Part shown: in pieces, positions 1 to 64,000 of the stretch
Layout: the number at the start of each line of letters is the position of its first letter
Position numbering within the stretch: position 1 is the first letter of the stretch
Origin: Gammaproteobacteria bacterium
Lineage (GTDB): Bacteria > Pseudomonadota > Gammaproteobacteria > Enterobacterales > Alteromonadaceae
DNA length: 64,000 nucleotides
Direction of reading: 5' to 3'
NCBI GenBank assembly: GCA_018826295.1
Contig: JAHJZX010000040.1
Span: 79,688 to 143,687 of the forward strand
Program-made: the position numbers and the translations under genes
Notes under the pieces: generated by a model
Told to the model about the DNA's origin: nothing
Database searches by the model: none
What the model saw: only the letters and a program-made list of their open reading frames with translations

Positions 1-42
1 GCTCAGCAAAGCTGCCAGTAGCAGCGAGCTAGATTTTTTCAT
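1..42 (-). CDS. 5' end of a gene running off the window (signal-peptide-like MKKSSSLLLAALLS...)
   Basis: CAT at 40-42 with GAGGA upstream on the minus strand; basic then hydrophobic N-terminus. Confidence 0.6.
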   Translation of the reverse strand, partial: MKKSSSLLLAALLS

Positions 43-367
43 TGGGTTGTCCTCGTCTTTTCTCTGCTGAATCAAAGTTCTTGCTGAGATTATCGTTATT
101 ATTTTTAGCGTCTCTTCCATGTGACTGGTTACAACTCCACCAACAACATAGACCAGTTAAAATTGATTGCAATACGCAGAATTAACGCTTTGACCGACGC
201 TTTTGCTGAAAAAAGCAGCGCGCTGTTTTAATTACCCAAAAATGTAAAACTTGTTAACGCCGTAAACTGGTCGCGGTAGTTAGCTGCGGTCTTTTTTGGT
301 GCAGCAACATGACAAAACTGTTGTTTAAAGTGATTACTCAAACTATTTTGCAGAATTTTCGCCGGCC

Positions 368-400
368 AATAAAAAACGCAGCCGAAGCTGCGTTTTTATT
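368..400. terminator. Intrinsic terminator downstream of the M16 peptidase gene
   Basis: AAAAAACGCAGC-CGAA-GCTGCGTTTTT hairpin with A/T tracts on both sides. Confidence 0.8.
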
Positions 401-417
401 AACAGAATGGCGCTGAG

Positions 418-3297
418 TTACTGGCGTTTCATCTGGCGATGAAAGGCTGCCACGTCGGTTACTTTAGTCTGGCCGGGTAAGTCAGAAAACGGCTGATCAG
501 CAAACTTGGTACCGCGCATTTGCACCGAAATACGTGCGGCGTTAGGGTTTAACATGGTTTCACGGTAGAAGGCTTTCACATCGGCCAGGCTAACCTGCTC
601 TGTTGCCGCTATTAGCTGTTGCTCGCTGTCAAAGCTAAACTTCTCGCGATACCAATCCGTTATAAACGGGCCGACTTCTTCGCGTAGGTTTTTCGCCGGC
701 TCTTTTAGCGTGATTAAAGTACTGGCTTTAAGTTTAGCGAAATCGTCTTCTGTCAGTTTATCCAACTCGGTTGCATACTGCTGTTTAAAGCTGTCGAAGC
801 GCGCCTGTATCTCGGCGACACTTTTAACCGGTGTTTGAATATACATTGCAAAACCAACATAGTCTTCCAGCTGCATTGAAGTACCGCCAACGGCATAAGC
901 CAGTTGCTCTTCAGTGCGCAGCTTATCAAAGGCAATATTGCTAAAATGGCTGCGTAATATGGTTGCGCGCGCCAATTGGGCGTATGACGGCTCTGGGTGA
1001 ACATGCACATCGACCAGCGCCACATCGGCAACATCGATATCTTTTTGTACTACCAACGCTTCACCCGGTTTAGGTAACCAAAATGCCGTACGGCTGTATG
1101 GTTGGGTATTGCGCTTCGCCGGCAATGCTGCTGCAACGGTTTTAACTACCTGCTCAACTGCGGCTTTGTCATAGTTACCAAAAGCAAAAATACGCAGCTG
1201 ATTATTCGCCAGTAAGCCCTCTACCGCGGCGTTCAGCTCTGCCAGTGTCAGGTTTTGCGCAGCTTGTACCAGTGCATCAGCTTCATAATTGCCAGAGCGC
1301 ACCAGGCTGTTGTAGGCTAAAAACGCCTGTTGAAACGGGAATTGCTTACTCTGGTTTTGTACGCCACGGATAAAGCGATCTTTGGCCTGGGCAAAGCCTT
1401 GTTCATCGGTAGTAATGGCTAAGCCTGCCAGCGCCTGCTGTAACAACTGCGGCTGTTTATCGGTAAAACCGGCCACACTAAGTGCCAGGCCATTGCCATC
1501 ACGCAAGCTTAGCTGCATACCGGCAATATCGGCTTCAGTAGCCAGCGCACTTTGCTGCAGGTTATACAGATCACGCCACAGCGACAGCGCAACTTTAGCC
1601 TTAACCTGTTGCTGCACGGTATCACTGTTGAGAAAGATCTCCAGCACGCCACGCGGCTGGCCGGCAAACTGCTGGCTGGGATACAACCAGGCGCTAATGT
1701 TCTGTTGCTGCACCACCAATTCTGGCTTGTCTTGTGCCTGTGGTGCTTTTAAGGCGAAGTTTTCTGGCAACATACGGTTTACGGTAGGCAAACTCAGCGC
1801 CAGCTGTGGTGTCTTTTGCCAGCTTAGTTGCTCTTCTTGGCTGATATCGGCAATTTTGTACTTACCGTCATAAAAATGCAGGCTGCTGTCGTGCGGCTCC
1901 TGCTTGCTGATATACCACAACCGTAAACGCTGCGGCGTTAACTGCGCCAGCACATCATTCACTGCTTTAGCATCGAACTGTTGATAGTAGAAAGGCGCAT
2001 TAATGGCGTTACGCGATGGTACTTTTTGCATCGCATCGGCCAGGCTGGCTACATAACCAAATTCGTCGCCTTTCTCCAGGAATCGGAACTGGTTGTTCAG
2101 GCTGGTTTGTATTTCACTAAAGTACTTGCTGTCGACGCCCTGCTGTTTGATCAGGTCTATATACTGCATCACCGTGGCAACTATGCCTTCGCGGTTTTGC
2201 ATGCCGGCGTCGGTCAGATCAATATCAACACTCAGCGAACCATAGTTACCGTATAAGTCTGGTGTGGCACTGGCATTTAATTTTGAAATCAAGCCCATAG
2301 CTTTTAACTGATGGGCCGGCGTGCCAGGCATTTCTGAACCAAGCAAATAAGTAATAAATTCGTTTGGTTTAACAGCAAACAGCTCGCTGTTATTGCTGAT
2401 AGTAAAATCCAGTTTTAGCTGTTTAACGTCATTGTTCGGTACATAATGAATGCGCTTACCGGCCAACTGGCTAAAATCTACATTGTCGGTAACGGCTGGC
2501 TTAGCAATGTTTTTATTTTCAATGCTGGCAAAATGTTTAACCGCCAGTTGCTCCATCTCAGCCAGCGGCAGGTTACTTAGCAGCACAGCCTTCATAATAT
2601 TGGCCGAGTAGTATTTATTATAAAACGCCACGGTTTCACTGTGCAGCTGGCTGCCCTCTTTGTCGCCTAAGGTTTCCAGGTTGCCAATTAAAAACCGGTT
2701 GGCCGGGTGGCTGCCCATCATATTACGCGCTAGCTTGTACTGGCCAAAAAAGTCCATTTCGCGGCGCATAGACCACTCGGCGTTTACCGCATTTTTTTCT
2801 TTGTCGGTGTATTCCGGGTATAACTTGGGCGCTTTAAAAAAGTCAGAAAAACGATCCAGACCTTCATCATAAGCGTCGTTGTTTACCTTAAACATATAGT
2901 TGGTAATATCCAGCCAGGTATAGGCGTTTTGTGCACCGCCATGGGCTGTCATAAAAGCACTGTATTCGTTAGTGTCAGGATAGCGCTCGGTGCCCAAAAA
3001 CAGCATATGCTCTAAATAATGCGCCATACCTTGCTGACTCATTGGATCTTGCAATAAACCTACCCCGACACTTAGCGCGGCGGCAGACTTTTCTGCGGCA
3101 GGATCTGACACCAGCATGACTTCCAGTTTGTTTGGCAGTACTAGCGTTTTATAAGCGCGATTATCATTCGGGCTGGCCACGACCTGGCCCTGTAGTTGTT
3201 GTTGGCTTACTTGCGCATCAGCCGATACGCTACGCTCAGCGGCACAGCCGGTTAGTACCGCCAGCGCTACCGCGCTGATTACAAATATTTTTTTCAT
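418..3297 (-). CDS. M16 family zinc peptidase (pitrilysin/insulinase-like), lipoprotein
   Basis: 959 aa; inverted zinc motif HYLEH, NAYT motif, lipobox LTGC. Confidence 0.92.
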   Translation of the reverse strand: MKKIFVISAVALAVLTGCAAERSVSADAQVSQQQLQGQVVASPNDNRAYKTLVLPNKLEVMLVSDPAAEKSAAALSVGVGLLQDPMSQQGMAHYLEHMLFLGTERYPDTNEYSAFMTAHGGAQNAYTWLDITNYMFKVNNDAYDEGLDRFSDFFKAPKLYPEYTDKEKNAVNAEWSMRREMDFFGQYKLARNMMGSHPANRFLIGNLETLGDKEGSQLHSETVAFYNKYYSANIMKAVLLSNLPLAEMEQLAVKHFASIENKNIAKPAVTDNVDFSQLAGKRIHYVPNNDVKQLKLDFTISNNSELFAVKPNEFITYLLGSEMPGTPAHQLKAMGLISKLNASATPDLYGNYGSLSVDIDLTDAGMQNREGIVATVMQYIDLIKQQGVDSKYFSEIQTSLNNQFRFLEKGDEFGYVASLADAMQKVPSRNAINAPFYYQQFDAKAVNDVLAQLTPQRLRLWYISKQEPHDSSLHFYDGKYKIADISQEEQLSWQKTPQLALSLPTVNRMLPENFALKAPQAQDKPELVVQQQNISAWLYPSQQFAGQPRGVLEIFLNSDTVQQQVKAKVALSLWRDLYNLQQSALATEADIAGMQLSLRDGNGLALSVAGFTDKQPQLLQQALAGLAITTDEQGFAQAKDRFIRGVQNQSKQFPFQQAFLAYNSLVRSGNYEADALVQAAQNLTLAELNAAVEGLLANNQLRIFAFGNYDKAAVEQVVKTVAAALPAKRNTQPYSRTAFWLPKPGEALVVQKDIDVADVALVDVHVHPEPSYAQLARATILRSHFSNIAFDKLRTEEQLAYAVGGTSMQLEDYVGFAMYIQTPVKSVAEIQARFDSFKQQYATELDKLTEDDFAKLKASTLITLKEPAKNLREEVGPFITDWYREKFSFDSEQQLIAATEQVSLADVKAFYRETMLNPNAARISVQMRGTKFADQPFSDLPGQTKVTDVAAFHRQMKRQ

Positions 3298-3427
3298 TGG
3301 TTCACCAAAGTTAGACGGGTTGTTACTTTATATATCAGCCAATGTAATAAAAACGGTGACAGCCCGCCAGCCCGGCTGCTAACTGGATTGTAATAAAATG
3401 TGTCGGCCACTTATTAACGCCGGGCTG

Positions 3428-4321
3428 TTAGCTTAGCGCCGTATCTAATAACAGCATCAGTACAAAGCCCAGCATTAGTCCGTTGGTGGCGGCCAGCTCA
3501 TGACCCTGACGGTGTGACTCCGGGATCATTTCATGGCTGATAACAAACAACATCGCGCCGGCAGCCAACGCCAGCCCCCAGGGCAATAACAGGCTGGATT
3601 CACCCAGTACAGCCGCACCAACAATAGCCATTAGCGGCTCAGTTAAACCAGACAATACCGCTATGCTTACTGCCAGCGTGCGGCTATAACCTACTGCCAG
3701 CAGCGCCATCGCAACGACCAGGCCTTCAGGAATATCTTGTACAGATATACCGGTAGCCAGCGCCATAGCAGCTAAATTGTCGCCTGCAGCAAAGGAAGCT
3801 CCAATAGCCAGGCCTTCAGGAATATTATGCAGTGCTATGGCAAAGACAAATAACCAGCTGCGACGCAGAGTTTTATTGCGCGCCCTGTCTTCATCTTTAA
3901 TAAAATGCTGGTGCGGCACCAAGCGCTCTAACAGCAACATAGCAGCCCCACCTAGCAATATCGCCAGCGCTACACTGCCCGAACTGTACCACGCAGATGC
4001 ACCGCTATCTGCCAATAGCGTCAGCGCCGGCACTATTAACGAAAACATACAGGCGGCCAGCATGACACCGGCGCCAAAACCCAGCATAACATCATGCAGT
4101 TTTTGCGATAAGCGCCGCATAAACAGTGCCGGCAGCGCACCAGCCGCCGTTGCGACAGCGGCTACCATGCCAGCATAAAAAGCATGCCGTATCAGGCTGT
4201 TTTGTTGCAACAAAAACAGCAGTTGCAACACACCGTAAGCGGCTCCTGCTAACACTACCAAAAGCCCCATCAGTTGACGGCCGCTTAAGGCTGGTAAGGT
4301 TAAAGATGCAGCGGGTTTCAC
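3428..4321 (-). CDS. ZIP family divalent metal transporter (ZupT/GufA-like)
   Basis: Multi-TM protein with HNIPEG and QDIPEG motifs; ATGA overlap with the sod gene. Confidence 0.9.
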   Translation of the reverse strand: MKPAASLTLPALSGRQLMGLLVVLAGAAYGVLQLLFLLQQNSLIRHAFYAGMVAAVATAAGALPALFMRRLSQKLHDVMLGFGAGVMLAACMFSLIVPALTLLADSGASAWYSSGSVALAILLGGAAMLLLERLVPHQHFIKDEDRARNKTLRRSWLFVFAIALHNIPEGLAIGASFAAGDNLAAMALATGISVQDIPEGLVVAMALLAVGYSRTLAVSIAVLSGLTEPLMAIVGAAVLGESSLLLPWGLALAAGAMLFVISHEMIPESHRQGHELAATNGLMLGFVLMLLLDTALS

Positions 4322-4926
4322 GGTTGCTCCAGATACAACTGCGCCACACAGGGCCAGTTAATCAGGTTAAAAAACGCCGCGACATACTCCGGCCGTTTGT
4401 TTTGATATTGCAGATAGTACGCATGCTCCCAGACATCCAACCCCAAAATAGGTGTGAATCCGTCCATCAAGGGGCTGTCCTGATTCGCACTGCTGGTTAC
4501 CAGCAAACTGCCATCAGCCCGCTTAACCAACCAGGCCCAGCCACTACCAAAACGGCTTAGCGCCGCAGCGATAAAGCGCTGTTTGAATTCAGCAAAGCTG
4601 CCAAAGCTTTGTGCTATTGCTGTTGCCAGCGCGCCGTCAGGCTCACCGCCGCCCTCTGGCGTCATGACTTGCCAAAACAAACTGTGGTTGGCATGGCCAC
4701 CACCGTGGTTACGCACAGCCAGTTGCAGCGTTTCTGGTAACTGCGCAATCTGCTGTAACAAGCGTTTTAACGGCCAGTTGGCATAAACGCTATCAGCGAC
4801 AGCGGCATTTAGGCCATTTACATAGGCTTGATGATGCCTGCTATGGTGAATTTCCATCGTTAACGCATCCAGATGTGGCTCTAACGCAGTGTAACTATAA
4901 GGCAAGGCGGGCAGGCTAAATGGCAT
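4318..4926 (-). CDS. sodA: Superoxide dismutase, Mn-type
   Basis: HHSRHH, GGGHANH, NQDSP and DVWEHAY motifs; GGGH plus QD are Mn-type signatures; start moved to ATG of MPFSLP. Confidence 0.9.
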   Translation of the reverse strand: MPFSLPALPYSYTALEPHLDALTMEIHHSRHHQAYVNGLNAAVADSVYANWPLKRLLQQIAQLPETLQLAVRNHGGGHANHSLFWQVMTPEGGGEPDGALATAIAQSFGSFAEFKQRFIAAALSRFGSGWAWLVKRADGSLLVTSSANQDSPLMDGFTPILGLDVWEHAYYLQYQNKRPEYVAAFFNLINWPCVAQLYLEQP

Positions 4927-4954
4927 AACAAACTCCGGCAAAGATAAAACATCA

Positions 4955-4973
4955 ATTGATAATCATTATCATT
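4955..4973. promoter_or_regulatory. Fur box between sodA and the divergent gene pair
   Basis: ATTGATAATCATTATCATT, 18/19 match to AATGATAATCATTATCATT. Confidence 0.88.
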
Positions 4974-5031
4974 TGCATTAATTTAAAAAACAAACCATAT
5001 TTTGCGCAATATTGTTGAACAGGAACCTGAG

Positions 5032-5499
5032 ATGGACGCCATAACGCACTGGAAACAGATTATTACCCAGGCCAATAAAGCCTTTGCCCATGATCACTTT
5101 GCACTGGCAGCAGGGCTATATCAGCACGCAGCCGGTGTAATGACCGACGCCTGGCCGGATTACGTGGAAAACCAACAGCATTTGTCACAACAGCAGTGGC
5201 AGGATAGCGTTGTACAGCTGGTGCTGTGCTACTCGATTAGTGTGCAAAATCTGGCCGAAACCTATGCCCGGCAACAACGTTGGCGCCGCTGTCTTAGTGT
5301 ATTGCGCCAGACATTAAGCCAGTTACAACGCTTGCTGCAACAACTGCCAGGTAACCATCCGGCCAGCATAGCCGTACTGTGGGAAAGCTGTCATATCCGT
5401 CGCGAGTTTTGCCGTTTTAGCCAGCAGCATCAACCGGCACATAAGCATAGCCTGAGCACGGAGCCCTACGCTGGCAAAGCGCACGGCTGGTTACATTAA
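5032..5499 (+). CDS. Hypothetical helical protein, DUF2753-like
   Basis: ATG 5032 after AGGA; W-x-A-x-A-F-x-A-x-Y pattern recalled for DUF2753; His-rich tail ending WLH. Confidence 0.55.
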   Translation: MDAITHWKQIITQANKAFAHDHFALAAGLYQHAAGVMTDAWPDYVENQQHLSQQQWQDSVVQLVLCYSISVQNLAETYARQQRWRRCLSVLRQTLSQLQRLLQQLPGNHPASIAVLWESCHIRREFCRFSQQHQPAHKHSLSTEPYAGKAHGWLH

Positions 5500-5519
5500 G
5501 CCGGGTAAAAAGGGTATCT

Positions 5520-5891
5520 ATGTTATCAATACAATGTAGTAGTTGGCAGGACTTCAGCCGGTTAAGCCGATTGGTAAAACAACAGGCCGCTTCGCCAGCA
5601 GATTATGCCCGGCTGGTAGCCGATTATTGTTGTTGCAGTTGCCGCTTAGCCAGTTTACTGGCGTCAGAAAAGAATATACTGCTGCAGGAATGGTGCCTGC
5701 GTTATGCGTTGTTTACTCTGGCTGATATTGCTGCCGATCCCAGGTGTCAGACTACCGCCAGAACGCTCTGCCTGAATAATCTGTATGTGCCGCTTAGGGC
5801 ATTGATCCGCTATTACCAACAGCAGCCGCAGGGACGAGCCGATATTGCAGCCTTGCATGCAAAGTTACGCCATTGCCTGGCTATGATGTAA
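5520..5891 (+). CDS. Hypothetical protein, FagA-like, with CCCSC cluster
   Basis: 123 aa; segment LADIAAD...ARTLCLNNLYVPLRAL resembles recalled Pseudomonas FagA; Fur/sod context. Confidence 0.5.
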   Translation: MLSIQCSSWQDFSRLSRLVKQQAASPADYARLVADYCCCSCRLASLLASEKNILLQEWCLRYALFTLADIAADPRCQTTARTLCLNNLYVPLRALIRYYQQQPQGRADIAALHAKLRHCLAMM

Positions 5892-5913
5892 CGGCTAGCA
5901 ACGGTTAACCCGC

Positions 5914-5944
5914 TAAGATGGGCAAACTGCTGTTGCCCATCTTA
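5914..5944. terminator. Hairpin terminator between convergent genes
   Basis: TAAGATGGGCAA-N7-TTGCCCATCTTA perfect 12-bp stem. Confidence 0.75.
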
Positions 5945-5963
5945 TACAGTAACAAAGCGGTTG

Positions 5964-6431
5964 TTACATCTGTGATTGCAGGTAGTTTTGCAGACCCAGC
6001 AGTTTAATCAGATTCAGTTGTTGCTCTAACCAGTGGGCGTGATCAACTTCAGTATCGTCCAATAATTGCTGCAGCATAGCGCGGGTGACGTAATCCTGCT
6101 GTTGCTCACACAAGGCCATGGTTTGCTTTAGCAGCTTTTGCACTGTGTATTCCACCTGCAAGTCATTCTGCAACATAGTTGGTACATCATGGCCTACGTG
6201 AATGGCATCACGCTTGCTCATATCCGGCACACCTTGTAAAAAGATAATGCGTTCTATCAGTTTTGAGGCATGGCCCTTTTCGTCATCAAACTCATGGTCT
6301 ATACGCTCAAATAACTTGTGCAGGCCCCAGTCGTGGTACATACGCGAATGAATAAAATACTGGTCCATCGCTGCCAGTTCATTGGCCAGCAACACGTTCA
6401 GCGCATCGATTACGGTTTTATTGCCTTGCAT
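5964..6431 (-). CDS. bfr: Bacterioferritin subunit, ferroxidase type (no haem Met)
   Basis: ELAAMDQYFIH, DEKGH retains E/H ligands but has K at the Met52-equivalent position. Confidence 0.92.
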   Translation of the reverse strand: MQGNKTVIDALNVLLANELAAMDQYFIHSRMYHDWGLHKLFERIDHEFDDEKGHASKLIERIIFLQGVPDMSKRDAIHVGHDVPTMLQNDLQVEYTVQKLLKQTMALCEQQQDYVTRAMLQQLLDDTEVDHAHWLEQQLNLIKLLGLQNYLQSQM

Positions 6432-6905
6432 TTATTCGCCTCCCAGCTGTGCTTGCAGGTAATTAGCCAGCCCCATAGCGCTGATTTGATGCTGTTGCGT
6501 TTCCAGCCAGTCTAAATGTTCTTCTTCGTATTCCAGTATTTCGGTCAGCATGTCACGGCTGACATAATCCTGCTCGGCCTCACACAGCGCTATAGCAGCG
6601 CGCAGCAAAGGTAATTGTTCAATTTGAAAGTCCATATCGCATTGCAGCATTTCCGGCGTATCTTCACCGATGCGTAACTTGCCCAGCGCCTGTAAATTTG
6701 GCAGACCGTCCAGCATTAAAATACGCTCGATCAGTTCATCCGCCTGTTTCATATCTTTAATCGATTTTTTGTAACAGACATCATTCAGCGCTTTTAAGCC
6801 CCAGTTTTTGTAGATGCGGGCATGTAAAAAGTACTGATTAATCGAGGTTAATTCGGCAGTTAGCACCTCATTAAGTTTTGACAATACCTGCGGGTTACCT
6901 TTCAT
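6432..6905 (-). CDS. bfr: Bacterioferritin subunit, haem-binding type
   Basis: MKGN start at 6905; [11 protein letters not shown]; DMKQ retains Met52 but alters E51/H54. Confidence 0.92.
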
Positions 6906-7161
6906 TGTGCCAGCCTTTTTATGCAACAGAAAATATGCCGACAAGTGTAGTCCAAAAAGCAAAGCATGGCAAAATTTTGTTTATTATCAACAACATACTA
7001 TTGTTAATGATTCGTATTATTAACTTGTTTCGCTTCCCGTTTTCGCCAACGTATATGGCGGCGTTTTTATGGTCGCTGGCCGCATGTCTTTTGTATTTGC
7101 TAAGGTTTTACGGTAAACAGGTAAGCATAAACAATAACAGCACCGACACCCCGGGGGAGTA

Positions 7162-8664
7162 ATGAAACTAATCACACCTTTAGCCTTGTTGCTATTTGTC
7201 TGTAGCACACTAGTGCAGGCAACAGAGCGGCAGATTGACATTGATAATAAAGTGACGACTGAGCATAAAACCGAAGTAAACGGCAAGCGTTTTAGCTACA
7301 GTGCTACCAGCGGCACCCAACCGGTGTGGGATGACGAGGGTAATCCTACCGCCACGTTGTTTTATACCTACTACCAGCGTAGTGACATTAAAGATCGCAG
7401 TAAGCGGCCGTTGCTTATTTCCTTTAACGGCGGTCCGGGCTCGGCATCAGTATGGATGCACGTGGCCTACACCGGCCCTAAAGTGCTGAATGTCGACGAC
7501 GAAGGCTACCCGCTACAACCTTATGGCGTAAAAACCAACCCTTACTCGGTACTGGATGTGGCAGACATCGTGTTTGTTAATCCGGTTAATACCGGCTACT
7601 CGCGCGTTTTGCCGGGTAAAGATGGCAAAATGCCAAGCAAAGATCAGCAGCAGAGGATGTTTTTTGGCGTCAATGCCGATGTGAAGTATCTGGCTGAGTG
7701 GGTTAATACCTTTGTCAGTCGCAATGAACGTTGGCAGTCGCCAAAGTTTTTAATCGGTGAAAGCTATGGCACCACCCGCGTATCGGGTTTGGCACTGGCA
7801 CTGCAAAACCAGCAGTGGATGTACTTAAACGGTGTGGTACTGGTATCGCCAACTGACTTAGGCATAGATCGCGCAGGCCCGGTAAAAGCCGCCAACCGCC
7901 TGCCTTATTTTGCTGCAACCGCCTGGTACCATAAAAAGCTCAGCAACGAGCTGCAACAAAAAGACTTATACGACATTCTGCCGGAAGTAGAACAATTTAC
8001 CCTAAACCAGTACCTGCCGGCCTTAGCTAAAGGCAACGCCATTAGCCAGGAAGAAAAGCAGCGTGTTGCCCAGCAAGTGGCCAGCTACTCCGGTTTATCG
8101 CTTCAGGCGGTATTGCAGAATAATCTGGATATTCCTACCAGTTACTATTGGAAAGAACTGCTGCGTGATCGTGGCCAGACCGTTGGCCGTTTAGATTCAC
8201 GCTATTTAGGCATAGATAAGCGTGACGCCGGTGACACACCGGATTACAACGCTGAACTCACCTCCTGGCTGCACTCGTTTACACCGGCGATTAACTACTA
8301 CCTGCGTAACGAGCTGAACTATAAAACCGACGTCAAATACAATATGTTTGGCCCGGTGCACCCGTGGGATAGAAGTGACGACAACACCGGCGAAAACCTA
8401 CGTCAGGCCATGGCACAAAACCCTTATTTAAAAGTGCTAACCCAGTCAGGCTACTATGATGGCGCCACCAACTACTTCGATGGCAAATACAATATGTGGC
8501 AGCTGGACCCAAGCGGCAAAATGAAACACCGCTTAAGTTTCAAAGGCTATCGCAGCGGCCATATGATGTACCTGCGCGCGGAAGATTTACAGAAATCTAA
8601 CGACGATTTGCGCCAGTTTATCTTAGATGCCATCCCGGCAGAGGGTATCGCGGCTAAGTACTAG
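7162..8664 (+). CDS. S10 family serine carboxypeptidase, secreted
   Basis: NGGPGSAS, GESYG nucleophile, GHMMY catalytic His, signal peptide. Confidence 0.9.
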   Translation: MKLITPLALLLFVCSTLVQATERQIDIDNKVTTEHKTEVNGKRFSYSATSGTQPVWDDEGNPTATLFYTYYQRSDIKDRSKRPLLISFNGGPGSASVWMHVAYTGPKVLNVDDEGYPLQPYGVKTNPYSVLDVADIVFVNPVNTGYSRVLPGKDGKMPSKDQQQRMFFGVNADVKYLAEWVNTFVSRNERWQSPKFLIGESYGTTRVSGLALALQNQQWMYLNGVVLVSPTDLGIDRAGPVKAANRLPYFAATAWYHKKLSNELQQKDLYDILPEVEQFTLNQYLPALAKGNAISQEEKQRVAQQVASYSGLSLQAVLQNNLDIPTSYYWKELLRDRGQTVGRLDSRYLGIDKRDAGDTPDYNAELTSWLHSFTPAINYYLRNELNYKTDVKYNMFGPVHPWDRSDDNTGENLRQAMAQNPYLKVLTQSGYYDGATNYFDGKYNMWQLDPSGKMKHRLSFKGYRSGHMMYLRAEDLQKSNDDLRQFILDAIPAEGIAAKY

Positions 8665-8676
8665 AGTTTAAGATGT

Positions 8677-8710
8677 AAAAAGATCCCCGGAATACCGGGG
8701 ATTTTTTATT
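8677..8710 (+). terminator. Intrinsic terminator
   Basis: ATCCCCGG-AATA-CCGGGGAT followed by T tract. Confidence 0.8.
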
Positions 8711-8760
8711 TAGTATCCGCATTAGCTATACTGTACTGGTCTTAATTAAGAGAGCCTGGT

Positions 8761-9396
8761 TTGAAAACCTTCACTTTGTTGTTCAGTTTGGTACTTTTTC
8801 ACACCATGGCCAGCCAACCGGTGCGTATTGGTATGCCGCTGGGCGACTCTGAGCTACGGGATAAGCTGCAGCGGCATGTCAGCCAGGCCTATAGCCAATT
8901 AGGCTTTACACCCGAGTTTATAGCCCTGCCGTCTGAGCGACGCTTACGGCTGTTAATAGATGGCGAGATAGATGCCGATTTATTTCGCATCTGCCAGTTA
9001 GACGAAGCCAATGACGAGCTACTGGTGGTGCCGGTCATTCTGGATAGATTGCGGCTAAATGCCTATAGCCTGAACAGTGGCAAACTGATGAACTGGCAAC
9101 AACGCAACGATTTACTGATAAGCCATATTCGCGGCTTTAAAATGGCCGAACAACAAGAGTTTGCTGGTGTAAGGGTGCTGGTGAACAGTGACGCCCAGGC
9201 TTTTGGTTTAATGCTGCAAGGCCGGGTAGACCTGGTGCTGGAAGACAGCCGTACAGCGGAGAAATTTCTGGCTGCTCAGCAGGACATGCAGAGCATTATC
9301 TGGCAGAGCGTGGCCGACTTTACTATGTGTCATGTGATCAATCGTAGCTTGCAACCGCATTTACCGGCCATTACCTTACAACTGCAACACCATTAA
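8761..9396 (+). CDS. Orphan periplasmic substrate-binding protein (family 3-like)
   Basis: P-x-x-R-x-L-x-L-x-x-G-E-I-D and ML-x-GRVD motifs; TTG start. Confidence 0.7.
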   Translation: MKTFTLLFSLVLFHTMASQPVRIGMPLGDSELRDKLQRHVSQAYSQLGFTPEFIALPSERRLRLLIDGEIDADLFRICQLDEANDELLVVPVILDRLRLNAYSLNSGKLMNWQQRNDLLISHIRGFKMAEQQEFAGVRVLVNSDAQAFGLMLQGRVDLVLEDSRTAEKFLAAQQDMQSIIWQSVADFTMCHVINRSLQPHLPAITLQLQHH

Positions 9397-9556
9397 ACTG
9401 AACCACCGCATAACAGCAACTTTTACCCAACGCACCACAAAACGTAACATTCACCATATTTTCACCAAATTGTTACCTTAAGTACATTATTTTGCTCTAT
9501 GGTTTATTGGCGCGGCCTACTGGCTTGCGGTACTACTATAAAACAGAGAGAGCTAT

Positions 9557-10900
9557 ATGTACTTACCATCCCTTTTAGCGTTAAAACGCTGGCTGCAGAG
9601 CTTATTGCTTGTCGGCCTGAGTCTATCCGGCCAGGCTTTTGCGGATAGCTATGTTTTTATAACTAACTCTACGCCTGAAACGGTGCAAATTAACGTTGCT
9701 CAAACCGGTAGTAGCCGTTTAACCGCCGGCAGCCAATGGCAACAGGAAGCGACAGAAATTGCCCCTTATGCCACAGCCAGAGTGCTGGCATTTAACCGCA
9801 ATGTTGGTGTAAAAAACGGTAAAACCTATCAATTTGATACTCAAATCACCGCTGGCGGCTCTACTATTGTTGCCCGCCAGCAAATGACCGGCAATTGGGT
9901 TGGCAGCAGTATTAAGCACAGCATTACTACCACCGCCAATCAGGCGCCCTGGTTTACCGATCGCAACATACATCGTTATCAGGCACCTTATCAGAACCGT
10001 CTCAGCACTCAGGCTGTGGCAGCACAGTATACCGGCGGTTATGACGACTTTTACTACACCATTAGCAATCTGCCGCCACAGGAGCCGTTGGCCGGTGCCG
10101 ATAGCCTGAAAGTACTAACGTACAACATTTATGCCCTGCCATTGGTTGCCAGTGACATAGCTACGCGCCTGACCGAGCTGCCAGCTGCGCTAAAAGGTTA
10201 TGACGTGCTGTTTTTGCAGGAAGCTTTTTCAGCTGACAGCCCGGCGCTGTTACGTGCTTTGGCGGCAGAATACCCTTACCAGACCGAAATCCTGCGCGCA
10301 CCGTTGTCGGGCATTAATGTGTATAACGGCGGTGTAGTTATTGCCAGCCGCTACCCGCTGGGCGAAATAAGTTATCTGGTATACCCGGACTGCACCGGTA
10401 CCGATTGCTTTGCCGACAAAGGCTTTATCTACGCCGAAGTAATTAAACACGGCAAAGGCTATCATGTGGTAAACACCCATGCCGCCTCGTTTGATAGCGA
10501 CGCCGCCAGGCAGATGCGTCAGGCCCAGTTTAAGCTGATGCAACAGCATATTGCGGCCAAACCAATACCAGTGACAGATGCGGTTATCTATGGCGGCGAT
10601 TTTAATGTGAATAAACTACGCTTTGCCGACGACTATAGCCAGATGCAAGCTAACCTGGCTGCGGCAGTACCGGCTATCAGCGGTTATAGCGCAGCAACCT
10701 TTGACCCGCGGGTTAACCATTATGCCGCCAGCTACGACACAGTAGAATATCTGGATTACCTGGTGTACAGCACGGCGCACAAACAGCCCCGCTACGCGGT
10801 TAACGATGTACGGGTTTTTCGCAGTACCGGCGATGCATTGTGGCGAAAGTGGGATCTGTCCGATCATTTTGCCGTGCTGGCTGAGTTTCGCTTTGACTAA
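9557..10900 (+). CDS. Secreted sphingomyelinase C-like EEP phosphodiesterase with extra N-terminal domain
   Basis: TYNI, LQEAF, NTH, GGDFN, LDY and SDHF EEP motifs; signal peptide ending AFA. Confidence 0.85.
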   Translation: MYLPSLLALKRWLQSLLLVGLSLSGQAFADSYVFITNSTPETVQINVAQTGSSRLTAGSQWQQEATEIAPYATARVLAFNRNVGVKNGKTYQFDTQITAGGSTIVARQQMTGNWVGSSIKHSITTTANQAPWFTDRNIHRYQAPYQNRLSTQAVAAQYTGGYDDFYYTISNLPPQEPLAGADSLKVLTYNIYALPLVASDIATRLTELPAALKGYDVLFLQEAFSADSPALLRALAAEYPYQTEILRAPLSGINVYNGGVVIASRYPLGEISYLVYPDCTGTDCFADKGFIYAEVIKHGKGYHVVNTHAASFDSDAARQMRQAQFKLMQQHIAAKPIPVTDAVIYGGDFNVNKLRFADDYSQMQANLAAAVPAISGYSAATFDPRVNHYAASYDTVEYLDYLVYSTAHKQPRYAVNDVRVFRSTGDALWRKWDLSDHFAVLAEFRFD

Positions 10901-10948
10901 GTTCATTGCCCCGCGGTCTGCCAAACAACGGTCTGAGATCAGGACGAT

Positions 10949-11956
10949 ATGATGAAAAAATGCTTTGCGCTCGGTAGCATAACACTGCTTAGTGCAGCAC
11001 TGCTGTGGCAATACGCTTTTGCCCCGCCACAGCTAAGTGCAGCTGTAGCGCCATCCTCAATGCCAGTTGCAACGGTAATCAGCGCCACTGATAGCGTGGC
11101 GACACGCCAAAACCCTTCGCCGCACAAGGCAACCAAGCCGACTGACGAGCGTATTGCTGGCAGACAACAGCGTCAGCAAGCGGAAATCGAGGCGGCGTTG
11201 CAACAAATGCACAAGCAAATTAAAGGACAAAATCTGCAGCAGTGGCTACACCAATTTTGGGCTGATTGCCAAAACGCCGGGCCGCAGCAATGTCTGCAAA
11301 CACTGGCTTTGTATCAACAGCAACTGACTACAGCAGAGGCGGCCTGGTTACAACAGTTGCTGGCGCAATATCATGACTATCAGCAGTTGCTTGCTGAGCT
11401 GGTGCTGGATAACAATTTGGATAAACCAACACAATACAATGAAGTAAGAAAATTACGACAGCGGTTATTTGCAGAAGACTACAGCAAGTTGTTTGGCCGG
11501 GAGCAGCAGTTTGCCGAACAGCAATTTGCCTTAGGCCAGTTATTGGCGCAGCGTGAGCAGTTAGATGCGGCACAGCGGCTGGATGCCCTGTTTGCTCAGC
11601 AACAACAGCTGGCACCGCAGCTGCAGCCATTGCTAAGTGCCGATCTGTTGTATCAGCAAGCGTTGGATATGCTGACAGACTTACCCGACAGCGAACGTCA
11701 GGCTTTTATACCACAGCTACAGCAACGCTATTTTGGTGCTGACGCTGAGCAAGTAGCACAGCACGAAGTCCGCCAGGCCGGGCAACAACAACAGCGTGAG
11801 CTCTACCTGCAACAGCGTGCGCTGTTGCAACAACAATATGCCAACCTGAAGCAGCAATTACTGGCCGATAACGCCAGCGCCAGCCAGCTACAGCGGTGGC
11901 AACAAGAATACGCCGCTGCGCTGGCGCAACTCAGGCAGCAACACTTCGGCTCTTAG
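10949..11956 (+). CDS. Membrane-anchored helical protein, lipase-foldase/secretion-chaperone-like
   Basis: N-terminal TM, Ala/Pro/Ser linker, Gln/Leu-rich helical body, RQRLF...LFGRE and QRYFG motifs. Confidence 0.6.
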   Translation: MMKKCFALGSITLLSAALLWQYAFAPPQLSAAVAPSSMPVATVISATDSVATRQNPSPHKATKPTDERIAGRQQRQQAEIEAALQQMHKQIKGQNLQQWLHQFWADCQNAGPQQCLQTLALYQQQLTTAEAAWLQQLLAQYHDYQQLLAELVLDNNLDKPTQYNEVRKLRQRLFAEDYSKLFGREQQFAEQQFALGQLLAQREQLDAAQRLDALFAQQQQLAPQLQPLLSADLLYQQALDMLTDLPDSERQAFIPQLQQRYFGADAEQVAQHEVRQAGQQQQRELYLQQRALLQQQYANLKQQLLADNASASQLQRWQQEYAAALAQLRQQHFGS

Positions 11957-12381
11957 TGCTGCGGTTCACCCGCGCTTGCCGGTTCAGTAACAAACCCCAG
12001 CTGGCTAATGCCTAATTGCTGCGCCAGCGCCATAACCGTTAGCACATGCTGATACTGCACCGCTTTATCAGCCATTAGTTGCAGCGATGCTTGCTGTGGC
12101 TGCGCAGCAACCTGCCGCAACCGTTGCTGCAGTTGCGCCGCAGTAACCACCTCGCTGCCCCACAGTACAGTGCCATCGCGCAGTACGCTAATGGCAATAC
12201 TGTCAGGTTGTGTTACCGCAGGCTTGGCGCTGGTTTGCGGCAACTGTACCAAAACCGATTGCGTTAACACCGGCATGGTTATCATAAAAATGATCAACAG
12301 CACCAGCATTACATCCACCAGCGGTGTCATATTAATTTCACTGATGACGTCGTCATCGCTGCTGTCAGGCGAAAACGTCAT
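11953..12381 (-). CDS. exbD: ExbD/TolR family protein
   Basis: EINMTPLVDVMLVLLIIFMIT motif; ADK..Y..V. Confidence 0.93.
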   Translation of the reverse strand: MTFSPDSSDDDVISEINMTPLVDVMLVLLIIFMITMPVLTQSVLVQLPQTSAKPAVTQPDSIAISVLRDGTVLWGSEVVTAAQLQQRLRQVAAQPQQASLQLMADKAVQYQHVLTVMALAQQLGISQLGFVTEPASAGEPQH

Positions 12382-13109
12382 TACGCCCGCTCCTGTTTAT
12401 TCGTTAGCACACTCACATTCGCTTTAGGCGCAGCACCGGTAAGAAAATACGCATGCAACTGATGAGCAAAGCGGTTAAGCCGGGTAATCACACCTTTGTT
12501 GGCGCGCTGCAATGCGTTGTAGCCCAGTACCGCCGGTATCGCTACCGCCAGACCGACTGCGGTCATGATCAGCGCTTCGCCAACCGGGCCGGCGACTTTA
12601 TCAATACCCGCCTGGCCCGATACGCCTATGCTAACCAGCGCATGATAAATACCCCACACAGTGCCAAATAAGCCGATAAAGGGCGCGGTTGAGCCCACCG
12701 ATGCCAACACCGGTAACCCCCGTTGCAGTTGCTGCACATTATCGTCAATGGCATTGCGCAAGCAGGCGCTGAGCCAGTCGTTTAAGCTTAGCTGACCGTG
12801 CAAGTCGGCTTTATGCAGCCGGTGATGATCTACTGCGGCCTGGCCTTGTTCGGCCAGGACGCGATAAGGGCTGTTGCTGTTATTCGGTTGCAGCAACTGC
12901 AGGCCTTCAGCAAAGCTTTGCGCATGCCAGAAATCGCGCGACGCTTTGCTGGCCGGGCGTAAACGCCAAAGTTGCAAACTACGCCAGATAATAACGCTCC
13001 AGCTGGCTACCGACATCAGCAGCAACAACAGCGCCACGGTTTTAATCACCCAATCACTTTGCGCCCACAGTGCCGCCATGCCATAGGGGTTGTCTGTTAA
13101 TGCTGTCAT
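12381..13109 (-). CDS. exbB: ExbB/MotA/TolQ proton channel protein
   Basis: STAPFIGLFGTVWGI and EALIMTAVGLAVAIPA motifs. Confidence 0.93.
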   Translation of the reverse strand: MTALTDNPYGMAALWAQSDWVIKTVALLLLLMSVASWSVIIWRSLQLWRLRPASKASRDFWHAQSFAEGLQLLQPNNSNSPYRVLAEQGQAAVDHHRLHKADLHGQLSLNDWLSACLRNAIDDNVQQLQRGLPVLASVGSTAPFIGLFGTVWGIYHALVSIGVSGQAGIDKVAGPVGEALIMTAVGLAVAIPAVLGYNALQRANKGVITRLNRFAHQLHAYFLTGAAPKANVSVLTNKQERA

Positions 13110-13885
13110 GGTTTCACTCCTTCAGTTAAGGAAAACTCCAGCCGCTGCCGGTAACGGTAATCTATTGCCTTGCCAGCACGCTGCGCCGGTTGATAACGCC
13201 AGTGCTTTACCGCTAACAACGCGGCTTTATCTAACCGGGCGTAACCACTGCTTTGTTGCACCCTGACATCTGCTACCTTGCCGCTGGCTAGCACCGTTAG
13301 CTCCAGCACTACCGTGCCCTGCTCGCGCAATTTGCGCGATAACTGCGGATAGTGCGGTGGCGCATTAAAGTGAGCACTGGCATTTACCAGCGGCGCAGAT
13401 ACCGGCACGGCGCTGGCCGCGGCATTGTCTATTGCCGCACCAGCGCTCTGAGCCACTGCTTCGGTTTTAGTTACAGCTGCAACCTGATGGCTAGCCGCTG
13501 TAGCTGATGGCACCGGCTGCGTTAATGGCTTAGTAGCAGCCTTAGCCGGCTCGTTAGCTTTAACGCTGACCGGTTTCACCTTGTGCTGTGGTGGTGATGG
13601 CTGTTGCTGCGGCGGCATCTGTTGCTTCTCCTGCTCGGGCGGTTTGGCTTGGGTTGGCGTTTGCGGTGCGGTAGCGGCAGCCTGTGACGCGGCTTGTTGT
13701 AGCAAGACCCCGGTTAACAGCGGCGGCTTAATGGCTGTGGGATTACTGTGATTTATGCTCAGATACCACAATAACGGCACTAAATGGGCGCTTAAAACTG
13801 CCGTTAGCGTCAGCAAAAAGCCTCCTGCTTTAACAGCAGGAGGAAGGCTGTGCGCCAGCGGTTGCATAGCGGCGGGAGAAAACAC
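13106..13885 (-). CDS. tonB: TonB energy transducer
   Basis: N-terminal TM, Pro-rich linker, YP..R..G.V, SSG...LD.AA C-terminal domain. Confidence 0.92.
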   Translation of the reverse strand: MFSPAAMQPLAHSLPPAVKAGGFLLTLTAVLSAHLVPLLWYLSINHSNPTAIKPPLLTGVLLQQAASQAAATAPQTPTQAKPPEQEKQQMPPQQQPSPPQHKVKPVSVKANEPAKAATKPLTQPVPSATAASHQVAAVTKTEAVAQSAGAAIDNAAASAVPVSAPLVNASAHFNAPPHYPQLSRKLREQGTVVLELTVLASGKVADVRVQQSSGYARLDKAALLAVKHWRYQPAQRAGKAIDYRYRQRLEFSLTEGVKP

Positions 13886-16191
13886 TAGAAAACGTAGCTA
13901 ATGGCCAGTTTGGCGTAACGGCCTGGTTCGCTGTAACGCTGCAAACCTTCGCCGCCTGGCAACACGCCACCACGCACGCCGCTACCGACCCAGTTAGTAA
14001 CAAAGCGCACCCGCTGCCATTGGTAATATTCTTCGTCAAACAGGTTATAAATACCGGCACTTAAGCGCCACTGCGGGCTGATATCATAGTTGGCCATTAG
14101 GTCCACCACAGTGTAACTGTCAGTCAGGTAGGGGTAAGTTGCAGCAGCAGTGCCATCGGCGTTGTAAGCGTCTTTAGCTTTTTTCGCCGCGCTGTGGCTA
14201 ATGTTCGCCATCAGATCCCAGTTGGCGCCATCGTAACGCAGACCCAAAACAGCAGAGGCCGGATTAACACTACGCAGTGGCTCACCGTCCTGGGTTTCGC
14301 CGTCGTTATAAGACAGCGCCAGGCGCGAACTCACGGCAGCGCTAATGCGCCAACCGGCCTCCAGCTCGATGCCTTTAACATCGGCTTCGCCGGTATTGGC
14401 CATAGTGGTATATGGGTTGCCGAGAGATTCGGTACAAACACCGCGGAAGCAACTTTCGTATACGGTGTCCGGGTTTTGCAGCAGCACCAGGCTATCAATC
14501 ATATCGCTGTATTGGTCATTAAATACCGACAGCCCCAACAGTAAGCTATCGCTTTGGTAGCGGTAACCGGCTTCCAGATTAAGACTGCGCTCGGCGTTGA
14601 GATCCGGGTTAGCGATACTGCCCAGCAAGCCTTCTACTACTAAACCCGATGCTTTTTCAGTACGGCTAACCAGTGACGTTGGTGCATACATTTCAGCCAC
14701 TGTTGGCGCGCGAAAGCCCCGTCCGGCTTGCAGCCACAGCTGCTGCGTACTGTCTAGCTGATAGGTCAGATTGCTTTGCCAGGTAAAGGCGGAAAAATCG
14801 ACAGCGGCAACGGTTTGCGTGTTGTCGTTAAATTGCGCATCAAATTTCGGTTGGTACTTAAGGCCGTCAAAACGGCCGCCGAGGCTTAAGGTCCAGCGTG
14901 GTGTCAGCTTAATTACGTCGCGGGCATACAGACTTAACGCCGTGACGTCAGTTTCTGGTACCTGGTCCGGATCTACTACCGGCGGGCTGGCCAGTTCGCC
15001 GGTTTCACCAATATAGCGTCGGTCTATAGCAGAAAATTCAACATTGCGCCGCTCGGCGGCAATGCCATACAGCCATTGTTGCTGCACGCTGTCACCCAGC
15101 AGCTCTTTCTCCAACGCCACGGCCAGCTTTAACTGCTGCTGTTTAAAATCCCGGTCTTCACTGCGCAGACAAGGCGATACGCCGCCGTTGGTTGCGCCGC
15201 TGCAGCCGGTGGTTAGCATAGTGGTGACGCCATTCGTGTAGTTGGTCTGATAATCCACAGTGGCATTGACACTGTCGGCAAAGCTACGCGCTGCCAGCCA
15301 ATCGTATTGCAGGCCCAAGCGTTTGCGTTCAATTTCATCATCACCGCGGCGCGATAAATACACGCTGTCCAGTCGGGACTGGTTATCCAGCTCGCTGTTT
15401 TGGCTAAAGTATTCGCCAACCCAACCCAGCCGCTGGCTGTCAGTTAGCTGATATTGCAACTTGGCCAGCACATTGTTGCTGCCATAATCCAGCGGATCAG
15501 CCACGGTACGGCCGGCACCACTGATATTGGCACCGGAGCGCGCTGTTTTGGTTTCACTGCCGTCACGACGGGTAAACACCAGCAGCGACTCCAGCTTATC
15601 GCTGCGGTTGGCGACTGTGGTACTGAACAGGGTTTCATTATTTAAACCGCTAAAACCGGCTTTCAAAGCCAGATGGCTGTCATTGCCCTGAGCCGCCAGA
15701 TAATCGGCCGGATCTTTAGTGACAAACAACACGGCACCGGCTAAAGCACCGCTACCCGCGGCAATGGCATCAGCGCCTTTGATAATTTCTACCTGCTTTA
15801 GCGCATCCATATCGACGCCACCGCGGGCCGAGCGGAAAAACTCATAGGCAACAAAGCTTGGCGGGTCCAGCGTTTCACCCAGTGATAAGCCGTCTACGGT
15901 AATGGCCACCCGGTCGCCGTCCAGGCCGCGGATATTAAAGCCGTTACTGCCAAAGCGGCCCATATCGGTAGTGGTAACGCCAGGTACAAAGCGCACCACA
16001 TCAGCAATATTTTGTACCTGTTGCTGCTGCAAGTCAGTGGCGCTAAGCTGCTGGCTTTGCTTGCTGTTAGCCTGGCTCAGTGGTGCCTGCGCCGTTACCG
16101 ATACGGTATCCAGCTCGGGGGTGGCCGTGTCTGCCAGCAGGGGTAAAGCCATGGCATGGCTGATGGCCAGCGCCAGTAAGGTGTACTGCAT
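13885..16191 (-). CDS. TonB-dependent receptor (haem/haemoglobin-receptor-like family)
   Basis: TonB box DTVSV, plug NIRGL, FRAP and NPDL motifs, C-terminal YVF. Confidence 0.9.
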   Translation of the reverse strand: MQYTLLALAISHAMALPLLADTATPELDTVSVTAQAPLSQANSKQSQQLSATDLQQQQVQNIADVVRFVPGVTTTDMGRFGSNGFNIRGLDGDRVAITVDGLSLGETLDPPSFVAYEFFRSARGGVDMDALKQVEIIKGADAIAAGSGALAGAVLFVTKDPADYLAAQGNDSHLALKAGFSGLNNETLFSTTVANRSDKLESLLVFTRRDGSETKTARSGANISGAGRTVADPLDYGSNNVLAKLQYQLTDSQRLGWVGEYFSQNSELDNQSRLDSVYLSRRGDDEIERKRLGLQYDWLAARSFADSVNATVDYQTNYTNGVTTMLTTGCSGATNGGVSPCLRSEDRDFKQQQLKLAVALEKELLGDSVQQQWLYGIAAERRNVEFSAIDRRYIGETGELASPPVVDPDQVPETDVTALSLYARDVIKLTPRWTLSLGGRFDGLKYQPKFDAQFNDNTQTVAAVDFSAFTWQSNLTYQLDSTQQLWLQAGRGFRAPTVAEMYAPTSLVSRTEKASGLVVEGLLGSIANPDLNAERSLNLEAGYRYQSDSLLLGLSVFNDQYSDMIDSLVLLQNPDTVYESCFRGVCTESLGNPYTTMANTGEADVKGIELEAGWRISAAVSSRLALSYNDGETQDGEPLRSVNPASAVLGLRYDGANWDLMANISHSAAKKAKDAYNADGTAAATYPYLTDSYTVVDLMANYDISPQWRLSAGIYNLFDEEYYQWQRVRFVTNWVGSGVRGGVLPGGEGLQRYSEPGRYAKLAISYVF

Positions 16192-16210
16192 AGGTTTCTC
16201 CTGGCGGGCC

Positions 16211-16825
16211 TTAGTTACTATTGGTCGTGTTGGTAATGGTACGGGCGATTTGTTGGTCTAACCGGCCGGCAAACTCACTGACATACTCGTCGTAGCTGAG
16301 CACGCCATCACGATTGCTATCGACAGCGGCAAACTGGCTGGACCGGCCCTGCTCATATTCAACGCGGCTGATCTGGCCATCATTATTGCTGTCGTACATT
16401 GCCAGCATGCCCTGTACCGAATGGGTGGTTGGCATTTTCAGCAGTCGCTCAGGGCGTGGCGCAGTACCGGTCTGCGCTTGCTGTTGCTGCCGGGTTTGCT
16501 CGGTACGGGTATCTTCACCGCGTGGCTCAGGCTTAGGGTCGGCAGCCGATAACACGCCATCTTTATCGGTGTCCATCCGCTCAAAAGCGCGCTCACCAGA
16601 GCGGTTAAACTCGGCCCGGCTGATATAGCCATTTTCATCTTTATCCAGGGCATTAAAGCGCACATGGGTCTGGCGTAAATGGCCGGCGCGCTCGCCTGCC
16701 AGTTGTTGCTGCTGTGCCACACTCAGTGCGCTGGCAGTTGGTGCGGCTTTAGTACTGCAACCGGCCAGATAGGCGCTGCTGATGGCCAGAAACAGGCTGA
16801 TTGCAAGTTTGGGTTTATTCATCAT
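16211..16825 (-). CDS. EF-hand lipoprotein (four EF-hand loops)
   Basis: Lipobox LAGC; DKDENGYISRAEF, DTDKDGVLS, DSNNDGQISRVEY, DSNRDGVLSYDEY. Confidence 0.85.
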   Translation of the reverse strand: MMNKPKLAISLFLAISSAYLAGCSTKAAPTASALSVAQQQQLAGERAGHLRQTHVRFNALDKDENGYISRAEFNRSGERAFERMDTDKDGVLSAADPKPEPRGEDTRTEQTRQQQQAQTGTAPRPERLLKMPTTHSVQGMLAMYDSNNDGQISRVEYEQGRSSQFAAVDSNRDGVLSYDEYVSEFAGRLDQQIARTITNTTNSN

Positions 16826-16844
16826 GTTCTCCTTTATTGCGTAT

Positions 16845-17642
16845 TTATTCCGTCACTTCCAGCACAACGCTGTAGGTGTAGCTATAGGTAGGCACACTGG
16901 CGGTGTCAGGCGCCGCGGTGCGGTAGCGGCTTACCAGAAAATAGGTGCCGGCGTGCTGCGGTTGAAAGCTGATCACGCCATCGCTGTCACTGTTTAGGCT
17001 GGCTGTTACTTTTTCATCGTCAGCACCTTTAACTACCTGGTACAACTTCACTTCCTGGCTGGCCAGTGGCGCGCCGTTAAACAGCAAACGGGCGCGCACT
17101 GTGCTGTCGCTGTACAGATCGTTAGGATGTGTTAAGAATGCCAGCTCCAGCGCCTCATTCGTGGCGCTGACAGCCGCCTGATCCGGTGCGCCTTTGCTGA
17201 CATAAGTTTCGGCCCGGGTTACCGCCTGAAAATGGGCGATAGATTTTGCCCCTTCTGGTAATACAAAGTTTTCATCCCGGCTGCTTTTGCGCTCGCCGTT
17301 GTGCTCATAGGTATGAAACACTGCGCCATAGCGCAGGCCGGTACTAAAGCGATAGGTGCCGTCAGCCTCAATTTTGTGTTCGGCGGTGGCACGGGTCTGG
17401 CCATAGTGCACCGCCAGCAATGGCGTAGTTTGCCCCTCTGGGGTACGCACGGTAAAACTGCTGTTATTAAATGCCGCCTCGGGGACAAAAAACCTGTCGG
17501 CAAAGGCCGCATCCAGGCTTACCCAACCGCCACGCACTGGCTCAAAACTGGCCGGGTTTAAATAAGGCACATGGGCCAGCGCAGTGAAATTGCTTGCCAG
17601 TAGTGCACTAGCAAGTACGGTCGATTTAACTGAAACAGACAT
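16845..17642 (-). CDS. DUF4198 family periplasmic protein
   Basis: Signal peptide ALA followed by His; AKTY-like AETYV, LLFNGAPL and SD.DG motifs. Confidence 0.8.
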   Translation of the reverse strand: MSVSVKSTVLASALLASNFTALAHVPYLNPASFEPVRGGWVSLDAAFADRFFVPEAAFNNSSFTVRTPEGQTTPLLAVHYGQTRATAEHKIEADGTYRFSTGLRYGAVFHTYEHNGERKSSRDENFVLPEGAKSIAHFQAVTRAETYVSKGAPDQAAVSATNEALELAFLTHPNDLYSDSTVRARLLFNGAPLASQEVKLYQVVKGADDEKVTASLNSDSDGVISFQPQHAGTYFLVSRYRTAAPDTASVPTYSYTYSVVLEVTE

Positions 17643-17652
17643 TGCAGCTCCT

Positions 17653-17671
17653 AATGATAATAATTCTTATT
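17653..17671. promoter_or_regulatory. Fur box (proximal) of the DUF4198-TBDT operon
   Basis: AATGATAATAATTCTTATT, 16/19 to consensus. Confidence 0.75.
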
Positions 17672-17713
17672 AACAATCGAGCGGCACTTTAAAGTAAACC
17701 CTAACCAGATGCA

Positions 17714-17732
17714 AATGATAATTGATCTTATT
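17714..17732. promoter_or_regulatory. Fur box (distal, weaker)
   Basis: AATGATAATTGATCTTATT, 14/19 to consensus. Confidence 0.55.
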
Positions 17733-17747
17733 TGTGTTGTTGGCAAT

Positions 17748-17774
17748 AAAAAACCGGGCGTGATGCCCGGCTTT
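17748..17774 (-). terminator. Intrinsic terminator after ptrB
   Basis: CCGGGC-N5-GCCCGG stem with T tract on the minus strand. Confidence 0.75.
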
Positions 17775-17794
17775 GCACAGTAAGGAGTGTTGCC

Positions 17795-19915
17795 TTAGCT
17801 TTTAATGCCCAGCAAATTCAGAATAAAGGCATATTCTTCAGCAATTTGCGCCTGGCGGGCAAAACGGCCTGATTTACCGCCATGGCCGGCTTCCATCGTG
17901 GTTTTAAACAGCAACGGATGGCTATCGGTTTTATGCGTACGCAGCTTGGCTACCCATTTTGCCGGTTCAAAGTACTGTACTTGCGAGTCATGCAGGCCGG
18001 TGGTAACCAACATCGCCGGATAAGCCTGCTTCGCGACCTGATCATAAGGCGAATACGACAGCATATAGTCGTAATAGGCTTTTTGCTTCGGGTTACCCCA
18101 CTCGTCAAACTCGTTAGTGGTAAGCGGTATGCTTTCATCCAGCATTGTGGTGACGACATCAACAAAGGGCACATGCGCTACCAAACCACGGTACTTTTCT
18201 GGTGCCATATTCGCCACCGCGCCCATCAGCAAGCCGCCGGCACTGCCGCCCATACCAAATACCTTATCTTTGGCAACATAGTTATTGGCTACCAGATAAT
18301 CAGTTACATCAATGTAATCGGTAAAGGTATTGATTTTATTCAGTAACTTACCATCTTCATACCAGTGCCGGCCCATTTCCTGGCCGCCGCGGATATGGGC
18401 TATGGCGTAAACAAAACCACGGTCGACCAGCGACAACACCGTGTCACGAAAGCGCGGATCAGACGAGCTGCCATAAGAGCCATAAGCGTACTGATACAGC
18501 GGCGCGCTGCCATCACGCTTAAAATCTTTTTTATACAGCAACGACACCGGTACCTTTACACCATCGCGTGCGGTGGCCCATACCCGATCAGTAACATAGT
18601 TGTTTTTATCAAAACCACCCGGTACTTCAGTTTGCTTTAGCAATGTTTTTTCACCGGTTTGCATATTCAGTTCAAACACGCTGGCCGGTGTGGTTAACGA
18701 GGTATAGGTGTAACGCAACAGATTGGTGTTTTGCTGCGGGTTGACCTCAAAGCCGGCGACATAGGCCGCTTCATCTGAGGCGACGTAAAACGCTTTTTCC
18801 GGCGCGTTCCACGGCATCACTTTAATGCGGCGTAAACCGTCACTACGTTCATTAATGGCCAGGTAATTTTCAAAGGCTTCAAAGCCCTGAATAAACACCT
18901 TGTCGTCATGCGTAATTAACGGCTGCCAGTTAGTACGGTCACCAATTTTGTCGGCCGCTACCGTCATAATACGGTAGTTCGGCGCCTGCCAGTCGGTTTG
19001 GATGATCCAACGGCCATTGACATGATCGGCACTGTATTTTACGTCGCGTTCGCGCGCTGCCAGGCTGGTAAATTTACTGCCAGGTTTGCTGGCATCCATC
19101 ACCTGCATTTCGCTCGATACTGTGCTACTGGAGTAGATGATGACATAGTTGTCGTCGGTGCTGTTGCCTACGCCCATATAAAAACTATTGTCTTTTTCTT
19201 CATACACCAGCTTAGCTGCCGCCGGATCCTGCCCCAGTTTATGCTGCAGTACCTGAGTACTTAGCAGGGTTACCGGATCATTTTTAACGACATATAACGT
19301 TTTGCTGTCTTTGGCCCAGGCGATACTGGACGATAAACCCGTTAACACATCGGGCAAATCCTGACCGGTGCGTAAATCGCGTACTTTTAGCACATACTGC
19401 CGCCGGCCGCTGTCATCTTCCATATAGGCAATAAAGTTTTGATCCGGACTTACCTGCCAGTTCGACACGGCGTAATAGCTTTTGCCTTTTGCCAGCTCGT
19501 TAACATCCAGCATAACCTGCTCAGTACCCTCTTTTACCGCCTTACGCAGATAAATCGGATACTCTTTGCCGGTTTCATAACGACGGTAATAGCTGTAATC
19601 TCCCTTGGTGTAAGGTACTGAGCTGTCGTCCTGCTTAATCCGGCCAATGATCTCACTGGTCAGCTTTTCGGTTAACGGCTGATACGCTTTGGCATATTGC
19701 TCGACATAAGCATTTTCGCGCTGCAGATAATCCAGCACCGTTGGCGAGGTGCGGCTGTCATCACGCAACCAATAATAAGGATCCTGCCGATCGCCGTTCG
19801 GTGACGTTACGGTATAAGGTTGCTGCACAGCAACCGGAGGTTGCAGGCTAGCGGCACTCACAACATGCGCAGCGCATAAAGCGGCAAATAACACGGAATA
19901 AACAGCCGGTTTCAT
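17795..19915 (-). CDS. ptrB: Oligopeptidase B (S9A)
   Basis: DPYYWLRD, GGSAGG nucleophile, DSQV, GHGG; start moved to MKPAV. Confidence 0.92.
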   Translation of the reverse strand: MKPAVYSVLFAALCAAHVVSAASLQPPVAVQQPYTVTSPNGDRQDPYYWLRDDSRTSPTVLDYLQRENAYVEQYAKAYQPLTEKLTSEIIGRIKQDDSSVPYTKGDYSYYRRYETGKEYPIYLRKAVKEGTEQVMLDVNELAKGKSYYAVSNWQVSPDQNFIAYMEDDSGRRQYVLKVRDLRTGQDLPDVLTGLSSSIAWAKDSKTLYVVKNDPVTLLSTQVLQHKLGQDPAAAKLVYEEKDNSFYMGVGNSTDDNYVIIYSSSTVSSEMQVMDASKPGSKFTSLAARERDVKYSADHVNGRWIIQTDWQAPNYRIMTVAADKIGDRTNWQPLITHDDKVFIQGFEAFENYLAINERSDGLRRIKVMPWNAPEKAFYVASDEAAYVAGFEVNPQQNTNLLRYTYTSLTTPASVFELNMQTGEKTLLKQTEVPGGFDKNNYVTDRVWATARDGVKVPVSLLYKKDFKRDGSAPLYQYAYGSYGSSSDPRFRDTVLSLVDRGFVYAIAHIRGGQEMGRHWYEDGKLLNKINTFTDYIDVTDYLVANNYVAKDKVFGMGGSAGGLLMGAVANMAPEKYRGLVAHVPFVDVVTTMLDESIPLTTNEFDEWGNPKQKAYYDYMLSYSPYDQVAKQAYPAMLVTTGLHDSQVQYFEPAKWVAKLRTHKTDSHPLLFKTTMEAGHGGKSGRFARQAQIAEEYAFILNLLGIKS

Positions 19916-20125
19916 TAATATCTCTCCTGAGCAGACACTAAAAGCAGACAATAAAACGCAAACGTTAACACGCAATAGCCAGCAACACTATTCAACACAA
20001 ATTGAAAAAGTGTAACGGTTTATGTAACAAGCTGGTTAAAGCGGGCCAACTGGCGGTACGGCTATTCACAAAATGCGCAAAATGCGCTATTACTGTTTGG
20101 CTAACTACATACAAGGAAAACGAAA

Positions 20126-20308
20126 ATGGCGTTAATGACCGTCGATCAGGTAGCTGAATTTCTTGGCGTTCAGGCAATACGGGTAGAACGGCTGGCACGG
20201 GAAAACCTGCTGGTACCCGCCGAAAAAGACAGCGATGGTAAACCAATGTTTAATGAAGAAGACGTTAAGCGGTATAAAACCCTGGCAGAGCGGCTGGGCG
20301 GGCTATAA
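20126..20308 (+). CDS. Small HTH (MerR/excisionase-like) DNA-binding protein
   Basis: MTVDQVAEFLGV...F.EEDV..Y pattern; AAGGA RBS. Confidence 0.75.
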   Translation: MALMTVDQVAEFLGVQAIRVERLARENLLVPAEKDSDGKPMFNEEDVKRYKTLAERLGGL

Positions 20309-21172
20309 CGGCTGTTGCAACTGTTGCAGTTGTAATTGCCACTGCGCAGCCTGGGCCTGACAGCCCGGCTGTGCCAGATACCATAACCAGCAAAAACCGG
20401 CATATAAGACTTTCGCCGCTGGCAGTTTTGCTGTCAAATGCTGCAGTAAATCCGGCTGCTGCCGCAGCTGGGCATACTGTTGTAACAGGGCACTTTGCTG
20501 CGCCGTATCCAGCTTAAAATGCAAGCATAACGCGGCCAAATCCAGGCTGCTGTCTGCGCGTTGGCTATATTCAAAATCGAGCAGCCACAACTTGTTTTCC
20601 GCCCAGAGTAAATTGCCCTGATGCAAATCCATATGGCACAGCACCTCATCAACGGGCAATGCACTTAGCCTGGCTGCAGCCTGGCGTAACAAGGCAAAAA
20701 GCGGTGTCGTTAGCTCTGCCTGCTCTGCTACAGCCTGCTGCAATTGCTGCAAATAGCTGCTGTAGTCCAGCACCGGCGTTTGTACCTGCAGTAAATGAAA
20801 GGGCACCAACAGCTGTAACAGCGGTGCTATGCCAAGCTGCGGGTAGCTATAAGCGATAGCGTCGGGGATATAGTCGCTAAGCATAATCTGATAATGGTTA
20901 TTCAGGCACAGCGGCGCCGGTGCTAAACCCTGCGCCGCGGCAGCATGCTGACAACGCAGCTCTTGCTGGCGGCACACAGTGGAATGCGCCGGATAACAGC
21001 GCAGCACATAATCCCCCTGCGCAGTCTTAACATGATAACTCTGATTGCTGTCGCCATGCGACAGGGCGCGCACCGCGACAGGAGGCTGACTGACAAAAAA
21101 CTCCAGCCGCTGACACAGCCGTGTTACACGCTCAATCTCACTGCCGGTTGCTGCTGATAATGACTGCGCCAA
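20303..21172 (-). CDS. Choline/thiamine kinase-like phosphotransferase
   Basis: CHMDLHQGN and DFEY kinase motifs; last gene of a TPP-riboswitch operon; start uncertain (TTG). Confidence 0.8.
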   Translation of the reverse strand: MAQSLSAATGSEIERVTRLCQRLEFFVSQPPVAVRALSHGDSNQSYHVKTAQGDYVLRCYPAHSTVCRQQELRCQHAAAAQGLAPAPLCLNNHYQIMLSDYIPDAIAYSYPQLGIAPLLQLLVPFHLLQVQTPVLDYSSYLQQLQQAVAEQAELTTPLFALLRQAAARLSALPVDEVLCHMDLHQGNLLWAENKLWLLDFEYSQRADSSLDLAALCLHFKLDTAQQSALLQQYAQLRQQPDLLQHLTAKLPAAKVLYAGFCWLWYLAQPGCQAQAAQWQLQLQQLQQPL

Positions 21173-21753
21173 ATAAAGTATCCTGCAATAGCTATAACGG
21201 TATACAGCATAAACAAGCCGGTAAGAAAATACAGATGTTTTTCGGCATACACGTAAATAGACACCGCATCTATCACCACCCAGTACAACCAGTTAGACAC
21301 CAGTTTACGCGCTACCAGCCAGGTGGCGACAACGCTGAATACCGTCGTCTGGGCATCAAGATAAGCAAAATCAGCTGCGGTATAGCTGGCCATAAAATGG
21401 CCCAACAGCACGCCGGCCAGCGCGGTAACCGCAACGAGCAGCGCATGACGTTGCCAGGGCCACTCATATACCGGGCCGCGCGCATCGGCTGTACTCTGGC
21501 GTAACTGTTGCCAGCGCCACCAGCCATACAGCGCCATACCGGCATAATACAGCTGCAATAACGCATCCGACAGCAGCGCCGATTGCCACATTACATGGGT
21601 AAACAACAAGGTGCTTAGTAGCGCCGCCGGCCAGCACCACAAGCTTTGCTTAAGTGCTAACACCACATAAGCCAGCGCCAGCAAGGTCGCTATCAGCTCC
21701 AGGCTGTGCATCAGTTGCCACTGCGCTATTGCCTGGCTTAGCAGCTCGTTCAT
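21124..21753 (-). CDS. pnuC: PnuC-family vitamin transporter (probably thiamine-specific PnuT)
   Basis: Multi-TM; LQLYY, W..W, ENW-like SNWLYWVVID; TPP context. Confidence 0.88.
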   Translation of the reverse strand: MNELLSQAIAQWQLMHSLELIATLLALAYVVLALKQSLWCWPAALLSTLLFTHVMWQSALLSDALLQLYYAGMALYGWWRWQQLRQSTADARGPVYEWPWQRHALLVAVTALAGVLLGHFMASYTAADFAYLDAQTTVFSVVATWLVARKLVSNWLYWVVIDAVSIYVYAEKHLYFLTGLFMLYTVIAIAGYFIWRSHYQQQPAVRLSV

Positions 21754-21998
21754 GGCCGCAAATCACCCTGAATAAACTTACAGACAAACACCACCTTGCC
21801 ATAGCGCTGAAACGACCACTTGATACAGGCTTGCAACGCCTGCATCACAGTATCATAGTCGCCAAACAGCTGGGTGCTCATAGTGTTGGTCAGCACTGTA
21901 ATGTCCGGATATTGGTTTAGCTGGTCAATAAAGCCTTTGATCGGCGTAATGTAATCATCGGCCAGCGGATATTTACTTATTTCTACCGAAAGCTGCAT
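21750..21998 (-). CDS. YkoF-like thiamine/HMP-binding protein
   Basis: SVEISKYPL...TNTMSTQLFGDYD pattern; operon context. Confidence 0.78.
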   Translation of the reverse strand: MQLSVEISKYPLADDYITPIKGFIDQLNQYPDITVLTNTMSTQLFGDYDTVMQALQACIKWSFQRYGKVVFVCKFIQGDLRP

Positions 21999-22008
21999 AG
22001 CTTACCTC

Positions 22009-24096
22009 TCAGAACTGATAACTGGCGCTAATACCGACGCGACGCGGCTCAGCAAACTGTTGATAAACATGGGACTCGTAGCCATCGCGAGGGTCGTTGC
22101 CAAAGTAAAAGCCACGTACGCCAATATCCTGGTCCAACGCATTACGCGTCCACAATGCCAACTCCCAGTTGTGCAATTGATAGTTTAAACGTGCCCCCAG
22201 CAACTCGTAGCGCTGTGATCTGGCGTTGTGGCCATCCGAAAAGTAAAACTCGTCTTTGCCCTGCAGGCTAAGGTTAAATGTCAGACTGTCGCTGATATAC
22301 CAGTCTGCAGCCACACTGTACTGAAAACGTGGCGCCTGGGCCTGCTCGCGGCCGCTGAAATTGTCGCCATCGAGCGTAATGTAGCGCCCCAGTTTGGTTT
22401 TCAGCCAACTGGCAGATAAAAACAGCGCCAGCTGCGGATGCAGCTGCAGGCGGTTTTCCATTTCAATACCGTAGTTGCGGCCACTGCCAGCGTTATCAAT
22501 AAAGCCGGCAAATTGCGGGCCGCTGTCCGGGTTTAACCAGCCTTTTACCTGCATATCATCACGCCACATGTAAAACGCCGCCACCCTGGCCGTCAGGCTG
22601 TTATCTATTGCACTGCCTTTCACACCAAACTCAGCGTTGTACAGGGTTTCCGGTTTAAAGCTGGCTTTGCTGCTTAGTTCAGATAAATTGCCATCGGCCG
22701 CTTTGGCCAGCGCATCACCGTTAACCCCACCGGCTTTATAGCCACGGGATGCCAGTAAGTACACCAGCGCCTGAGTGTTAACCTGATAATTCAGGCTAAC
22801 ATTGGCGCCCCACATCGTGTCGTGGTTTTTAATGCTGTTACCGCTACTGTCGGTGTATTCATCATCATAACGTTCCAGCCGCAGGCCAGACACCAGGCTC
22901 CAGCCATCTTGCAGTGGCGTAGTCAGCTCGCCGTATATCGCGGCATTTACCCGGTTTAAGCTGCTGGCAAAGCTGTCAGCCTGCCATAAATCCCAATTCC
23001 AGAATTGGCGGGTTAATTCAAAACCTTTGTTTGCTGCGTACAGCCCCAACACCCAATCACTGTTACCCAGTTTACCCTCTGGCGTAGAAGTAAAACGGTA
23101 ATCCAGCGTCAGTTGATCACGCTCGCGCAAATAACGATCTGTCGTTGAATACTCATCCGGATGAATACCAACATAACTCCAGTCCTCGTCAAAACCGTAA
23201 TCACTGTCTGCCGCCAGCCAGCTCAGCTGCGCCGACACATTAGCAAAGCCTAAGCCGCTGTAATCGGCTTGCAGAGCTACCGCTTTGCTTTGAATATCAT
23301 CCTGACCCGGTTGGTCGGATAAGGTCGTGCGGTTACGATCCAGCGAGAAGGCATCATAGCCATTTTTTTGTTCAACAAAATGGCTGATCAGTTGTAGCGC
23401 CAGCTCGGCCGTCGGCTGGTATTGCAGTTTAAAACGACCGGTAAATTCGTCGATATTGTTGGTATCGTCACGGTTTAAGTAGGTATTTTTAATAAAACCG
23501 TCCGAACGTTGATGCTCCAGCGCCAGGCTGTAACCCAGCTGGTCGTTGATACCATCGCTAAACTGGCCAGCCAGCTGATAACTGTCGTAGTTGGCCAGTG
23601 AGCCACTCAGTCTGGCTTCAGGTGTATTGGTTGGGCCTTTGGTTGTCAGGTTTAACATGCCAGCCAGCGCATTGGCGCCAAAGCGGTTGGCTTGTGGGCC
23701 ACGAAATACTTCAAGCTGGGCTAAATCGGCAATACCACTGATGCCCAGGCCTGAGTAGTCAATGCCATCAATTAAAATACCCACCGACGGGTTTATGGTG
23801 TCGACAAATTCGCTGCGCTCACCAATACCACGAATTTGAATATAGCGGCCGCGTGATGCACCGGCGCTGAAATTGACGCCGGCCAGTTGTTGCAACACAT
23901 CGTCCAGGTGCTGCGCCGAGGTGCGTTTGGCATCCTGCTCTGCGACAATGGCAACACTGCCTGCTACCTGCTGCACCGACTGCTGGCGAAAATCGCCCTG
24001 CACGCTGATGCGCTCAACAAAAGCCTCTGCTTCGTTGGCCTGAATAGAAAAACTGCTGCACACAGCCAAAGTAAGTAACGACGGGAAAAAGCGCAT
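22009..24096 (-). CDS. TonB-dependent receptor, probable thiamine uptake
   Basis: IQIRGIG plug, C-terminal YQF; downstream of TPP riboswitch; start moved to MRFF. Confidence 0.88.
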   Translation of the reverse strand: MRFFPSLLTLAVCSSFSIQANEAEAFVERISVQGDFRQQSVQQVAGSVAIVAEQDAKRTSAQHLDDVLQQLAGVNFSAGASRGRYIQIRGIGERSEFVDTINPSVGILIDGIDYSGLGISGIADLAQLEVFRGPQANRFGANALAGMLNLTTKGPTNTPEARLSGSLANYDSYQLAGQFSDGINDQLGYSLALEHQRSDGFIKNTYLNRDDTNNIDEFTGRFKLQYQPTAELALQLISHFVEQKNGYDAFSLDRNRTTLSDQPGQDDIQSKAVALQADYSGLGFANVSAQLSWLAADSDYGFDEDWSYVGIHPDEYSTTDRYLRERDQLTLDYRFTSTPEGKLGNSDWVLGLYAANKGFELTRQFWNWDLWQADSFASSLNRVNAAIYGELTTPLQDGWSLVSGLRLERYDDEYTDSSGNSIKNHDTMWGANVSLNYQVNTQALVYLLASRGYKAGGVNGDALAKAADGNLSELSSKASFKPETLYNAEFGVKGSAIDNSLTARVAAFYMWRDDMQVKGWLNPDSGPQFAGFIDNAGSGRNYGIEMENRLQLHPQLALFLSASWLKTKLGRYITLDGDNFSGREQAQAPRFQYSVAADWYISDSLTFNLSLQGKDEFYFSDGHNARSQRYELLGARLNYQLHNWELALWTRNALDQDIGVRGFYFGNDPRDGYESHVYQQFAEPRRVGISASYQF

Positions 24097-24149
24097 TGTT
24101 GTATGAATCTCCAGTAACAACAGAGATCACACCAGCTTGAGGAGTTAGC

Positions 24150-24228
24150 ACCATCCCTCCGCCGGTATAATCCGGATCAGGTTATAAGGGTTCGCCTTGC
24201 GGCATCTCAGCTACTGCACCCCTTGGTT
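24150..24228 (-). ncRNA. TPP riboswitch
   Basis: Minus strand reads GGGGTGC..CTGAGA..AACCCTT.TAACCTGATCCGGATTATACCGGCGGAGGGA, all conserved TPP-aptamer elements. Confidence 0.95.
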
Positions 24229-24346
24229 GCGCGGCAAGTGTAAAGCCTTTTATTTGCGCATGCAATGTGCAAAGGACGGCTAAACTCCTATAGTTGTAAC
24301 GGAGTCATGTCGTATCCGCCTAACAGGGGGCTGACAAGGACAGATT

Positions 24347-25195
24347 ATGAAAAGCTATATAGAACGCGTTATTGCAGAAATTCCGCTGTTTTTTAACCAC
24401 TTCAGCCAATGTTTATTCCGTCCCAATCGCTTTATTCAGCAGCAATTGGCGCTTGCAGAACAAGCCGATGAGGTTAGTAAAGGCGTCGAATTTTTAATCC
24501 TGTCGTTTCTTATTGCACTGTTTATCAGCCAGTTACTGCCTGAAGCGGTTAATCCTGTAACCTTACCCGCAGACGACGCCGCTTTTACCCAATTGGCCAG
24601 CAGCGCGCTGTTTGATTTATTTCTGCTGTTTTTTGCCGCTGCTATCAGCTTTGGCTGCCTGCGGTTGATGGGCGTAGCCAGTAGCTTCTCTGCCTATTTC
24701 CGCCTGTTTGCTTTTTTTTGCGGTGCTACCCTGGTGTTGCTGGTATTTGCCAACGCGCTGACCAATATTGGCATGATAGATCCTGTGGTAGCCAAAAGCT
24801 GGATCCAACTGGAGCAAAGCGCACAGGTACTGAAGTCGGGAATAGAACAGTCAATGTGTCACACCGATGCCAACGGTGAGTTGATAGCCAACCCCGTCCT
24901 GGGCGAGCAACTGCAGCAGCAACTGACGCAGGCACAAACTCTGTATCTGCAGGCAACAGAGCGGCCGTTGTTTATAACCGGTAACGTGCTGCAAGCCATA
25001 ATGTACTTATTTCTGCTGCTCTGGTTGCTTGTCGCCTGGTTTGCCTATGGTAAGCAGCAGCAACTTAGCAGCGGCAAAATTGTCTGTTCTGCGCTGCTAA
25101 GCCTGGGGCTAATTTATCTTGCCAGCCTGCTATTAAGCCTGATGCAAACCGGTAGCCAGATGATGGCCGTATACCGGGCCTGTGCTGCGGCTTAA
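24347..25195 (+). CDS. Hypothetical multi-pass membrane protein (Yip1-like topology) with soluble insertion
   Basis: 282 aa, about 5 hydrophobic segments; AGGA RBS. Confidence 0.6.
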
Positions 25196-26838
25196 GCTGA
25201 TGTCGCCGCCACGTTAAATACGCGCCAATCGTCGCTTAATTGCATGGCCAACTGGTTTAGCTGCTCACTGGCGTCGGCCGCACGGGCGGCACCATCATTA
25301 AGTTGTACCACATCATCATTTAACAGCTGAATATTCTGTGCGATGTCGGTCGCAACCCGTTGCTGCTGCTCAGTTGCAGTACAAATGCTTAAATTAGTTG
25401 CGGCTATGCTTTCTACTGCTGTGGCCAGCTCCGTAAAACGGCTGCCGGCCGTCTGCGCCAGTTGTACATTAGTGTCGGCATCTTTATGCGCTTGCTGCAT
25501 CACCGTAACCGCACTGACCGCTTGTTGCTGCAACTGGCTGATCATCTTGCTAATTGACTCTGTTGCCTGCTTGGTATTGGCCGACAGCGTGCGCACCTCA
25601 TCTGCTACTACTGAAAATCCGCGCCCGGCTTCGCCTGCTCTGGCCGCTTCTATTGCAGCATTTAACGCCAGCAAATTGGTTTGTTCTGAAATTTTACCGA
25701 TCACATCCAGCACGCCGGAAATCTGACCGGACTCCTGCTGTAGCTGGCGCACTACCTGCGCACTGTGCTGAAGTTGTTGCGCCAGGGCGCTAATGCCTGC
25801 CGCACTGTCAGCTGCCACATCACGGCCGGCGGCACACAGGGTTTCTGCTTGCTGCGCTGCCGCTGCAGCATCTTCGGCATGTGCTGCCACGTCCTGCACA
25901 CTGGCGCTCATCTGCCCGACTGCTGTTGCCAGCTGGTTAGCCTGATCCGCCTGACGTACCACACTGAGGCTGACATCGTCACTGCTTTTAAACACCGAAG
26001 CCGCCTGCTCAGTAAGCAATGCCGAACGGTTACCCAGGCTCACAACCAGCTGCTGAAAATGGCTGATCATTTGATTTAGCGCCCGCGCCGCCTCAGCAAC
26101 TTCATCAGAACCGCTATCGTTGGCTCTGAGGGTTAAATCTGAGCTTTGCTGCACCTGTTTGAGCATATCGCGCAGTGCCCACAGTGGCCGGCACACCGAA
26201 CGCTGCACCGCCCAGATAAGGCCACTGATTAACAGCAACAGCACCATACCGCCAACACTATAAGCGTTAACCAGTTGCGTGGTAAAACGCTCTGCCGAAT
26301 CCCTTACCGTGGCGCCAGCCGCAATTTGCTGCTGAATAAAGGCTTCGGTTAAGCTGGTAAAAGCGGTAATACGCAGCTCTATTTCGTTGTTAACTGTCGA
26401 CTCATTTAAGATGCGCACTAACAGCGCGTCACTACCGGCATAACTTATCCACTCTTGGTAGTGTTTTATCGCCTTGTCAAAACTTTGGTCCAGCTCAGCA
26501 TAAAACTCAGCGCTGTCTTGCGCCGGCCGGCTTTGCACAAAACCTTGCCAGTGCTGCTGCGCCAGCGTCAAATGTTGCTTAACGGCTTGTTCAGTAGCCT
26601 CTGCCGAGGCCCAGCCGGTACGGTACTTACGAATGTCCTGTAATGCCGTTTGCTGCAAAATTTGTTGCACTGCCATCACATCAGATAAGATGGCCAGATG
26701 ATCATCATACAGCCGGTTAAATAACTTATCTTTTTGCTGCGCCGACCAAAACGCTGCCAACAGCACCAGCAATAACATCAGTAGCGGCAACACGCCCAGC
26801 AATAACACCCGACCAGAGATTTTCAGCTTCGACAACAT
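25192..26838 (-). CDS. Methyl-accepting chemotaxis protein
   Basis: Two TMs, [35 protein letters not shown]; start moved to MLSKL. Confidence 0.95.
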
Positions 26839-27002
26839 AACAGGCCTACACCGCGAGTTAATTTGGCGGCAGTCTAGCGCCATTTAATGACAAAATTGTG
26901 ACACTACCACTGGTGCTGCCGCGCCCTCTGCAGCCGGTACAGATGACTTTAACCGGCCGCTACTCTACACTGCTACAAGCCGCCGGCAGCTTAGGAATAG
27001 CC

Positions 27003-27866
27003 ATGTTTAATTTGCGACCACACCAGCTGCTGTTGTTATCGTTAGCGGCGGCGTTTACCACCATGGCGCTGAAAACCCTGGCCTGGTATCTAACCGGTTC
27101 GGTTGGTTTTTTATCTGATGCGATAGAGTCTGTCGTTAATGTCGCCGGCGCAGGCTTTGCGTTATGGATGATTAGCCTGGCGCATCGTCCGGCAGATGAC
27201 GGCCACCCTTTTGGCCATAGCAAAGCGGAATATTTATCCGCCGCCTTTGAAGGCGGCATGGTTGTGCTGGCTGCGCTGGCAATATTTGTGGCTGCTAGCG
27301 AACGTTTAATCTATCCCCAGCCGCTGGAGGCACTAGGTATTGGCACGGTGCTAACGGTACTGGCCAGCCTGATTAACCTCGCCGTAGCGCAGTTACTGTT
27401 ACGCGGCGGCCGGCGCGACAACTCCCCGGCACTGGAAGCTGACGGCAAACACTTAATGACAGACGTCTGGACCACGGTTGGCGTTGTGGCAGGTGTTGGC
27501 CTGGCCTCTTACAGTGGGCACAGCTGGTTAGACTCGGTGGTCGCCATTGCCGTTGCCCTGCATATACTGCATGAAGGCGGCAATATTCTATATCGCTCGA
27601 TCAATGGTTTACTTGATAAGTCACTTTCAGACGACAAAATAAACAGCATAAGTCAGTGTCTGGCGGCCATCGCCGGGCCCGACGTAACTTTTAACCGCTT
27701 ACGTACCCGCGCAGCTGCGTCGCTGCAGTTTGCTCAGGTAGATATGCTGGTGCCAGCGCATTGGAGCGTAGCACAGGCGCATAAATTAGCCGACGATGCG
27801 GAGCTGGCTGTGCAGGCACTTGGCGTTGAATTGATAGTACATATCGAGCCTAAATTTACGCCCTGA
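27003..27866 (+). CDS. Cation diffusion facilitator transporter
   Basis: SDAIES, HPFGHSKAE, ADGKHLMTD, VHIEP motifs; start moved to MFNLR. Confidence 0.9.
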   Translation: MFNLRPHQLLLLSLAAAFTTMALKTLAWYLTGSVGFLSDAIESVVNVAGAGFALWMISLAHRPADDGHPFGHSKAEYLSAAFEGGMVVLAALAIFVAASERLIYPQPLEALGIGTVLTVLASLINLAVAQLLLRGGRRDNSPALEADGKHLMTDVWTTVGVVAGVGLASYSGHSWLDSVVAIAVALHILHEGGNILYRSINGLLDKSLSDDKINSISQCLAAIAGPDVTFNRLRTRAAASLQFAQVDMLVPAHWSVAQAHKLADDAELAVQALGVELIVHIEPKFTP

Positions 27867-27934
27867 CTGGAGATTTACCTGAACAGCGCTACAGTTAATA
27901 CATCCCCTCTAGGACAATAAGAGCAGCAAGCAGT

Positions 27935-29818
27935 ATGCTGATTAAGTATTCATCCGCGCCTGACAGCACTGATTATCAACAAAAGTTTTTTCACTTCCGC
28001 TTGCGCCGCCTGCTGCAGATCACCGGTTTTACATTATTTGGCCTCTTTATGGCAATGGTCGTCGCCAGTGGCACTACCAAACTGCTGATTTTTGCCGGCT
28101 GTATCGCTTTAGCCATTGCTCTGCTGTGCGCCCTAAAGCAACGATTGTTGCTATCGGCCTATATTTTGCTGTGGTCGATGGCAATAATGTTATCTGCCCT
28201 GGCTTTTAATTCCGGCGGCTTGCGCGATCTGGCTCTACTGGGCTTTCCAGGCTTACTGGTTTACGCCGCCTTACTCGGCAGTGTTGGTTTATTTTACTCT
28301 TTGCTGATTTTCGTGTTGTCGTTTTGCACTCTGCTGACCTGGCTAACGCTATCCGGCTACCTGCAGCCATTTCTCCCTACGTTAACCTGGCAACATCTGG
28401 TGTTTGTTGCTGTTATTCTGCTGGTAACCGGTTTTAGTGTTTATCTTATGGTACGTGATATGCGACTGTTGATGCAGTCGCTACAGCAGGAAAATATTAA
28501 GGTACGAGCCAGCCGTAAAGAAATAGAACGGCTGGCACATCATGATCCGCTCACCGAGCTGCCTAATCGTATTCTTGGAGAACAACTCTATACTCAAATG
28601 CTGGCTTACTGCCGGCAACATCAGCGACAATTAGCGGTGCTGTTTTTAGATCTGGATAACTTTAAGCCGGTCAATGACTCACTTGGCCATTCCGCCGGTG
28701 ATTTGTTGCTGCGTGAACTGGCACAACGACTGAGCGCCCTGTTAAACGAACAGCAGCAAGTCATTCGGTTTGGTGGTGATGAGTTTTTACTGCTGGTGCC
28801 CTGTGATGCCGATCGTTCTCCGGTCAGTTCACTGGCGCAAAACATCATCACCTCAGCCACACAACCTTTTAATATTATGCAAACCAATGTCGTGGTGTCT
28901 GGCTCTATCGGCATAGCCGTAGTACCGACCGATGGCACAGAATTTAATGTACTGTGCCGCAAAGCCGATCTGGCGATGTATAAAGCCAAAGGTGATGGCC
29001 GTAATACCTTTCGTTATTACGACGACAAGCTGGATCAGGACAATATTGATAAGTTTAATTTGCTACAACGCTTACGTCAGGCCATCCGGCAACAGGAGTT
29101 TAGCCTGCACTATCAGCCCAAAGTGACGCTACACAGCGGCCATATGCACTCCGTAGAGGCGCTGCTGCGCTGGCCACAAAGCGATGGCAGTATGATAAGT
29201 CCGGCCGATTTTATTCCGCTGGCTGAACAATGCGGCCTGATTGCAGAATTAGGTAACTGGGTATTACAGGAGGCGTGCCAGGCTTGCGCCCGGCTTAGGG
29301 CTCAGGGCTTTAGCACCTTGCGTGTCGCGGTAAATTTATCTTATGTACAATTTAAAAACGACAATTTAGAACTCTTGGTGCAGCAGGCGCTACTGGCTGC
29401 CCGCCTGCCCGCGTCTGCACTGGAGCTGGAACTGACTGAATCCTTGCTGATAAGCGACACCGACTTAATCCAGCAGCAGCTAAATAGCCTGAGTAAACTC
29501 GGAGTAACCTTTGCCATTGATGACTTTGGCACCGGCTATTCTAACCTGGGTTATCTGCGCAGCTTCAACGCCACCACCCTGAAAATAGACCGCTCCTTTA
29601 TCAGCTCACTTTGTCTGTCTGAGCGTGATGAACCCCTGGTGCAAGCCATTATCAATATGGCGGCCAGCCTGGGGCTGAAAACCGTAGCCGAAGGTATAGA
29701 AGATGAAGCCACACTGCAAAAACTGATCTCGCTGGGCTGTGACGATGGCCAGGGGTTTTACTGGTCACCCGCCATCCCAGAACAAGACTTGCCAGCACTT
29801 TTACATCAGCAGCAATAA
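27935..29818 (+). CDS. Membrane-bound GGDEF-EAL protein
   Basis: About 5 TMs, HDPLTELPNR, GGDEF, EAL, DDFGTGYS. Confidence 0.95.
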   Translation: MLIKYSSAPDSTDYQQKFFHFRLRRLLQITGFTLFGLFMAMVVASGTTKLLIFAGCIALAIALLCALKQRLLLSAYILLWSMAIMLSALAFNSGGLRDLALLGFPGLLVYAALLGSVGLFYSLLIFVLSFCTLLTWLTLSGYLQPFLPTLTWQHLVFVAVILLVTGFSVYLMVRDMRLLMQSLQQENIKVRASRKEIERLAHHDPLTELPNRILGEQLYTQMLAYCRQHQRQLAVLFLDLDNFKPVNDSLGHSAGDLLLRELAQRLSALLNEQQQVIRFGGDEFLLLVPCDADRSPVSSLAQNIITSATQPFNIMQTNVVVSGSIGIAVVPTDGTEFNVLCRKADLAMYKAKGDGRNTFRYYDDKLDQDNIDKFNLLQRLRQAIRQQEFSLHYQPKVTLHSGHMHSVEALLRWPQSDGSMISPADFIPLAEQCGLIAELGNWVLQEACQACARLRAQGFSTLRVAVNLSYVQFKNDNLELLVQQALLAARLPASALELELTESLLISDTDLIQQQLNSLSKLGVTFAIDDFGTGYSNLGYLRSFNATTLKIDRSFISSLCLSERDEPLVQAIINMAASLGLKTVAEGIEDEATLQKLISLGCDDGQGFYWSPAIPEQDLPALLHQQQ

Positions 29819-29925
29819 CACTGCACAGCAGCAATAACACTACACAGCCGCCATCGCCAGCTATACTTGATGCCAACCACTTGCCAGCCTAGCCCCAGGC
29901 TGGCAAACACACAGGAGCATCAAAG

Positions 29926-30696
29926 ATGGCCAGAGACACGGAAATGGAACACCTGCATCCGCTATTCCGGCAAAAAGTTGAGTTGTTATTACAGGACCTG
30001 GCCAAAGCTAAACTACCGTTCAGAATGTTTGAAGGCTTCCGCTCACCACAGCGCCAGCACGACCTTTACTGTCAGGGCCGCACTAAACCCGGCGCTAAAG
30101 TAACCAATGCCGATGCCTGGAGCTCGCTACATCAATACGGCGTGGCCGCCGATTTTGTCCTCTATATTGACGGCAAATGGAGCTGGGACGATAAAGGAGA
30201 ACGCAAAGCCTGGTGGAAAAAACTGCACCAGTTGGCACTGCAACATCAGTTGGAGCCGCTAAGCTGGGAACTACCCCATCTGCAGTTGCAGCAGATGCAA
30301 TTGGCCCAGCTGCGCGCCGGTCAGTATCCTGCTGAAGGTGATGCCGACTGGGCAGAGAATTTACAACACGCCATTGCAACATGGCGTGGCACGCCGGGCG
30401 CCCCACCTATGCCACTGGCGGCCAGCGGCCGTCCGCCTTTACCGGCTAATGCGCCTGAACCCCAAAGCCCAGCCACCAATCCAAACAGCACGGCCAGACT
30501 CGCCAGAGTGACCGCCCGCGATGGCCTGCGTCTGCGCGCCGGCCCGGGAACCCAATTTGATATCAAAACCACGCTGCGCAGTGGCCAGCAGGTTTATGTG
30601 CTGGCCAGTAGCGGTGACTGGAGCCAAATTGATATTGAAGGAGACGGCCTGGCCGACGGTTATTGTCATAGCGGCTATCTGGCGATTAATAGCTGA
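29926..30696 (+). CDS. M15 (L-Ala-D-Glu endopeptidase-like) peptidoglycan hydrolase with C-terminal SH3 domain
   Basis: FRS..RQ..LY.QGRT, S.HQYG.A.D, ELPHLQ; VTARDGLRLRAGPG...W..I SH3 pattern; no signal peptide. Confidence 0.85.
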   Translation: MARDTEMEHLHPLFRQKVELLLQDLAKAKLPFRMFEGFRSPQRQHDLYCQGRTKPGAKVTNADAWSSLHQYGVAADFVLYIDGKWSWDDKGERKAWWKKLHQLALQHQLEPLSWELPHLQLQQMQLAQLRAGQYPAEGDADWAENLQHAIATWRGTPGAPPMPLAASGRPPLPANAPEPQSPATNPNSTARLARVTARDGLRLRAGPGTQFDIKTTLRSGQQVYVLASSGDWSQIDIEGDGLADGYCHSGYLAINS

Positions 30697-30712
30697 TAAC
30701 TGGCCGCGCCGG

Positions 30713-32749
30713 TTAGCCGCTGCGTTTTAGCAATTGTTTCAGCCGATCCCGCAGTTGCTGACCGTCGGTGTCACCGGGTTCGGCTTTATCTATTTCTACT
30801 GAGTAATACAGCGCTTCCCGGACCTTTTTCAGCGCCTTGATATAATCCAGCGCTTGGGCAGCCGGCACATGGTCGGCTTTACTGCCATACTGGTGTGTAA
30901 TCGTGATACTGGTGTCACTGGTATCGATATAGCGTTGATAAGAAAAGGCCGGATTATCAATATCCAGTTTTAACTCGCTCAGTTGCCAGTTAATTGGGCT
31001 GGCTAACTGATAATGTACCCGGTGTAGCGCCTGGGCATTTGGCTCAACATACAGCGGCATTTTGCGTCGCGTGTTCTCCGGCAGTTGCAGAAAACGCTCC
31101 AGATAATCGCCAAACAATATCAGCTCTTGCTGTGCAGCCTGCGTATCCCAAAAACTCTCAATGGTAAAGTTAGCTTCTACCTGTAAATGGTTGCTGGCTT
31201 TGTCATCGGTAATTTTCGGCTCGTCCACTAAATCGGCCCCCGGGTATTGCTGCTGATAGATCCGGGTCAGGTGAGCGGCATACTCTTTACTGCCGTGCTG
31301 AGCTAACATATTGCGAAACGACTCCGCTTCGTATTGCTGGAAGCTCAGTTGCACAGTTAAACTTACCGGCTCGCCGACAGCACCTAACTGATAACTTTCA
31401 TTGCTTTCTAACCTGGCATCCACGGTGGAGGGCATCGGCACGGCTGTAAGCTGAGTCTCGCCCGGCTTCACCAGCAAGGCTTGCTGAAAATATTGCTGGC
31501 CTTTTTGCTGCAAGCTGCCGTACTGCTGGCTGCGGGTACCGTCGAACCAATAGTCTTTGCCATCAAGTGACAACCAGGTAATAACATGATCAAAGGCTAT
31601 CGGCCCCGGCAAGCGATCAACAATGCTACCCCGTGACGCGTTCGATACCAAAGCAGGATAAGCCGTTATACCAGCCTCGGCCAATAGCGCTATCATCAGG
31701 GTGGTTTTGTCTTTACAGTCGCCGTATTTGCGGGCAAATACCGTGTTGGGCGGGTAAGGTTGATGGCTGTTCAACCCAATTTCGATACCAAAATAACGGA
31801 TATCGTTTTGCACATAGCGCACCACCTGGGCAATATACTCTTCTTTGCTGCTGGCGTGTTGCTGCCAGGTTTGCACCAGTTGCTGCAATTCATCAACCAG
31901 CGGCTCGTCAAACGAGTATAGCGGCAGCGCCCAGGACACAACATCCTGCCAACGGCCAAACTCATTAAATTCAATAAACTCAAAGGGGTTATACCAGGGC
32001 GGATACTTATCTTCCACCTTGACCGCCGCCACCTGCTTTTGCTGCAGGCTATATTCGCTATGCCGGGCAAAGCGGCGCTGTACCGGCTTAATCTGGCTAT
32101 TGTTACTGTAAAAAGCCAGGTTATGTTGCTCCGTTAACAGACGCATATTCAGCTGTTGCACCGGTACAGACCAGTTCAGCGGGAAATAAGCTGAACGCTT
32201 GCCGGCATATATGGGGTTAGCACCGTTAAGCGAGTATTGAATATCAACAATATCACCTGGTTGCATATCACTAAGCAGCACCATGGCCGTGACATAACCA
32301 TTATAAATTTGCCGCTCCTGCTCTTGCTCGCGCTGCACCAGCCTGATATCGGCTATACCCAGCTGCTCTTTAGCCTGTCCGTCGCGGGTAAGCAGAATAC
32401 TGTGAAAGATTAATTGCTGATATTCCGGCGCAAAACTTACCTGGTACTGTGCAACCTGCTCAACGCCGGCAATGGTATTGGCCTGCATGGCGATATGGGT
32501 ATAGCCCTGGTATTCGCCATTCAGCCAGTTTACTTGTTCATCCAGCAACAAATAGCTTACCGGCTCTGACTCCGTCGTTGTCAACGGCTGATACTTTTGC
32601 TGTTCAACCCAGCCGGGTACCGGCAGCTGCTGATAACTGAATCCCGCTTGCGACGTAGCCGTAGCCGTAGCCGTAGCCGTAGCCGTAGCCGTAGCCGTAG
32701 CCAGCGTTGAAAATGAAATAAGAAGTATCAAACTTGCTAAAATTCGCAT
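30713..32749 (-). CDS. DUF3857/transglutaminase-like secreted protein
   Basis: GDCKD, FDHVI and WFDGT (Cys-His-Asp triad); QPGDIVDIQY; signal peptide. Confidence 0.85.
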   Translation of the reverse strand: MRILASLILLISFSTLATATATATATATATATSQAGFSYQQLPVPGWVEQQKYQPLTTTESEPVSYLLLDEQVNWLNGEYQGYTHIAMQANTIAGVEQVAQYQVSFAPEYQQLIFHSILLTRDGQAKEQLGIADIRLVQREQEQERQIYNGYVTAMVLLSDMQPGDIVDIQYSLNGANPIYAGKRSAYFPLNWSVPVQQLNMRLLTEQHNLAFYSNNSQIKPVQRRFARHSEYSLQQKQVAAVKVEDKYPPWYNPFEFIEFNEFGRWQDVVSWALPLYSFDEPLVDELQQLVQTWQQHASSKEEYIAQVVRYVQNDIRYFGIEIGLNSHQPYPPNTVFARKYGDCKDKTTLMIALLAEAGITAYPALVSNASRGSIVDRLPGPIAFDHVITWLSLDGKDYWFDGTRSQQYGSLQQKGQQYFQQALLVKPGETQLTAVPMPSTVDARLESNESYQLGAVGEPVSLTVQLSFQQYEAESFRNMLAQHGSKEYAAHLTRIYQQQYPGADLVDEPKITDDKASNHLQVEANFTIESFWDTQAAQQELILFGDYLERFLQLPENTRRKMPLYVEPNAQALHRVHYQLASPINWQLSELKLDIDNPAFSYQRYIDTSDTSITITHQYGSKADHVPAAQALDYIKALKKVREALYYSVEIDKAEPGDTDGQQLRDRLKQLLKRSG
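32655..32702. repeat. In-frame hexanucleotide tandem repeat (GTAGCC)8 encoding (Ala-Thr)8
   Basis: Eight perfect units counted. Confidence 0.95.
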
Positions 32750-33922
32750 TTAATTTTTCCTGATAAACTGCTGTTGCAGATCTGTCCAATGTCTATGCCA
32801 GCCCTGCCCCAGCAACCGCTCTGCTTCAGTGTGCTCTGCCTGCAAGCGCGATGCCACTGCATAAAGCGCATCCAGCGCGGCAATATCCACAGTTTGCGAA
32901 AACCAGCGTGTCAGCAAGGCGTCAGGCGTAGCTTGCCGGCTAATCATCTCCAGCAACAGCTCCTGCCTCAGTTGCTGCTCTGACTCTGCTGCGTGTTCAA
33001 ACAATACCTGGCGGGCCTCAGCAATGCTGGTGTCACTACTATCGTGCAACAGTACCATTAAACTCAGCGCCGCACTGGCTGATGGCTCACCACTTTCATG
33101 CGCCGCTATCAGCTCCGGTAATAAAGCTTCCAGGCCGGCTTTATCTTGTTGCTGTAAATACAATTCGGCCAATGCCGATGTCGCCAGATAACTTCGCTCA
33201 ACCAAGGCCTGTAACAGGTTCCTGGCTTGCTTTGTTTGCTGGCTTTTTAGCAACTGCCGGGCCTGAAATAGCCGGGCAAAATCATACTGATTGCGGGCAA
33301 ACATATCTAACGCCGCTGCAGTATATTGCGACGCCGTTATAGCATTGCTATTGTTGATATCGAGCACTTTTTTTATCCAGGCAAAATTATCGACATACCG
33401 ATGCTCATAAGCCTGAGTTTCCGTGTCACGCAGATAGAGGCGAAATAACAGCTGCGGGTAGTGCGATATCAATTCAAACTCAACGATCTGGTAACCGGCC
33501 AGTTCAAATAAAGTAAGGGCTTCACCGAGTTCACGCAGTTGCATCGGTTGTTGTGCTGTAAAGCCGGCACCTGACGCCAGCAACATATCACTTAACGCCA
33601 CTATTGCTGCCCAGTCTTGCTCTGCCTGCTCAGGCTGACTTGCAGCTGTGCACTGATAACGCAAATAGCGTACAGCGATACTGCTGGCATTTCTGGCCAG
33701 TGCTTGATTTGCCAGCGCCAGATGCTCGGCCGAGCAGCTTTGATCTTCAGACCAGTTTTCCAGCTTATGTAGCGCTATCGCATGTTGCTGCAATGTCGCG
33801 GCAGTCAGGTTGGCGGCGTAATCCTGATACGCCTGACGTAATTCAGTGGCCAGGCTGTCAGGCCGGGCTGCCGCTGCGGCACTTAGAGCAAGCAGCAGGT
33901 AACAACAACGAATCAACCGCAC
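32750..33922 (-). CDS. Hypothetical secreted helical (TPR/Sel1-like) protein
   Basis: 390 aa, signal peptide, GTG start; stop codon abuts the start of the transglutaminase-like gene. Confidence 0.65.
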   Translation of the reverse strand: MRLIRCCYLLLALSAAAAARPDSLATELRQAYQDYAANLTAATLQQHAIALHKLENWSEDQSCSAEHLALANQALARNASSIAVRYLRYQCTAASQPEQAEQDWAAIVALSDMLLASGAGFTAQQPMQLRELGEALTLFELAGYQIVEFELISHYPQLLFRLYLRDTETQAYEHRYVDNFAWIKKVLDINNSNAITASQYTAAALDMFARNQYDFARLFQARQLLKSQQTKQARNLLQALVERSYLATSALAELYLQQQDKAGLEALLPELIAAHESGEPSASAALSLMVLLHDSSDTSIAEARQVLFEHAAESEQQLRQELLLEMISRQATPDALLTRWFSQTVDIAALDALYAVASRLQAEHTEAERLLGQGWHRHWTDLQQQFIRKN

Positions 33923-34087
33923 TTATTAACTTCCCTGAAAACTATCAAACACCGTTTACACCTGACTGAGCAGGCTAACGGCTGAGGTTGCACCAATTAT
34001 TGCAACTTTAACCGGCTTAATACCTTTTGGCTACCTTGGTGTAAATATCTTGTGCTGCGATTAACGATTAACGCCCGCTGCGCGCCG

Positions 34088-35431
34088 TTACAAGCCCAGA
34101 TACCAGGTAGCGATAGAGAAATACAGCACCACGCCGGCGACATCAGCGATCGAGGTGATAAGCGGGCCGCTGGCCGTAGCGGGGTCCAGCTTAAAACGGC
34201 TGAGTAAAAACGGCAGCGATAAACCAATCAGGCTACCGGCCATAACCACCAGCATCATAGTCACTGCCACCACCACCGCAATAGCATAACCGCCGCGCCA
34301 CCAGCCTAAACCGACTACCGCAGCCGCCATGGTTAAGCCGAGTAAACCGGCGATTAAACATTCCTTGCCCAGCAAATAGCCCCAGTCCCGTAGCTTAATG
34401 TCGCCGGTAGCCAATGCCCGCACCATCAAAGTTCCCGATTGCGCACCGGCATTACCACTGCTGCCAATTAGCAAGGGTAAAAAGAATAACAAAGCGATGT
34501 GGCTAGAGATGGTGCCTTCAAAATACGCAATGCCGGCACCGGAGAAGATATTACCAAACACCAGAATCACCAACCACAGCACGCGTTTACGATAAAGTAA
34601 GCCGATGCTGGCATCTTTAACGCTGGTTTCCAGCTTGCCGATGGTGGCCGTTTTATGAAAATCCTCAGTCGCTTCGGCGGCGGCCACGTCCATCGCATCA
34701 TCGTATGTCACTATGCCGACCATCTGATGCTCAGCGTTAACAATGGGCAGCGCCAGTAAGTCATATTTGGCAATAAGTGCAGCGACATCTTCCTGTGGCA
34801 GATCAACACTGGCATAGATAGGATCATGGTTTACCAGTTCGTCAATTGGCATCTGCAGCGGCGCCAGGATCAGATCACGCAACGACACCACGCCAATCAA
34901 TTGTCTTGCCGCATCGACGACATAGGCTGAATAGATGGTTTCTTTATCCGGTGCTTCGCGGCGTAATGAATCCAGCGCCTGAGCTACTGTCAGCTCGGCT
35001 GCCAAAATGGCGTAGTCCGACGTCATAATAGCACCGGCGGTGCCTTCTTTGTGCGAGGTCAGCCGTAACAAATCTTCGCGCTCGGCCTGCGCCAGCGCCG
35101 GCAGCAAGGTTTCGCGCTGCTCATCATCCAGGCGGTTAAATAAATCGGCCCGTTCGTCCGACGACATCTGGCGGATTATCGGTGCCAGCTTGCGCCGGCT
35201 GATCCTAATCGATAAGTTAACTTGTTCTTCTGCCGGTAAATAGCCAAACACCTCCGCCTGCTCGGCGCGCGGCAATACGGTTAGCAGGGTCCATAAATCT
35301 TGTGGCGCAAACTCCACCAGAGCAGCGGCTAAATCGGCCGGGTGAACATCATCAATTTGCTCACGCAGCAGTTGAACGGTATCCGACTCCAGCGCAGTGC
35401 GCAGCGTGGTAATCAGCGCAGGTAGTTCCAT
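34088..35431 (-). CDS. mgtE: Magnesium transporter MgtE
   Basis: HPADLA N-domain, CBS pair, SGNAGAQ, DPA.ASGPLITSIADV. Confidence 0.95.
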   Translation of the reverse strand: MELPALITTLRTALESDTVQLLREQIDDVHPADLAAALVEFAPQDLWTLLTVLPRAEQAEVFGYLPAEEQVNLSIRISRRKLAPIIRQMSSDERADLFNRLDDEQRETLLPALAQAEREDLLRLTSHKEGTAGAIMTSDYAILAAELTVAQALDSLRREAPDKETIYSAYVVDAARQLIGVVSLRDLILAPLQMPIDELVNHDPIYASVDLPQEDVAALIAKYDLLALPIVNAEHQMVGIVTYDDAMDVAAAEATEDFHKTATIGKLETSVKDASIGLLYRKRVLWLVILVFGNIFSGAGIAYFEGTISSHIALLFFLPLLIGSSGNAGAQSGTLMVRALATGDIKLRDWGYLLGKECLIAGLLGLTMAAAVVGLGWWRGGYAIAVVVAVTMMLVVMAGSLIGLSLPFLLSRFKLDPATASGPLITSIADVAGVVLYFSIATWYLGL

Positions 35432-35436
35432 AACAA

Positions 35437-35540
35437 CCTCTTACTAAAAACAGGCTTAGTAAGGGCGAACAACCTTGCTAAGCGAAATAATGGTATACAC
35501 CAACGAAAGGCAGGCAACACCTGCTACTGGGCACGTCCAT
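35437..35540 (-). promoter_or_regulatory. Candidate mgtE leader: 20-codon uORF plus mutually exclusive hairpins over the SD
   Basis: uORF 35540-35478 (MDVPSSRCCLPFVGVYHYFA); segments A 35473-82, B 35455-64, C 35440-47 can pair A:B or B:C. Confidence 0.5.
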
Positions 35541-35731
35541 AACGTTGCTAAATCTCCGGGGTTAATTAACCTGTTGCACTATAAGCAAAAGATGGCACTA
35601 TTTTATAAAGCATAGCAAGATAACTCAACAGAATATCCATGCCACAAAATTACAACCGGAGGCGATATCGTTAATGTTTCCTTAAGCACAGTGAACTACA
35701 CTCGATCTTGTAGAAGTAATTGGAGCAATCT

Positions 35732-37345
35732 ATGAAACCGATTTTCAGCCTAGCTATGCTGCTCTATACCGGTCAGGTATACGCAGACTGCCAGCCCGTT
35801 GCTGAAAATCAATTTCTTACCGGCGATGATGGCATAACTATTCGCAGCATTACCTTTAGTGCCAACAATGTCTTTGATTTAACGGACAAAGCATCGTTTT
35901 GGTTACATGAGTTTGCCAACTACACCCACACGGTAACGCAAGATTCTGTACTGGCAGATGATTTACTGTTTAAAGCCGGTGAGCCACTGCGGCTTGCAGT
36001 ACTGGCCGAAACAGAGCGTCTGTTGCGCAGCAGACGATATATCCGCGAAGCTGAAGTACGTATTACGCAGTATTGCGCCAATGACAACAGCGTAATCGTT
36101 AATGTCAGCACCTGGGACAACTGGTCGTTATTGCCAACACTGGATTTTTCCAGTGAGGGTGGCCGCAGTAAAAGCGCCGTCGGCTTTGAGGAAGACAACC
36201 TGCTGGGCAGCGGTAACAGACTTAACCTGGAATACAAACACGACAGTGAGCGCACCGGTATTGGCTTTGTATTTTACTCGCCAAACATATTTGGCAGCTT
36301 CTGGAACAGCACTGTTGCCTACAGTAAAAACAGCGATGGCAACAATTATCAGCTCAGCATAAACCGGCCGTTTTACCGCTTGTCGTCTCCCTGGGCATTG
36401 GGGTTTGAGCTGGACCGCACCGCAGAAGATATCTTTGAATACGACGCCGGTGACGAATACAACAGTTTTCAGCGCCAGCGCAACCATGCCAAAGCCGAGT
36501 TTGGCTACCGCTTACATCCTGACAGCCACAACATACACCGGCTTAAATTAGCGGTTGAACTTGAAAACGTTAAGTTTTACAGCACTGACAGTACCTTTTT
36601 TGGTATGCCGCCAGACCGCAATTTAGCCAGGCTGTGGCTGGAATACGAAGCCATTCAGGCAGATTACAAAAAGTTATTTAATATCAACTCGTTCAACCGT
36701 ACCGAAGACTTTAATTTTGGCTGGCAGCTTAATGCCAGGCTGGGTAGATACAGCAAAGGGTTGGGTGCTGATGAAGACGCCCTATTCTGGCAATTAAGCA
36801 CAGCGAAAAACTGGCAACTGGCGGCAGACTTGTACCTGTTGTCTGATATCAGTTGGCTGCAGCGCCAATTTAACCAGCCGCAATACCTGATCAGCTCGCA
36901 CTGGCAACTGATAAAACAGCTGGATGAATACCAGAGTGTGATAGGCAAGCTTACGCTGGATAAAGGCCACAAGCTGTTTCGCGACGAGCCGATATACATT
37001 GGCGGGGACGATCAATTGCGTGCCTACCCCAGTTATTTCCGCAGTGGTGAAGCCAGGGCATTAGTCACTGCTGAGTACCGCCGTTATACCGACTGGTCGC
37101 TGTGGCAGCTGTTGGATGTAGCCTTTGCCGGTTATATTGATGCCGGTAAGGTGTGGCAAAATGCCGAGCAAGACGCCAATACTGATGCCGGCAGTACCTT
37201 AGTAGGCGTGGGTGCCGGGATCAGGTTACTGTCTAATCATTCCAGTCGCGGCACCATGATCCATATTGATCTGACCAAAGCCATTACAGACAACGATAAC
37301 GTCAGCGGTGTCGAGCTAAGAGTCACCGCAACCAGAAGCTTCTAG
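35732..37345 (+). CDS. BamA/TamA-like outer-membrane protein (POTRA + beta-barrel)
   Basis: ETERLLR POTRA pattern, LRAYP..F..G, GVGAGIR, C-terminal F; start moved to MKPIF. Confidence 0.8.
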   Translation: MKPIFSLAMLLYTGQVYADCQPVAENQFLTGDDGITIRSITFSANNVFDLTDKASFWLHEFANYTHTVTQDSVLADDLLFKAGEPLRLAVLAETERLLRSRRYIREAEVRITQYCANDNSVIVNVSTWDNWSLLPTLDFSSEGGRSKSAVGFEEDNLLGSGNRLNLEYKHDSERTGIGFVFYSPNIFGSFWNSTVAYSKNSDGNNYQLSINRPFYRLSSPWALGFELDRTAEDIFEYDAGDEYNSFQRQRNHAKAEFGYRLHPDSHNIHRLKLAVELENVKFYSTDSTFFGMPPDRNLARLWLEYEAIQADYKKLFNINSFNRTEDFNFGWQLNARLGRYSKGLGADEDALFWQLSTAKNWQLAADLYLLSDISWLQRQFNQPQYLISSHWQLIKQLDEYQSVIGKLTLDKGHKLFRDEPIYIGGDDQLRAYPSYFRSGEARALVTAEYRRYTDWSLWQLLDVAFAGYIDAGKVWQNAEQDANTDAGSTLVGVGAGIRLLSNHSSRGTMIHIDLTKAITDNDNVSGVELRVTATRSF

Positions 37346-38155
37346 TTACTGCTGACAATGGCTACAGTAGACGGTACTGCGCTGTCCCAAACGTATTTCG
37401 GTAAGCGTTTCATTGCAGCTTAAACAAGGCTGGCCGCCTCGGCCATACACCAGCAACTGCTGAGCAAAATACCCCGGCTTACCATCGGCCTGGCTAAAAT
37501 CTTTTAACGTGGTACCACCTTGTTTAATTGCAGCGGCCAGGGTGTCTTTAATCACCGGCAACAGCTTGGCTAACTGGGCCGCCGTTACCGCTTTGGCCGG
37601 TTTAGACGGCAAAATGCCGGCTTTAAACAAGGCTTCGTTGGCGTATATATTGCCCACGCCCACTACTACATGGTTATCCATCAATACCAGCTTGGCCGCA
37701 CTAGCACGCTTGGCAAAGGCTGCCGTTAAGTGCGCCAGATTAAAATTGTCGCTTAGTGGCTCCGGCCCCAGGCTAGCCAGCAACGGATGCAGTTCGCCCT
37801 TTTGCTGCCATAGTACAGCGCCAAAGCGACGGGTGTCGTTTAAGCGCAGCAGCATGGCGTTATTCAGCACAAAATCGATATGATCATGTTTGGTCGCCGG
37901 TGTATCAACCGGCAGCACCTTTAAATGGCCCGACATACCCAGATGCATAATAATATCGCCCTGTGGCAGTTGAATTAACAGATACTTGGCACGGCGGGTA
38001 ACCGATAAAATCGGCTGGTTCAGCTGTGCCAGTACCTCATCCGGCACCCACCAGCGTAACTGACGCTGCCGGGCCACCACTTTAACTAACTGCTGGTTTT
38101 GCAAATACGGGCTGATACCCTGGCGCGACACTTCAACTTCTGGTAATTCCGGCAC
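37346..38155 (-). CDS. mutM: Formamidopyrimidine-DNA glycosylase
   Basis: PELPEVE N-terminus, HLGMSG, GNIYANE, C4 zinc finger. Confidence 0.98.
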
Positions 38156-38157
38156 TG

Positions 38158-38652
38158 CTACTTCGTCCTCTCGATTAAAAACAACTGCGCTGCCTGTGCT
38201 GCGGTTAACTGGTAAAACTGCGGTTGTCCGGCTCGCTGCAGTAAATAGCGGCCGTTATCACCGCTGGTATCGTTATCCGGATACAACAACCAGATCAGCG
38301 GCGCATTTTGCCCTACCAGCTGTACGCTGGCCTGCGCTACCGGCACCCGGCTTTTATCGGCAGCCACGTCAACTGCGGTAAGTAAACTGTGCTGCCAGGC
38401 TAGCGCCAGTTGTGCGGCATCTACCGCCTTTGTACCTTGCGGTTGCAATTGCCACTGCGGCCCGGCTTTAATTAACCGTTGGTTGGCAAACGCCACCATC
38501 AGCAACTCACTGTCGGCCGGCACCAAACGTTGTTCGGGTTCTGACGCATTAAATTGTGCCAAACGTTGCGGAATACCATATAGCGCAAACATTAAAATCA
38601 GCACTGCAAAAATCAGTACGTTATTCCAGTTACGGCGGGACAGTTTTATCAT
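38158..38652 (-). CDS. Hypothetical membrane-anchored protein
   Basis: [13 protein letters not shown]-terminal TM; in operon with mutM. Confidence 0.75.
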
Positions 38653-38704
38653 GTAAATACCTGTCAGCTAAGGTGACACGGCATAGTAACGTAGGCGGGG
38701 CTTA

Positions 38705-38735
38705 AAAAGCAAAAACCCGGCGTTGGCCGGGTTTC
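38705..38735 (-). terminator. Intrinsic terminator after rpmG
   Basis: AAACCCGGC...GCCGGGTTT hairpin with T tract on the minus strand. Confidence 0.8.
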
Positions 38736-38744
38736 TGTGTTCGA

Positions 38745-38900
38745 TTACTTGATTTTCGCTTCTTTGAAAATCACGTGCTTGCGCACTTTAGGATCGAACT
38801 TTTTGATTTCCATCTTTTCTGGCATGGTGCGCTTGTTCTTCGTAGTTGTATAGAAGAAACCAGTGCCTGCAGAAGAGACTAAACGGATTTTATCGCGCAT
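38745..38900 (-). CDS. rpmG: 50S ribosomal protein L33 (absent from ORF track)
   Basis: Manual translation [51 protein letters not shown]. Confidence 0.98.
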
Positions 38901-38911
38901 TTTTTATTTCC

Positions 38912-39148
38912 TTACACCTTGTGACCGTTAGCACGCACGTCGGCTAAAACCGCATCGATACCTTTCTTATCGATGATGCGCATACCACGGGTAGAAGTAC
39001 GTAATGTAACAAAACGGTTTTCACTTTCAACCCAGAAACGGTGAGTTTGCAGGTTAGGCAGGAAACGGCGCTTAGTAGCATTGTTGGCGTGTGAACGACG
39101 GTTACCCACCATCGGACCTTTACCAGTTACTTGGCACACTCTAGACAT
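38912..39148 (-). CDS. rpmB: 50S ribosomal protein L28
   Basis: [23 protein letters not shown]. Confidence 0.98.
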
Positions 39149-39312
39149 GTCAATAGTTCTCCAAAATTTCATCAGCTCGAGCTGTCATCACCCTTCCGGC
39201 CAAGAAGGTTGCCCCAAAACAAGAGGGCGCAATTTATACACGAATAAGCCGCCTTATTCAAGCGAAATCTTTCGCCCGCGCGCAAAGATCCGCCGTGGAT
39301 CTATGCAGATCT

Positions 39313-39987
39313 TCACAGCCAGCCACGCTCTGCAAAGGAGATCACGTCAGCATCGCCCACAATAAAATGGTCCAACACCTTGATATCTACCAACATTAAC
39401 GCCTGAACTAAGCGTTCAGTAATCGCTTTGTCCGCCCGGCTGGGCTCGGCCACACCGGATGGATGATTGTGCGCCAGAATAACAGCGGCGGCATTATGCG
39501 CTAAAGCCTGCTGAACTACAATACGCGGATACACCGGACTGGCATCTATAGTACCGGCAAACAGCGGCTCGGCTTTAATCAAGCGGTGCTGGCTGTCTAA
39601 ATACAGCAATAAAAACACTTCGCGCTGCTCGCCACTAATTGCATGTTGCAAATAGCGCTTCACGCTGCCGGGGTCGTTAAACACGGTTTCGCGTTGTATT
39701 TGCTGCTGTAAATAACGTTTACTCAGCTCCAGCACCGCCTGCAATTGCACAAATTTGGCCTCTCCCAGGCCTTTTGCCGCACAAAAATCACTTTGGCTGG
39801 CGCCTAATAAACGCCGTAACGAGCCAAACTGATTTAACAACTGCCGCGCCAGTGTCACCGCATCGGTGCCAGCAATACCGGTGCGCAAAAAAATTGCCAG
39901 TAACTCGGCATCTGACAGCGCCATTGCGCCTCTGTCGAGCAGTTTTTCCCGTGGCCGCTCTGCAGCGGGCCAGTGTCGAATACTCAT
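39313..39987 (-). CDS. radC: RadC/YicR JAB-domain protein
   Basis: [15 protein letters not shown]...PSRAD, VLDH; start moved to MSIRHW. Confidence 0.96.
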
Positions 39988-40069
39988 GCAATCACTCCCT
40001 GAATTGATGCTGAATTTGTGTTTCCATGCTATCTTAGCGCCAGTTTTTTCCACTTCCGGTGGCTCTGTT

Positions 40070-41281
40070 ATGCAGCAAACGCTTGCCAACAAACGTATTT
40101 TACTGGGTGTCAGCGGTGGCATTGCCGCCTATAAAAGTGCCGATTTAGTTCGCCGCCTCAAAGAGCGTGGCGCACAGGTACGGGTTATTTTAACCGACGC
40201 GGCGCAGCACTTTATTACCCCGCTAACGTTACAGGCACTGTCTGGCAACCCGGTTAGCTCCAGCTTGCTCGACCCGGCTGCCGAAGCCGCCATGGGCCAT
40301 ATCGAACTGGCAAAATGGGCCGACATGGTACTGATTGCTCCGGCCAGCGCCGATATTATCGCCCGCATCGCGCACGGTTTAGCTAACGATTTACTCACCA
40401 CCTGCATTTTGGCCACTGCTGCCCCGGTTGCGGTAGCACCGGCAATGAACCAGCAGATGTATAAAAACATAGCCACCCAACAGAATTTAGCCAGGTTAAG
40501 TTCATATAATTTTTACATTTACGGCCCGGGCGTAGGCGATCAGGCCTGTGGTGACACCGGTTCAGGCCGCATGTTAGAGCCGCTCGAGCTGGTTAGCGCG
40601 TTAGAAAAACATTTTTTAGCTGAACAGCAACTTAATAACATTAAAATTACAATAACCGCCGGCCCAACCCGTGAGGCCATTGATCCGGTACGGTACATCT
40701 CTAACCACAGCTCAGGCAAGATGGGCTTTGCTTTAGCTGCCGCCGCCGCCGCGATGGGCGCTGAGGTTACGCTGATCAGCGGCCCGGTACAGTTAGCCAC
40801 TCCTGCCGGGGTAAAACGCCTGGACGTTACCACTGCGCAGCAAATGCATGACGCCGCTCTGGCACAGGCAGTACAAAGCGATATCTTTATTGGCTGCGCA
40901 GCAGTAGCCGATTACCGCGTGGCAAACGTCGCTGATGAGAAGATGAAAAAACAAGGCGACAGTGCGCTGGAATTAAAACTGGTGCAAAACCCGGATATTA
41001 TTGCCAGCGTTGCCGCGTTAAGCACTAAGCGGCCTTTTACTGTCGGTTTTGCCGCAGAAACGCAAAACGTGCTGCAGTACGCCAAAGATAAACTGGCGCG
41101 CAAAAAGCTGGATTTAATTTGTGCTAATGACGTATCCAAGGCTGAGCACGGCTTTAACAGCGACAACAATGCTGTCACCTTGCTATGGCACTCTGGCGAG
41201 CTGGCCTTACCGGCACAAGCTAAAGCCAGCCTGGCGAAAGCAATATTGCAGCATATCCACAGCCAGTACTGCGCCAACTAA
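40070..41281 (+). CDS. coaBC: Phosphopantothenoylcysteine decarboxylase/synthetase
   Basis: [34 protein letters not shown]; start moved to MQQTL. Confidence 0.97.
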
Positions 41282-41329
41282 TTAGCGTTAAAATACTATT
41301 TGTAATTAAAATAAAGAGTTAAGCCGTAA

Positions 41330-41788
41330 ATGAAAAAAGCTATCGATTTAAAAATTCTCGACCCGCGTATTGGCACTGACTTCCCGTTGCCGGCCTATGC
41401 CACACCGGGTTCAGCCGGTTTAGACCTGCGCGCCTGCTTAGATAGCACGCTAAACCTGGCACCGGGCGAGACGGTGTTAATTCCAACCGGTTTATCCATT
41501 TTTATTGGCGATGCTAACCTGTGCGCCACCATCCTGCCCCGCTCTGGCCTGGGCCATAAGCACGGCATAGTACTGGGTAACCTGGTCGGTTTAATTGACT
41601 CAGATTACCAGGGCCCGTTAATGGTATCGATGTGGAACCGCGGCAAAGACAGCTTTACCATTGAACCGGGTGATCGTATCGCCCAGCTGGTATTTATGCC
41701 GGTAGTGCAGGCCGACTTTAACATCGTCGAGAGCTTTGAGCAGACTGAGCGCGGCGAAGGTGGTTTTGGCCATTCCGGCAAAGCATAA
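41330..41788 (+). CDS. dut: dUTP diphosphatase
   Basis: [29 protein letters not shown]. Confidence 0.98.
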
Positions 41789-41890
41789 TTAGTATAAAGC
41801 ACAGTTTTATCTAGCGCCGAAGGCCGGTGTACTTATAGGTAGGATACATTTTACCTGTCCGGCTAAAGACGCAAGCAGACAGCAATACTC

Positions 41891-41966
41891 TCTGCACCGG
41901 CTTCAAGGATCACATCCTTGTGCCCTCTCAGCCTGCGCGGCGTCCATGCCGCTGTTCCGAGAGCAC
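41891..41966 (+). repeat. 76-bp interspersed repeat, copy 1
   Basis: 69/76 identical to the reverse complement of 42671-42746. Confidence 0.9.
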
Positions 41967-42046
41967 GCTGTCTGCCAGCGCCAGATATACCGCTGCCAAC
42001 GACTGTAGCAGCAAACGTACACGTTAAATTGAATACAGGACACGCA

Positions 42047-42637
42047 ATGCCGGCACCACGCAGTACAAACCGCAAAGAAGATATTCTGCAAGCCTTAGCC
42101 GCCATGCTACAAAGCAATAACGGCCAGCGCATTACCACGGCCGCACTGGCAGAAAAAGTCGGTGTATCTGAGGCTGCGCTGTATCGTCATTTCCCCAGCA
42201 AAGCGCGGATGTTTGAAGGGCTAATCGAGTTTATTGAAAACACGCTGCTATCGCGCATTAACGTCATTCTGGACGAGCATAAAGACACCGCCAGTCGCTG
42301 CGAATTAATTCTGCAGCTGATATTAGTCTTTGCCGAACGAAACCCCGGCATTTGCCGCATTTTAACCGGTGATGCGTTGCAGGGTGAGCAGGAACGCCTG
42401 CAAGAACGCGTAGCCCAGTTATTTGAAAAGCTGGAAACCCAGTTAAAGCAATGCCTGCGTGAGCGCAAGCTGCGTGAAGGTAAAGGCTTTAATATCGACG
42501 AAGGCGAGCTGGCCAACCTGCTGCTGGCCACGGTAGAGGGTAAACTGAGCCAGTTTGTCCGCTCCGGTTTCACCCGGCTGCCAACCCAGCACTGGGCTAA
42601 TCAATGGGCACAACTACAACTGGCTTTATTTTCCTGA
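42047..42637 (+). CDS. slmA: Nucleoid occlusion factor SlmA
   Basis: Tet[19 protein letters not shown]; position after dut; start moved to MPAPR. Confidence 0.96.
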
Positions 42638-42670
42638 ATAAAACACCGGACTATTAGCAGAGTGGCTGGT

Positions 42671-42746
42671 GTGCTTTCGTAGCAGCGGCATGGATGCCGC
42701 GCAGGCTGAGAGGGCACAGGGATGTGATCCTTGAAGCCGGCGGAGA
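42671..42746 (-). repeat. 76-bp interspersed repeat, copy 2 (inverted)
   Basis: 69/76 identical to 41891-41966 in inverted orientation. Confidence 0.9.
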
Positions 42747-42840
42747 AAGCATTTCCAGCCACACTGCTTTACGCCAAATCAGCAAAGCACACCTAATCCC
42801 TTCCTCAAGCAGCCGTATTTTTTCCGAAAGAAGAAACAGC

Positions 42841-43212
42841 TTAAAAGAAACGTTCGTAAATCGCCGCGCCCCACACCAGCGCTACTATTACTAAGCTAAC
42901 AAACACCGCCGCCGAGCCCATATCTTTGGCGCGGCCCGACAATTCATGCCGCTCCAGACCAACCCTGTCAGTCAGTGATTCAATAGCCGAATTTAACAGC
43001 TCCACCACCAATACCAGGCACCATACGCCAACCAACAGCGCAAACTGGCTAACAGAATTCGCCAGCCAGGCAGCCAGCGGTATAGAAAGAACGGCTAAGG
43101 TAGTTTCCTGGCGAAAGGCCGACTCAAACTTCCAGCTGGCAGCAAAGCCCTGCATTGAGCATTTTGCGGCTTTAATAATGCGGCCTAAACCGGTGCCATT
43201 GGGCTTTAACAT
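42841..43212 (-). CDS. dgkA: Diacylglycerol kinase
   Basis: ESAFRQE, ELLNSAIE..D, SGRAKDMGSAAV. Confidence 0.95.
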   Translation of the reverse strand: MLKPNGTGLGRIIKAAKCSMQGFAASWKFESAFRQETTLAVLSIPLAAWLANSVSQFALLVGVWCLVLVVELLNSAIESLTDRVGLERHELSGRAKDMGSAAVFVSLVIVALVWGAAIYERFF

Positions 43213-43213
43213 C

Positions 43214-43858
43214 TTAGTTCACCCCATACTGCGCCCGGTACGCTTTCACGGCTTCCAGGTGCTGTGCCAGTTCCGGCTTATCAGCCAAATAGCTGATTAA
43301 ATCCGGCAGGCTGATAATCGAGATGACTTTAGTATTAAAATCACGCTCCACTTCCTGAATCGCCGACAGCTCACCCTGGCCGCGCTCTTGCCGGTCCAGT
43401 GCAATCAATACACCGGTAAGCTCTGCGCCCTGCGCCTGAATTAACTGCATAGATTCGCGAATCGCCGTGCCGGCGGTAATAACATCGTCCACCAGCATAA
43501 TGCGACCCTTTAGCGGCGAGCCAACTAAATTACCGCCCTCGCCATGGGTTTTCGCTTCTTTGCGGTTAAAGCAATACGGCACGTCACGGTTATAATGATC
43601 CGCCAAGGCTACCGCTGTTGTAGTAGCAATAGGAATACCCTTATACGCCGGGCCAAACAGCACATCAAACTCAAGGCCGCTGTCTTGCAACGCTGCAGCA
43701 TAAAAGCGGCCCAGTTTGGCTAAATCGCCGCCGCTGTTAAACAAACCGGCATTAAAAAAGTATGGGCTGGTGCGGCCGGATTTCAGCGTAAAACTGCCAA
43801 ACTTAAGCACCTGGCGCGACAGCGCAAACTCAATAAAATCAATTTGAAATTGTTTCAT
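43214..43858 (-). CDS. pyrE: Orotate phosphoribosyltransferase
   Basis: [29 protein letters not shown]. Confidence 0.98.
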
Positions 43859-43908
43859 AGCCTGATCTTTACCTTCAAAGATTTTTACCTGTAAACTTTA
43901 AATCAGCC

Positions 43909-44622
43909 TTAAGCCAGTACGCGCTTTTGCTCGTCGATAATTTCACGGATGGCATGCTTGCCTAAATCCATCATCTGCTGCATTTCTTCAAAGCTAAACG
44001 GCGCTTCTTCAGCGGTGCCCTGAATTTCAATCACTTTGCCGGTTTCGGTCATCACGATATTCATATCGGTTTCAGCGTTTGAATCTTCGGCGTAGTCTAA
44101 ATCAGCCACTGCCGTGCCTTTATAAATACCCACCGATACCGCGGCTACCATAAAATTCAGCGGGTTGGTTTTAATAATACCTTTAGCGCGCATATGGTTA
44201 AGCGCATCTACCAACGCCACACAAGCACCGGTAATAGACGCCGTGCGGGTGCCGCCATCGGCCTGAATGACATCACAGTCAATGGTAATGGTATTTTCAC
44301 CCAGCAGTTTTAAATCTACTGCGGTACGCAGTGCGCGGCCAATCAGGCGCTGAATTTCCATGGTGCGGCCGCCTTGCTTACCCCGTGCCGCTTCGCGGTC
44401 ATTACGGGTATGGGTAGCGCGTGGCAGCATGCCGTATTCGGCTGTTATCCAGCCTTTACCCTGGCCTTTCATAAAGCGCGGTACACCTTCAATTACGCTG
44501 GCGGTACAAATTACCTTGGTATTACCAAATTCAACCAATACTGAACCTTCAGCATGAGCGGTAAATTGACGGGTAAAAGTAAGGGGACGGATCTGACTGG
44601 CGGTTCTGCCACTTGGACGCAT
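43909..44622 (-). CDS. rph: Ribonuclease PH
   Basis: [26 protein letters not shown]. Confidence 0.98.
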
Positions 44623-44655
44623 AGCTGCACTCCTGAAATTAACAATGCCCGACAT

Positions 44656-44782
44656 TATACGCTATGAATTTCTAAATGCACGTAGGCGGCCAGGCTGCGA
44701 GCCCGATGAGCTTAGCAATACCAAGTGAATCGGCGAGTAGTTGCAGCCAACACCCGTGCAGTTTGAAAGGCGACGCGTATTA
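44656..44782. repeat. ERIC-like palindromic MITE in the rph-yicC intergenic region
   Basis: About 127 bp, TATACGC...GCGTAT ends, core GAGCTTA...AAGTGA, GCAGCCAAC...TGCA.TTTGAA as in the ERIC consensus. Confidence 0.8.
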
Positions 44783-44853
44783 GGGCGAGCAATTCGCCAA
44801 AAAGCCTTAGCCTCGGGTATACTCTGGTTTTATTTGTCGCCAGAGAGCTATTT

Positions 44854-45714
44854 ATGATCCACAGCATGACCGCCTTCGCCCGTCACGAAACCAAAGCCAG
44901 CTGGGGCACTGCCCAGTGGGAGATCCGCTCGGTAAACCAACGTTACCTGGAGTCCTACTTTCGCCTGCCCGAGCAGTTTCGCGGTTTAGAAAGCCTGCTG
45001 CGCGACAAACTGCGTAACAACCTGCAGCGCGGCAAAATAGAAGTAAACCTGCGCTACCATGCTAACCAGGCCGCCGGTGAACTAACGTTAAACGAAGTAT
45101 TCGCCGAGCAATTACTCCAAAAAGCCCAGCAGTTACTGCAAAAAGCGCCGCAAGCGCAGTTAAACATTGCCGACATCCTGCGCTGGCCGGGCGTAATGGA
45201 AACACCAACTGAAGATTTAGACGCCCTGCAAGCTGAACTGCTGGCCGGTTTCGATGCCGCCCTGCAAGACTTCCTTGCCGGCCGTGGCCGCGAAGGCGAA
45301 GCCATTGAAGGCATGATCCAACAGCGTTTAACTGCCATCAGCGAACAAGTCGCCTTTGTGCGCAGCCACCTGCCACAAGCCATGCAATGGCAGCGCGACC
45401 GTATTGTTAACCGCTTAAATGAGATTAAAGCCGATTTAGACCAGAGCCGTCTGGAACAAGAAATGGCGTTTTTAGCCTCAAAATCCGACGTCGCCGAAGA
45501 GCTCGACCGCCTCGATGCCCACATTAAAGAAACCCGCCACACGCTGAAAAAAGGCGGCGCCTGCGGCCGACGGCTCGATTTTATGATGCAGGAATTTAAC
45601 CGCGAAGCGAACACCTTGTCTTCCAAAGCCATCAGCACCGAGATCACCAATGCCGCAGTAGAGCTTAAGGTGTTAATCGAACAGATGCGCGAGCAGATCC
45701 AAAACGTGGAATAA
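44854..45714 (+). CDS. yicC: YicC/YloC family endoribonuclease
   Basis: SMTAFAR, EIRSVNQRYL, GRRLDFMMQEFNREANT, EQIQNVE. Confidence 0.97.
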   Translation: MIHSMTAFARHETKASWGTAQWEIRSVNQRYLESYFRLPEQFRGLESLLRDKLRNNLQRGKIEVNLRYHANQAAGELTLNEVFAEQLLQKAQQLLQKAPQAQLNIADILRWPGVMETPTEDLDALQAELLAGFDAALQDFLAGRGREGEAIEGMIQQRLTAISEQVAFVRSHLPQAMQWQRDRIVNRLNEIKADLDQSRLEQEMAFLASKSDVAEELDRLDAHIKETRHTLKKGGACGRRLDFMMQEFNREANTLSSKAISTEITNAAVELKVLIEQMREQIQNVE

Positions 45715-45848
45715 CACAAGCCATCGCCAATCAAGCAGCAGATTCAATAAGCAGTCTGCTGCATTGATATTACATACCTGGTACTTCTGCCCCCAGCAGC
45801 GGTTTTCACCAAACACCCCATTTCTACCAACTGCGCCAAATGCCGGCT
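45692..45848 (+). repeat. 157-bp direct repeat copy 1 (last 23 nt of yicC + terminator + Fic 3' end)
   Basis: 154/157 identical to 48986-49142. Confidence 0.95.
45735..45762. terminator. Hairpin between convergent yicC and Fic genes
   Basis: GCAGCAGA...TCTGCTGC stem; duplicated within repeat copy 2. Confidence 0.6.
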
Positions 45849-46877
45849 AGCTGTCGCCGGGCTGACCTTAGCAACTTTGCCGTACTGGCTATTACTGATG
45901 CCTTCGCTGAAGTCGCCATAGAGCAGCCGGTTTAGTACTTTGACTTGCTCTTTGCTCAGTTGCGTTTGGTCTAGCCGTTGCCAAAATCGCGTTTTTTGCA
46001 GCGTTTGATCGATATCAGCCAGCGCCTGCTTTAGGCTAGCGGCTAGCGTGTCTAGAAACCAAACCAACCAAGCAGTGATATCGGTATCGCCTTTTTGGCT
46101 TTGCTCAAGAATGTCGTAGTAGCTGCTTCGCCTTTCCAGAATAGCAACCGACATGGCGTAAAAGCGGATCGACTGGTGTTCGGCCTGCGCCAGTGCCAGA
46201 TCGGTCAGCAGCCTGGCCAAACGACCATTGCCATCTTCCAGTGAATGAATAGTGATAAACCAGAAATGGGCAATGCCAGCGCGCAACAGTGGATCTAAAT
46301 TAGTGTCATCCCGCGAGCGGTTAAACCAGTCTATAAAGCAATTAAGCTCGCCTTCCAAAACTTCACGCGGTGGTGCTTCGAAATGCACTTTAGGCCGGTC
46401 TATTTTGCCTGACACAACCTGCATCGGCTCGTTACCGCGAAGGTGCCCGCCCTGCACCTTTTGCAGCAATGAACTGTCGGTCGGAAATAGCCAGGAGTGC
46501 CACTGTAATAATCGTTCCAGTGTTAATGGCTGTTGCCAATTACCGATAGCATCGGTCACCATCGCAGCAAGGCCATCAGACTGGGCTGTCGCTGCAACGC
46601 TTTGCAGTTCAGCAATACCCAGCTTACGCGCTAATGAAGAACGTACCACGCTATGGTTAAGTTGCTCTCCCTCAATGGCGCTAGAGGTAAGAATATTGGC
46701 AAGCATGGTATCCAGTGCAGCCTGCTGGTTGTTTTGCACACCCATTTTACCCAGCAGTATGCCCTGCAAAAAGTGCAGCTCACGCAACTTAGGCATCAAT
46801 GCCATATGATCAAAACGAAAGACTTGTGGTGCATCATGCTGACGGCCGGGCCAATCGGGTTGTTGCCAGATCCACAT
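45744..46877 (-). CDS. Fic family protein (DUF4172-like N-terminus, Fic domain, C-terminal HTH)
   Basis: MWIWQQPDWP start after AGGAG; Fic motif variant HSLEDGNGRLAR; TASRHL..L...G HTH. Confidence 0.9.
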   Translation of the reverse strand: MWIWQQPDWPGRQHDAPQVFRFDHMALMPKLRELHFLQGILLGKMGVQNNQQAALDTMLANILTSSAIEGEQLNHSVVRSSLARKLGIAELQSVAATAQSDGLAAMVTDAIGNWQQPLTLERLLQWHSWLFPTDSSLLQKVQGGHLRGNEPMQVVSGKIDRPKVHFEAPPREVLEGELNCFIDWFNRSRDDTNLDPLLRAGIAHFWFITIHSLEDGNGRLARLLTDLALAQAEHQSIRFYAMSVAILERRSSYYDILEQSQKGDTDITAWLVWFLDTLAASLKQALADIDQTLQKTRFWQRLDQTQLSKEQVKVLNRLLYGDFSEGISNSQYGKVAKVSPATASRHLAQLVEMGCLVKTAAGGRSTRYVISMQQTAY

Positions 46878-46896
46878 AGGCAAGGCTCCTGCTGAT

Positions 46897-46941
46897 TGAG
46901 GTGAATACATGATACAATTCACTCACATAGTGAGGTGAATA
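46897..46941. promoter_or_regulatory. Paired TGAGGTGAATA direct repeats upstream of Fic (candidate operator)
   Basis: Copies start at 46897 and 46931; same 34-nt spacing recurs at 49166/49200. Confidence 0.5.
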
Positions 46942-47140
46942 ATAAAACTAATCATCTCAAGAGACTGCAATTCAGATGTTTGTAGCCGTCTTAACAATCC
47001 TGTACGGCTATTATTACTGGCGATAAATCGCTTAAAACGAGGTGCAAACTCCTCGGTTTGCATTTTCAAATGGTAAGCCTTGGCAAGTTGATGTAAATAG
47101 CGCGATGCTTGATTTCACCCACGGTCTCAATCACGCAATA

Positions 47141-48076
47141 TCAGCCGATATGCTGCTTTGTTAGCAATTGAACAATTTTGAGGGCATCAGACCACGCGAC
47201 AGGTTGAGGGTGATAAACCAAAGGCCCGATAAATCGTTTATAGCGTTCAGCATATTTGGGTTCTTCTAACCGGGCCAGGCCAAATAATAGTTCCTTGCAA
47301 GGATCAGCTTTAAACTCTGGGTGTTGTTCGCCAAATTGAGTCACGTCAGTCTCGATCACTGCATCGATTAATTGCTTAAATTCTGCTTTATTCGCTAACT
47401 CAGTTTTAATCTGATAGAGATCGTAAGCATGGCGAATTAACTGATCGTCATCCTGCCGCTCTGAATAGCGGGTTGCAACTGCCGTTCGGCGTAGCAGCGA
47501 AACCAGTTTCTCTGCAGCGGTGGAGACAAGAGAAACACAAGCAAACCGCTCAACTTCTGGCACCTTATTTGTGACATCAGCATACAACGAACTGACCGGA
47601 TGGTAAGTGGCAGGCTGTAGTAGCTCAGACTCGGTCAGTTCTAATTGAATATGCGTCCGTAGTGCGTCACTGGAAGGGAATGCATTAGGATAATTTAGCA
47701 GTAATTGTAAAAACCGACGTTCATTTCGAACAACTGGATCCTGGCTCTGAGTAAAAAGCCCACTATCAAGTATTTGATTCGTGATATTGAGGTGGATGCG
47801 TTTTCTCAGTGTGCGTTGCGCAGAATTGCTTAACAGCTTTGTCGCAGCGTCAGGCACCAACTTTAAGTCTATGTCCTCAGACATCCGGTGTGTTTGTTTA
47901 TACACCTTAGCCAAACAGGTACCACCAGCGAATACTAGCTGATATCCCTCTGTGTCGGTGGTGCTGAGCAGGCGGAGCAGTTGTATCAGGAAGTAATCTT
48001 TTTCGACGATAGCCGGATCGGTAATATCAAGAGCATCTGCAACCTCGGCAAACATTACTGGTTCAGGCAGCATCAT
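47141..48076 (-). CDS. AbiEii/AbiGii-family nucleotidyltransferase toxin (pair 1)
   Basis: VEKD, FAGGTCL, RMSEDIDL, EKLVSLLRR; ATGA overlap with upstream gene. Confidence 0.88.
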   Translation of the reverse strand: MMLPEPVMFAEVADALDITDPAIVEKDYFLIQLLRLLSTTDTEGYQLVFAGGTCLAKVYKQTHRMSEDIDLKLVPDAATKLLSNSAQRTLRKRIHLNITNQILDSGLFTQSQDPVVRNERRFLQLLLNYPNAFPSSDALRTHIQLELTESELLQPATYHPVSSLYADVTNKVPEVERFACVSLVSTAAEKLVSLLRRTAVATRYSERQDDDQLIRHAYDLYQIKTELANKAEFKQLIDAVIETDVTQFGEQHPEFKADPCKELLFGLARLEEPKYAERYKRFIGPLVYHPQPVAWSDALKIVQLLTKQHIG

Positions 48077-48489
48077 GAACGCTGCTCGACCTGAAGCTGC
48101 ATATTGCGTAGTGATATTTTGCGATTAAAACGGCTTTTTACAATAACTTTGGCATTCACAGGAACCTGAGTGGTTTCACCTTTGTTATAACGAACCAGTT
48201 CATCTGATGGCTGCCAGGCAACACCTAACCGCTCAAGTGCTTGTTCAGATACCGCCTTAAAGCCACCTGTAGATGCCAGCATAGGCTTCCCCGTGATGCT
48301 GCTGATCCGGGCTTTAGCATATAAACCATAACCAATTTTCAGTAGCTTGCCCTCAGCCACTAACTCTCGAAGTGCCCGCCCTACCTGATCATAGCCACCC
48401 AATTGTTCAAAATCAGCGCGCAGAAAAACATCTTGCTTGGTGCGACTAATTTGCTGCTCAACCTGTTGCTTTAAACTTATCTTTGGCAC
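48073..48489 (-). CDS. AbiEi/DUF6088-like wHTH antitoxin (pair 1)
   Basis: FLRADF..LGGYDQVGRALRELV.EGKL.KIGYGLY; GTG start after GGAGG. Confidence 0.82.
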   Translation of the reverse strand: MPKISLKQQVEQQISRTKQDVFLRADFEQLGGYDQVGRALRELVAEGKLLKIGYGLYAKARISSITGKPMLASTGGFKAVSEQALERLGVAWQPSDELVRYNKGETTQVPVNAKVIVKSRFNRKISLRNMQLQVEQRS

Positions 48490-48521
48490 AAGACACCTCC
48501 GGTATTACGCTGCATCAGCTT

Positions 48522-48559
48522 AGCAAAAATACGACAAACACCCAAGCAAAAATACGACA
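48522..48559. promoter_or_regulatory. 15-bp direct repeat AGCAAAAATACGACA x2 upstream of antitoxin 1
   Basis: Perfect copies at 48522 and 48545. Confidence 0.5.
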
Positions 48560-48666
48560 CTTTACTCGGCACTCTGTAAACGATGCCCTTTGCACATAGT
48601 CAGCACCGCAATTTATAGAATAAAATCAAGCGTCAAAACAGAAAAAGTATCAGCCAGAGCGTTAAG

Positions 48667-48843
48667 ATGAAAGAAAACCCACTTGCAAAATATGGTGTTA
48701 CCAAACCTGTTCATCGGCCAAGGATCAAGCCAGTTAAGAAGCTCGATTTGGATACACCTGAGGGGAAGCTAATCGTTCTGAGCGAAGCAAAACGAATTAT
48801 GCAGATACATGAAAGCACCTTTAAACGTTTAGCATACCTGTAG
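48667..48843 (+). CDS. 58-aa Phd-like antitoxin without adjacent toxin (absent from ORF track)
   Basis: MKENPLAKYGVTKPVHRPRIKPVKKLDLDTPEGKLIVLSEAKRIMQIHESTFKRLAYL; resembles recalled Vibrio superintegron Phd (YGV..V.RPKIK..KKLDL...G..IV.SE.K..H..TF.KLA). Confidence 0.6.
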   Translation: MKENPLAKYGVTKPVHRPRIKPVKKLDLDTPEGKLIVLSEAKRIMQIHESTFKRLAYL

Positions 48844-48985
48844 TAGCAATAGATGTTTCTTTTATTTGAACGACAACTCAAGCACGCGAAAAATGGTGGG
48901 TAAAATGGCGGGTAAAAACGCAAAACAACCAACAAACAAAAACCTATATACCTGATTTAAATTAGAAATAATTTTTAAATCCACA

Positions 48986-49142
48986 AGCAGATCCAAAACG
49001 TGGAATAACACAAGCCATCGCCAATCAAGCAGCGGACTCAATAAGGAGTCTGCTGCATTGATATTACATACCTGGTACTTCTGCCCCCAGCAGCGGTTTT
49101 CACCAAACACCCCATTTCTACCAACTGCGCCAAATGCCGGCT
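48986..49142 (+). repeat. 157-bp direct repeat copy 2 (att-like duplication of yicC 3' end)
   Basis: 154/157 identical to 45692-45848; TGG(T/C)GGGTAAAA x2 lies about 70-90 bp upstream (around 48895-48918). Confidence 0.95.
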
Positions 49143-49163
49143 GGCGTTAGCCGAGCTTACCTG
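49038..49163 (-). pseudogene. Internally deleted Fic gene remnant (last ~41 codons fused to its upstream operator region)
   Basis: Encodes VSSANASRHLAQLVEMGCLVKTAAGGRSTRYVISMQQTPY*; directly followed by a diverged copy of the Fic upstream region. Confidence 0.85.
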
Positions 49164-49281
49164 GTTGAGGTGAATACGTTAGCTAATCTGCTCATTCAGT
49201 GAGGCGAATAGCAAGGCTAATCTGTACTAGCTCAGACCTCATTAAACGCACTCAGAAATTCTAAGTATCGTTCGACAGGCT

Positions 49282-50172
49282 TCACATCCCCATATCAAAC
49301 CTGGTTTTGGGCGAACCATTACTAAGTAACTCCGTGGCCATAGCACTGACCTCGGCCTGCACATAAGCCCAATACTCTGGGTTATCCACGGTACGTTCCT
49401 TGATCTGACTTGGGATAAAACGGCTCATCTCCATATTAAAATCAGCCCTTACTTCATCATCTTGTTGCAGCTTCTTGATCTGCAGCTCGAGCGCTGTTCT
49501 AAAGTCGTCTTTGTGTTTATTTCTTGCCGCTAATTTTTTTTCTACCAGTTCTTTTGATAGCGCTACGCCACGTTGTTTGATCCAGACGATATCCCAGATA
49601 TCACGCGGTTTAATTCTTCTTGCCCGATAAGCGACAGCGATAAACTTATCTGATAGCGTTTCCTGCAATGATTGCACCGGTACCAAGATCCCTTCTGTGG
49701 GTACCACGATGTTGTAATGGTTTAACAGGGGCCTTTTTTCAATGTCGAATGACGGAATGGCACAGACATCAATATGCATTTTTTGCCGGGGCAAGTCCGG
49801 ACGGTTCGCTTCTTTTACGATACTGATTTTCCAGGAGACAGTATCACCCTGATTGTCTGCTGCAGGTTTGTTTACCCAAACCTCAGTTTCATATTTGTTC
49901 TGGATATAGTTTTGAATGTCAGCTTCTAAACCATCGAAATCTGTCGGCTTAAAATTATGGCCACCGTTAAAATCGAGATCCTCTGATAAGCGGGCACTGT
50001 TGTAACACATACGCAAGGAAGTCCCGCCAATAAAGGTCAGGCTTTGCATCGCACCTTGCTTAATCAATACCGCCATAATGTCGTGGTGCAGGATCTCCTT
50101 CTCAATAACAGGGGTAATAGCGGCATAGTCTGGATTCGCTTGCACAATTTGACGAAGCTGTTGTTTTAACAT
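49282..50172 (-). CDS. AbiEii-family nucleotidyltransferase toxin (pair 2)
   Basis: EKEILH, FIGGTSLR.CY...RLSEDLDF, DKFIA, RDIWD. Confidence 0.9.
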   Translation of the reverse strand: MLKQQLRQIVQANPDYAAITPVIEKEILHHDIMAVLIKQGAMQSLTFIGGTSLRMCYNSARLSEDLDFNGGHNFKPTDFDGLEADIQNYIQNKYETEVWVNKPAADNQGDTVSWKISIVKEANRPDLPRQKMHIDVCAIPSFDIEKRPLLNHYNIVVPTEGILVPVQSLQETLSDKFIAVAYRARRIKPRDIWDIVWIKQRGVALSKELVEKKLAARNKHKDDFRTALELQIKKLQQDDEVRADFNMEMSRFIPSQIKERTVDNPEYWAYVQAEVSAMATELLSNGSPKTRFDMGM

Positions 50173-50185
50173 CCTGATCCCCTCT

Positions 50186-50713
50186 CTATTTATGCTCCAG
50201 CATATGCAGATTTCGCTGACAGTATTTCAGGTCGGTCAGCGCCTGTTCGGTATTGGCGCGATACATTTTAATGTCAGGGTCAAAATACAGATTATTGACA
50301 AGCTGCTCAACAGGCCTTTTGGTGTGGGTGAACTCAATCACGCCATAAGGCGTGGTAAAGGTGCCTGTTCTGCCTTTTGTCACCACGGTAACCCTGTCCA
50401 TTATCACTTGCGAAATCTCACCAGTATGGCTTAGCTGGCTTTCCAGACTGATATAACTCAGTTCATCGCTACGTAATTTTTTGATGATTTTATAAATTGC
50501 TGTTTCAGGCTCTGGCGGCGTTAGTACACTTTCGTATAACCCTTGGGCCACTCTCCTGAGCTGACCTTTTTTAACCCGGTCGGCCAGAAATTTCGTAAAG
50601 GCGGGTGTGTATGGCTCACCTAACATAAAAGCCAGCTCTGCAGCGCTATGAATGCCGCCGCCAGCCTTTACCGCATTGGCAAAAACCAGCAATAATTTGT
50701 CAGATTTTGACAT
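50186..50713 (-). CDS. AbiEi-family antitoxin (pair 2)
   Basis: wHTH ...LRRVAQGLY, SYISLESQLS..G.ISQ; start moved to MSKSD. Confidence 0.85.
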   Translation of the reverse strand: MSKSDKLLLVFANAVKAGGGIHSAAELAFMLGEPYTPAFTKFLADRVKKGQLRRVAQGLYESVLTPPEPETAIYKIIKKLRSDELSYISLESQLSHTGEISQVIMDRVTVVTKGRTGTFTTPYGVIEFTHTKRPVEQLVNNLYFDPDIKMYRANTEQALTDLKYCQRNLHMLEHK

Positions 50714-50921
50714 AAGGCACACAAATAACAACATTAATGGTTAGAAAGTGTAGACCTAAGCAGAAAAGTCTTCAACCTAACAATGTACAAAAAAGCACTA
50801 AAAAGGTAATAAAATGCGCACACGATAGTCAGTCCAACTCAGATAACGTGGGCAACAATCAACTAAATAGCCCTACTATTTGCCTGCAAGTACAGGGCTT
50901 TTCCTAATACAACTCAGCAAT

Positions 50922-51042
50922 TAATCACCACTATCGGTTATTTATTTAAGAAACCTTTCATTAACTGCATATATTCACCGTTATTAGTGATTATATTTGA
51001 AATTTCTCAGTACCTCTCTATAATCACCAAATGTGGTGATTA
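50922..51042. promoter_or_regulatory. Three palindromic operator-like sites upstream of hipB
   Basis: TAATCACC-N6-GGTGATTA (perfect at 51021-51042; degenerate at 50922 and 50972). Confidence 0.7.
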
Positions 51043-51065
51043 ATAGCTAAAGCAGAGCCAATATC

Positions 51066-51356
51066 ATGGCAAAAAAGGTAACGGTTTCAGATATGCCTGA
51101 TTCAGTATTTATCGATAACGCCGGAATACTGGGACAACTGATTAAAGCGAAGCGCACAGAACTCGGTATTAAATTGGCCGACTGTGCCGCACTGTGTGGC
51201 ATTGGCATTAACACCTTGTCACGTATTGAAAACGGCAACGCCAATTGCACTTTAGCCGCAGTATTCTCTGTGTTAAACGGCTTGGGCATTAAACTGACAT
51301 CGAAAGAGCTGACGTTAGCAGCGAGTACTTCCTCAGCAGGAAGGAAGTGGATTTGA
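51066..51356 (+). CDS. hipB: HipB-like XRE HTH antitoxin
   Basis: IKAKRTELGIKLADCAALCGIGINTLSRIENG; TGATG overlap with the hipA-like gene. Confidence 0.85.
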   Translation: MAKKVTVSDMPDSVFIDNAGILGQLIKAKRTELGIKLADCAALCGIGINTLSRIENGNANCTLAAVFSVLNGLGIKLTSKELTLAASTSSAGRKWI

Positions 51357-52693
51357 TGATGGCGAAAATCGACGCATACCAACTGAAAGTAACTTATGGT
51401 GATGATGTCATCGGCACCTTGGCGTTGGATAACACAACCAATTTATTAAAACTTAGCTATACACCGCAGTGGCAACAACAGGGTTTTGCCATTTCACCAC
51501 ATTTGCCCCTTAACAATCAGCATACATCTGAAGTTGCCTACAACTATCTTGATAACGCCCTACCAGAAGGTGAAGCGCGAAAGCTGCTGGCTGAAAACTT
51601 AGGTGTTTCGGAAAAAAACGTCTATTCGCAAGTGCGTGCTATTGGTAGTGATTTAGCGGGTGCCTTCGTATTTAGGCCCGTTGAAGAGGAGCATGTAGAT
51701 GAGACGCAACCCAGCTTTAGGCTACTTGAAGAAGCTGAGTTAATTGAAAGACTCAACATTAAAGAAGAGTTTGGCTTGCTGACATGGGATGACAAGCCCC
51801 GGCTCAGTGTGGCTGGCGTGCAGGACAAACTAAATGTCTTTATGGATAACGCCGGCAACCTTGGTTTTGGCGACGGCGCACTGTGCTCTACCCATATCCT
51901 GAAATTCGAAAAGAAAAACTGCCCAAACCTGGTACTAAACGAGTTCTTCTGCATGAAACTTTCAACTGCGGTTGGCTTACCCACAGCCGAGGTGGCGTTT
52001 AGGCGGTTCGGTCCTCATCCGGCGCTTATCGTTAAGCGCTTTGATCGCAAATACATGAGGGACAATAACAGAGTATTGAGACGCCACGTAATAGATGGCT
52101 GCCAAGCGCTTAACTTATCGAGAGATCATAAATATGAGCGTAACCTTGGCGATAGCAGAGACGTGAAGCATATCCGTGATGGCGCCAGTTTAGAGAAGCT
52201 ATTTGGGTTTTGTCGGAAGATGTCTTCGCCGGTAGAGAGCATACAATGGCTGATCCACTGGCAGTTGTTCAATTTAATGATCGGCAATTATGACAGTCAC
52301 GGCAAAAACGTGTCGCTGTATTTCGACGACAGCACTGCCCGCTTTACCCCAGCCTATGATTTAGTTAACGTTTCGATGTTCCCACAATTCAGGCATGTGT
52401 TAGCAATGGCGATGGGCGATGAATTTGAACCTGACTCCATACACGCCTATCAGCTGGCAGATTTTGCAGAAGCTTGTAAGATCGACAAAAAGCTATTGTC
52501 GAGACTATTAGTTGGCTTAGCAGATAAAGTGCTAAACCAGCTTTCGGATGAATTACTTATCAAAAAGCTGAAAGATGAGCCCGGCATTACTGCTGACGAC
52601 ATTCAGTATTGTCAGCTATTAGGTGACAACATAGTAGCAAGAACAACCCACTTAAAAGCGCAAGCAGCCGAGATCCCATTTATCCGGTTATAG
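51356..52693 (+). CDS. hipA: HipA-family kinase toxin with N-terminal Couple_hipA domain
   Basis: DNALPEG, SVAGVQDK, NEFFCM, RFDR, GNYDSHGKN, PAYDL. Confidence 0.92.
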   Translation: MMAKIDAYQLKVTYGDDVIGTLALDNTTNLLKLSYTPQWQQQGFAISPHLPLNNQHTSEVAYNYLDNALPEGEARKLLAENLGVSEKNVYSQVRAIGSDLAGAFVFRPVEEEHVDETQPSFRLLEEAELIERLNIKEEFGLLTWDDKPRLSVAGVQDKLNVFMDNAGNLGFGDGALCSTHILKFEKKNCPNLVLNEFFCMKLSTAVGLPTAEVAFRRFGPHPALIVKRFDRKYMRDNNRVLRRHVIDGCQALNLSRDHKYERNLGDSRDVKHIRDGASLEKLFGFCRKMSSPVESIQWLIHWQLFNLMIGNYDSHGKNVSLYFDDSTARFTPAYDLVNVSMFPQFRHVLAMAMGDEFEPDSIHAYQLADFAEACKIDKKLLSRLLVGLADKVLNQLSDELLIKKLKDEPGITADDIQYCQLLGDNIVARTTHLKAQAAEIPFIRL

Positions 52694-52916
52694 CTACATA
52701 CTTTACAGCGGCACTGGCTAAATGCCGGCTGGCAATGGTTTTTTCCGGTGTAACATCCGCCCAACTGCGCGGACCGGCCATTATGCCACTATCGACATGA
52801 GCCAGCTCTTCGGGTATTTCAGCGGTAAACAATTCATCAGACCATTTTTGCGCTCTGGCCAACAGCCAGGCTTCAAATTCTGGTGTGCCGGGTTCTGGTT
52901 TGTTCTCAGTCATCAC
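52680..52916 (-). CDS. Hypothetical 78-aa protein, third gene of the effector operon
   Basis: GTGA overlap with the DUF1240-like gene; no recognised motif. Confidence 0.5.
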   Translation of the reverse strand: MMTENKPEPGTPEFEAWLLARAQKWSDELFTAEIPEELAHVDSGIMAGPRSWADVTPEKTIASRHLASAAVKYVAITG

Positions 52917-53482
52917 TGATACCGCTGCTTGCGTTCTGCAATAAATAACTCAATCTGCGCAGTTACTTCATCGTTAGATGGCATTATGCCGGCGGCTTGC
53001 TGCTCATCAAACCAATCCAGCACTTCAACATTAACCAAATAAGACAATTCATGGCAGTATTGTGGCTGACGCACCCACACTTGTGAGGCAAACGGCGAAG
53101 GGTTCTCAAGCTTGCTGCAATGCGTAAAACCGTGCGCTGCTACATAGCCAGGCAACCAAAACCCCAACACAATGCGCACCGCAAAGGCCACGGCCAATAA
53201 CACCAGCGAAATTTTTACCCACAGCGCAAAATGCTGCTCTGGCAAATTACCGAAGTTTCGACGCAGCATTATATAAATCAACATCAGTAACATTGGCGAA
53301 GTAATTAATAGCGGTAATGCCACTAACGGTAATCTGAAATAAAAAGGTTTTGAGTCAAAATCGACTAGCAATGATAGAAGCTCCACAGCTTTGAACACCG
53401 CAACTGCAATCGCGCCAAGCATTATAAGAGACAAAAATACCGCCAGCCCTTTTTTGCGTTCGAAATGCTCGCCCTGCTGCAT
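52913..53482 (-). CDS. DUF1240-like membrane protein, probable immunity protein
   Basis: Three TMs then G-F-x-H-C...VWV...C; TAATG overlap with the upstream gene. Confidence 0.7.
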   Translation of the reverse strand: MQQGEHFERKKGLAVFLSLIMLGAIAVAVFKAVELLSLLVDFDSKPFYFRLPLVALPLLITSPMLLMLIYIMLRRNFGNLPEQHFALWVKISLVLLAVAFAVRIVLGFWLPGYVAAHGFTHCSKLENPSPFASQVWVRQPQYCHELSYLVNVEVLDWFDEQQAAGIMPSNDEVTAQIELFIAERKQRYQ

Positions 53483-54423
53483 TACTTTAAGCTCCACTTT
53501 GGAATAGCAAACAACTTATGCAGAAAAGCTAACGTGTCCTCACTCCAATGTTTGTTGATCTCACTTGCTTTGTCCTCGATTGCCGACAAGCTATTCTCAA
53601 TTTGCGTTTGTGTTTCAAATAGCATCTTTGCGATTCGCTGACCTAACTGCACGTGGTCATCAAGTAGTAAGAACACTGCACCTAAAACGAAACCTACAGC
53701 AACGACTACTACCAAACTGCCTATTGCCAAAGCAGTTGCTCCACCAATAACAGCAGATACAACAAAAGACGCAATCGCAAATGACGCGCCAGCATAAATC
53801 ACATCTGCCGCTATACCGCCCACAAAGTCATGCCAGGTTTTCTGATCGTTTAGCAGCTGATCAATGGCATGAAAGCCCACTGACAACACTATCGACAATA
53901 CAAAACCACCCTTGATGGCCTTATCAGCGCCCAATTTGCCTATACCCATTGAAATAACTTTAGGATGACTTGCCAGATAACGGCTGCCGGTCAGGTGCCG
54001 CCGCAGTGCCGCATAACCTTTAATCACAATGTACGTACGACCGTGATAATTTTTAATCTGGTATTTCGTCAAGACATTGCCGCCCCGACTCAGATCTCTT
54101 GCCAGCACAGCTAACGCTGCACTATCTAGTAAACTTGGCGCAAATGAAAGTAGACTTTTCAGCCCACCGCCTCTGCGTTGCCAAAGTGCTTTTACGCCAC
54201 TATTCTCTTGGCTAAGCGTTTCAAGCCAAGACAAAATCTGCTGTTCCGTTAGGCCTTGTTGCAGTTTTATATTTACCGCCAACTCAAAAAATTCGGTTTC
54301 ATTCATCACAAACATAGAGTGTGAATTAGCGGCTAATGCCTTGGCCAACGCTTCTCTTTGCTGGTTTTGCTGAGCCTGCTGGCGAATTTGACTGGTACGT
54401 TGAATATCGTAAAGAGTTTTCAT
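53482..54423 (-). CDS. Tme-like membrane-disrupting antibacterial effector
   Basis: YIVIKGYAALRRHLTGSRYLASHPKVISMGIG core followed by Gly/Ala-rich TM helices; upstream of DUF1240-like gene. Confidence 0.65.
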   Translation of the reverse strand: MKTLYDIQRTSQIRQQAQQNQQREALAKALAANSHSMFVMNETEFFELAVNIKLQQGLTEQQILSWLETLSQENSGVKALWQRRGGGLKSLLSFAPSLLDSAALAVLARDLSRGGNVLTKYQIKNYHGRTYIVIKGYAALRRHLTGSRYLASHPKVISMGIGKLGADKAIKGGFVLSIVLSVGFHAIDQLLNDQKTWHDFVGGIAADVIYAGASFAIASFVVSAVIGGATALAIGSLVVVVAVGFVLGAVFLLLDDHVQLGQRIAKMLFETQTQIENSLSAIEDKASEINKHWSEDTLAFLHKLFAIPKWSLK

Positions 54424-54565
54424 TATTCGGCCTCATCCATGAAAAGCAAAAATATAACACATTTTACATTTTAAGAACAATTATCAAGCAGTAATTACTA
54501 ATCTTTTAAATCAGCGGTAACAGCGGTAGTATCAAAGCGTTTATCAGGAGATATCAGCAGGAAAA

Positions 54566-55162
54566 ATGTCATCTGCAACAATAGATTATTACAACCGGCA
54601 TGCAGCGGAATACGTACAATCAACAATTAATGTAGATATGACTGCTCTGTATGCTGAGTTCCTGCCATTGATTGCCACAGGCAGCCATATTCTTGATGCT
54701 GGTTGTGGTAGCGGCCGTGACGCAGCTTATTTTAAACAACTTGGTTTTACAGTAAGCGCCTTTGATGCCAGTGGTGAGCTGGCAAAAATTGCCAGCCAGC
54801 GCCTACAGCAAACTGTCACGGTGCAGCAATTCGAGCAGTTGGACGAGTACGAACAATATGATGGTATCTGGTGCTGTGCCAGCCTGCTGCATGTTGCAAC
54901 TGATAGCTTGCCGTCGGTCTTTTTCCGCTTACAACAAGCATTAAAACCCGGTGGCGTGTTGTATATGTCTTTTAAATACGGCGACGGCGAACACGACATA
55001 AATGGCCGGCGCTTTACTGATATGAACGATGCCGAATTAAAAAAAATTCTAAAAAATGTAGCTACGTTAAGTGTTATTAAAACCTGGCTGACACAAGATC
55101 AGCGGGCCAATCGTAATCATGAAGTCTGGTTTAATGCCTTAGTGACTAAGCCAGCCAGTTAA
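54566..55162 (+). CDS. Class I SAM-dependent methyltransferase
   Basis: ILDAGCGSGRD, YDGIWCCASLLH, LKPGG. Confidence 0.9.
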   Translation: MSSATIDYYNRHAAEYVQSTINVDMTALYAEFLPLIATGSHILDAGCGSGRDAAYFKQLGFTVSAFDASGELAKIASQRLQQTVTVQQFEQLDEYEQYDGIWCCASLLHVATDSLPSVFFRLQQALKPGGVLYMSFKYGDGEHDINGRRFTDMNDAELKKILKNVATLSVIKTWLTQDQRANRNHEVWFNALVTKPAS

Positions 55163-55192
55163 CCTGACACACCCGATTCTCAATCAAAACGT

Positions 55193-56326
55193 TTACGCTA
55201 TAAAACGCTCTTGATATAGCTTTCTGTGATATTGCAGATACTTAATATTTGGCTCACGCACGGCAAGGCGCATCTGTTGTGAAATACCCAATACTTGTGG
55301 CCGTTCCAGTTGCGTAGAAATAATAATCTGGCCATTATCCTCAAATGAGATAAAACCGCGGTCGAACGCTTTGTCTAAATTGGCCAGTAACAATAAACCA
55401 TTGTTAGGATCTAACCGTTCAGAATTGCTCGATGAACGCCAGGGTTTAATGTGTGACGCCACCAACATGGCAGGCATCATATAGCCTGTTACTGCACAAC
55501 CGTCCCACTGCTCAAACAACCGCTGTCTGAACTGCCCTTGCCCCACCCTTGCACTAACCAACATCGACTTCTCAGTCGTGGTTAAATCATCACTTTGCAA
55601 AATGTCATCAACATCAGTAGTAACGTCCACTTGACCAAGCTCAGCCAGAAACTCGCCGTATGACTTTAACGCGCTGCTGTACATTCTCTTTCCGCGCGTA
55701 TCCTTCTCGCGAAACTCATTAAGCTCATAAAGCGGTGTGGTAACCCGTTTGTATTCATGGAAAGAGCCAATTTGCGTCAGGTCACTATCCGTGATTTGTT
55801 CTCTCTTTGCCAGATCCGATAACACCCCCTGCACAGCGCCTAAATAACTTTTTGCTGTTCTATCTGATTTGCCAAGCCCCAATACCCAGCGAACATATAA
55901 TTCGGGTAAACGCGTCAGGTTTTGCGTCAGTGCTAAACGTAAGTCCGCGCGTACCAAGCTGCTTTTCATTAGTTCAAACAACTCAGTATCCAAATAGGCG
56001 TAGGCAATTTTTCGTTTACTAAAACCGGTGATGTCGCCCAACTCCACGCCAACTACCGGCTGAATGTGCCAAAAGCCCTCGGATATCAGGTGGTAAAACG
56101 GGTTGTCCGGTGTATCCTGATCATTGCCAGCACGCAGACGCTGAAAGTGAAGGGTAAAGCTTTGCTTTAACGCATCATTAAATTCGATCCGGTTTTCGCC
56201 AATTACACCCAGCTCAATCAAATCCATCACAGCTAACAACATGCACACCTTGTGTGGCTTGTTGTGCCCTTGCAGCCGCATGGTGTTTAAACCACGGAAC
56301 TTGTTTAGATAAAACTGAAGCGACAT
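55193..56326 (-). CDS. HNH endonuclease with SBD-like N-terminal domain (putative type IV, phosphorothioate-dependent) and a central extra domain
   Basis: PHKVCMLLAVMDL...PFYHLISEGFW; C-terminal ASHIKPW...NGLLL...D..FD.G HNH_2 pattern. Confidence 0.8.
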   Translation of the reverse strand: MSLQFYLNKFRGLNTMRLQGHNKPHKVCMLLAVMDLIELGVIGENRIEFNDALKQSFTLHFQRLRAGNDQDTPDNPFYHLISEGFWHIQPVVGVELGDITGFSKRKIAYAYLDTELFELMKSSLVRADLRLALTQNLTRLPELYVRWVLGLGKSDRTAKSYLGAVQGVLSDLAKREQITDSDLTQIGSFHEYKRVTTPLYELNEFREKDTRGKRMYSSALKSYGEFLAELGQVDVTTDVDDILQSDDLTTTEKSMLVSARVGQGQFRQRLFEQWDGCAVTGYMMPAMLVASHIKPWRSSSNSERLDPNNGLLLLANLDKAFDRGFISFEDNGQIIISTQLERPQVLGISQQMRLAVREPNIKYLQYHRKLYQERFIA

Positions 56327-56572
56327 GAATAACTACCAGATAGTAATAAACTTTTTATATTTTTAGTTTGCCAGGAGTTTTTGATAAAGCATAATTTTTT
56401 ATCTAAATAATCGGTACGATTTTGTCAAAATCCAGCCCCCTGCTTCTGTTAGAAACAATCGCACTAAATTCAGCACTAGAATAAAAAGCCACTATTTAGA
56501 CTTTCTCCCCCCCACCCCAAGTTTAATTTGTACTGGCAGTATTGAGCACGTCAACAACACAGGAGAATTGAC

Positions 56573-56728
56573 ATGACACAAACTAAAGCACCAATGACAC
56601 CAGAAGCCGCTGCTCGTATTCAAAGCGCTCAAGCAAAGCAAAACGGCGGCTCAGTAGAGAAAGGAAGTTTTACCGCCAGAGCTCAGAGTAGTGCGGCAAA
56701 AAACACATCAACTACAGGAAAAAAATAA
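56573..56728 (+). CDS. 51-aa hydrophilic small protein (absent from ORF track)
   Basis: AGGAG RBS; MTQTKAPMTPEAAARIQSAQAKQNGGSVEKGSFTARAQSSAAKNTSTTGKK. Confidence 0.75.
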   Translation: MTQTKAPMTPEAAARIQSAQAKQNGGSVEKGSFTARAQSSAAKNTSTTGKK

Positions 56729-56729
56729 T

Positions 56730-56855
56730 ATGCCAAAGCACGATGACGACAACCGCAGCCGCCAGCTTGACCCTGAGCACGACGCTTATTGGCAAAGCCG
56801 TGGGGAAGATGAACGCCCTGATGATTGGCAAGATCGTCTTGAGGATGAGCAATAA
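56730..56855 (+). CDS. 41-aa acidic small protein (absent from ORF track)
   Basis: Starts 1 nt after the previous stop, AGGA upstream; MPKHDDDNRSRQLDPEHDAYWQSRGEDERPDDWQDRLEDEQ. Confidence 0.7.
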   Translation: MPKHDDDNRSRQLDPEHDAYWQSRGEDERPDDWQDRLEDEQ

Positions 56856-56895
56856 TTGGTAGCTTTATCTGGCAATTAGTGCCAAATGCGCTGCG

Positions 56896-56921
56896 AATAG
56901 CCGGTAATTCTGCCGGCTATT
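56896..56921. terminator. Bidirectional hairpin terminator
   Basis: AATAGCCGG-N8-CCGGCTATT between convergent genes. Confidence 0.7.
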
Positions 56922-58305
56922 TCTTCAAATTTAATAACAAATGATGTTGATAGTAGGCGTCATAATGGCCAATCACATCTGAGAACACCTTAATTGCTGG
57001 CGCAGCGTTTTTCAGCTCCTTTGCTGCAGCAAGCTGCTGTGCCCAGTTTTTTCTCTTTTTATCTAAGCCAATAGCCATCTTGGACATCAAACTTAACTGC
57101 TCAGCGCTGCCAGGACAAATCTTCTCAGCCAAACTTGCCCAAAACTGCTCCAAAAGTTCACGACTGGGCACCTCTTTGCCTTTTCGCCATGCTTTTAAGG
57201 TGTTGTAACATCGATCAGCCTCTGTCTCTGCAGACGAATGTGATACATCATTGTTTAGGGGAATATATCTGGCCATTTCACGAACAGATAATTGAACGAC
57301 GTTCTTCGATATTACATCGTGTACTTCATCCAAAAACTCGCCGAAACAGGTTGTTGTTTTTGCTTCCTCATCATTTTTTTGCGAAAACCGGGTAAGCGCC
57401 CTACACAACAACCCTTTCTTACGCGTTAAATCAGATTGATCAGCTCGATAAGTTAGTACACAACCCACTTCATAGCTGGCCATCAGCTGCAGATAGAAAT
57501 CAAGATATACAAAACAATGCGCCCTAAGAAATGCAGTTATAGCCTCGTCACCAACCAAGTTGCCAGATGCATGCAAAACAAAACCCTGCTCATAGGCCTG
57601 CAATTCATCGTGAGGTACTAAAGAGTGCTTTTGCCAGTGTGGCAACATCAGTTTCACTATGGCGACAGAGTCATTTTTCGTCACTTCGCCGCTTTTGATA
57701 AGTTCGTTTATTTGACGACGCATTAAAATATCAGCATCACATCGCTGCAGTATAAAATCCATTTGAGGTTGATATTCAGATGCAAACTCAGACTGCTGAT
57801 AGGCCTTACTACAACGCATGCCACCAATAAAAGACCACCAATGTCCTGCACTGGAGAGCTCGCGGGATCCGCGCTCGAGCAATTCACGGGAAAACGCATC
57901 GCATCGGGAAGAAAAGTCAGCGAATGAAGGCCGAAGCCAATCTATAAATTTTTTTGCGGTGGGATAACCCACACCACCGTTAAACATCTCAAACCTGCTG
58001 CTTCGACCAATTGGCATTGGGCGTCCAAAACCATTTTCCAGAATGTCGAACATCTGCTTGATTGGGATGCCGAGTATGTAATCTATACTTTTTTCAATTG
58101 AAGGTAAGAAAAAGCCCTCGTTACCGAAATGGTTAAGACGGAACTTCGATTTTTCTTTACGCATGCCCTCTGAACTCGATTCAAGATCAGCGAATAAGTC
58201 CATAACTCCCGATGGATCTGCAGTGATAACTGCGCAGTCGCCAGCATCGCTATTGCCCGTTAGTTCATGTGCATGCTGTAAATTAGTTTTAGATTCTTTA
58301 TTCAA
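56917..58305 (-). CDS. Hypothetical protein with possible HTH-like segments (start uncertain)
   Basis: 462-codon ORF in an AT-rich island; YNTLKAWRKGKEVPSRELL resembles an XRE recognition helix. Confidence 0.7.
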   Translation of the reverse strand: MNKESKTNLQHAHELTGNSDAGDCAVITADPSGVMDLFADLESSSEGMRKEKSKFRLNHFGNEGFFLPSIEKSIDYILGIPIKQMFDILENGFGRPMPIGRSSRFEMFNGGVGYPTAKKFIDWLRPSFADFSSRCDAFSRELLERGSRELSSAGHWWSFIGGMRCSKAYQQSEFASEYQPQMDFILQRCDADILMRRQINELIKSGEVTKNDSVAIVKLMLPHWQKHSLVPHDELQAYEQGFVLHASGNLVGDEAITAFLRAHCFVYLDFYLQLMASYEVGCVLTYRADQSDLTRKKGLLCRALTRFSQKNDEEAKTTTCFGEFLDEVHDVISKNVVQLSVREMARYIPLNNDVSHSSAETEADRCYNTLKAWRKGKEVPSRELLEQFWASLAEKICPGSAEQLSLMSKMAIGLDKKRKNWAQQLAAAKELKNAAPAIKVFSDVIGHYDAYYQHHLLLNLKK

Positions 58306-58351
58306 TGCCAGCTTTCCTTGCCCGACTTTTCAAACATGAAAAATATTGATG

Positions 58352-59248
58352 TTAAAGCCCGACTTCACGCTCATCTACTTCCACCTTCCGCACTACCGCT
58401 TCGCGCTCCAGGATAAACAATTGGTTAATCAGCAGGAACTCGCGAATGGCATCTGCTGGGGTGGTTTCATTTTCTTTGTGGGCGCGGCTATTACGGTAAG
58501 CCATGTAAACTGCGCTAAATAGCGAGGCCCTGCCATTAGCTTCGGCTTGTGGAAGGTCAGGCCAATAAAGCGGCGCGTCTTTAGCCTGGAATGCTTGAGA
58601 AAATAACTTAGCGCCATTTTCGCCATCCAGTCCCGTTCTTTTGCGAATAGTATCTTCCAGGCGTTTGTAGCAGGTCATCAGGTTTGCATCTAAGTTGTAC
58701 TTCAAATCTATCGCTTGCTCCATAATGCGGTTATCAACGATGTAGTAAGGTATTTCTTTGGCAAACAGGCTTTTTACCAACGTATCGTCGTAAAGGCGGT
58801 GGTCATCTCTTAGTAAAATAAAATCGTAGTAGCGAATTGGATGCACCGGGAACTGAGCTTTGAGCGTGTCTAAGTCTGCTTGGGTCAGGCAGGAACTATC
58901 AACTCTTTCAATAAGGCTTTTATCAACGGCATATTCTTCAATAGCGATATTGTGGCGAATTAGAATTTGCAGCGCACTGGATAGCCCGTGCGGCCCCTCA
59001 CCACCATAACCAGATGCAAAGCCAGATTTTATCGCGATAGGGTCGCCAAATTCGGCGAACAACAAAAAGCAGTGGGTACCGCAGCCAGATTTGCTATCGA
59101 AATCGGAGAGTAAGTAGGCTTTTTCAAATTTATCGCCGGCCTGAATCGCCATGGTTAGCGCCCGTAAGCAGCGAGCAGTAATGCCAGCAGTGCCGTAATA
59201 CTCAATACCGGCTAAGTCTTTTATTTTCAACTTTTGGTCTATAAACAT
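58352..59248 (-). CDS. TIGR02391/Ymh family protein with HEPN-type RxxxxH motif
   Basis: LE..IRKRTGL..G.KL...AF, C-terminal YRNSRAH; N-terminal IAIKSGFASGYGGEGPHG domain; start moved to MFIDQ. Confidence 0.75.
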   Translation of the reverse strand: MFIDQKLKIKDLAGIEYYGTAGITARCLRALTMAIQAGDKFEKAYLLSDFDSKSGCGTHCFLLFAEFGDPIAIKSGFASGYGGEGPHGLSSALQILIRHNIAIEEYAVDKSLIERVDSSCLTQADLDTLKAQFPVHPIRYYDFILLRDDHRLYDDTLVKSLFAKEIPYYIVDNRIMEQAIDLKYNLDANLMTCYKRLEDTIRKRTGLDGENGAKLFSQAFQAKDAPLYWPDLPQAEANGRASLFSAVYMAYRNSRAHKENETTPADAIREFLLINQLFILEREAVVRKVEVDEREVGL

Positions 59249-59308
59249 ATTTATCAACTCACAGAAACTGATGCTCCGACAATGCTGCGTCGTTTTAAGG
59301 TGTTAAAT

Positions 59309-59623
59309 CTAAACGCGGCAGTAAATTAGCCATCCAAGGTTCTGCACTTTAGTACCTTGTTGCACCAGCCGTGCGTCTGTTTTTAACTGACCTAAACGCA
59401 GTAAGTCTGCAGCCGGTTCAACCGCAATAACCTGACAACCCTGCTGCGCCAGCCACAACGCATCACGGCCGCTACCAGCACCAATATCCAGCACAAGTTG
59501 TTGTTGCCCACTCTGTGGCCAATAGGCACTCCAACAGGCATGCACCTGCTCAAAGCTCAGTGCATCGTATTGGGTAGCAAATAATTCAGCGCCCTGATGG
59601 TAAATATCAACGGTTTTGCTCAT
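59309..59623 (-). pseudogene. 3'-truncated class I SAM methyltransferase
   Basis: VLDIGAGSGRDALWLAQQG, VIAVEPA motifs present; ORF ends after 104 aa, before the later MTase motifs. Confidence 0.75.
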
Positions 59624-59769
59624 GCCGTGGGCTTAGGCCTTAAAGTGGTTGGGTAGTGTTGTAGCAATAATTTATAAATCAGGCAATGCCGCGCTAATTC
59701 AGAGCGTCAAACGATGTTGATTGAATTCGCGATGATATTGCAAATTGGACTTCCCCTACAACACTAGAC

Positions 59770-59798
59770 ACTGCCTCAATTTAATAAATTGAGGCAGT
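59770..59798. terminator. Long perfect hairpin near the right island edge
   Basis: ACTGCCTCAATTT-AAT-AAATTGAGGCAGT. Confidence 0.55.
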
Positions 59799-59856
59799 CA
59801 GCAGATTATGGTGGCAAATTTGGACGACGTTAAACGGCATGCGTTTTGAGCTGCCG

Positions 59857-60204
59857 TTAACTCGCATTCTTGTAAGCTAACAACGCAACGCTGCCATCGT
59901 TTAACCATTCAATGTGCAACTGGCCGGCACTGAGTAGCAGGCGCCCTTCGCGGTTTGGCCGGATACGCTGGCGCTTGCGTTGTTCTACCAGGTTATCGAG
60001 CAGTTCTAACATGGCGCCTTTTACGCCTGACTGTTTTAGTATTTGGTTGTCGGCTTCGGCCAGGTGCCAGGCGGTAGCGGTTAACATGGGCGAATTGGCT
60101 TCGGCGACAAAGCTGATACTGCCGCTGATGTGTTGTAATAGGGGGTAGTTGTGACGCAGGGCTTCCAGGCACTGCTGCTCAAGCAGGATGACATCATTAT
60201 CCAT
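59857..60204 (-). CDS. Hypothetical protein
   Basis: 115 aa, AAGGAG RBS. Confidence 0.7.
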   Translation of the reverse strand: MDNDVILLEQQCLEALRHNYPLLQHISGSISFVAEANSPMLTATAWHLAEADNQILKQSGVKGAMLELLDNLVEQRKRQRIRPNREGRLLLSAGQLHIEWLNDGSVALLAYKNAS

Positions 60205-60338
60205 AGCTTTCTCCTTAGGCTCTGTTTCAGTGTAGCCAGATTAATGGCTAGCAACAGCTCTGAACAGTGAGAATATTTTTTATATGTACGTTAAGCATAT
60301 GGATGGCAGATTAACTTAGCGGAAAACGTTATCCGCTT

Positions 60339-60761
60339 TTACTGCAGCGCCAGCTTAAACCAGTCGAGCTGGCTTTCGGTTACCTTGCTGGCCTGGCCTA
60401 TCATATTTAGTACTGCTATAAGATCCTGATTTTCTTCGTTATCCAGTAGCTTTTTTACTCCCAGACTCCAGCGCGAGAAATCCCGTTGTGTTATCGGCTT
60501 GCGTAACAGCAGCCGCGCATTAGTGTGGCGTTTATCGCGGCAGATACTGGCATACAGTGCATCAACTATTGCCGCTTCGCCCTCCAGATACTGTAAAAAG
60601 TAATGCTCGGTAAACAATAAGGCACCGGTAATGTTACGCCGGTGATTATTGTGTTCAGCGCGCAGCTTTATTTTATTAATAGCCGCCTCATCAGTGTTAG
60701 CGCAGCGCTCACTAAGATACACCAACTGGATTTCGTCTTTGCTTATGGCCTGGCTTGTCAC
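60339..60761 (-). CDS. Stand-alone BLUF-domain protein
   Basis: LVYLS, NN...NITGALL, FLQYLEG, D.RH, F..WSL. Confidence 0.9.
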   Translation of the reverse strand: MTSQAISKDEIQLVYLSERCANTDEAAINKIKLRAEHNNHRRNITGALLFTEHYFLQYLEGEAAIVDALYASICRDKRHTNARLLLRKPITQRDFSRWSLGVKKLLDNEENQDLIAVLNMIGQASKVTESQLDWFKLALQ

Positions 60762-60967
60762 GGTGCTTTTCCTTTAGCATGTTAGCTTCTGTTATAGCGC
60801 CGGCGCTGTGACAAAGCAATGCGACAATTGACTAATACCACAACGTAGCAAAGCCGCTAAACCTGCAGGCTGGATCTGGCCCTGCTTTTTCTGCCAAACT
60901 GGCTCTTTTGGCCGCTGAGCTGCTGTGCGATTGTCAGGTTGATGTATTTACAGCCAGAGTTAGCGCA

Positions 60968-62758
60968 ATGCCTAGATGCCTTTTTGCTGCAGTAGTGGCT
61001 TTGTTATGCCCGATAGCAGTTGCTAACACGCTTTTTGTCAGGGCGGCAGAACCCGAGTCTGCTAGCGGTCAGCGCCTGCCTGGCAATGGTGCGGTATCAC
61101 GCAGTGGTCTCAGTTATAGCCAGCTTACCGGTACCGGCAGTATCAGCCTGCAAAATTACAGCCAGTACGCTTTGCCCGCTAATGCCGCCAACCCGCTGAA
61201 CCAGTTTAGCGGCACCTTAACCCTGAGCATCGTCAACGGTACTTTAACCGAGCAAGGCACCGCGCTGGCCGGCAGTTACACCAACCCAAACCGCTTACCG
61301 GATTTTAGCTTTCAGTTTATCCAGCATGGCACTCACTTAATACCGTTGCAGCGCCAGCTGATTGCCACCAGCCATCCGTCGTGGGAATATTTGTTACTGC
61401 CCGGCCGGGTATGGCAGGAAAACGGCGACAATGGTTATAGCCGCGTGTCGCTGCCGTTTGCTTTACAGGAAGTAAACGCCAACTGCACCCACAATGGTGT
61501 GATGACGTTTTTATTTAAAGACGATGGCAGTGTGTCGAAACTGGCCTACCAGATAGCGCAGGAAACCTGTCAGTACTTTAAATTTAACCTGCATGGCAAA
61601 GTGAATGCCAGTTACCAAAGTGCCGTTATCAGTAACGCCGCCGCGATTAAAACCGCCTATGAGCAGGAACTTGCCGCACGGCTGCCGGTGAAACCGCTGA
61701 GTGCGCTGGCCAGCGACTACCCGCAAGCCGGTGTTGTCATTGCCAATATCGGCTCCGACCAAAGCAGCAGCCATTTATCGGCCTATGGCGTGTACTACAA
61801 CGGCGTGCACTATGCCGGCAACTGTGCCACCCGCCAGGGCGACTATCCGTTTTGTCAGCAGCTGGTGTTGCCATCCTACTCTACAGCAAAATCGGTAGTT
61901 GCCGGCTTTGGCTTAATGCGGCTGGAGCAGAAGTACAGCGGTACCCAGCGCAACCTGGCGATAAGTAGCTATGTCAGTGAGTGTGCCGCCAGAGGCTGGG
62001 CCGACGTTAGTTTTGGCCAGACACTGGATATGGCTACCGGCAACTACAACTCAGCCGGTGCCTCAGTGGATGAAGGCGCCCAAAGCACCATCGACAATTT
62101 CTTTCTGGTCGGCAGCCATCAGTTAAAAATACAGCATGCCTGTGGCTATCCGCGTAAAGCTGCGCCTGGCAGTCAGTTCGCCTATCACAGCTCTGACAGC
62201 TATATCTTAAGCCGCGCCATGCAACAATATTACCGCAGCCTGGCCGGCAGCAATGCCGACTATTACACCGACCTGCTGGTAAACGACTTATGGCAACCGC
62301 TGCAACTAAGCCCGCTAACCTATAACAGCAAACGCACCTACGATGCAGTTGCACAGCCCTGGGCCGGCTATGGCCTGAGCTTTATCAGCGACGATTTAAT
62401 TAAACTGGGCCGCTTCGCATACGAGCAACAGGGCAAGATTAACGGCCAGCAGCTGCTGGATGCCAGTATGCTGCAGGATGCAATGCAGCTTGGCAGTAAT
62501 GGCGGCCTGAGTACTGAATCAGGAAATGGCACAGCCAGCAGCCGCTATCGCTATGGCTTCTGGGGTTATGATTTAAGTGATTTCACTCAGGTAAATTGCA
62601 CCAACCCCAGCTGGGTGCCTTATATGTCGGGCTTCGGCGGCATAGGTGTGGTGATGTTGCCTAACCAGATGGTGTATTACTATGTCAGCGACAACAGCGA
62701 GTACGGCTTTACCAAAACGGTAAAAGAGCTGGCGAAAATCAGCCCGGTTTGCAGTTAA
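60968..62758 (+). CDS. Secreted serine hydrolase of beta-lactamase fold with long N-terminal extension
   Basis: SxxK (STAK), YxS (YHS), SGFGG; signal peptide; start moved to MPRCL. Confidence 0.7.
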   Translation: MPRCLFAAVVALLCPIAVANTLFVRAAEPESASGQRLPGNGAVSRSGLSYSQLTGTGSISLQNYSQYALPANAANPLNQFSGTLTLSIVNGTLTEQGTALAGSYTNPNRLPDFSFQFIQHGTHLIPLQRQLIATSHPSWEYLLLPGRVWQENGDNGYSRVSLPFALQEVNANCTHNGVMTFLFKDDGSVSKLAYQIAQETCQYFKFNLHGKVNASYQSAVISNAAAIKTAYEQELAARLPVKPLSALASDYPQAGVVIANIGSDQSSSHLSAYGVYYNGVHYAGNCATRQGDYPFCQQLVLPSYSTAKSVVAGFGLMRLEQKYSGTQRNLAISSYVSECAARGWADVSFGQTLDMATGNYNSAGASVDEGAQSTIDNFFLVGSHQLKIQHACGYPRKAAPGSQFAYHSSDSYILSRAMQQYYRSLAGSNADYYTDLLVNDLWQPLQLSPLTYNSKRTYDAVAQPWAGYGLSFISDDLIKLGRFAYEQQGKINGQQLLDASMLQDAMQLGSNGGLSTESGNGTASSRYRYGFWGYDLSDFTQVNCTNPSWVPYMSGFGGIGVVMLPNQMVYYYVSDNSEYGFTKTVKELAKISPVCS

Positions 62759-62884
62759 GCTGCAAATTCGGCGGCTGGCGGACGGCAGCGCAACTGGCTC
62801 TGTCCGCCGGCCAAAACTGGCTCTGTTGCCGGCAGTAAAAGCTGATAGGCTAAGGTAACAAATATAATAAAAGGCGAAGCCGCT

Positions 62885-64000
62885 ATGACGCAGCCACACA
62901 CACTTAACGCCACAGCCAGTAACCGCTTTAGTCTGTTGCCGGTAGCCGCCGACAGCCATCTGGCACGGCTGATGCTGGCCTTTCTGGCCACGGCCGGCTT
63001 ATTTTACGTCAATATTATGCCGGCGCTGGTATCCGGCTTAATTGACGGCCGCGGTTTTAGCGCCCGCGACGCCGGGCTGATTGGCTCCTGCAATGTCTAC
63101 GGTGCTGCCGTTGGCGCTTTTATTGCCATCTTTCTGGTGAAAAAACTGCCATGGAAAGCCGCTTGCACCGGCCTACTGTTACTGTTGATCGGCCTCGATT
63201 TAATCTCCATGCTACTGACTAACCCACTGCCGATGATGTTGCTGCGCGCTTTGCACGGCCTGACCGGCGGCCTGCTGGTTGGTATAGCTTTTGCCGTAAT
63301 GGCGCGCTGCGGCCAGGTGCATAAAGCCTTTGGTATGTTACTGCTGGTGCAGTTTGGCCTGGGCGGTCTGGGGGTAATGTTGTTGCCCCCACTGGTGCCG
63401 CTGTTTGGCTCCTGGGTGTTGTTTATGGCGCTGATCGCTTTTAGCCTGAGCGCTTTGCTGATGCTGGCTTTTTTACCGGCTTATCCGCTATTGCCGCTTG
63501 CCACTCAGCACGGCGCCGCGCCAGTGCAGTACCGGCCGTTACTGGCCGCTATTTTGGCCATTTTTTTATTTCAGGCCGCCAATATGGCGCTGTATGCCTA
63601 CATTATTGAGCTGGGCGAGCAGGCCGGTTTAACCTTAAACATCATTTCACCGGCGCTGGGGGTATCGGCCTGGCTGGGGCTGCTGGGCTCGGTGCTGGTG
63701 ATCTGGCTGTCTACCCGCCTTGGCCGGGCGCTGCCGGTTTTTATCAGCATTATCATCACCGCGGCTGCAACTTACGCCCTGCACTACAGTGCCAGCGCTA
63801 CTATTTTCTGGCTGGCGAATCTGGCGGTGGGCGTAACCTGGGCCTTTAGCATTGCTTATCTGCTGGGCATTTGTGCCGAGTTCGACCGGGCCGGACAGAT
63901 GGCCGCACTGGGCGGCTTTGCCTCAAAAATGGGCCTGGCCAGTGGCCCGTTATTTGCCGCGCTGGTGATTGACGGCGGCAGCTACAGCGGGCTGATTAAT
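62885..64000 (+). CDS. MFS transporter (3' partial, absent from ORF track)
   Basis: MTQPHTL...LAFLATAGLFYVNIMPALV...; open frame of TM helices to the window end. Confidence 0.85.
   Translation, partial: MTQPHTLNATASNRFSLLPVAADSHLARLMLAFLATAGLFYVNIMPALVSGLIDGRGFSARDAGLIGSCNVYGAAVGAFIAIFLVKKLPWKAACTGLLLLLIGLDLISMLLTNPLPMMLLRALHGLTGGLLVGIAFAVMARCGQVHKAFGMLLLVQFGLGGLGVMLLPPLVPLFGSWVLFMALIAFSLSALLMLAFLPAYPLLPLATQHGAAPVQYRPLLAAILAIFLFQAANMALYAYIIELGEQAGLTLNIISPALGVSAWLGLLGSVLVIWLSTRLGRALPVFISIIITAAATYALHYSASATIFWLANLAVGVTWAFSIAYLLGICAEFDRAGQMAALGGFASKMGLASGPLFAALVIDGGSYSGLIN

Follow-up and report, generated by a model that had tools for sequence, protein, structure and literature searches.

Several genomic islands and mobilizable genomic islands (MGIs) target yicC, including MGIVflInd1, MGIVchUSA1, GISpuPO1, GISspANA3, and GI21 (PMC8978831, PMC8409611, PMC5704250). 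The yicC islands of Shewanella have 21-bp att sites, with int beside attL and hipAB beside attR (PMC8978831). In Streptococcus thermophilus, elements related to ICESt1/ICESt3 have provided examples of tandem accretion and of cis-mobilizable elements (CIMEs), decayed islands in which both att sites are retained (Pavlovic 2004, Bellanger 2011; review: PMC5704250). The CIME model comprises integration, decay, and reintegration (PMC5704250).

Here, we analyzed a 64,000-nucleotide stretch of DNA (hereafter called the “window”) from a bacterium of the Rheinheimera/Alishewanella group, in which small islets carrying Fic and AbiE genes lie behind yicC. We propose that these islets are probably relics of mobile islands of a P4-type integrase family, which stacked at yicC by accretion, decayed, and later underwent conversion.

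Anatomy of the stacked islets

The features of the locus are as follows, with positions given in the window.

44854-45714, plus strand: yicC, the target gene (Pfam YicC-like_N and YicC-like_C, E about 1e-41)
45693-45714, plus strand: putative att core copy 1 (attL side), the last 22 nt of yicC, GCAGATCCAAAACGTGGAATAA; core copies also occur in congeners
45692-45848, plus strand: repeat copy 1, with the core, a 20-nt spacer, a hairpin resembling a terminator (stem 45735-45762), and the 3′ end of Fic
45744-46922, minus strand: intact Fic (DUF4172, Fic, and a C-terminal wHTH), a SoFic-like defense or AMPylase candidate (Pfam DUF4172 6.9e-23, Fic 1.1e-12; PADLOC SoFic 8.6e-42)
47141-48076, minus strand: AbiEii-1 nucleotidyltransferase toxin (Pfam AbiEii 1.6e-31; PADLOC AbiEii 2.1e-103)
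48073-48489, minus strand: AbiEi-1 (DUF6088-type) antitoxin, sharing 4 nt with AbiEii-1 (PADLOC AbiEi 2.5e-51; Pfam DUF6088 weak)
48667-48843, plus strand: conserved 58-aa ORF accompanying the right arm, present in 8 diverged elements with 32 invariant residues
48874-48986, plus strand: right (P′) arm of islet 1, a conserved segment containing two candidate arm-type sites at 48892-48917 (AATGGTGGGTAAAATGGCGGGTAAAA), ending in ...AATCCACAA at the core (from an alignment covering 9 elements in 8 species)
48987-49008, plus strand: putative att core copy 2, at the islet 1/islet 2 junction
48986-49142, plus strand: repeat copy 2, with the core, spacer, hairpin (stem 49029-49056), and a Fic 3′ remnant (repeat search, folding, and base count)
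49038-49222, minus strand: deleted Fic, its last ~40 codons joined to the Fic upstream region at about 49162/49163 (alignment with loci L030, L036, L044, and L061)
49282-50172, minus strand: AbiEii-2 toxin (Pfam AbiEii 1.7e-34; PADLOC 4.6e-102)
50186-50734, minus strand: AbiEi-2 antitoxin (NCBIfam TAA_AbiEi, 224.6 bits, cut-off 150; PADLOC 2.6e-61)
50845-50862: putative fusion junction of islet 2 and the HipBA islet, with the expected right arm and core removed by a deletion across the microhomology ATCA (three-way comparison of the window, G022 (L044), and G007/G053 (L026, L037))
50858-52699, plus strand: HipBA module, hipB at 51066-51356 and hipA at 51347-52693 (Pfam HTH_3, HipA_C, and Couple_hipA)
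52700-60338: remaining low-GC island, with membrane proteins, a methyltransferase, an HNH nuclease, a Ymh/HEPN-like gene, and others
60339-60761, minus strand: gene conserved at the right flank (BLUF-like on visual inspection), separated from the yicC stop by about 31 nt where relatives have an empty site

The repeat search of the 64-kb window detected a direct repeat of 184 nt (45685-45868 and 48979-49162; 93% identity) at a spacing of 3294 nt. The base-by-base count gave 154 identical positions out of 157 between 45692-45848 and 48986-49142, so that the 157-bp repeat described in an earlier note on this DNA is borne out in both its identity and its distance of 3,294 bp. All 23 nt of the yicC end (45692-45714) are identical, as are 131 of the following 134 nt, and the 22-nt core recurs at 48987-49008 with 22/22 identity. 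The hairpins of copies 1 and 2 fold with −19.5 and −24.9 kcal/mol (z of −5.2 and −5.9), respectively. At 45849, the identity falls abruptly from 154/157 to 14/25 in the subsequent 25 nt. Such an abrupt stop is indicative of gene conversion, and the 157-nt near-identity would reflect homogenization, more than a shared att alone. Both copies carry one spacer variant that is absent from every other species compared.

Islet 1 (45715-49008) has the order read initially, namely att, intact Fic, AbiEii, and an AbiEi-like gene, and Pfam, NCBIfam, and PADLOC uphold these gene calls. The true start of Fic is probably the ATG at 46877, and the motifs HSLEDGNGRLAR and SSAIEG, candidates for the core and inhibitory motifs of a class II Fic AMPylase, can be read off its translation. 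This protein matches the PADLOC SoFic profile, but its score against the NCBIfam SoFic equivalog is 67 bits, under the 550-bit cut-off. In both AbiE pairs of the locus, AbiEii has an adjacent AbiEi, as in type IV toxin-antitoxin/abortive infection systems (PADLOC). Islet 1 is flanked by attL and attR (45693-49008), carries no integration or transfer genes, and is related to integrase-bearing elements with shared att. As judged from its sequence, it appears to be a complete CIME-like unit, with a core at its left end and, at its right end, the conserved arm with two putative arm-type sites followed by a core.

The 58-aa ORF of islet 1 was considered as an excisionase or recombination directionality factor. 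This assignment found no support: the ORF has no family match in Pfam, PHROGs, or NCBIfam, and its AF2 model (pLDDT 81) shows two C-terminal helices only.

The second islet likewise agrees with the first description of it as att, a deleted Fic, and a different AbiEii and AbiEi. A second repeat (46892-46953 and 49161-49222; 73%) reveals that, in copy 2, about 40 codons from the 3′ end of Fic are fused directly to the region upstream of the gene, owing to an internal deletion of ~1 kb whose junction is near 49162/49163. This junction is identical in five species, the present one and four others, and islet 2 therefore seems to be an old, separate element and no local copy of islet 1.

Could the repeat simply be an assembly artefact, or a one-off local duplication of the yicC–Fic junction that later diverged? 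The repeat exists in only two copies in the 4.57-Mb genome and is about as long as a sequencing read, which fits such an explanation. However, the Fic deletion junction of copy 2 and its upstream variant are shared with the four other species, where this type lies alone beside yicC, and the right arm preceding copy 2 is present in 13 congeners. An assembly artefact in particular appears unlikely, since both junction types are seen singly in other species, the copies differ at three positions, and their flanks differ on either side, all on a single contig of 158.7 kb. Taken together, the comparative data speak against both possibilities, which the earlier note had raised against itself, and make duplication or artefact hardly credible.

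Islet 2 has no att on its right side, where the arm and core are deleted. We searched for a third core or arm at this end and at the right boundary of the island and found none, and no recognizable core or other att lies at the right end of the island as a whole. The adjoining HipBA module occurs elsewhere as an islet of its own between two cores (G053), or directly 3′ of yicC (G007 and G049).

Islands and integrases at the yicC end of congeners

Among about 40 congeneric yicC loci, we found empty, single, and tandem states. The site is empty in G004 and G021. Single core-bounded islets contain Fic only (G020; 1.47 kb), the deleted Fic with AbiE-2 (G022; 2.1 kb), or HipBA (G053; 1.9 kb), and islets flanked by two cores are also present in G024 and G012. 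Tandem arrays are found in G019, G047, and G061. In G047, a 20.8-kb integrase island is followed by a 2.6-kb Fic islet and then by integrase fragments past a third core. From its ORF translations, inspected by eye, this intact island encodes proteins resembling AlpA, RadC, and YfjJ, and it terminates in a right arm of the window's type. The last 22 nt of yicC thus appear, from these recurring copies, to be the att core of a clade-wide island family.

The left end (core, spacer, and hairpin) is common to 10 other genomes. Depending on the genome, nothing, AbiE-1, or AbiE-2 lies between Fic and the right arm; therefore, the cargo does swap, as had been suspected for AbiE. The family and its stacking at yicC hold, while the proposed role of Fic as the head of each unit does not: Fic is a common part of the cargo, but some units lack it, and it is internal in G019, G041, and G044.

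Fic has spread horizontally, as judged from its dS to the window of 0.40-0.73 where that of yicC, the one core gene used for this contrast, is 0.77-1.69. Moreover, no Fic lies within 20 kb of yicC in the genomes whose yicC is closest to that of the window. Outside the clade, none of the Fic homologues compared (≤62% identity; Vibrio, Aeromonas, Pseudomonas, and others) lies within 6 kb of yicC.

The ~110-nt right arm contains the TGG(T/C)GGGTAAA pair. In the alignment, this arm with its pair GGTGGGTAAA / GGCGGGTAAA is kept irrespective of the upstream content, and nhmmer detected a single copy in the window's genome and, among 13 congeners, a further 15. The arm motif GTGGTGGGTAAAGTGGTGGGTA and a third copy are also located between yicC and int in five loci (L045, L046, L053, L055, and L057), so that the GGTGGGTAAA pair is shared by the right arm of the window and the integrase-side arm of these yicC-specific (Int_yicC family) islands. 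The TGG(T/C) pair before copy 2, initially noted as arm-site-like, is accordingly a real and conserved feature. Further copies of the pair, for which the earlier note suggested searching the genome, were not found; the pair at 48892-48917 is unique. What defines the family is its conserved right arm rather than Fic.

Which enzyme acts at this site? A phmmer search of the ORFs in the yicC loci located P4-type integrases of 405-434 aa in six congeners, starting about 190 nt after yicC and composed of the Arm-DNA-bind_3, Phage_int_M, and Phage_integrase domains. Of 30 homologues of this integrase (35-98% identity; 18 genera across the order), 29 adjoin yicC on the same strand, 46-590 nt downstream. 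This agrees with the earlier note, which described the yicC 3′ end as an integration site of mobilizable islands in Vibrio and relatives, normally with an adjacent tyrosine integrase. The islets themselves are integrase-less, as first described: no integrase lies beside the yicC-side att or in the island, and the 158.7-kb contig has no tyrosine recombinase. A yicC-targeting integrase, sought throughout the genome at the earlier note's suggestion, was not found either (best identity 24-27%, nothing at 1e-60).

Origin and fate of the tandem arrangement

From these comparisons, we infer the following order of events. The yicC 3′ end would serve as the chromosomal attachment site for islands moved by a P4-type tyrosine integrase with an arm-binding N-terminal domain. 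Every insertion would rebuild the yicC end and displace the older 22-nt copy downstream, leading to tandem accretion. Subsequently, the stacked islands would decay: the integrase would be lost, along with portions of the arms and some of the att copies, leaving small att-bounded packages of addictive or defense genes. Islet 2 (from 49009; the deleted Fic and the second AbiE pair) may then have been fused to the HipBA islet by the microhomology deletion, losing its right arm and core. Finally, the 157-nt repeat, as the common left end of two related yet distinct islets, would have been homogenized by gene conversion.

Another possibility, which we consider doubtful, is that homologous recombination alone made the tandem. 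Immobile relics would have spread with the yicC neighborhood, by transformation or conjugation and RecA flank exchange, and a Campbell-type or unequal crossover in the ~157-nt left end would have joined islets 1 and 2, with no integrase acting on the core. The abrupt end of the 157-nt near-identical tract is as expected for a recombination or conversion tract, the left end in the 10 other genomes offers homology for exchange, and the lack of an integrase-side arm in the islets and of an integrase in the genome fits this route as well. However, the junction is built exactly like a site-specific attR/attL hybrid, in which the intact right arm abuts a perfect 22-nt core, and the retention of this arm in 13 genomes with unrelated upstream cargo suggests that it has been retained because of some function. 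Moreover, a single crossover of diverged copies would yield chimeras, not two near-identical copies, so that this route needs conversion anyway.

An unlikely but broader reading is that the yicC end acts as an integron-like platform, where single-function cassettes bounded by cores and short arms (Fic, AbiE, and HipBA) would be captured, reordered, and exported by resident islands with yicC-family integrases. On this reading, selection would favor the integrase-less islets as hitch-hikers that retain no more than the arm they need, and they would be more than debris.

If the islets are, as we favor, decayed relics of integrase-moved islands, they would now be fixed, since the cognate integrase is absent from the genome, and would be immobile unless helped. 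They have no integrase-side arm, as the left core is followed by the spacer and hairpin only. In lambda-type systems, a missing integrase-side arm would prevent autonomous attP function. Only two routes of movement would be left: recombination of the islet att sites by an incoming integrase-bearing yicC island, either in trans or as a composite, and RecA-mediated deletion of the 3.3-kb unit via the repeat.

Comparison with known systems

The locus provides a clean comparative case of defense islands growing and decaying at a protein-gene att site in Gammaproteobacteria, and accounts for a dense stack of SoFic-like, AbiE, and HipBA genes with no mobility gene nearby. With a defined core, a conserved right arm, and natural states that are empty, single, stacked, and integrase-bearing, the model of accretion and cis-mobilization becomes testable at yicC.

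Like the known yicC islands and MGIs, the family inserts at the yicC 3′ end with a duplicated core of ~21-22 bp, a likeness of site, layout, and cargo. The integrase lies on the yicC side in the intact relatives, and the cargo includes restriction/defense genes and toxin-antitoxin modules, with hipAB near the right end. In contrast, the units of the window have neither an integrase nor a recognized excisionase, the Pfam hits of the island include no mobilization gene, and the units are 1.5-3.3 kb long as compared to 18-37 kb. The Arm-DNA-bind_3 integrase and the repeated candidate arm-type sites to either side of the core resemble those of the P4-type/CP4-57-type islands, whereas the target here is a protein gene's end instead of a tRNA gene, and the window retains the right-arm half only.

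Another close parallel is provided by the CIMEs, which likewise have att flanks but no longer any integration or transfer genes, possess att arms in common with integrase-bearing relatives, and form tandem arrays with related elements at a protein gene's 3′ end. The differences from the Streptococcus thermophilus CIMEs are the gammaproteobacterial host, the yicC target, the defense or toxin-antitoxin cargo, and the absence of a helper from the window's genome; cis-mobilization here is putative. The locus matches the published model of CIMEs and tandem accretion; the process is already known and no new mechanism emerges, and the yicC locus is a new, clearly resolved example of it.

Genes and repeat at the yicC locus

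The last 22 nt of yicC (45693-45714), hereafter called the "core", recur at 48987-49008. Islet 1 (45715-49008) carries Fic and the first AbiE pair, and islet 2 (from 49009) carries a deleted Fic and the second AbiE pair. The genes of the locus are as follows.

44854-45714, yicC
45744-46922, DUF4172-Fic protein (PADLOC SoFic model, 8.6e-42)
47141-48076, AbiEii-1
48073-48489, AbiEi-1, DUF6088 type
48667-48843, 58-aa ORF
49282-50172, AbiEii-2
50186-50734, AbiEi-2 (NCBIfam TAA_AbiEi, 224.6 bits vs a cut-off of 150)
51066-52693, hipB-hipA

The GC content is low from ~46.9 kb to 60.3 kb (~44% vs ~52%). The window contains no tRNA gene and, consistent with the integrase-less locus described in the earlier note, the 158.7-kb contig encodes no tyrosine recombinase. 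A 104-aa ORF on the minus strand (59309-59623) resembles the N-terminal region of SAM methyltransferases (VLDIGAGSGRD...) and seems to be a fragment of a truncated gene within the island, separate from the intact methyltransferase at 54566-55162.

The reported repetition of the yicC end, the hairpin and the Fic 3′ end is real. A repeat search of the window aligned 45685-45868 with 48979-49162 (184 nt, 93%, spacing 3294), and also 46892-46953 with 49161-49222 (73%). Counted base by base, 45692-45848 and 48986-49142 are identical at 154 of 157 positions, including all 23 of the terminal yicC nucleotides, and just 14 of the 25 nt beyond this tract are identical. The 4.57-Mb genome holds two copies only. 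In copy 2, the last ~40 codons of Fic are fused straight to the Fic upstream region, which identifies this copy, as had been proposed, as a Fic gene with an internal deletion of ~1 kb.

Each copy has a strong hairpin behind the yicC stop codon (-19.5 and -24.9 kcal/mol; z -5.2 and -5.9), which scores as terminator-like on the yicC strand. The window Fic ORF runs into this hairpin (45744-45770) and terminates in ...RYVISMQQTAY, while its orthologue in G047 (Rheinheimera metallidurans) terminates in ...RYVLTQ, the stop codon having moved by a few codons. The spacer and hairpin variant is common to the two window copies and absent from all other species compared, and the identity between the copies drops from 98% to 56% at 45849. 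For these reasons, we read the similarity as the product of gene conversion between the two left ends once they stood in tandem, which would mean that homologous recombination does take place between the copies.

Islets and their right arm in related genomes

What occupies this site in related genomes? As the earlier note had proposed, we compared yicC loci for empty sites and unit number, taking as much as 20 kb of sequence beyond yicC from ~40 genomes that GTDB places in the same genus (the Rheinheimera / Alishewanella / Arsukibacterium / Alkalimonas group; G-numbers denote genomes and L-numbers their yicC loci). G004 and G021 are empty: the yicC stop is followed by ~31 nt and then by the counterpart of the window gene starting at 60339. 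These empty sites indicate that 45715-60338 is entirely inserted DNA. Single islets are found in G020 (1.47 kb), where Fic alone lies between two cores, followed by a short segment that resembles window 48880-49008 and ends in the second core, and then by the flank; in G022 (2.1 kb), where deleted Fic and the AbiEii-2/AbiEi-2 pair precede this segment and a core; and in G053, where two cores enclose HipBA (1.9 kb). HipBA also lies directly 3′ of yicC in G007 and G049. Three cores each are present in G019, G047 and G061.

The G047 locus begins with a 20.8-kb integrase island ending in a right arm and core. The next unit is a 2.6-kb islet consisting of Fic, a decayed AbiE-1, the 58-aa ORF, arm and core. 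Two ORF fragments (75 and 120 aa) of another yicC-family integrase follow the third core at ~24.4-25.0 kb from the yicC start, and represent an integrase island in the process of decay. This one locus displays intact, integrase-less and decaying states adjacently. At the G061 locus (L061, cores at 16, 1823 and 9178), ~45 nt of native flank is repeated after the second and third cores, so that the repeat exceeds the core length; this may reflect a different element type or a duplication of the flank.

All of the aligned displaced cores are preceded by a common ~110-nt segment, the right arm, with the layout AAGCA..GAAAAATGGTGGGTAAAATGGCGGGTAAAA..CAACCAACAA..CTGATTTAAA..AATTAATT..ATC(C/T)ACAA, then the core. 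Its conservation begins sharply at AAGCA, whether the DNA upstream is the 5′ region of Fic, the 58-aa ORF or the terminal part of a further AbiEii-like gene. With a right-arm profile, 15 copies were detected among 13 congeners, and the genome of the window yielded a single one (48874-49007). The GGTGGGTAAA pair, earlier described as arm-site-like, is the most conserved portion of this arm, and the suggested genome search found the pair once only. Islands that bear an integrase carry the motif as well, in the stretch separating yicC from int (GTGGTGGGTAAAGTGGTGGGTA; a third copy follows after ~45 nt).

The 58-aa ORF has 32 invariant residues across eight elements and always adjoins the right arm. 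We did not adopt it as a directionality factor, because it has no family match and its structure model contains two C-terminal helices only; the intact G047 island instead encodes, as judged by eye, an AlpA-like and an excisionase-like HTH protein. The G019-type integrase island (L043, 862-1120) and HipBA islets (L026/L037, 862-900) have a common left end, with the terminator AAAAGCCCTGT...ACAGGGCTTTTTT immediately after the core, and the G019 arm carries the variant motif GGTGGGCAG. The HipBA islets may derive from the G019 integrase subtype.

Spread of Fic and history of islet 2

The Fic dS to the window copy is 0.40-0.73 where the yicC dS is 0.77-1.69 (0.44 vs 1.55 in G019; 0.58 vs 1.69 in G047), the 20 kb next to yicC contain no Fic in the closest genomes by yicC (dS 0.50-0.58), and 6 of 24 congeners in the first sample have a close Fic. 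Because of these observations, Fic is not fixed beside yicC in all relatives, a case that the earlier note had considered, and its interspecies movement appears to postdate the divergence of yicC, the one core gene used. Outside the clade, the Fic homologues (<=62% identity) are not near yicC.

Window copy 2, G046, G024, G022 and G061 have one and the same Fic deletion junction, ...GGCTTACC(T/G)TG / TTGAGGTGAATAC..., and a common upstream-region variant, unlike that of the intact Fic genes. This argues that islet 2 is an old element, circulating separately, and rules out module 2 as a copy of module 1. In Alkalimonas delamerensis (L089, 5009-7131), an AbiEii with 98% protein identity to AbiEii-2 lies directly upstream of an intact, 84% identical Fic. 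This arrangement suggests how islet 2 originated, and the two identities indicate that the AbiE-2 cassette was transferred more recently than Fic.

At ~50855, neither right arm nor core separates islet 2 from the HipBA module. Set against G022, which kept both, and against G007/G053, in which HipBA comes directly behind the core, the join maps to a shared ATCA, and what took out the att junction of islet 2 looks like a microhomology deletion of ~250-300 nt. No core was recognisable at the right end of the whole island. Just past hipA (52700-52745), ACTGGCTAAATGCCGGCTGGC resembles ACTGCGCCAAATGCCGGCTGGC of the Fic 3′ region (49124-49145; ~20/22) and may be a scrap of a further, nearly fully deleted Fic head starting the next module. 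In G048, a truncated right arm is joined at the same point, ~52750.

A yicC-specific integrase and proposed serial accretion

Searching all ORFs of the fetched loci with phmmer, we found that six congeners (G003, G009, G013, G019, G047 and G060) encode a tyrosine recombinase of 405-434 aa (Arm-DNA-bind_3, Phage_int_M and Phage_integrase domains), which starts ~190 nt past the stop codon of yicC and has the same orientation. Homologues at E <= 1e-60 occur in 31 of 300 genomes of the order. Since yicC precedes the integrase gene by 46-590 nt, in the same orientation, at 29 of the 30 homologue loci retrieved (35-98% identity, 18 genera), the family is yicC-specific. The search for a yicC-targeting integrase, also suggested earlier, was run, and no member was found in the window's genome (best match 24-27% identity, nothing at 1e-60).

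The stacking proposed in the earlier note is best read as serial insertion and decay: integrase-bearing islands would insert site-specifically, one after another, at the regenerated yicC end, and then decay to att-bounded remnants. Its chief competitor has the tandem arise through homologous exchange within the left end that the islets share. For this one junction the data fit both, although the perfect structure of arm and core speaks for the integrase. Under serial insertion and decay, islet 1 would be a complete unit resembling a cis-mobilizable element (CIME, a decayed island still with both att sites), and islet 2 a CIME minus its right att. The islets alone probably cannot make a working attP, because they kept the right arm only. 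If an integrase island inserted at yicC, its left arm would pair with the right arm of the islet, and the two might exit as one composite; alternatively, an islet could be lost by RecA-dependent deletion through the 157-nt repeat.

The integrases of this genus resemble in their yicC specificity those of MGIs and of the Shewanella islands GISpuPO1, GISspANA3 and GI21, which have 21-bp att sites, int next to attL and hipAB next to attR (PMC8978831; also PMC8409611, PMC5704250). The serial insertion and decay proposed here is the three-step accretion model of the literature (PMC5704250). Published work likewise covers tandem accretion involving CIMEs, the integrase family, the yicC target site and the presence of TA modules close to the right end. 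New here are a clade-specific family of very small defence islets, with a defined core and right arm, and a natural series of their states.

Follow-up and report, generated by a model that had tools for sequence, protein, structure and literature searches.

Three overlapping reading frames on the minus strand, here named genes A, B, and C, raised the question of whether they form an antibacterial effector-immunity module located away from T6SS genes, and what the third gene contributes to it. The frames were confirmed in place in the window (the whole 64-kb stretch of DNA analyzed), and both overlaps that had suggested translational coupling in the original prediction, TAATG and GTGA, are real. 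Gene A (54423..53482, minus strand) encodes a 313-aa protein from an ATG start with GAGG 9 nt upstream, and its end shares 1 nt with gene B in the TAATG overlap (CATTA at 53480-53484 of the plus strand). The longest ORF of gene B begins with GTG at 53497 and comprises 194 aa; the ATG at 53482 is the start kept in orthologues, and since the TAATG overlap is real, it is the likely start, giving a protein of 189 aa (53482..52913, minus strand). The GTGA overlap between genes B and C occupies 52916-52913, and an ATG one codon further would produce a TGATG overlap and a gene C of 77 aa. A 142-bp intergenic region (54424..54565), which presumably holds the promoter of the operon, separates gene A from a divergent gene of a TehB-like methyltransferase (54566..55162, plus strand). 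It contains a sigma-70-like match at 54509-54480 of the minus strand, although such matches are no more numerous there than in shuffled sequence. Direct scans with Pfam, NCBIfam, PADLOC, and PHROGs revealed nothing significant for the three proteins. Conservation marks A, B, and C as genuine coding genes and not as chance ORFs, with orthologues of gene A reaching E 1e-180.

Within the yicC insertion hotspot, the operon occupies the inner edge, surrounded by AbiE, HipBA, HNH, and HEPN genes; in Rheinheimera baltica it adjoins a dnd cluster. The proposal of a mobile cassette inside a defense island was borne out only in part: besides this position at the edge, the same TehB-like methyltransferase gene neighbors six other Rheinheimera loci (L002-L005, L036, and L037).

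Gene A had been proposed to encode a Tme-like effector, and comparisons with a published Tme agree with this assignment. The protein WP_000908051 of Escherichia coli SE11, included in the Tme list of Fridman et al. 2020 (Supplementary Data 5; PMC7046647), matched residues 128-308 of gene A in BLASTP with E 2e-8, and hhalign aligned the two with a probability of 95.6% and E 1.2e-8. An HMM of the gene A family, built without WP_000908051, retrieved it at 9.4e-22 among 22,621 ORFs; the only other matches were two copies from the genome itself, and there were no false positives. [quoted passage not shown]

The protein comprises a family-specific N-terminal region (residues ~1-120) and a Tme domain (~121-290). 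The core KGY..LR..LTG.RY..HPKV..MGIG, noted in the original prediction together with transmembrane (TM) helices, is near-invariant across the family, and a hydrophobic block was found at residues 200-260 (Kyte-Doolittle peak 2.95), where a TM helix is predicted after the DxxK motif. A hydrophobic hairpin lies at approximately 203-258, and D255/D256 after the hairpin align with the Asp following the TM helix of E. coli Tme. The AlphaFold2 model was poor (pLDDT 58.4, pTM 0.35), and in a PDB sequence search the hairpin weakly resembled 8bgm_B, "Toxin" (E 0.0028), the only match obtained. The SE11 proteins Tme and YkfM (WP_001236649; PMC7046647) represent a concrete comparator for genes A and B. 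Gene A resembles SE11 Tme in its size of about 300 aa, in the homologous C-terminal Tme domain, which aligns colinearly up to the protein end, and in the conserved Asp before the TM segment with another after it. In contrast, the two proteins share no more than 25% identity, their N-terminal ~120 residues show no relationship, and Tyr takes the place of Lys in the DxxK motif.

This position reads D207-V-I-Y210 in gene A. D207 is invariant in alignment A1, and in the wider family 162 of 167 members retain the Asp, while the residue at +3 is Lys in 120 of the 167 and Tyr in 19. The missing Lys, together with the damage to gene C in the window described below, could be read as a mark of lost function in a decaying, non-functional remnant, all the more so as disrupted copies of the effector are frequent among relatives (L012, L014, L015, L021, and L029), in both T6SS-positive and T6SS-negative genomes. 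However, the Tyr variant is characteristic of a whole clade of 19 representatives and therefore is not a private lesion. In TmeAIEC of E. coli LF82, the Asp mutant is non-toxic, and K304A stays toxic (preprint 10.64898/2026.10.08.757527); the D207/Y210 combination fits this pattern of an essential Asp and a dispensable Lys. Since K304A remains toxic, the Lys of DxxK is a hallmark of the family and not a functional requirement. Moreover, both genes of the pair have their full length and intact starts, and a Shine-Dalgarno sequence and the coupling are preserved; the orthologues of gene A, 60-91% identical, have a constant length of 313 aa and 23 invariant positions. Decay of the pair is thus very improbable.

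The N-terminal region of gene A had no match in Pfam, and a search across the genus found it on Tme-like proteins and on no other toxins. PAAR, MIX, and other delivery domains were not detected by Pfam in ten longer members of the family. A precedent for such an architecture is Tme1 of Vibrio parahaemolyticus BB22OP, which is encoded away from T6SS genes and secreted through RIX, an arginine-rich N-terminal domain of ~55 residues (residues 1-55 of Tme1); the N-terminal region is necessary and sufficient for secretion, and RIX is reported from Vibrionaceae and Moritellaceae only (PMC10435454). Tme1, paired with Tmi1, and gene A are both orphan effectors in which a toxic-type Tme domain forms the C-terminal part and the N-terminal region is separate from it. 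Other characterized relatives are organized differently: the SE11 tme gene lies directly behind hcp inside a T6SS cluster, whereas the gene A subfamily is unlinked in 30 loci, and TmeAIEC, whose Tme domain is likewise paired with a DUF1240-like immunity protein (TmiAIEC; 10.64898/2026.10.08.757527), is fused to PAAR and located in the T6SS-1 cluster, while gene A has no PAAR and no linked T6SS genes. A more far-reaching reading is that the N-terminal ~120 residues of this always-unlinked clade represent a new T6SS loading domain and that gene C-like proteins constitute a new class of accessory proteins for cargo effectors. We regard this combined proposal as unlikely; if it is true, the loading domain would play the part of RIX in Rheinheimera, Alkalimonas, Shewanella, Kangiella, and Cellvibrionaceae.

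The product of gene B has three TM segments according to hydropathy and exactly two Cys residues, both invariant in 32 homologues, which agrees with its earlier description as a three-TM protein with a Cys pair. The pair is carried by a predicted periplasmic C-terminal domain. Like YkfM, gene B is located directly downstream of the effector gene, and its product shares the three TM segments, the same Cys-pair motif, and the predicted in-out-in-out topology; both Cys residues align with those of E. coli YkfM/Tmi. A C-terminal tail of ~45 aa, specific to members of the Rheinheimera/Shewanella/Alkalimonas type, is absent from the E. coli comparator. Among the related loci, a three-TM Cys-pair homologue directly follows the Tme homologue in 27 of 30, that is, in every locus with DNA reaching far enough downstream.

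The assignment of gene B to DUF1240 holds at the level of the family profile. Gene B itself was below every Pfam reporting threshold for PF06836, with no match at E <= 1 or <= 10, but it shares with this family a GY..C ... C motif placed after three TM helices. PF06836 was matched by 20 of the 32 gene B family members (best E 1.5e-4), and any other family by no more than 4. Comparison of the gene B family with nine Pfam-grade DUF1240 proteins by hhalign yielded a probability of 87.6% (E 3.5e-6), with only the ~42-residue Cys-pair segment being alignable; this is lower than the >95% reported for Tmi1 and Tmi2, also recognized as DUF1240-like by profile comparison (PMC7046647). In a search of the 22,621 ORFs with the gene B HMM, the best non-self matches were the DUF1240 protein of the genome, ranked third (3.5e-5), and E. 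coli YkfM, ranked fourth (4.5e-3). Taken together, these comparisons support gene B as a putative DUF1240-like immunity protein. The single PF06836 match in the whole genome, a gene on contig C55, was rejected as a Tme partner, having no adjoining Tme, and a precomputed PF06836 label on an orthologue 92% identical to gene B (L036) was not reproduced.

As noted in the original prediction, VgrG, PAAR, and Hcp genes are missing nearby: tblastn found no homologues of Hcp, VgrG, PAAR, or TssC in the window, and none within 10 kb at the 30 related loci, so this subfamily gains no support from genetic linkage. The suggestion that a T6SS is encoded elsewhere proved correct. Contig C42 carries a near-complete cluster with genes for TssK, TssM, two TssC-like proteins, TssF, Hcp, VgrG, and PAAR, and the host thus resembles E. 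coli SE11 in having a T6SS in its genome. Across the genus, TssC was found in 22 of 26 genomes positive for Tme-like proteins versus 7 of 24 negative ones (2x2 table 22/4/7/17; Fisher p 1.3e-4, with kinship not corrected for), and 19 of 25 genomes carrying related loci contain TssC, close to the value of 77% given for Tme (PMC7046647). The presence of the Tme-like family therefore tracks that of the T6SS across relatives. An exception is R. baltica, which has an intact operon and no detected TssC.

This exception, the lack of a T6SS gene next to any of the 30 loci, the AbiE, HipBA, HNH, and HEPN genes around the operon and the dnd cluster beside the R. baltica copy would all suit a T6SS-independent, self-acting module, i.e., an addiction or abortive-infection type pair stabilizing or arming the defense island, in which depolarization kills the cell upon loss of immunity or phage interference. 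However, characterized Tme proteins act as toxins only when present in the periplasm (PMC7046647; 10.64898/2026.10.08.757527), and the gene A protein has no signal peptide. The only PADLOC match of gene A, to LeoB (E 0.0028, 14.6 bits), falls on the hydrophobic stretch and is not significant, and genes B and C matched no PADLOC model. A second Tme/Tmi pair of the genome is located on contig C52, and its Tme copy sits between housekeeping genes; besides, the occurrence of the family follows that of the T6SS.

The turnover of these genes in relatives is also informative in this respect. Tandem additional Tmi genes were found in four loci (L005, L013, L020, and L030), and arrays of immunity genes without a toxin were seen as well. 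In locus L036, the effector was deleted, leaving a 28-codon stub and a Tmi 92% identical to gene B. Orphan immunity genes and toxin-less arrays make sense as a defense against the toxins of neighbors and do not fit addiction. Deletion of the effector with retention of orphan immunity agrees better with interbacterial competition than with a defense effector, and the repurposed defense role once proposed for gene A found no support. A self-acting module is accordingly improbable.

Gene C presents a different picture. A third overlapping ORF, predicted as 78 aa, does exist, but it is not intact in the window. Its conserved part (52731..52916, minus strand; codons 1 to ~61 in family alignments A3 and A5) is followed by a foreign tail (52680..52730, minus strand) of ~16 codons and a stop, unlike the family consensus; the last ~17 codons are thus unrelated to the family, being replaced at ~52731, and DNA homology to five orthologous loci ends at the same point. 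The end of the hipA ORF is at 52693, and its terminator-like hairpin occupies 52714-52732 of the plus strand. The tail is thus read-through into the DNA of the adjoining hipBA module. The breakpoint does not carry a third yicC att repeat; the two copies at 45691 and 48985 are the only ones.

The gene C family comprises 14 homologous clusters of acidic, soluble proteins, all of ~80 aa, and all named ones belong to Rheinheimera, so that the family is genus-specific. No match was found by PDB sequence search, and AlphaFold2 modeling of the family was poor (pLDDT 62.9, pTM 0.29). In Rheinheimera islands, small gene C-like proteins are encoded behind several different toxin-like modules; in the modules preceding such paralogues, Pfam detected only a Fic fragment.

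Gene C could nevertheless belong to one functional unit with A and B, acting as an adaptor, chaperone or regulator for effector loading or expression. It is translationally coupled to gene B in the window and in L001 and directly follows Tmi in L003 and L005, and distant paralogues occur 1-5 kb from other Tme/Tmi loci in three genomes (G028, G008, and G017). On the other hand, gene C, present as a single copy in the genome, is missing from the second Tme/Tmi pair and from all related loci outside Rheinheimera; it persists without Tme in L036 and without both Tme and Tmi in L037, G006, and G035. In the window, L002, and L004, gene C is either truncated or interrupted by a stop while Tme and Tmi are intact, and its paralogues also trail unrelated modules. 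Gene C is thus separable from Tme/Tmi, and a single three-gene unit is the least probable of the explanations considered here.

We conclude that genes A and B quite likely constitute an orphan T6SS effector-immunity pair of the Tme/Tmi type, with gene C being a separate gene merely located on the same transcript. The gene A protein would be made in the cytoplasm, lacking a signal peptide, and its N-terminal region may load it onto the Hcp, VgrG, and PAAR spike complex of the C42 T6SS. Once delivered to the periplasm of an adjacent Gram-negative cell, the Tme domain would enter the inner membrane with its hydrophobic hairpin, leading to collapse of the membrane potential, and Asp207 would be needed for this membrane step. 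In sister cells, the gene B product, as a three-TM protein of the inner membrane with the predicted periplasmic Cys-pair domain, could neutralize the incoming Tme. Gene C would encode a small, genus-specific cytoplasmic protein sharing only the transcript. Its 3' end was lost as TA and defense islets accumulated between yicC and the operon, so that gene C in this strain is probably impaired, and the A/B pair does not require it.

The locus is therefore an ordinary new example of a known toxin-immunity pair and does not represent a new system or mechanism. With it, the Tme/Tmi family reaches into Rheinheimera and its neighbors. The profile search assigned 857 representative clusters to the gene A family; the public records examined bear only the name "hypothetical protein", and no Pfam model matches the effector. 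One natural clade of the family carries another residue instead of the hallmark Lys while retaining the essential Asp, in agreement with the mutagenesis of TmeAIEC. The relatives and the window also provide tidy cases of effector loss with retention of immunity and of a toxin-immunity operon at the edge of the yicC defense-island hotspot. Two genes previously regarded as "hypothetical" become annotatable, together with the second pair on contig C52.

Three head-to-tail ORFs were read on the minus strand of the window. Gene A (54423..53482) encodes 313 aa with a long hydrophobic block at residues 200–260. Gene B, with a conserved ATG start at 53482 forming a TAATG overlap with the gene A stop, encodes 189 aa (194 aa if the longer ORF from GTG 53497 is used), with three transmembrane (TM) segments and exactly two cysteines. 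For gene C, the start codon is GTG 52916 or ATG 52913, overlapping gene B by GTGA or TGATG, and the reading frame ends at 52680; the same hydropathy scan showed no TM segments in it. Homologues of Hcp, VgrG, PAAR, and TssC were missing across the whole window. ORF coordinates, overlaps, hydropathy, and homologue search thus agree with the original prediction of three coupled genes with TM features and no VgrG, PAAR, or Hcp gene nearby.

Direct Pfam, NCBIfam, PADLOC, and PHROGs scans gave no significant match for gene A. A word-based search retrieved 28 clusters of ~313-aa "hypothetical" proteins, most from Rheinheimera, and the profile of these clusters found 857 clusters at E ≤ 0.001 among 1.84 billion representatives. 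The comparator was the membrane-disrupting type VI secretion system (T6SS) effector Tme of Escherichia coli SE11, WP_000908051 (Supplementary Data 5 of Fridman et al. 2020, PMC7046647), whose gene sits directly behind hcp. BLASTP aligned the two proteins colinearly (residues 128–308 of gene A with 129–302, E 2e-8), and hhalign gave 95.6%. A family HMM of 166 members, excluding the E. coli protein, was run against 22,621 ORFs representing the whole genome under study and the E. coli locus; only three matches at E ≤ 10 were obtained, namely gene A itself, one paralogue from contig C52, and, at 9.4e-22, the E. coli Tme. The published hallmark of Tme is a DxxK motif followed by a TM helix and a second Asp. 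The motif Asp (D207 in gene A) was kept in 162 of 167 aligned members, while the residue at +3 was Lys in 120/167 and Tyr in 19/167, including gene A. Since the Asp of TmeAIEC is essential for toxicity and its Lys-to-Ala mutant is still toxic (2026 preprint, bioRxiv 10.64898/2026.10.08.757527), this Tyr is no evidence of inactivity. BLASTP, hhalign, and the family HMM all link gene A to the published E. coli Tme, as anticipated, and gene A belongs to the Tme family.

The predicted function of gene B as a DUF1240 immunity gene held at the family and profile level. In 30 related loci taken from species-representative genomes, a gene for a 150–210-aa membrane protein lay directly 3' of the Tme homologue wherever there was sufficient DNA (27/30), and at several loci these putative immunity (Tmi) genes were two or three in tandem. 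Both cysteines were invariant across 32 aligned gene B family proteins. In one-by-one Pfam scans, 20 of the 32 matched PF06836 (DUF1240) with a best E of 1.5e-4, any other family drew at most four of them, and gene B itself had no match. A precomputed PF06836 label on its 92%-identical R. pleomorphica orthologue was inconsistent with our fresh scan, which failed to reproduce it. The gene B family aligned with nine Pfam-grade DUF1240 proteins, collected around the only Pfam-grade DUF1240 gene of the same genome (on contig C55), over the GY..C...C segment (hhalign 87.6%, E 3.5e-6). Among the 22,621 ORFs, the gene B family HMM placed the C55 protein third (3.5e-5), followed in fourth place (4.5e-3) by YkfM, which is the Tmi encoded next to Tme in E. 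coli. These profile comparisons identify gene B as a DUF1240-like protein.

The operon has on one side a series of islets stacked at the yicC insertion site (Fic, two pairs of AbiE, and HipBA), and on the other a TehB-like methyltransferase gene and then an HNH nuclease gene. The order methyltransferase-Tme-Tmi-gene C was found again in several Rheinheimera species, and a sister species has the same operon flanks with fewer islets. In R. baltica the operon directly adjoins a dndA-D phosphorothioation cluster (L001:3750-9699), whereas in the window an HNH nuclease gene is nearby. The proposed mobile cassette in a toxin-antitoxin/defence island is upheld only in part: the operon forms an accessory block at the edge of the island and is not demonstrably mobile.

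A T6SS, supposed to be encoded elsewhere, is present on contig C42 of the same genome, which carries genes for TssK, TssM, two TssC-like proteins, TssF, Hcp, VgrG, and PAAR. The two TssC/VipB-like genes (445 and 375 bits) are adjacent (G000:C42:24776-27326), and such a pair recurs genus-wide and in most genomes with related loci. Among 50 genomes of the genus, TssC was present in 22/26 Tme-like-positive versus 7/24 Tme-like-negative genomes (Fisher p 1.3e-4, with relatives not being independent). It was also found in 19/25 genomes that carry the 30 related loci, similar to the literature value of 77% for Tme (PMC7046647). No T6SS structural genes occurred within 10 kb at any of the 30 loci, and therefore the clade is consistently "orphan." Tme1 of Vibrio parahaemolyticus is likewise encoded apart from T6SS genes and is secreted via an N-terminal RIX domain (PMC10435454). 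Across the genus, the first 115 residues of gene A were found on Tme-like proteins only. One exception to the T6SS link is R. baltica, with an intact operon and no TssC found in the genome. In two Shewanella genomes with no TssC, Tme is split or N-terminally truncated and Tmi is intact (L014:9974-10887, L015:10013-10663). Since broken effector copies also occur in T6SS-positive genomes (loci L012, L021, and L029), no rule follows from them.

Gene C, the 78-aa gene left unexplained in the original prediction, belongs to a family of acidic, soluble proteins of about 80 aa (14 clusters, Rheinheimera or unnamed only; structure model of low confidence). It was missing at all related loci outside Rheinheimera and at the second Tme/Tmi pair on C52, and occurred without Tme (L036, two copies) or with neither Tme nor Tmi (L037, G006, and G035). 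The window copy matches the DNA of five orthologous loci only as far as ~52731, and the last ~17 consensus codons are swapped for 16 unrelated ones. A terminator-like hairpin after hipA (52714-52732, plus strand) coincides with this breakpoint, so the hipBA module abuts gene C and has replaced its 3' end; a third copy of the yicC att repeat was not found there. An AbiE module cuts gene C at codon 54 in the sister species R. muenzenbergensis, and at locus L004 the gene contains a stop codon. Its losses, solo occurrences, and breakpoints argue that gene C, separable from Tme/Tmi, is dispensable for them and is damaged here. Distant paralogues (89–101 aa; L044:5996-7420, L043:5095-5927, and L042:2120-2741) trail unrelated modules as the last gene. 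One such module encodes a 230-aa protein together with a membrane protein of 160 aa, another encodes a 180-aa protein, and a third is a split Fic gene; Pfam annotated nothing in them beyond Fic.

Outside the window (G000:C52:81433-82958), the genome has another Tme-like orphan (309 aa) and its coupled Tmi (198 aa), flanked by tsaB and the gene for a DinG-like helicase; the same housekeeping context was found in Alkalimonas (L006). The Cellvibrionaceae MAG OZ252214.1 has at least five Tme-like loci (L017, L020, L021, L022, and L027); the L021 effector is split, and L020 has one effector followed by three tandem Tmi paralogues. A Tme stub of 28 codons survives in an R. pleomorphica-type genome, directly 5' of a Tmi 92% identical to that of the window, and two gene C copies come next (L036:4887-6243; G021:C21:73835-74501); here the effector gene has been lost by deletion while its immunity gene remains. 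Another type of locus, next to a rof-like gene, contains Tme with several Tmi in one relative and Tmi arrays without Tme in another (L042, G028:C10:435500-449800; L043, G008:C17:270000-277000), whereas the genome under study has just the solitary DUF1240 gene there (G000:C55:12127-12594); the locus looks like an orphan-immunity hotspot. Repurposing of gene A as a membrane-killing defence effector was not borne out, since the stub with retained Tmi and the Tmi-only arrays favor competition. Overall, the reading as a Tme-like effector/DUF1240 immunity operon is supported, and genes A and B are a divergent new addition to the known Tme/Tmi family, in which gene A is presumably a secreted toxin and gene B would confer immunity. 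The patterns of effector loss and solitary Tmi are better explained by competition between bacteria than by addiction or defence against phage.

Follow-up and report, generated by a model that had tools for sequence, protein, structure and literature searches.

An N-terminal-domain Ymh/HEPN gene and its rare helical-protein neighbour in a gammaproteobacterial defence island probably belong to separate modules

The question raised by this locus is whether two neighbouring genes, here called gene 1 and gene 2, make up a dedicated two-gene defence system, as the original prediction proposed in pairing a HEPN RNase effector with a sensor or regulator. Comparison of the window (the whole stretch of 64,000 nucleotides analysed) with related loci points elsewhere. 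We regard it as probable that the two genes are independent cargo modules of defence arrays that are linked to restriction-modification (R-M) and carried on mobile islands, gene 1 being self-contained and gene 2 belonging with microproteins. The two genes and the gap between them are as follows:

58352-59248, minus strand: gene 1, an ORF of 298 aa with an ATG start; an alternative TTG start upstream, at 59257, would give 301 aa.
58306-58351, minus strand: 46-bp spacer between the genes, with an AAGGA Shine-Dalgarno sequence ahead of the gene 2 TTG.
56917-58305, minus strand: gene 2, an ORF of 462 aa with a TTG start behind the AAGGA; its length matches that of close homologues.

Both ORFs lie co-oriented on the minus strand where they had been placed, 46 bp apart, and a pattern scan of the spacer gave no terminator-like hairpin. 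The AT-rich island that had been described is likewise present (GC 44-45% over 48-60 kb against 50-55% in the flanks), and the setting is that of a defence island, with the following landmarks:

44854-45714, plus strand: yicC (Pfam YicC-like N and C domains), its 3' end being the left border of the low-GC island that holds both genes.
59309-59623, minus strand: truncated SAM-methyltransferase remnant, a 104-aa ORF directly upstream of gene 1.

The 104-aa ORF matches only the N-terminal part of the Methyltransf_25/11 profiles, and in relatives its position is occupied by PtuAB or hsdMS. The island begins directly after yicC, whose 3' end is the attachment site of the mobilizable genomic islands MGIVflInd1 and MGIVmi1 (PMC4344509, PMC8409611), and Shewanella islands with gene 2 have a tyrosine integrase adjoining yicC. 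The window island yielded no integrase, RDF or oriT, the integrase having been sought among the island ORFs scanned, and it may be a remnant that has lost its integrase at the yicC attachment site.

Gene 1 consists of an N-terminal alpha/beta domain joined to a C-terminal Pfam Hypoth_Ymh/HEPN domain:

58829-59227, minus strand: N-terminal domain of gene 1, residues 8-140, with the motif IKSGFxSGYGGEGP and, in alignments, invariant C27, H59 and E105.
58418-58693, minus strand: Hypoth_Ymh (PF09509)/HEPN domain of gene 1 (Pfam E 2e-13, 50.7 bits).
58478-58495, minus strand: RNSRAH, the Rx4H motif of HEPN domains, read from the translation.

The PF09509 match, for which the gathering cut-off is 25 bits, spans residues 189-280 of the 301-aa ORF and was found at the same coordinates in a Pfam scan of the organism's own genome. 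A TIGR02391-like domain carrying R-N-S-R-A-H had been proposed; the Pfam match and the motif bear this out, but the NCBIfam TIGR02391 model itself scores only 36.9 bits, under its curated cut-off of 39.45. Close homologues of gene 1 carry the NCBI name "TIGR02391 family protein", and R252, N253, R255 and H257 are invariant in an alignment of 27 homologues. The placing of this family among HEPN domains agrees with the literature, where Ymh is classed as HEPN with the remark "Solos and fusions... In operon with R-M" (Anantharaman et al. 2013, PMC3710099). In the AF2 model of gene 1 (mean pLDDT 87.6) the C-terminal helices comprise residues 186-205, 212-220, 234-257 and 264-283, and a Foldseek search with the full-length model gave no significant match to a HEPN structure. 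The sequence data support an assignment of the C-terminal half to the Ymh branch of the HEPN superfamily and show its Rx4H motif to be intact.

The N-terminal domain had been called unrecognised, which holds in that there is no family model for it and no Pfam model scores above threshold, and the peptide singled out in it, IAIKSGFASGYGGEGPHG, is present and forms its most conserved stretch. The AF2 model gives this domain of about 130 aa an alpha-beta3-alpha-beta-alpha secondary structure. The sole significant Foldseek match of the gene 1 model is 1wn9 (TT1805; E 3e-4, TM(target) 0.75, 130 columns), which we take to be Pfam DUF3197. Presumably this match falls on the N-terminal domain, a placement that draws partly on the fold of that protein and partly on the weak DUF3197 matches. 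Such weak Pfam matches were seen to DUF6166 in 7 of 18 members and to DUF3197 in 2 of 18, while HMMER searches of the PDB with the single sequence and with a profile detected no sequence similarity, and no paper mentioning DUF6166, DUF3197 or TT1805 was found. The domain occurs almost exclusively together with Ymh (PF09509 is present in 68 of 71 database hits, and the other three are shorter and have no Pfam call at all); since the fusion is nearly constant, a sensor and an effector would already be combined in one protein.

Relatives of gene 1 were collected from 80 genomic loci in many phyla. The homologues are 273-317 aa long and align from the ATG, and the architecture is fixed and widespread, with a range that takes in many bacterial phyla and one archaeal MAG. 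Type I R-M genes (HsdS, HsdR, HsdM) are the commonest neighbours, in at least 15 of the 80 loci, followed by AAA_21/PtuA-like, Fic, SF1 helicase-nuclease, PIN and McrBC genes, and no conserved partner family for gene 1 was seen among the neighbours in these 80 loci. In the window gene 1 has no cis-linked hsd genes, the two hsdS genes of the genome lying on other contigs. The three relatives L010, L011 and L012 are 83%, 72% and 70% identical to gene 1 and are followed by genes other than gene 2, McrBC standing downstream in L011 and L012.

For gene 2 the sample consists of 15 loci including the window. A Ymh gene lies directly upstream of gene 2 in four of them (the window, L004, L095 and L096); elsewhere the upstream gene is a family X gene that follows DarTG, a GmrSD fragment, McrC, a 294-aa protein, PDC-M26B, TmtA, family X, HsdS (twice) or a tandem paralogue. 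Put in terms of systems, gene 2 stands behind HsdS, McrC, a DarTG pair, Tiamat, PDC-M26 or a PD-(D/E)xK-like gene, and is the last gene of arrays headed by hsdMS, McrBC, Septu, DarTG or others. The Ymh-linked loci fall into two clades of the gene 2 tree, where L004, which has Ymh, is sister to L093, which does not.

These distributions bear directly on a dedicated two-gene system of HEPN RNase effector and sensor or regulator, at least within the Rheinheimera/Shewanella lineage. The two genes lie side by side in one orientation, 46 bp apart, with no terminator between them; a spacing of 46-47 bp is kept in the window, L095 and L096, again with no terminator, and the same order and spacing are seen in L004 even though its gene 2 is only 37% identical. 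Furthermore, the hits P0003 and P0021 lie on one 14,882-bp MAG contig that probably carries both genes. Against this, gene 2 is missing from all 80 gene 1 loci, including the relatives from the same genera at 70-83% identity and among them L010 at 83%, and Ymh is missing from 11 of the 15 gene 2 loci, so that the two genes mostly do not co-occur. The upstream gene also switches between sister loci, L093 having other genes at the position that Ymh takes in L004, and the two genes have diverged discordantly, gene 1 of the window and L004 being 75% identical and gene 2 37%. In addition, the N-terminal domain of gene 1 already supplies a sensor-plus-effector architecture. Because of the separate occurrence, the neighbour switching and the discordant divergence, the predicted role of gene 2 as sensor or regulator partner of gene 1 finds no comparative support, and we consider a dedicated pair highly unlikely. 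Ymh and gene 2 nevertheless stand next to each other in two separate gene 2 clades, which exceeds the expectation for unrelated genes; this can be accounted for because both travel as cargo in one kind of restriction-linked array. The gene 2 family is rare, and the co-occurrence statistics therefore rest on 15 loci.

The statement that gene 2 has no recognisable family was confirmed, as no Pfam, NCBIfam, PADLOC or PHROG match was obtained, and a search for families in 70 family members and in isolated segments gave none that was reliable. The AF2 model of the protein is all-helical with 19 helices (pLDDT 84.7, pTM 0.84). Foldseek comparison with the PDB and BFVD returned no analogue (best E 0.49 and 0.25), and HMMER against PDB sequences gave nothing meaningful. 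A profile search retrieved 148 clusters, and R188 and D269 are the only conserved polar residues across this wide family; gene 2 is a fast-evolving helical protein that does not look like an enzyme. The family is restricted to marine Gammaproteobacteria, with only two profile hits among 400 class-level and 400 order-level species genomes, and a metagenome scan with the gene 2 alignment yielded one partial locus. A viral origin was considered and rejected, gene 2 not being found in IMG/VR contigs and neither gene matching PHROGs. Weak Death-domain matches in one of 70 members and two fragments (E 4e-4 and about 0.1) were not relied on.

Two HTH-like segments had also been suggested for gene 2, and this part of the original prediction proved weaker than put forward: no HTH family was detected in the 70 members at E <= 0.01, and isolated segments of five homologues were empty even at E <= 10. 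To the eye, the pattern W-x-x-G-x-x-x-P-S-x-x-x-L-x-x-F resembles XRE helices. The hhalign comparison of gene 2 with the XRE-type HipB of the window was non-significant (probability 0.5%).

Facing the 3' end of gene 2 is a pair of micro-genes, separated from it by a hairpin:

56573-56728, plus strand: 51-aa basic, SMP-like micro-gene, first in the micro-operon (RBS and ORF; Pfam SMP E 8e-5).
56730-56855, plus strand: 41-aa acidic micro-gene (MPKHDDDNRSRQLDPEHDAYWQSRGEDERPDDW...), convergent to gene 2.
56896-56921, no strand assigned: hairpin between the convergent gene 2 and micro-gene operon, with a 9-bp stem and an 8-nt loop.

The terminator that gene 1 and gene 2 were thought to share corresponds to this hairpin, which exists and overlaps the gene 2 stop codon, but its fold (-14.9 kcal/mol, z -1.65) is modest, and the T-rich tail follows on the plus strand only, the U-tract being missing on the strand of gene 1 and gene 2. 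Its features seem to fit a terminator of the convergent micro-gene operon better than one of gene 1 and gene 2.

The 51-aa gene accompanies gene 2 in 15/15 loci and the 41-aa gene does so in 14/15, always convergent and adjacent, and they persist even where gene 2 is only about 28% identical. Across its 14 loci the 41-aa gene is 72-98% identical. The substitution rates (pS 0.37-0.90 against pN 0.03-0.11 for the 41-aa gene, and pS 0.34-0.83 against pN 0.04-0.20 for the 51-aa gene) place both micro-genes under strong purifying selection with saturated synonymous sites. Neither was found in the 80 gene 1 loci. The constant partner of gene 2 is the convergent micro-gene pair and not the HEPN gene, although the link could mirror a cold spot of rearrangement instead of a shared function. 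Of 13 other genomes of the order, 11 have the 51-aa gene but no gene 2, and no homology was found between gene 2 and the proteins of about 120 aa that flank micro-gene homologues elsewhere.

It might also be that gene 2 and the microproteins form a generic terminal component that works with interchangeable nuclease-type effectors, either Ymh/HEPN or the PD-(D/E)xK-like family X. Modular defence systems typically exchange effectors while the position stays fixed, which counts for such an arrangement, as does the finding that one of the two precedes gene 2 in 7 of 15 loci (Ymh in four, family X in L090 and L098, and in L093 with one gene between); moreover, gene 2 and the gene upstream of it share 4-11 bp in L097 and L007. 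The remaining loci, however, have the end of a complete known system upstream (HsdS, McrC, TmtA, PDC-M26B) and not a solo effector, and both candidate effectors are also found in genomes that lack gene 2, Ymh in 80/80 loci and the family X nuclease domain in G498 and G743, which makes interchangeable effectors an unlikely explanation.

The constancy of gene 2 and micro-genes while the upstream cargo turns over would be expected if they were a non-defence backbone of the mobile island or the R-M locus, acting for instance in control of R-M expression on host entry or in island maintenance or transfer, with gene 1 as ordinary defence cargo. The integrase-flanked Shewanella islands at the published yicC attachment site (PMC4344509, PMC8409611), the lack of catalytic-looking conserved residues in gene 2 and its linkage to type I R-M, type II R-M and McrBC loci are in line with this. 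Four of the gene 2 loci (L095, L096, L004 and L093), on the other hand, lie away from yicC with other integrase types or none, the fast evolution of gene 2 fits a protein in an arms race better than a backbone protein, and no HTH or other DNA-binding family was detected in it; we judge a backbone role to be quite unlikely.

Returning to the two independent cargo modules that we favour, gene 1 would be a self-contained, single-polypeptide Ymh/HEPN protein. Its N-terminal domain (DUF3197/DUF6166-like, with invariant Cys, His and Glu and a GFxSGYxGEGP loop) may sense an infection cue or hold the enzyme inactive, and the HEPN domain, probably in a dimer that pairs two RNxRAH motifs, would then cut RNA and halt growth. 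The outcome would be abortive infection, as proposed for the restriction-linked HEPN proteins PrrC and RloC and for Ymh fusions; the domains, motifs, distribution and synteny are observed, and both the RNase activity and the defence function are predicted. Gene 2 would be a different, rare module with a binding or regulatory role, as sensor or controller, that involves the microproteins, a role suggested by conservation patterns alone. As a tentative extension, gene 2 with the 51-aa basic and 41-aa acidic microproteins might be an undescribed three-gene module with a new fold, acting against phages as a new system or else controlling restriction-linked arrays, kept intact through many exchanges of cargo, and the DUF3197-like-plus-Ymh protein might separately be a candidate phylum-spanning single-gene abortive-infection RNase.

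To our knowledge, restriction-linked HEPN genes are a known class that has been almost untouched by experiment, and gene 1, with its constant and widely distributed architecture and a conserved N-terminal domain that has invariant Cys, His and Glu, lends itself well to testing phage defence with a single gene. Gene 2 has a confidently predicted structure with no analogue in the PDB or BFVD; a defence or restriction-control function, if it has one, would be new. That gene 2 stays with an unannotated micro-gene pair and not with the HEPN gene also illustrates how inferring a two-gene system from adjacency within a defence array can lead astray.

Compared with known proteins and systems, the gene 1 N-terminal domain shares with TT1805 of Thermus thermophilus and DUF6166 the structural match and the weak DUF6166/DUF3197 matches, but those proteins stand alone whereas the gene 1 domain is fused to Ymh, and HMMER detects no similarity to PDB sequences. 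The position after yicC and a cargo with type I R-M and toxin-antitoxin genes are held in common with the yicC mobilizable genomic islands, from which the window island differs in having no identified integrase, RDF or oriT; gene 2 is also found at other chromosomal sites and on a plasmid, and our data therefore do not establish it as a core gene of such islands.

As had been expected, neither gene matches a named system, PADLOC-DB v2.0.0 giving no full-length component match for either. The PADLOC matches of gene 1 are weak, partial and at domain level (Aga_HEPN, 7e-5; PD-Lambda-3_B, 5e-3), and gene 2 has none. The likeness to PD-Lambda-3, a system reportedly described by Vassallo and colleagues in 2022, is confined to residues 195-267 of the Ymh domain, a marginal match to a shared domain only, and an equivalent of PD-Lambda-3_A is absent. 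Gene 1 differs from HEPN-MNT toxin-antitoxin pairs in having no adjacent minimal nucleotidyltransferase, a Pfam search for nucleotidyltransferase matches in gene 2 and the other gene 1 neighbours being negative; AbiEii genes lie more than 8 kb from gene 1. It resembles AbiD, AbiF, AbiJ, AbiU2 and AbiV in being one polypeptide, encoded in a defence island, in which an accessory domain precedes a C-terminal HEPN domain, but it belongs to a different HEPN family (Ymh), has another N-terminal domain and gives no PADLOC Abi match.

Gene 1 is closest to the Ymh family (PMC3710099), with which it shares the PF09509 score above cut-off, the Rx4-6H motif and members in R-M operons, although its N-terminal domain is not among the listed fusions (paraMORC, AbiJ-NTD1/2, AbiTii) and in the window it has no adjoining R-M gene. 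The comparison with the anticodon nucleases PrrC and RloC rests on a predicted HEPN RNase inside type I R-M loci (at least 15 of the 80 gene 1 loci); gene 1 has no N-terminal ABC/SMC-type ATPase and carries the alpha/beta domain of about 130 aa instead, and in the window it lies outside a type I R-M locus, with the truncated SAM-methyltransferase upstream. By analogy with these nucleases, the gene 1 family in R-M loci is likely to be a second line of defence behind restriction.

The gene 1-gene 2 region has a GC content of 44-45%, against 50-55% in the flanks, and belongs to an island with the order Fic, two AbiE pairs, HipBA, membrane proteins, methyltransferase, HNH_2 nuclease, micro-genes, gene 2, gene 1 and truncated methyltransferase; no integrase was found among the window-island ORFs scanned. 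The features of the locus are:

44854-45714, yicC, the island starting directly after it
56573-56728 (+), 51-aa micro-gene, converging on gene 2
56730-56855 (+), 41-aa micro-gene, converging on gene 2
56896-56921, hairpin 3' of gene 2, 9-bp stem, overlapping the gene 2 stop codon
56917-58305 (-), gene 2, 462 aa, TTG start
58352-59248 (-), gene 1, 298 aa

The original prediction joined gene 1 and gene 2 in a two-gene defence system, and the underlying observation of co-oriented neighbours in a low-GC island is sound. The 46-bp spacer has an AAGGA ribosome-binding site ahead of the gene 2 TTG, and a pattern scan of it found no terminator-like hairpin; T-rich sequence follows the 56896-56921 hairpin solely on the strand opposite gene 2. 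The 377-aa HNH_2 protein of the island (55193-56326, -) gives 55.7 bits with NF045808 (phosphorothioated-DNA restriction endonucleases), sub-threshold against a cut-off of 180, and an HNH_2 gene also lies past the micro-genes in Shewanella baltica (L001), in the same position as in the window.

The two-gene proposal itself is unsupported, as gene 2 is found in none of 80 gene-1 loci and Ymh in only four of 15 gene-2 loci. The protein search for gene 1 returned at least 285 clusters. Scanning a single genome for each species yielded 119 loci; the 80 that were kept span Proteobacteria, Acidobacteriota, Verrucomicrobiota, Chloroflexota, Patescibacteria, Planctomycetota, Cyanobacteria and one Thermoplasmata MAG. 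The micro-genes are likewise absent from all 80, and clustering of three genes on each side revealed no conserved partner. The biggest neighbour families are HsdS, HsdR, AAA_21 ATPase, HsdM, SF1 helicase-nuclease, Fic, McrBC and PIN; type I R-M subunits lie within three genes of gene 1 in at least 15 of the 80 loci, and labelled families of defence type occur in 22. These results place gene 1 in restriction-linked defence arrays as a module that stands alone, in keeping with the existing outline picture of Ymh. Its most regular upstream neighbours in the Shewanella/Rheinheimera clade are a PtuA/PtuB-like (Septu) pair (L004, L011, L012, L013, L095 and L096). This PtuA-like ATPase, PtuB-like protein and Ymh triad is recurrent in Shewanella/Rheinheimera-type genomes, is not present in the window (truncated methyltransferase upstream), and may represent a variant of Septu to which the HEPN gene is accessory.

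The C-terminal half of gene 1 matches Pfam Hypoth_Ymh (PF09509, E 2e-13), with an NCBIfam TIGR02391 score slightly below cut-off, and R, N, R and H of its RNSRAH motif are invariant among 27 diverse homologues. Anantharaman et al. 2013 (PMC3710099) placed the Ymh family among HEPN proteins and recorded it in operons with R-M genes. A confident AF2 model (pLDDT 87.6) folds the N-terminal 130 residues into an alpha/beta domain of their own, with the core IKSGFxSGYGGEGP and invariant C27, H59 and E105. C27 sits in the opening turn of a helix, with H59 in the sheet that comes next, a placement that would suit a thiol-enzyme-like dyad. The sole significant Foldseek match of the gene 1 model was 1wn9 (E 3e-4, TM 0.75), which is TT1805, a 127-residue protein of unassigned function; HMMER gave no sequence link of the N-terminal domain to the PDB. 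Weak Pfam matches among the N-terminal domains of family members were to DUF6166 (7/18) and DUF3197 (2/18), and we take 1wn9 to represent DUF3197 and its topology to fit the gene 1 domain. This domain is almost only paired with Ymh, PF09509 being present in 68 of 71 database matches; the remaining three are shorter (226-260 aa) and have no Pfam call.

For gene 2, neither the protein nor 70 relatives matched a family in Pfam, NCBIfam, PADLOC or PHROGs. A word-based search gave 19 clusters and the full profile search 148 clusters at 50% identity, nearly all of 400-470 aa with end-to-end matches; named members are from Shewanella, Ferrimonas, Pseudoalteromonas, Photobacterium and Marinobacter, all annotated 'hypothetical protein'. 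The family is rare, the profile hitting 0/399 other scored class-level genomes and 2/400 other order-level species genomes, and viral contigs yielded no member. A 33-kb Photobacterium plasmid encodes a distant homologue (24% identity; L134, NZ_CP099737.1, 6938-8185), directly past a type II REase/Dcm methylase/Vsr (R-M) cluster and without micro-genes. The AF2 model is all-helical, with 19 helices (pLDDT 84.7, pTM 0.84) and disorder only in the first 35 residues; Foldseek found no structural analogue (best E 0.49 in PDB, 0.25 in BFVD). Only P68, R188, F270 and W373 are invariant across the wide family, a set that does not look enzyme-like, and the best-conserved segments include GVGYPTAKK...W and LSxRxLA...W-R-x-G-x-x-x-P-S. 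These two are the HTH-like segments proposed originally, yet they are matched by no HTH model. Residues ~337-385 have weak similarity to the Pfam Death domain (E 0.08-0.12 for fragments, 3.9e-4 in one of 70 family members) and are also XRE-like by eye; neither is established.

Fifteen gene-2 loci were collected, window included, and the upstream gene varies among them.

Gene or system immediately upstream of gene 2, by locus
Window, L004, L095, L096: Ymh
L090, L098: family X, in L090 behind a DarTG pair
L093: family X, then a 294-aa protein, then gene 2
L001: GmrSD fragment, behind a DarTG pair
L091: McrC
L094: PDC-M26B
L097: Tiamat protein TmtA, 4-bp overlap
L118, L119: HsdS
L007: tandem gene-2 paralogue
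L115: sequence ends upstream of gene 2

In L004, L095 and L096 the Ymh gene is preceded by hsdMS and the PtuAB-like pair, and hsdM/hsdS lie upstream of gene 2 in at least nine of the 15 loci. The paralogues L007:3-596 and L007:586-1791 overlap by 11 bp and are followed by the micro-genes and hsdR. Family X (L090:5084-5908, L093:4011-5006, L098:5917-6921; 274-334 aa) had no Pfam or PADLOC match; its C-terminal segment, KPEVDSKGYDLI...IQLKS, looks like a PD-(D/E)xK nuclease core, and this nuclease half is present in genomes without gene 2 as well. On the gene-2 maximum-likelihood tree the Ymh-linked loci fall in two separate groups, with L004 (Ymh) sister to L093 (no Ymh), and the upstream arrays differ within the near-identical trio L001, L090 and L098. 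The window and L004 share 75% identity in gene 1 and only 37% in gene 2. The split Ymh groups, this discordant divergence and the occurrence of family X without gene 2 mean that the adjacency of gene 1 and gene 2 is best explained by shared habitat rather than shared function.

The sole constant neighbour of gene 2 is the two-gene microprotein operon (56573-56855, + in the window), and the real companions of gene 2 are these two micro-genes. The 51-aa gene is present, adjacent and convergent in 15/15 loci and the 41-aa gene is found in 14/15; the former product is basic and SMP-like, the latter acidic, with DNRSRQL(D/N)P..DAYWQSRG, and sharing 72-98% identity between loci whose gene 2 falls to ~28%. 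With synonymous sites saturated (pS 0.7-0.9) and pN at 0.03-0.20, the micro-genes are real and strongly constrained by purifying selection. The link is one-sided: the 51-aa gene has a homologue in 13 of 300 other order-level genomes sampled, 11 of these 13 being without gene 2, and some such copies sit between hsdR and hsdM.

In a same-genus genome (G753:C9, L124), compared with window 44854-52693, only a hipB/hipA remnant remains after yicC, otherwise other DNA. The DNA directly past yicC there corresponds to window 50866-51567 (hipB region and hipA start) plus the last 48 bp of hipA, and the Fic and AbiE modules are missing from the site, as are gene 1 and gene 2. Insertion next to yicC is a variable hotspot. 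Mobilizable genomic islands, MGIVflInd1 and MGIVmi1 among them, use the 3' end of yicC for attachment (PMC4344509; PMC8409611), and a tyrosine integrase adjoins yicC in several Shewanella gene-2 islands; the island in the window lies at this site too but is without an integrase. Since gene-2 loci are found at other sites as well, gene 2 is not established as a core gene of yicC islands.

Overall, gene 2 is a rare protein whose model apparently represents a new fold. Gene 1 adds a new, fixed architecture to the known restriction-linked Ymh/HEPN proteins and makes a reasonable candidate for abortive infection by a single gene.
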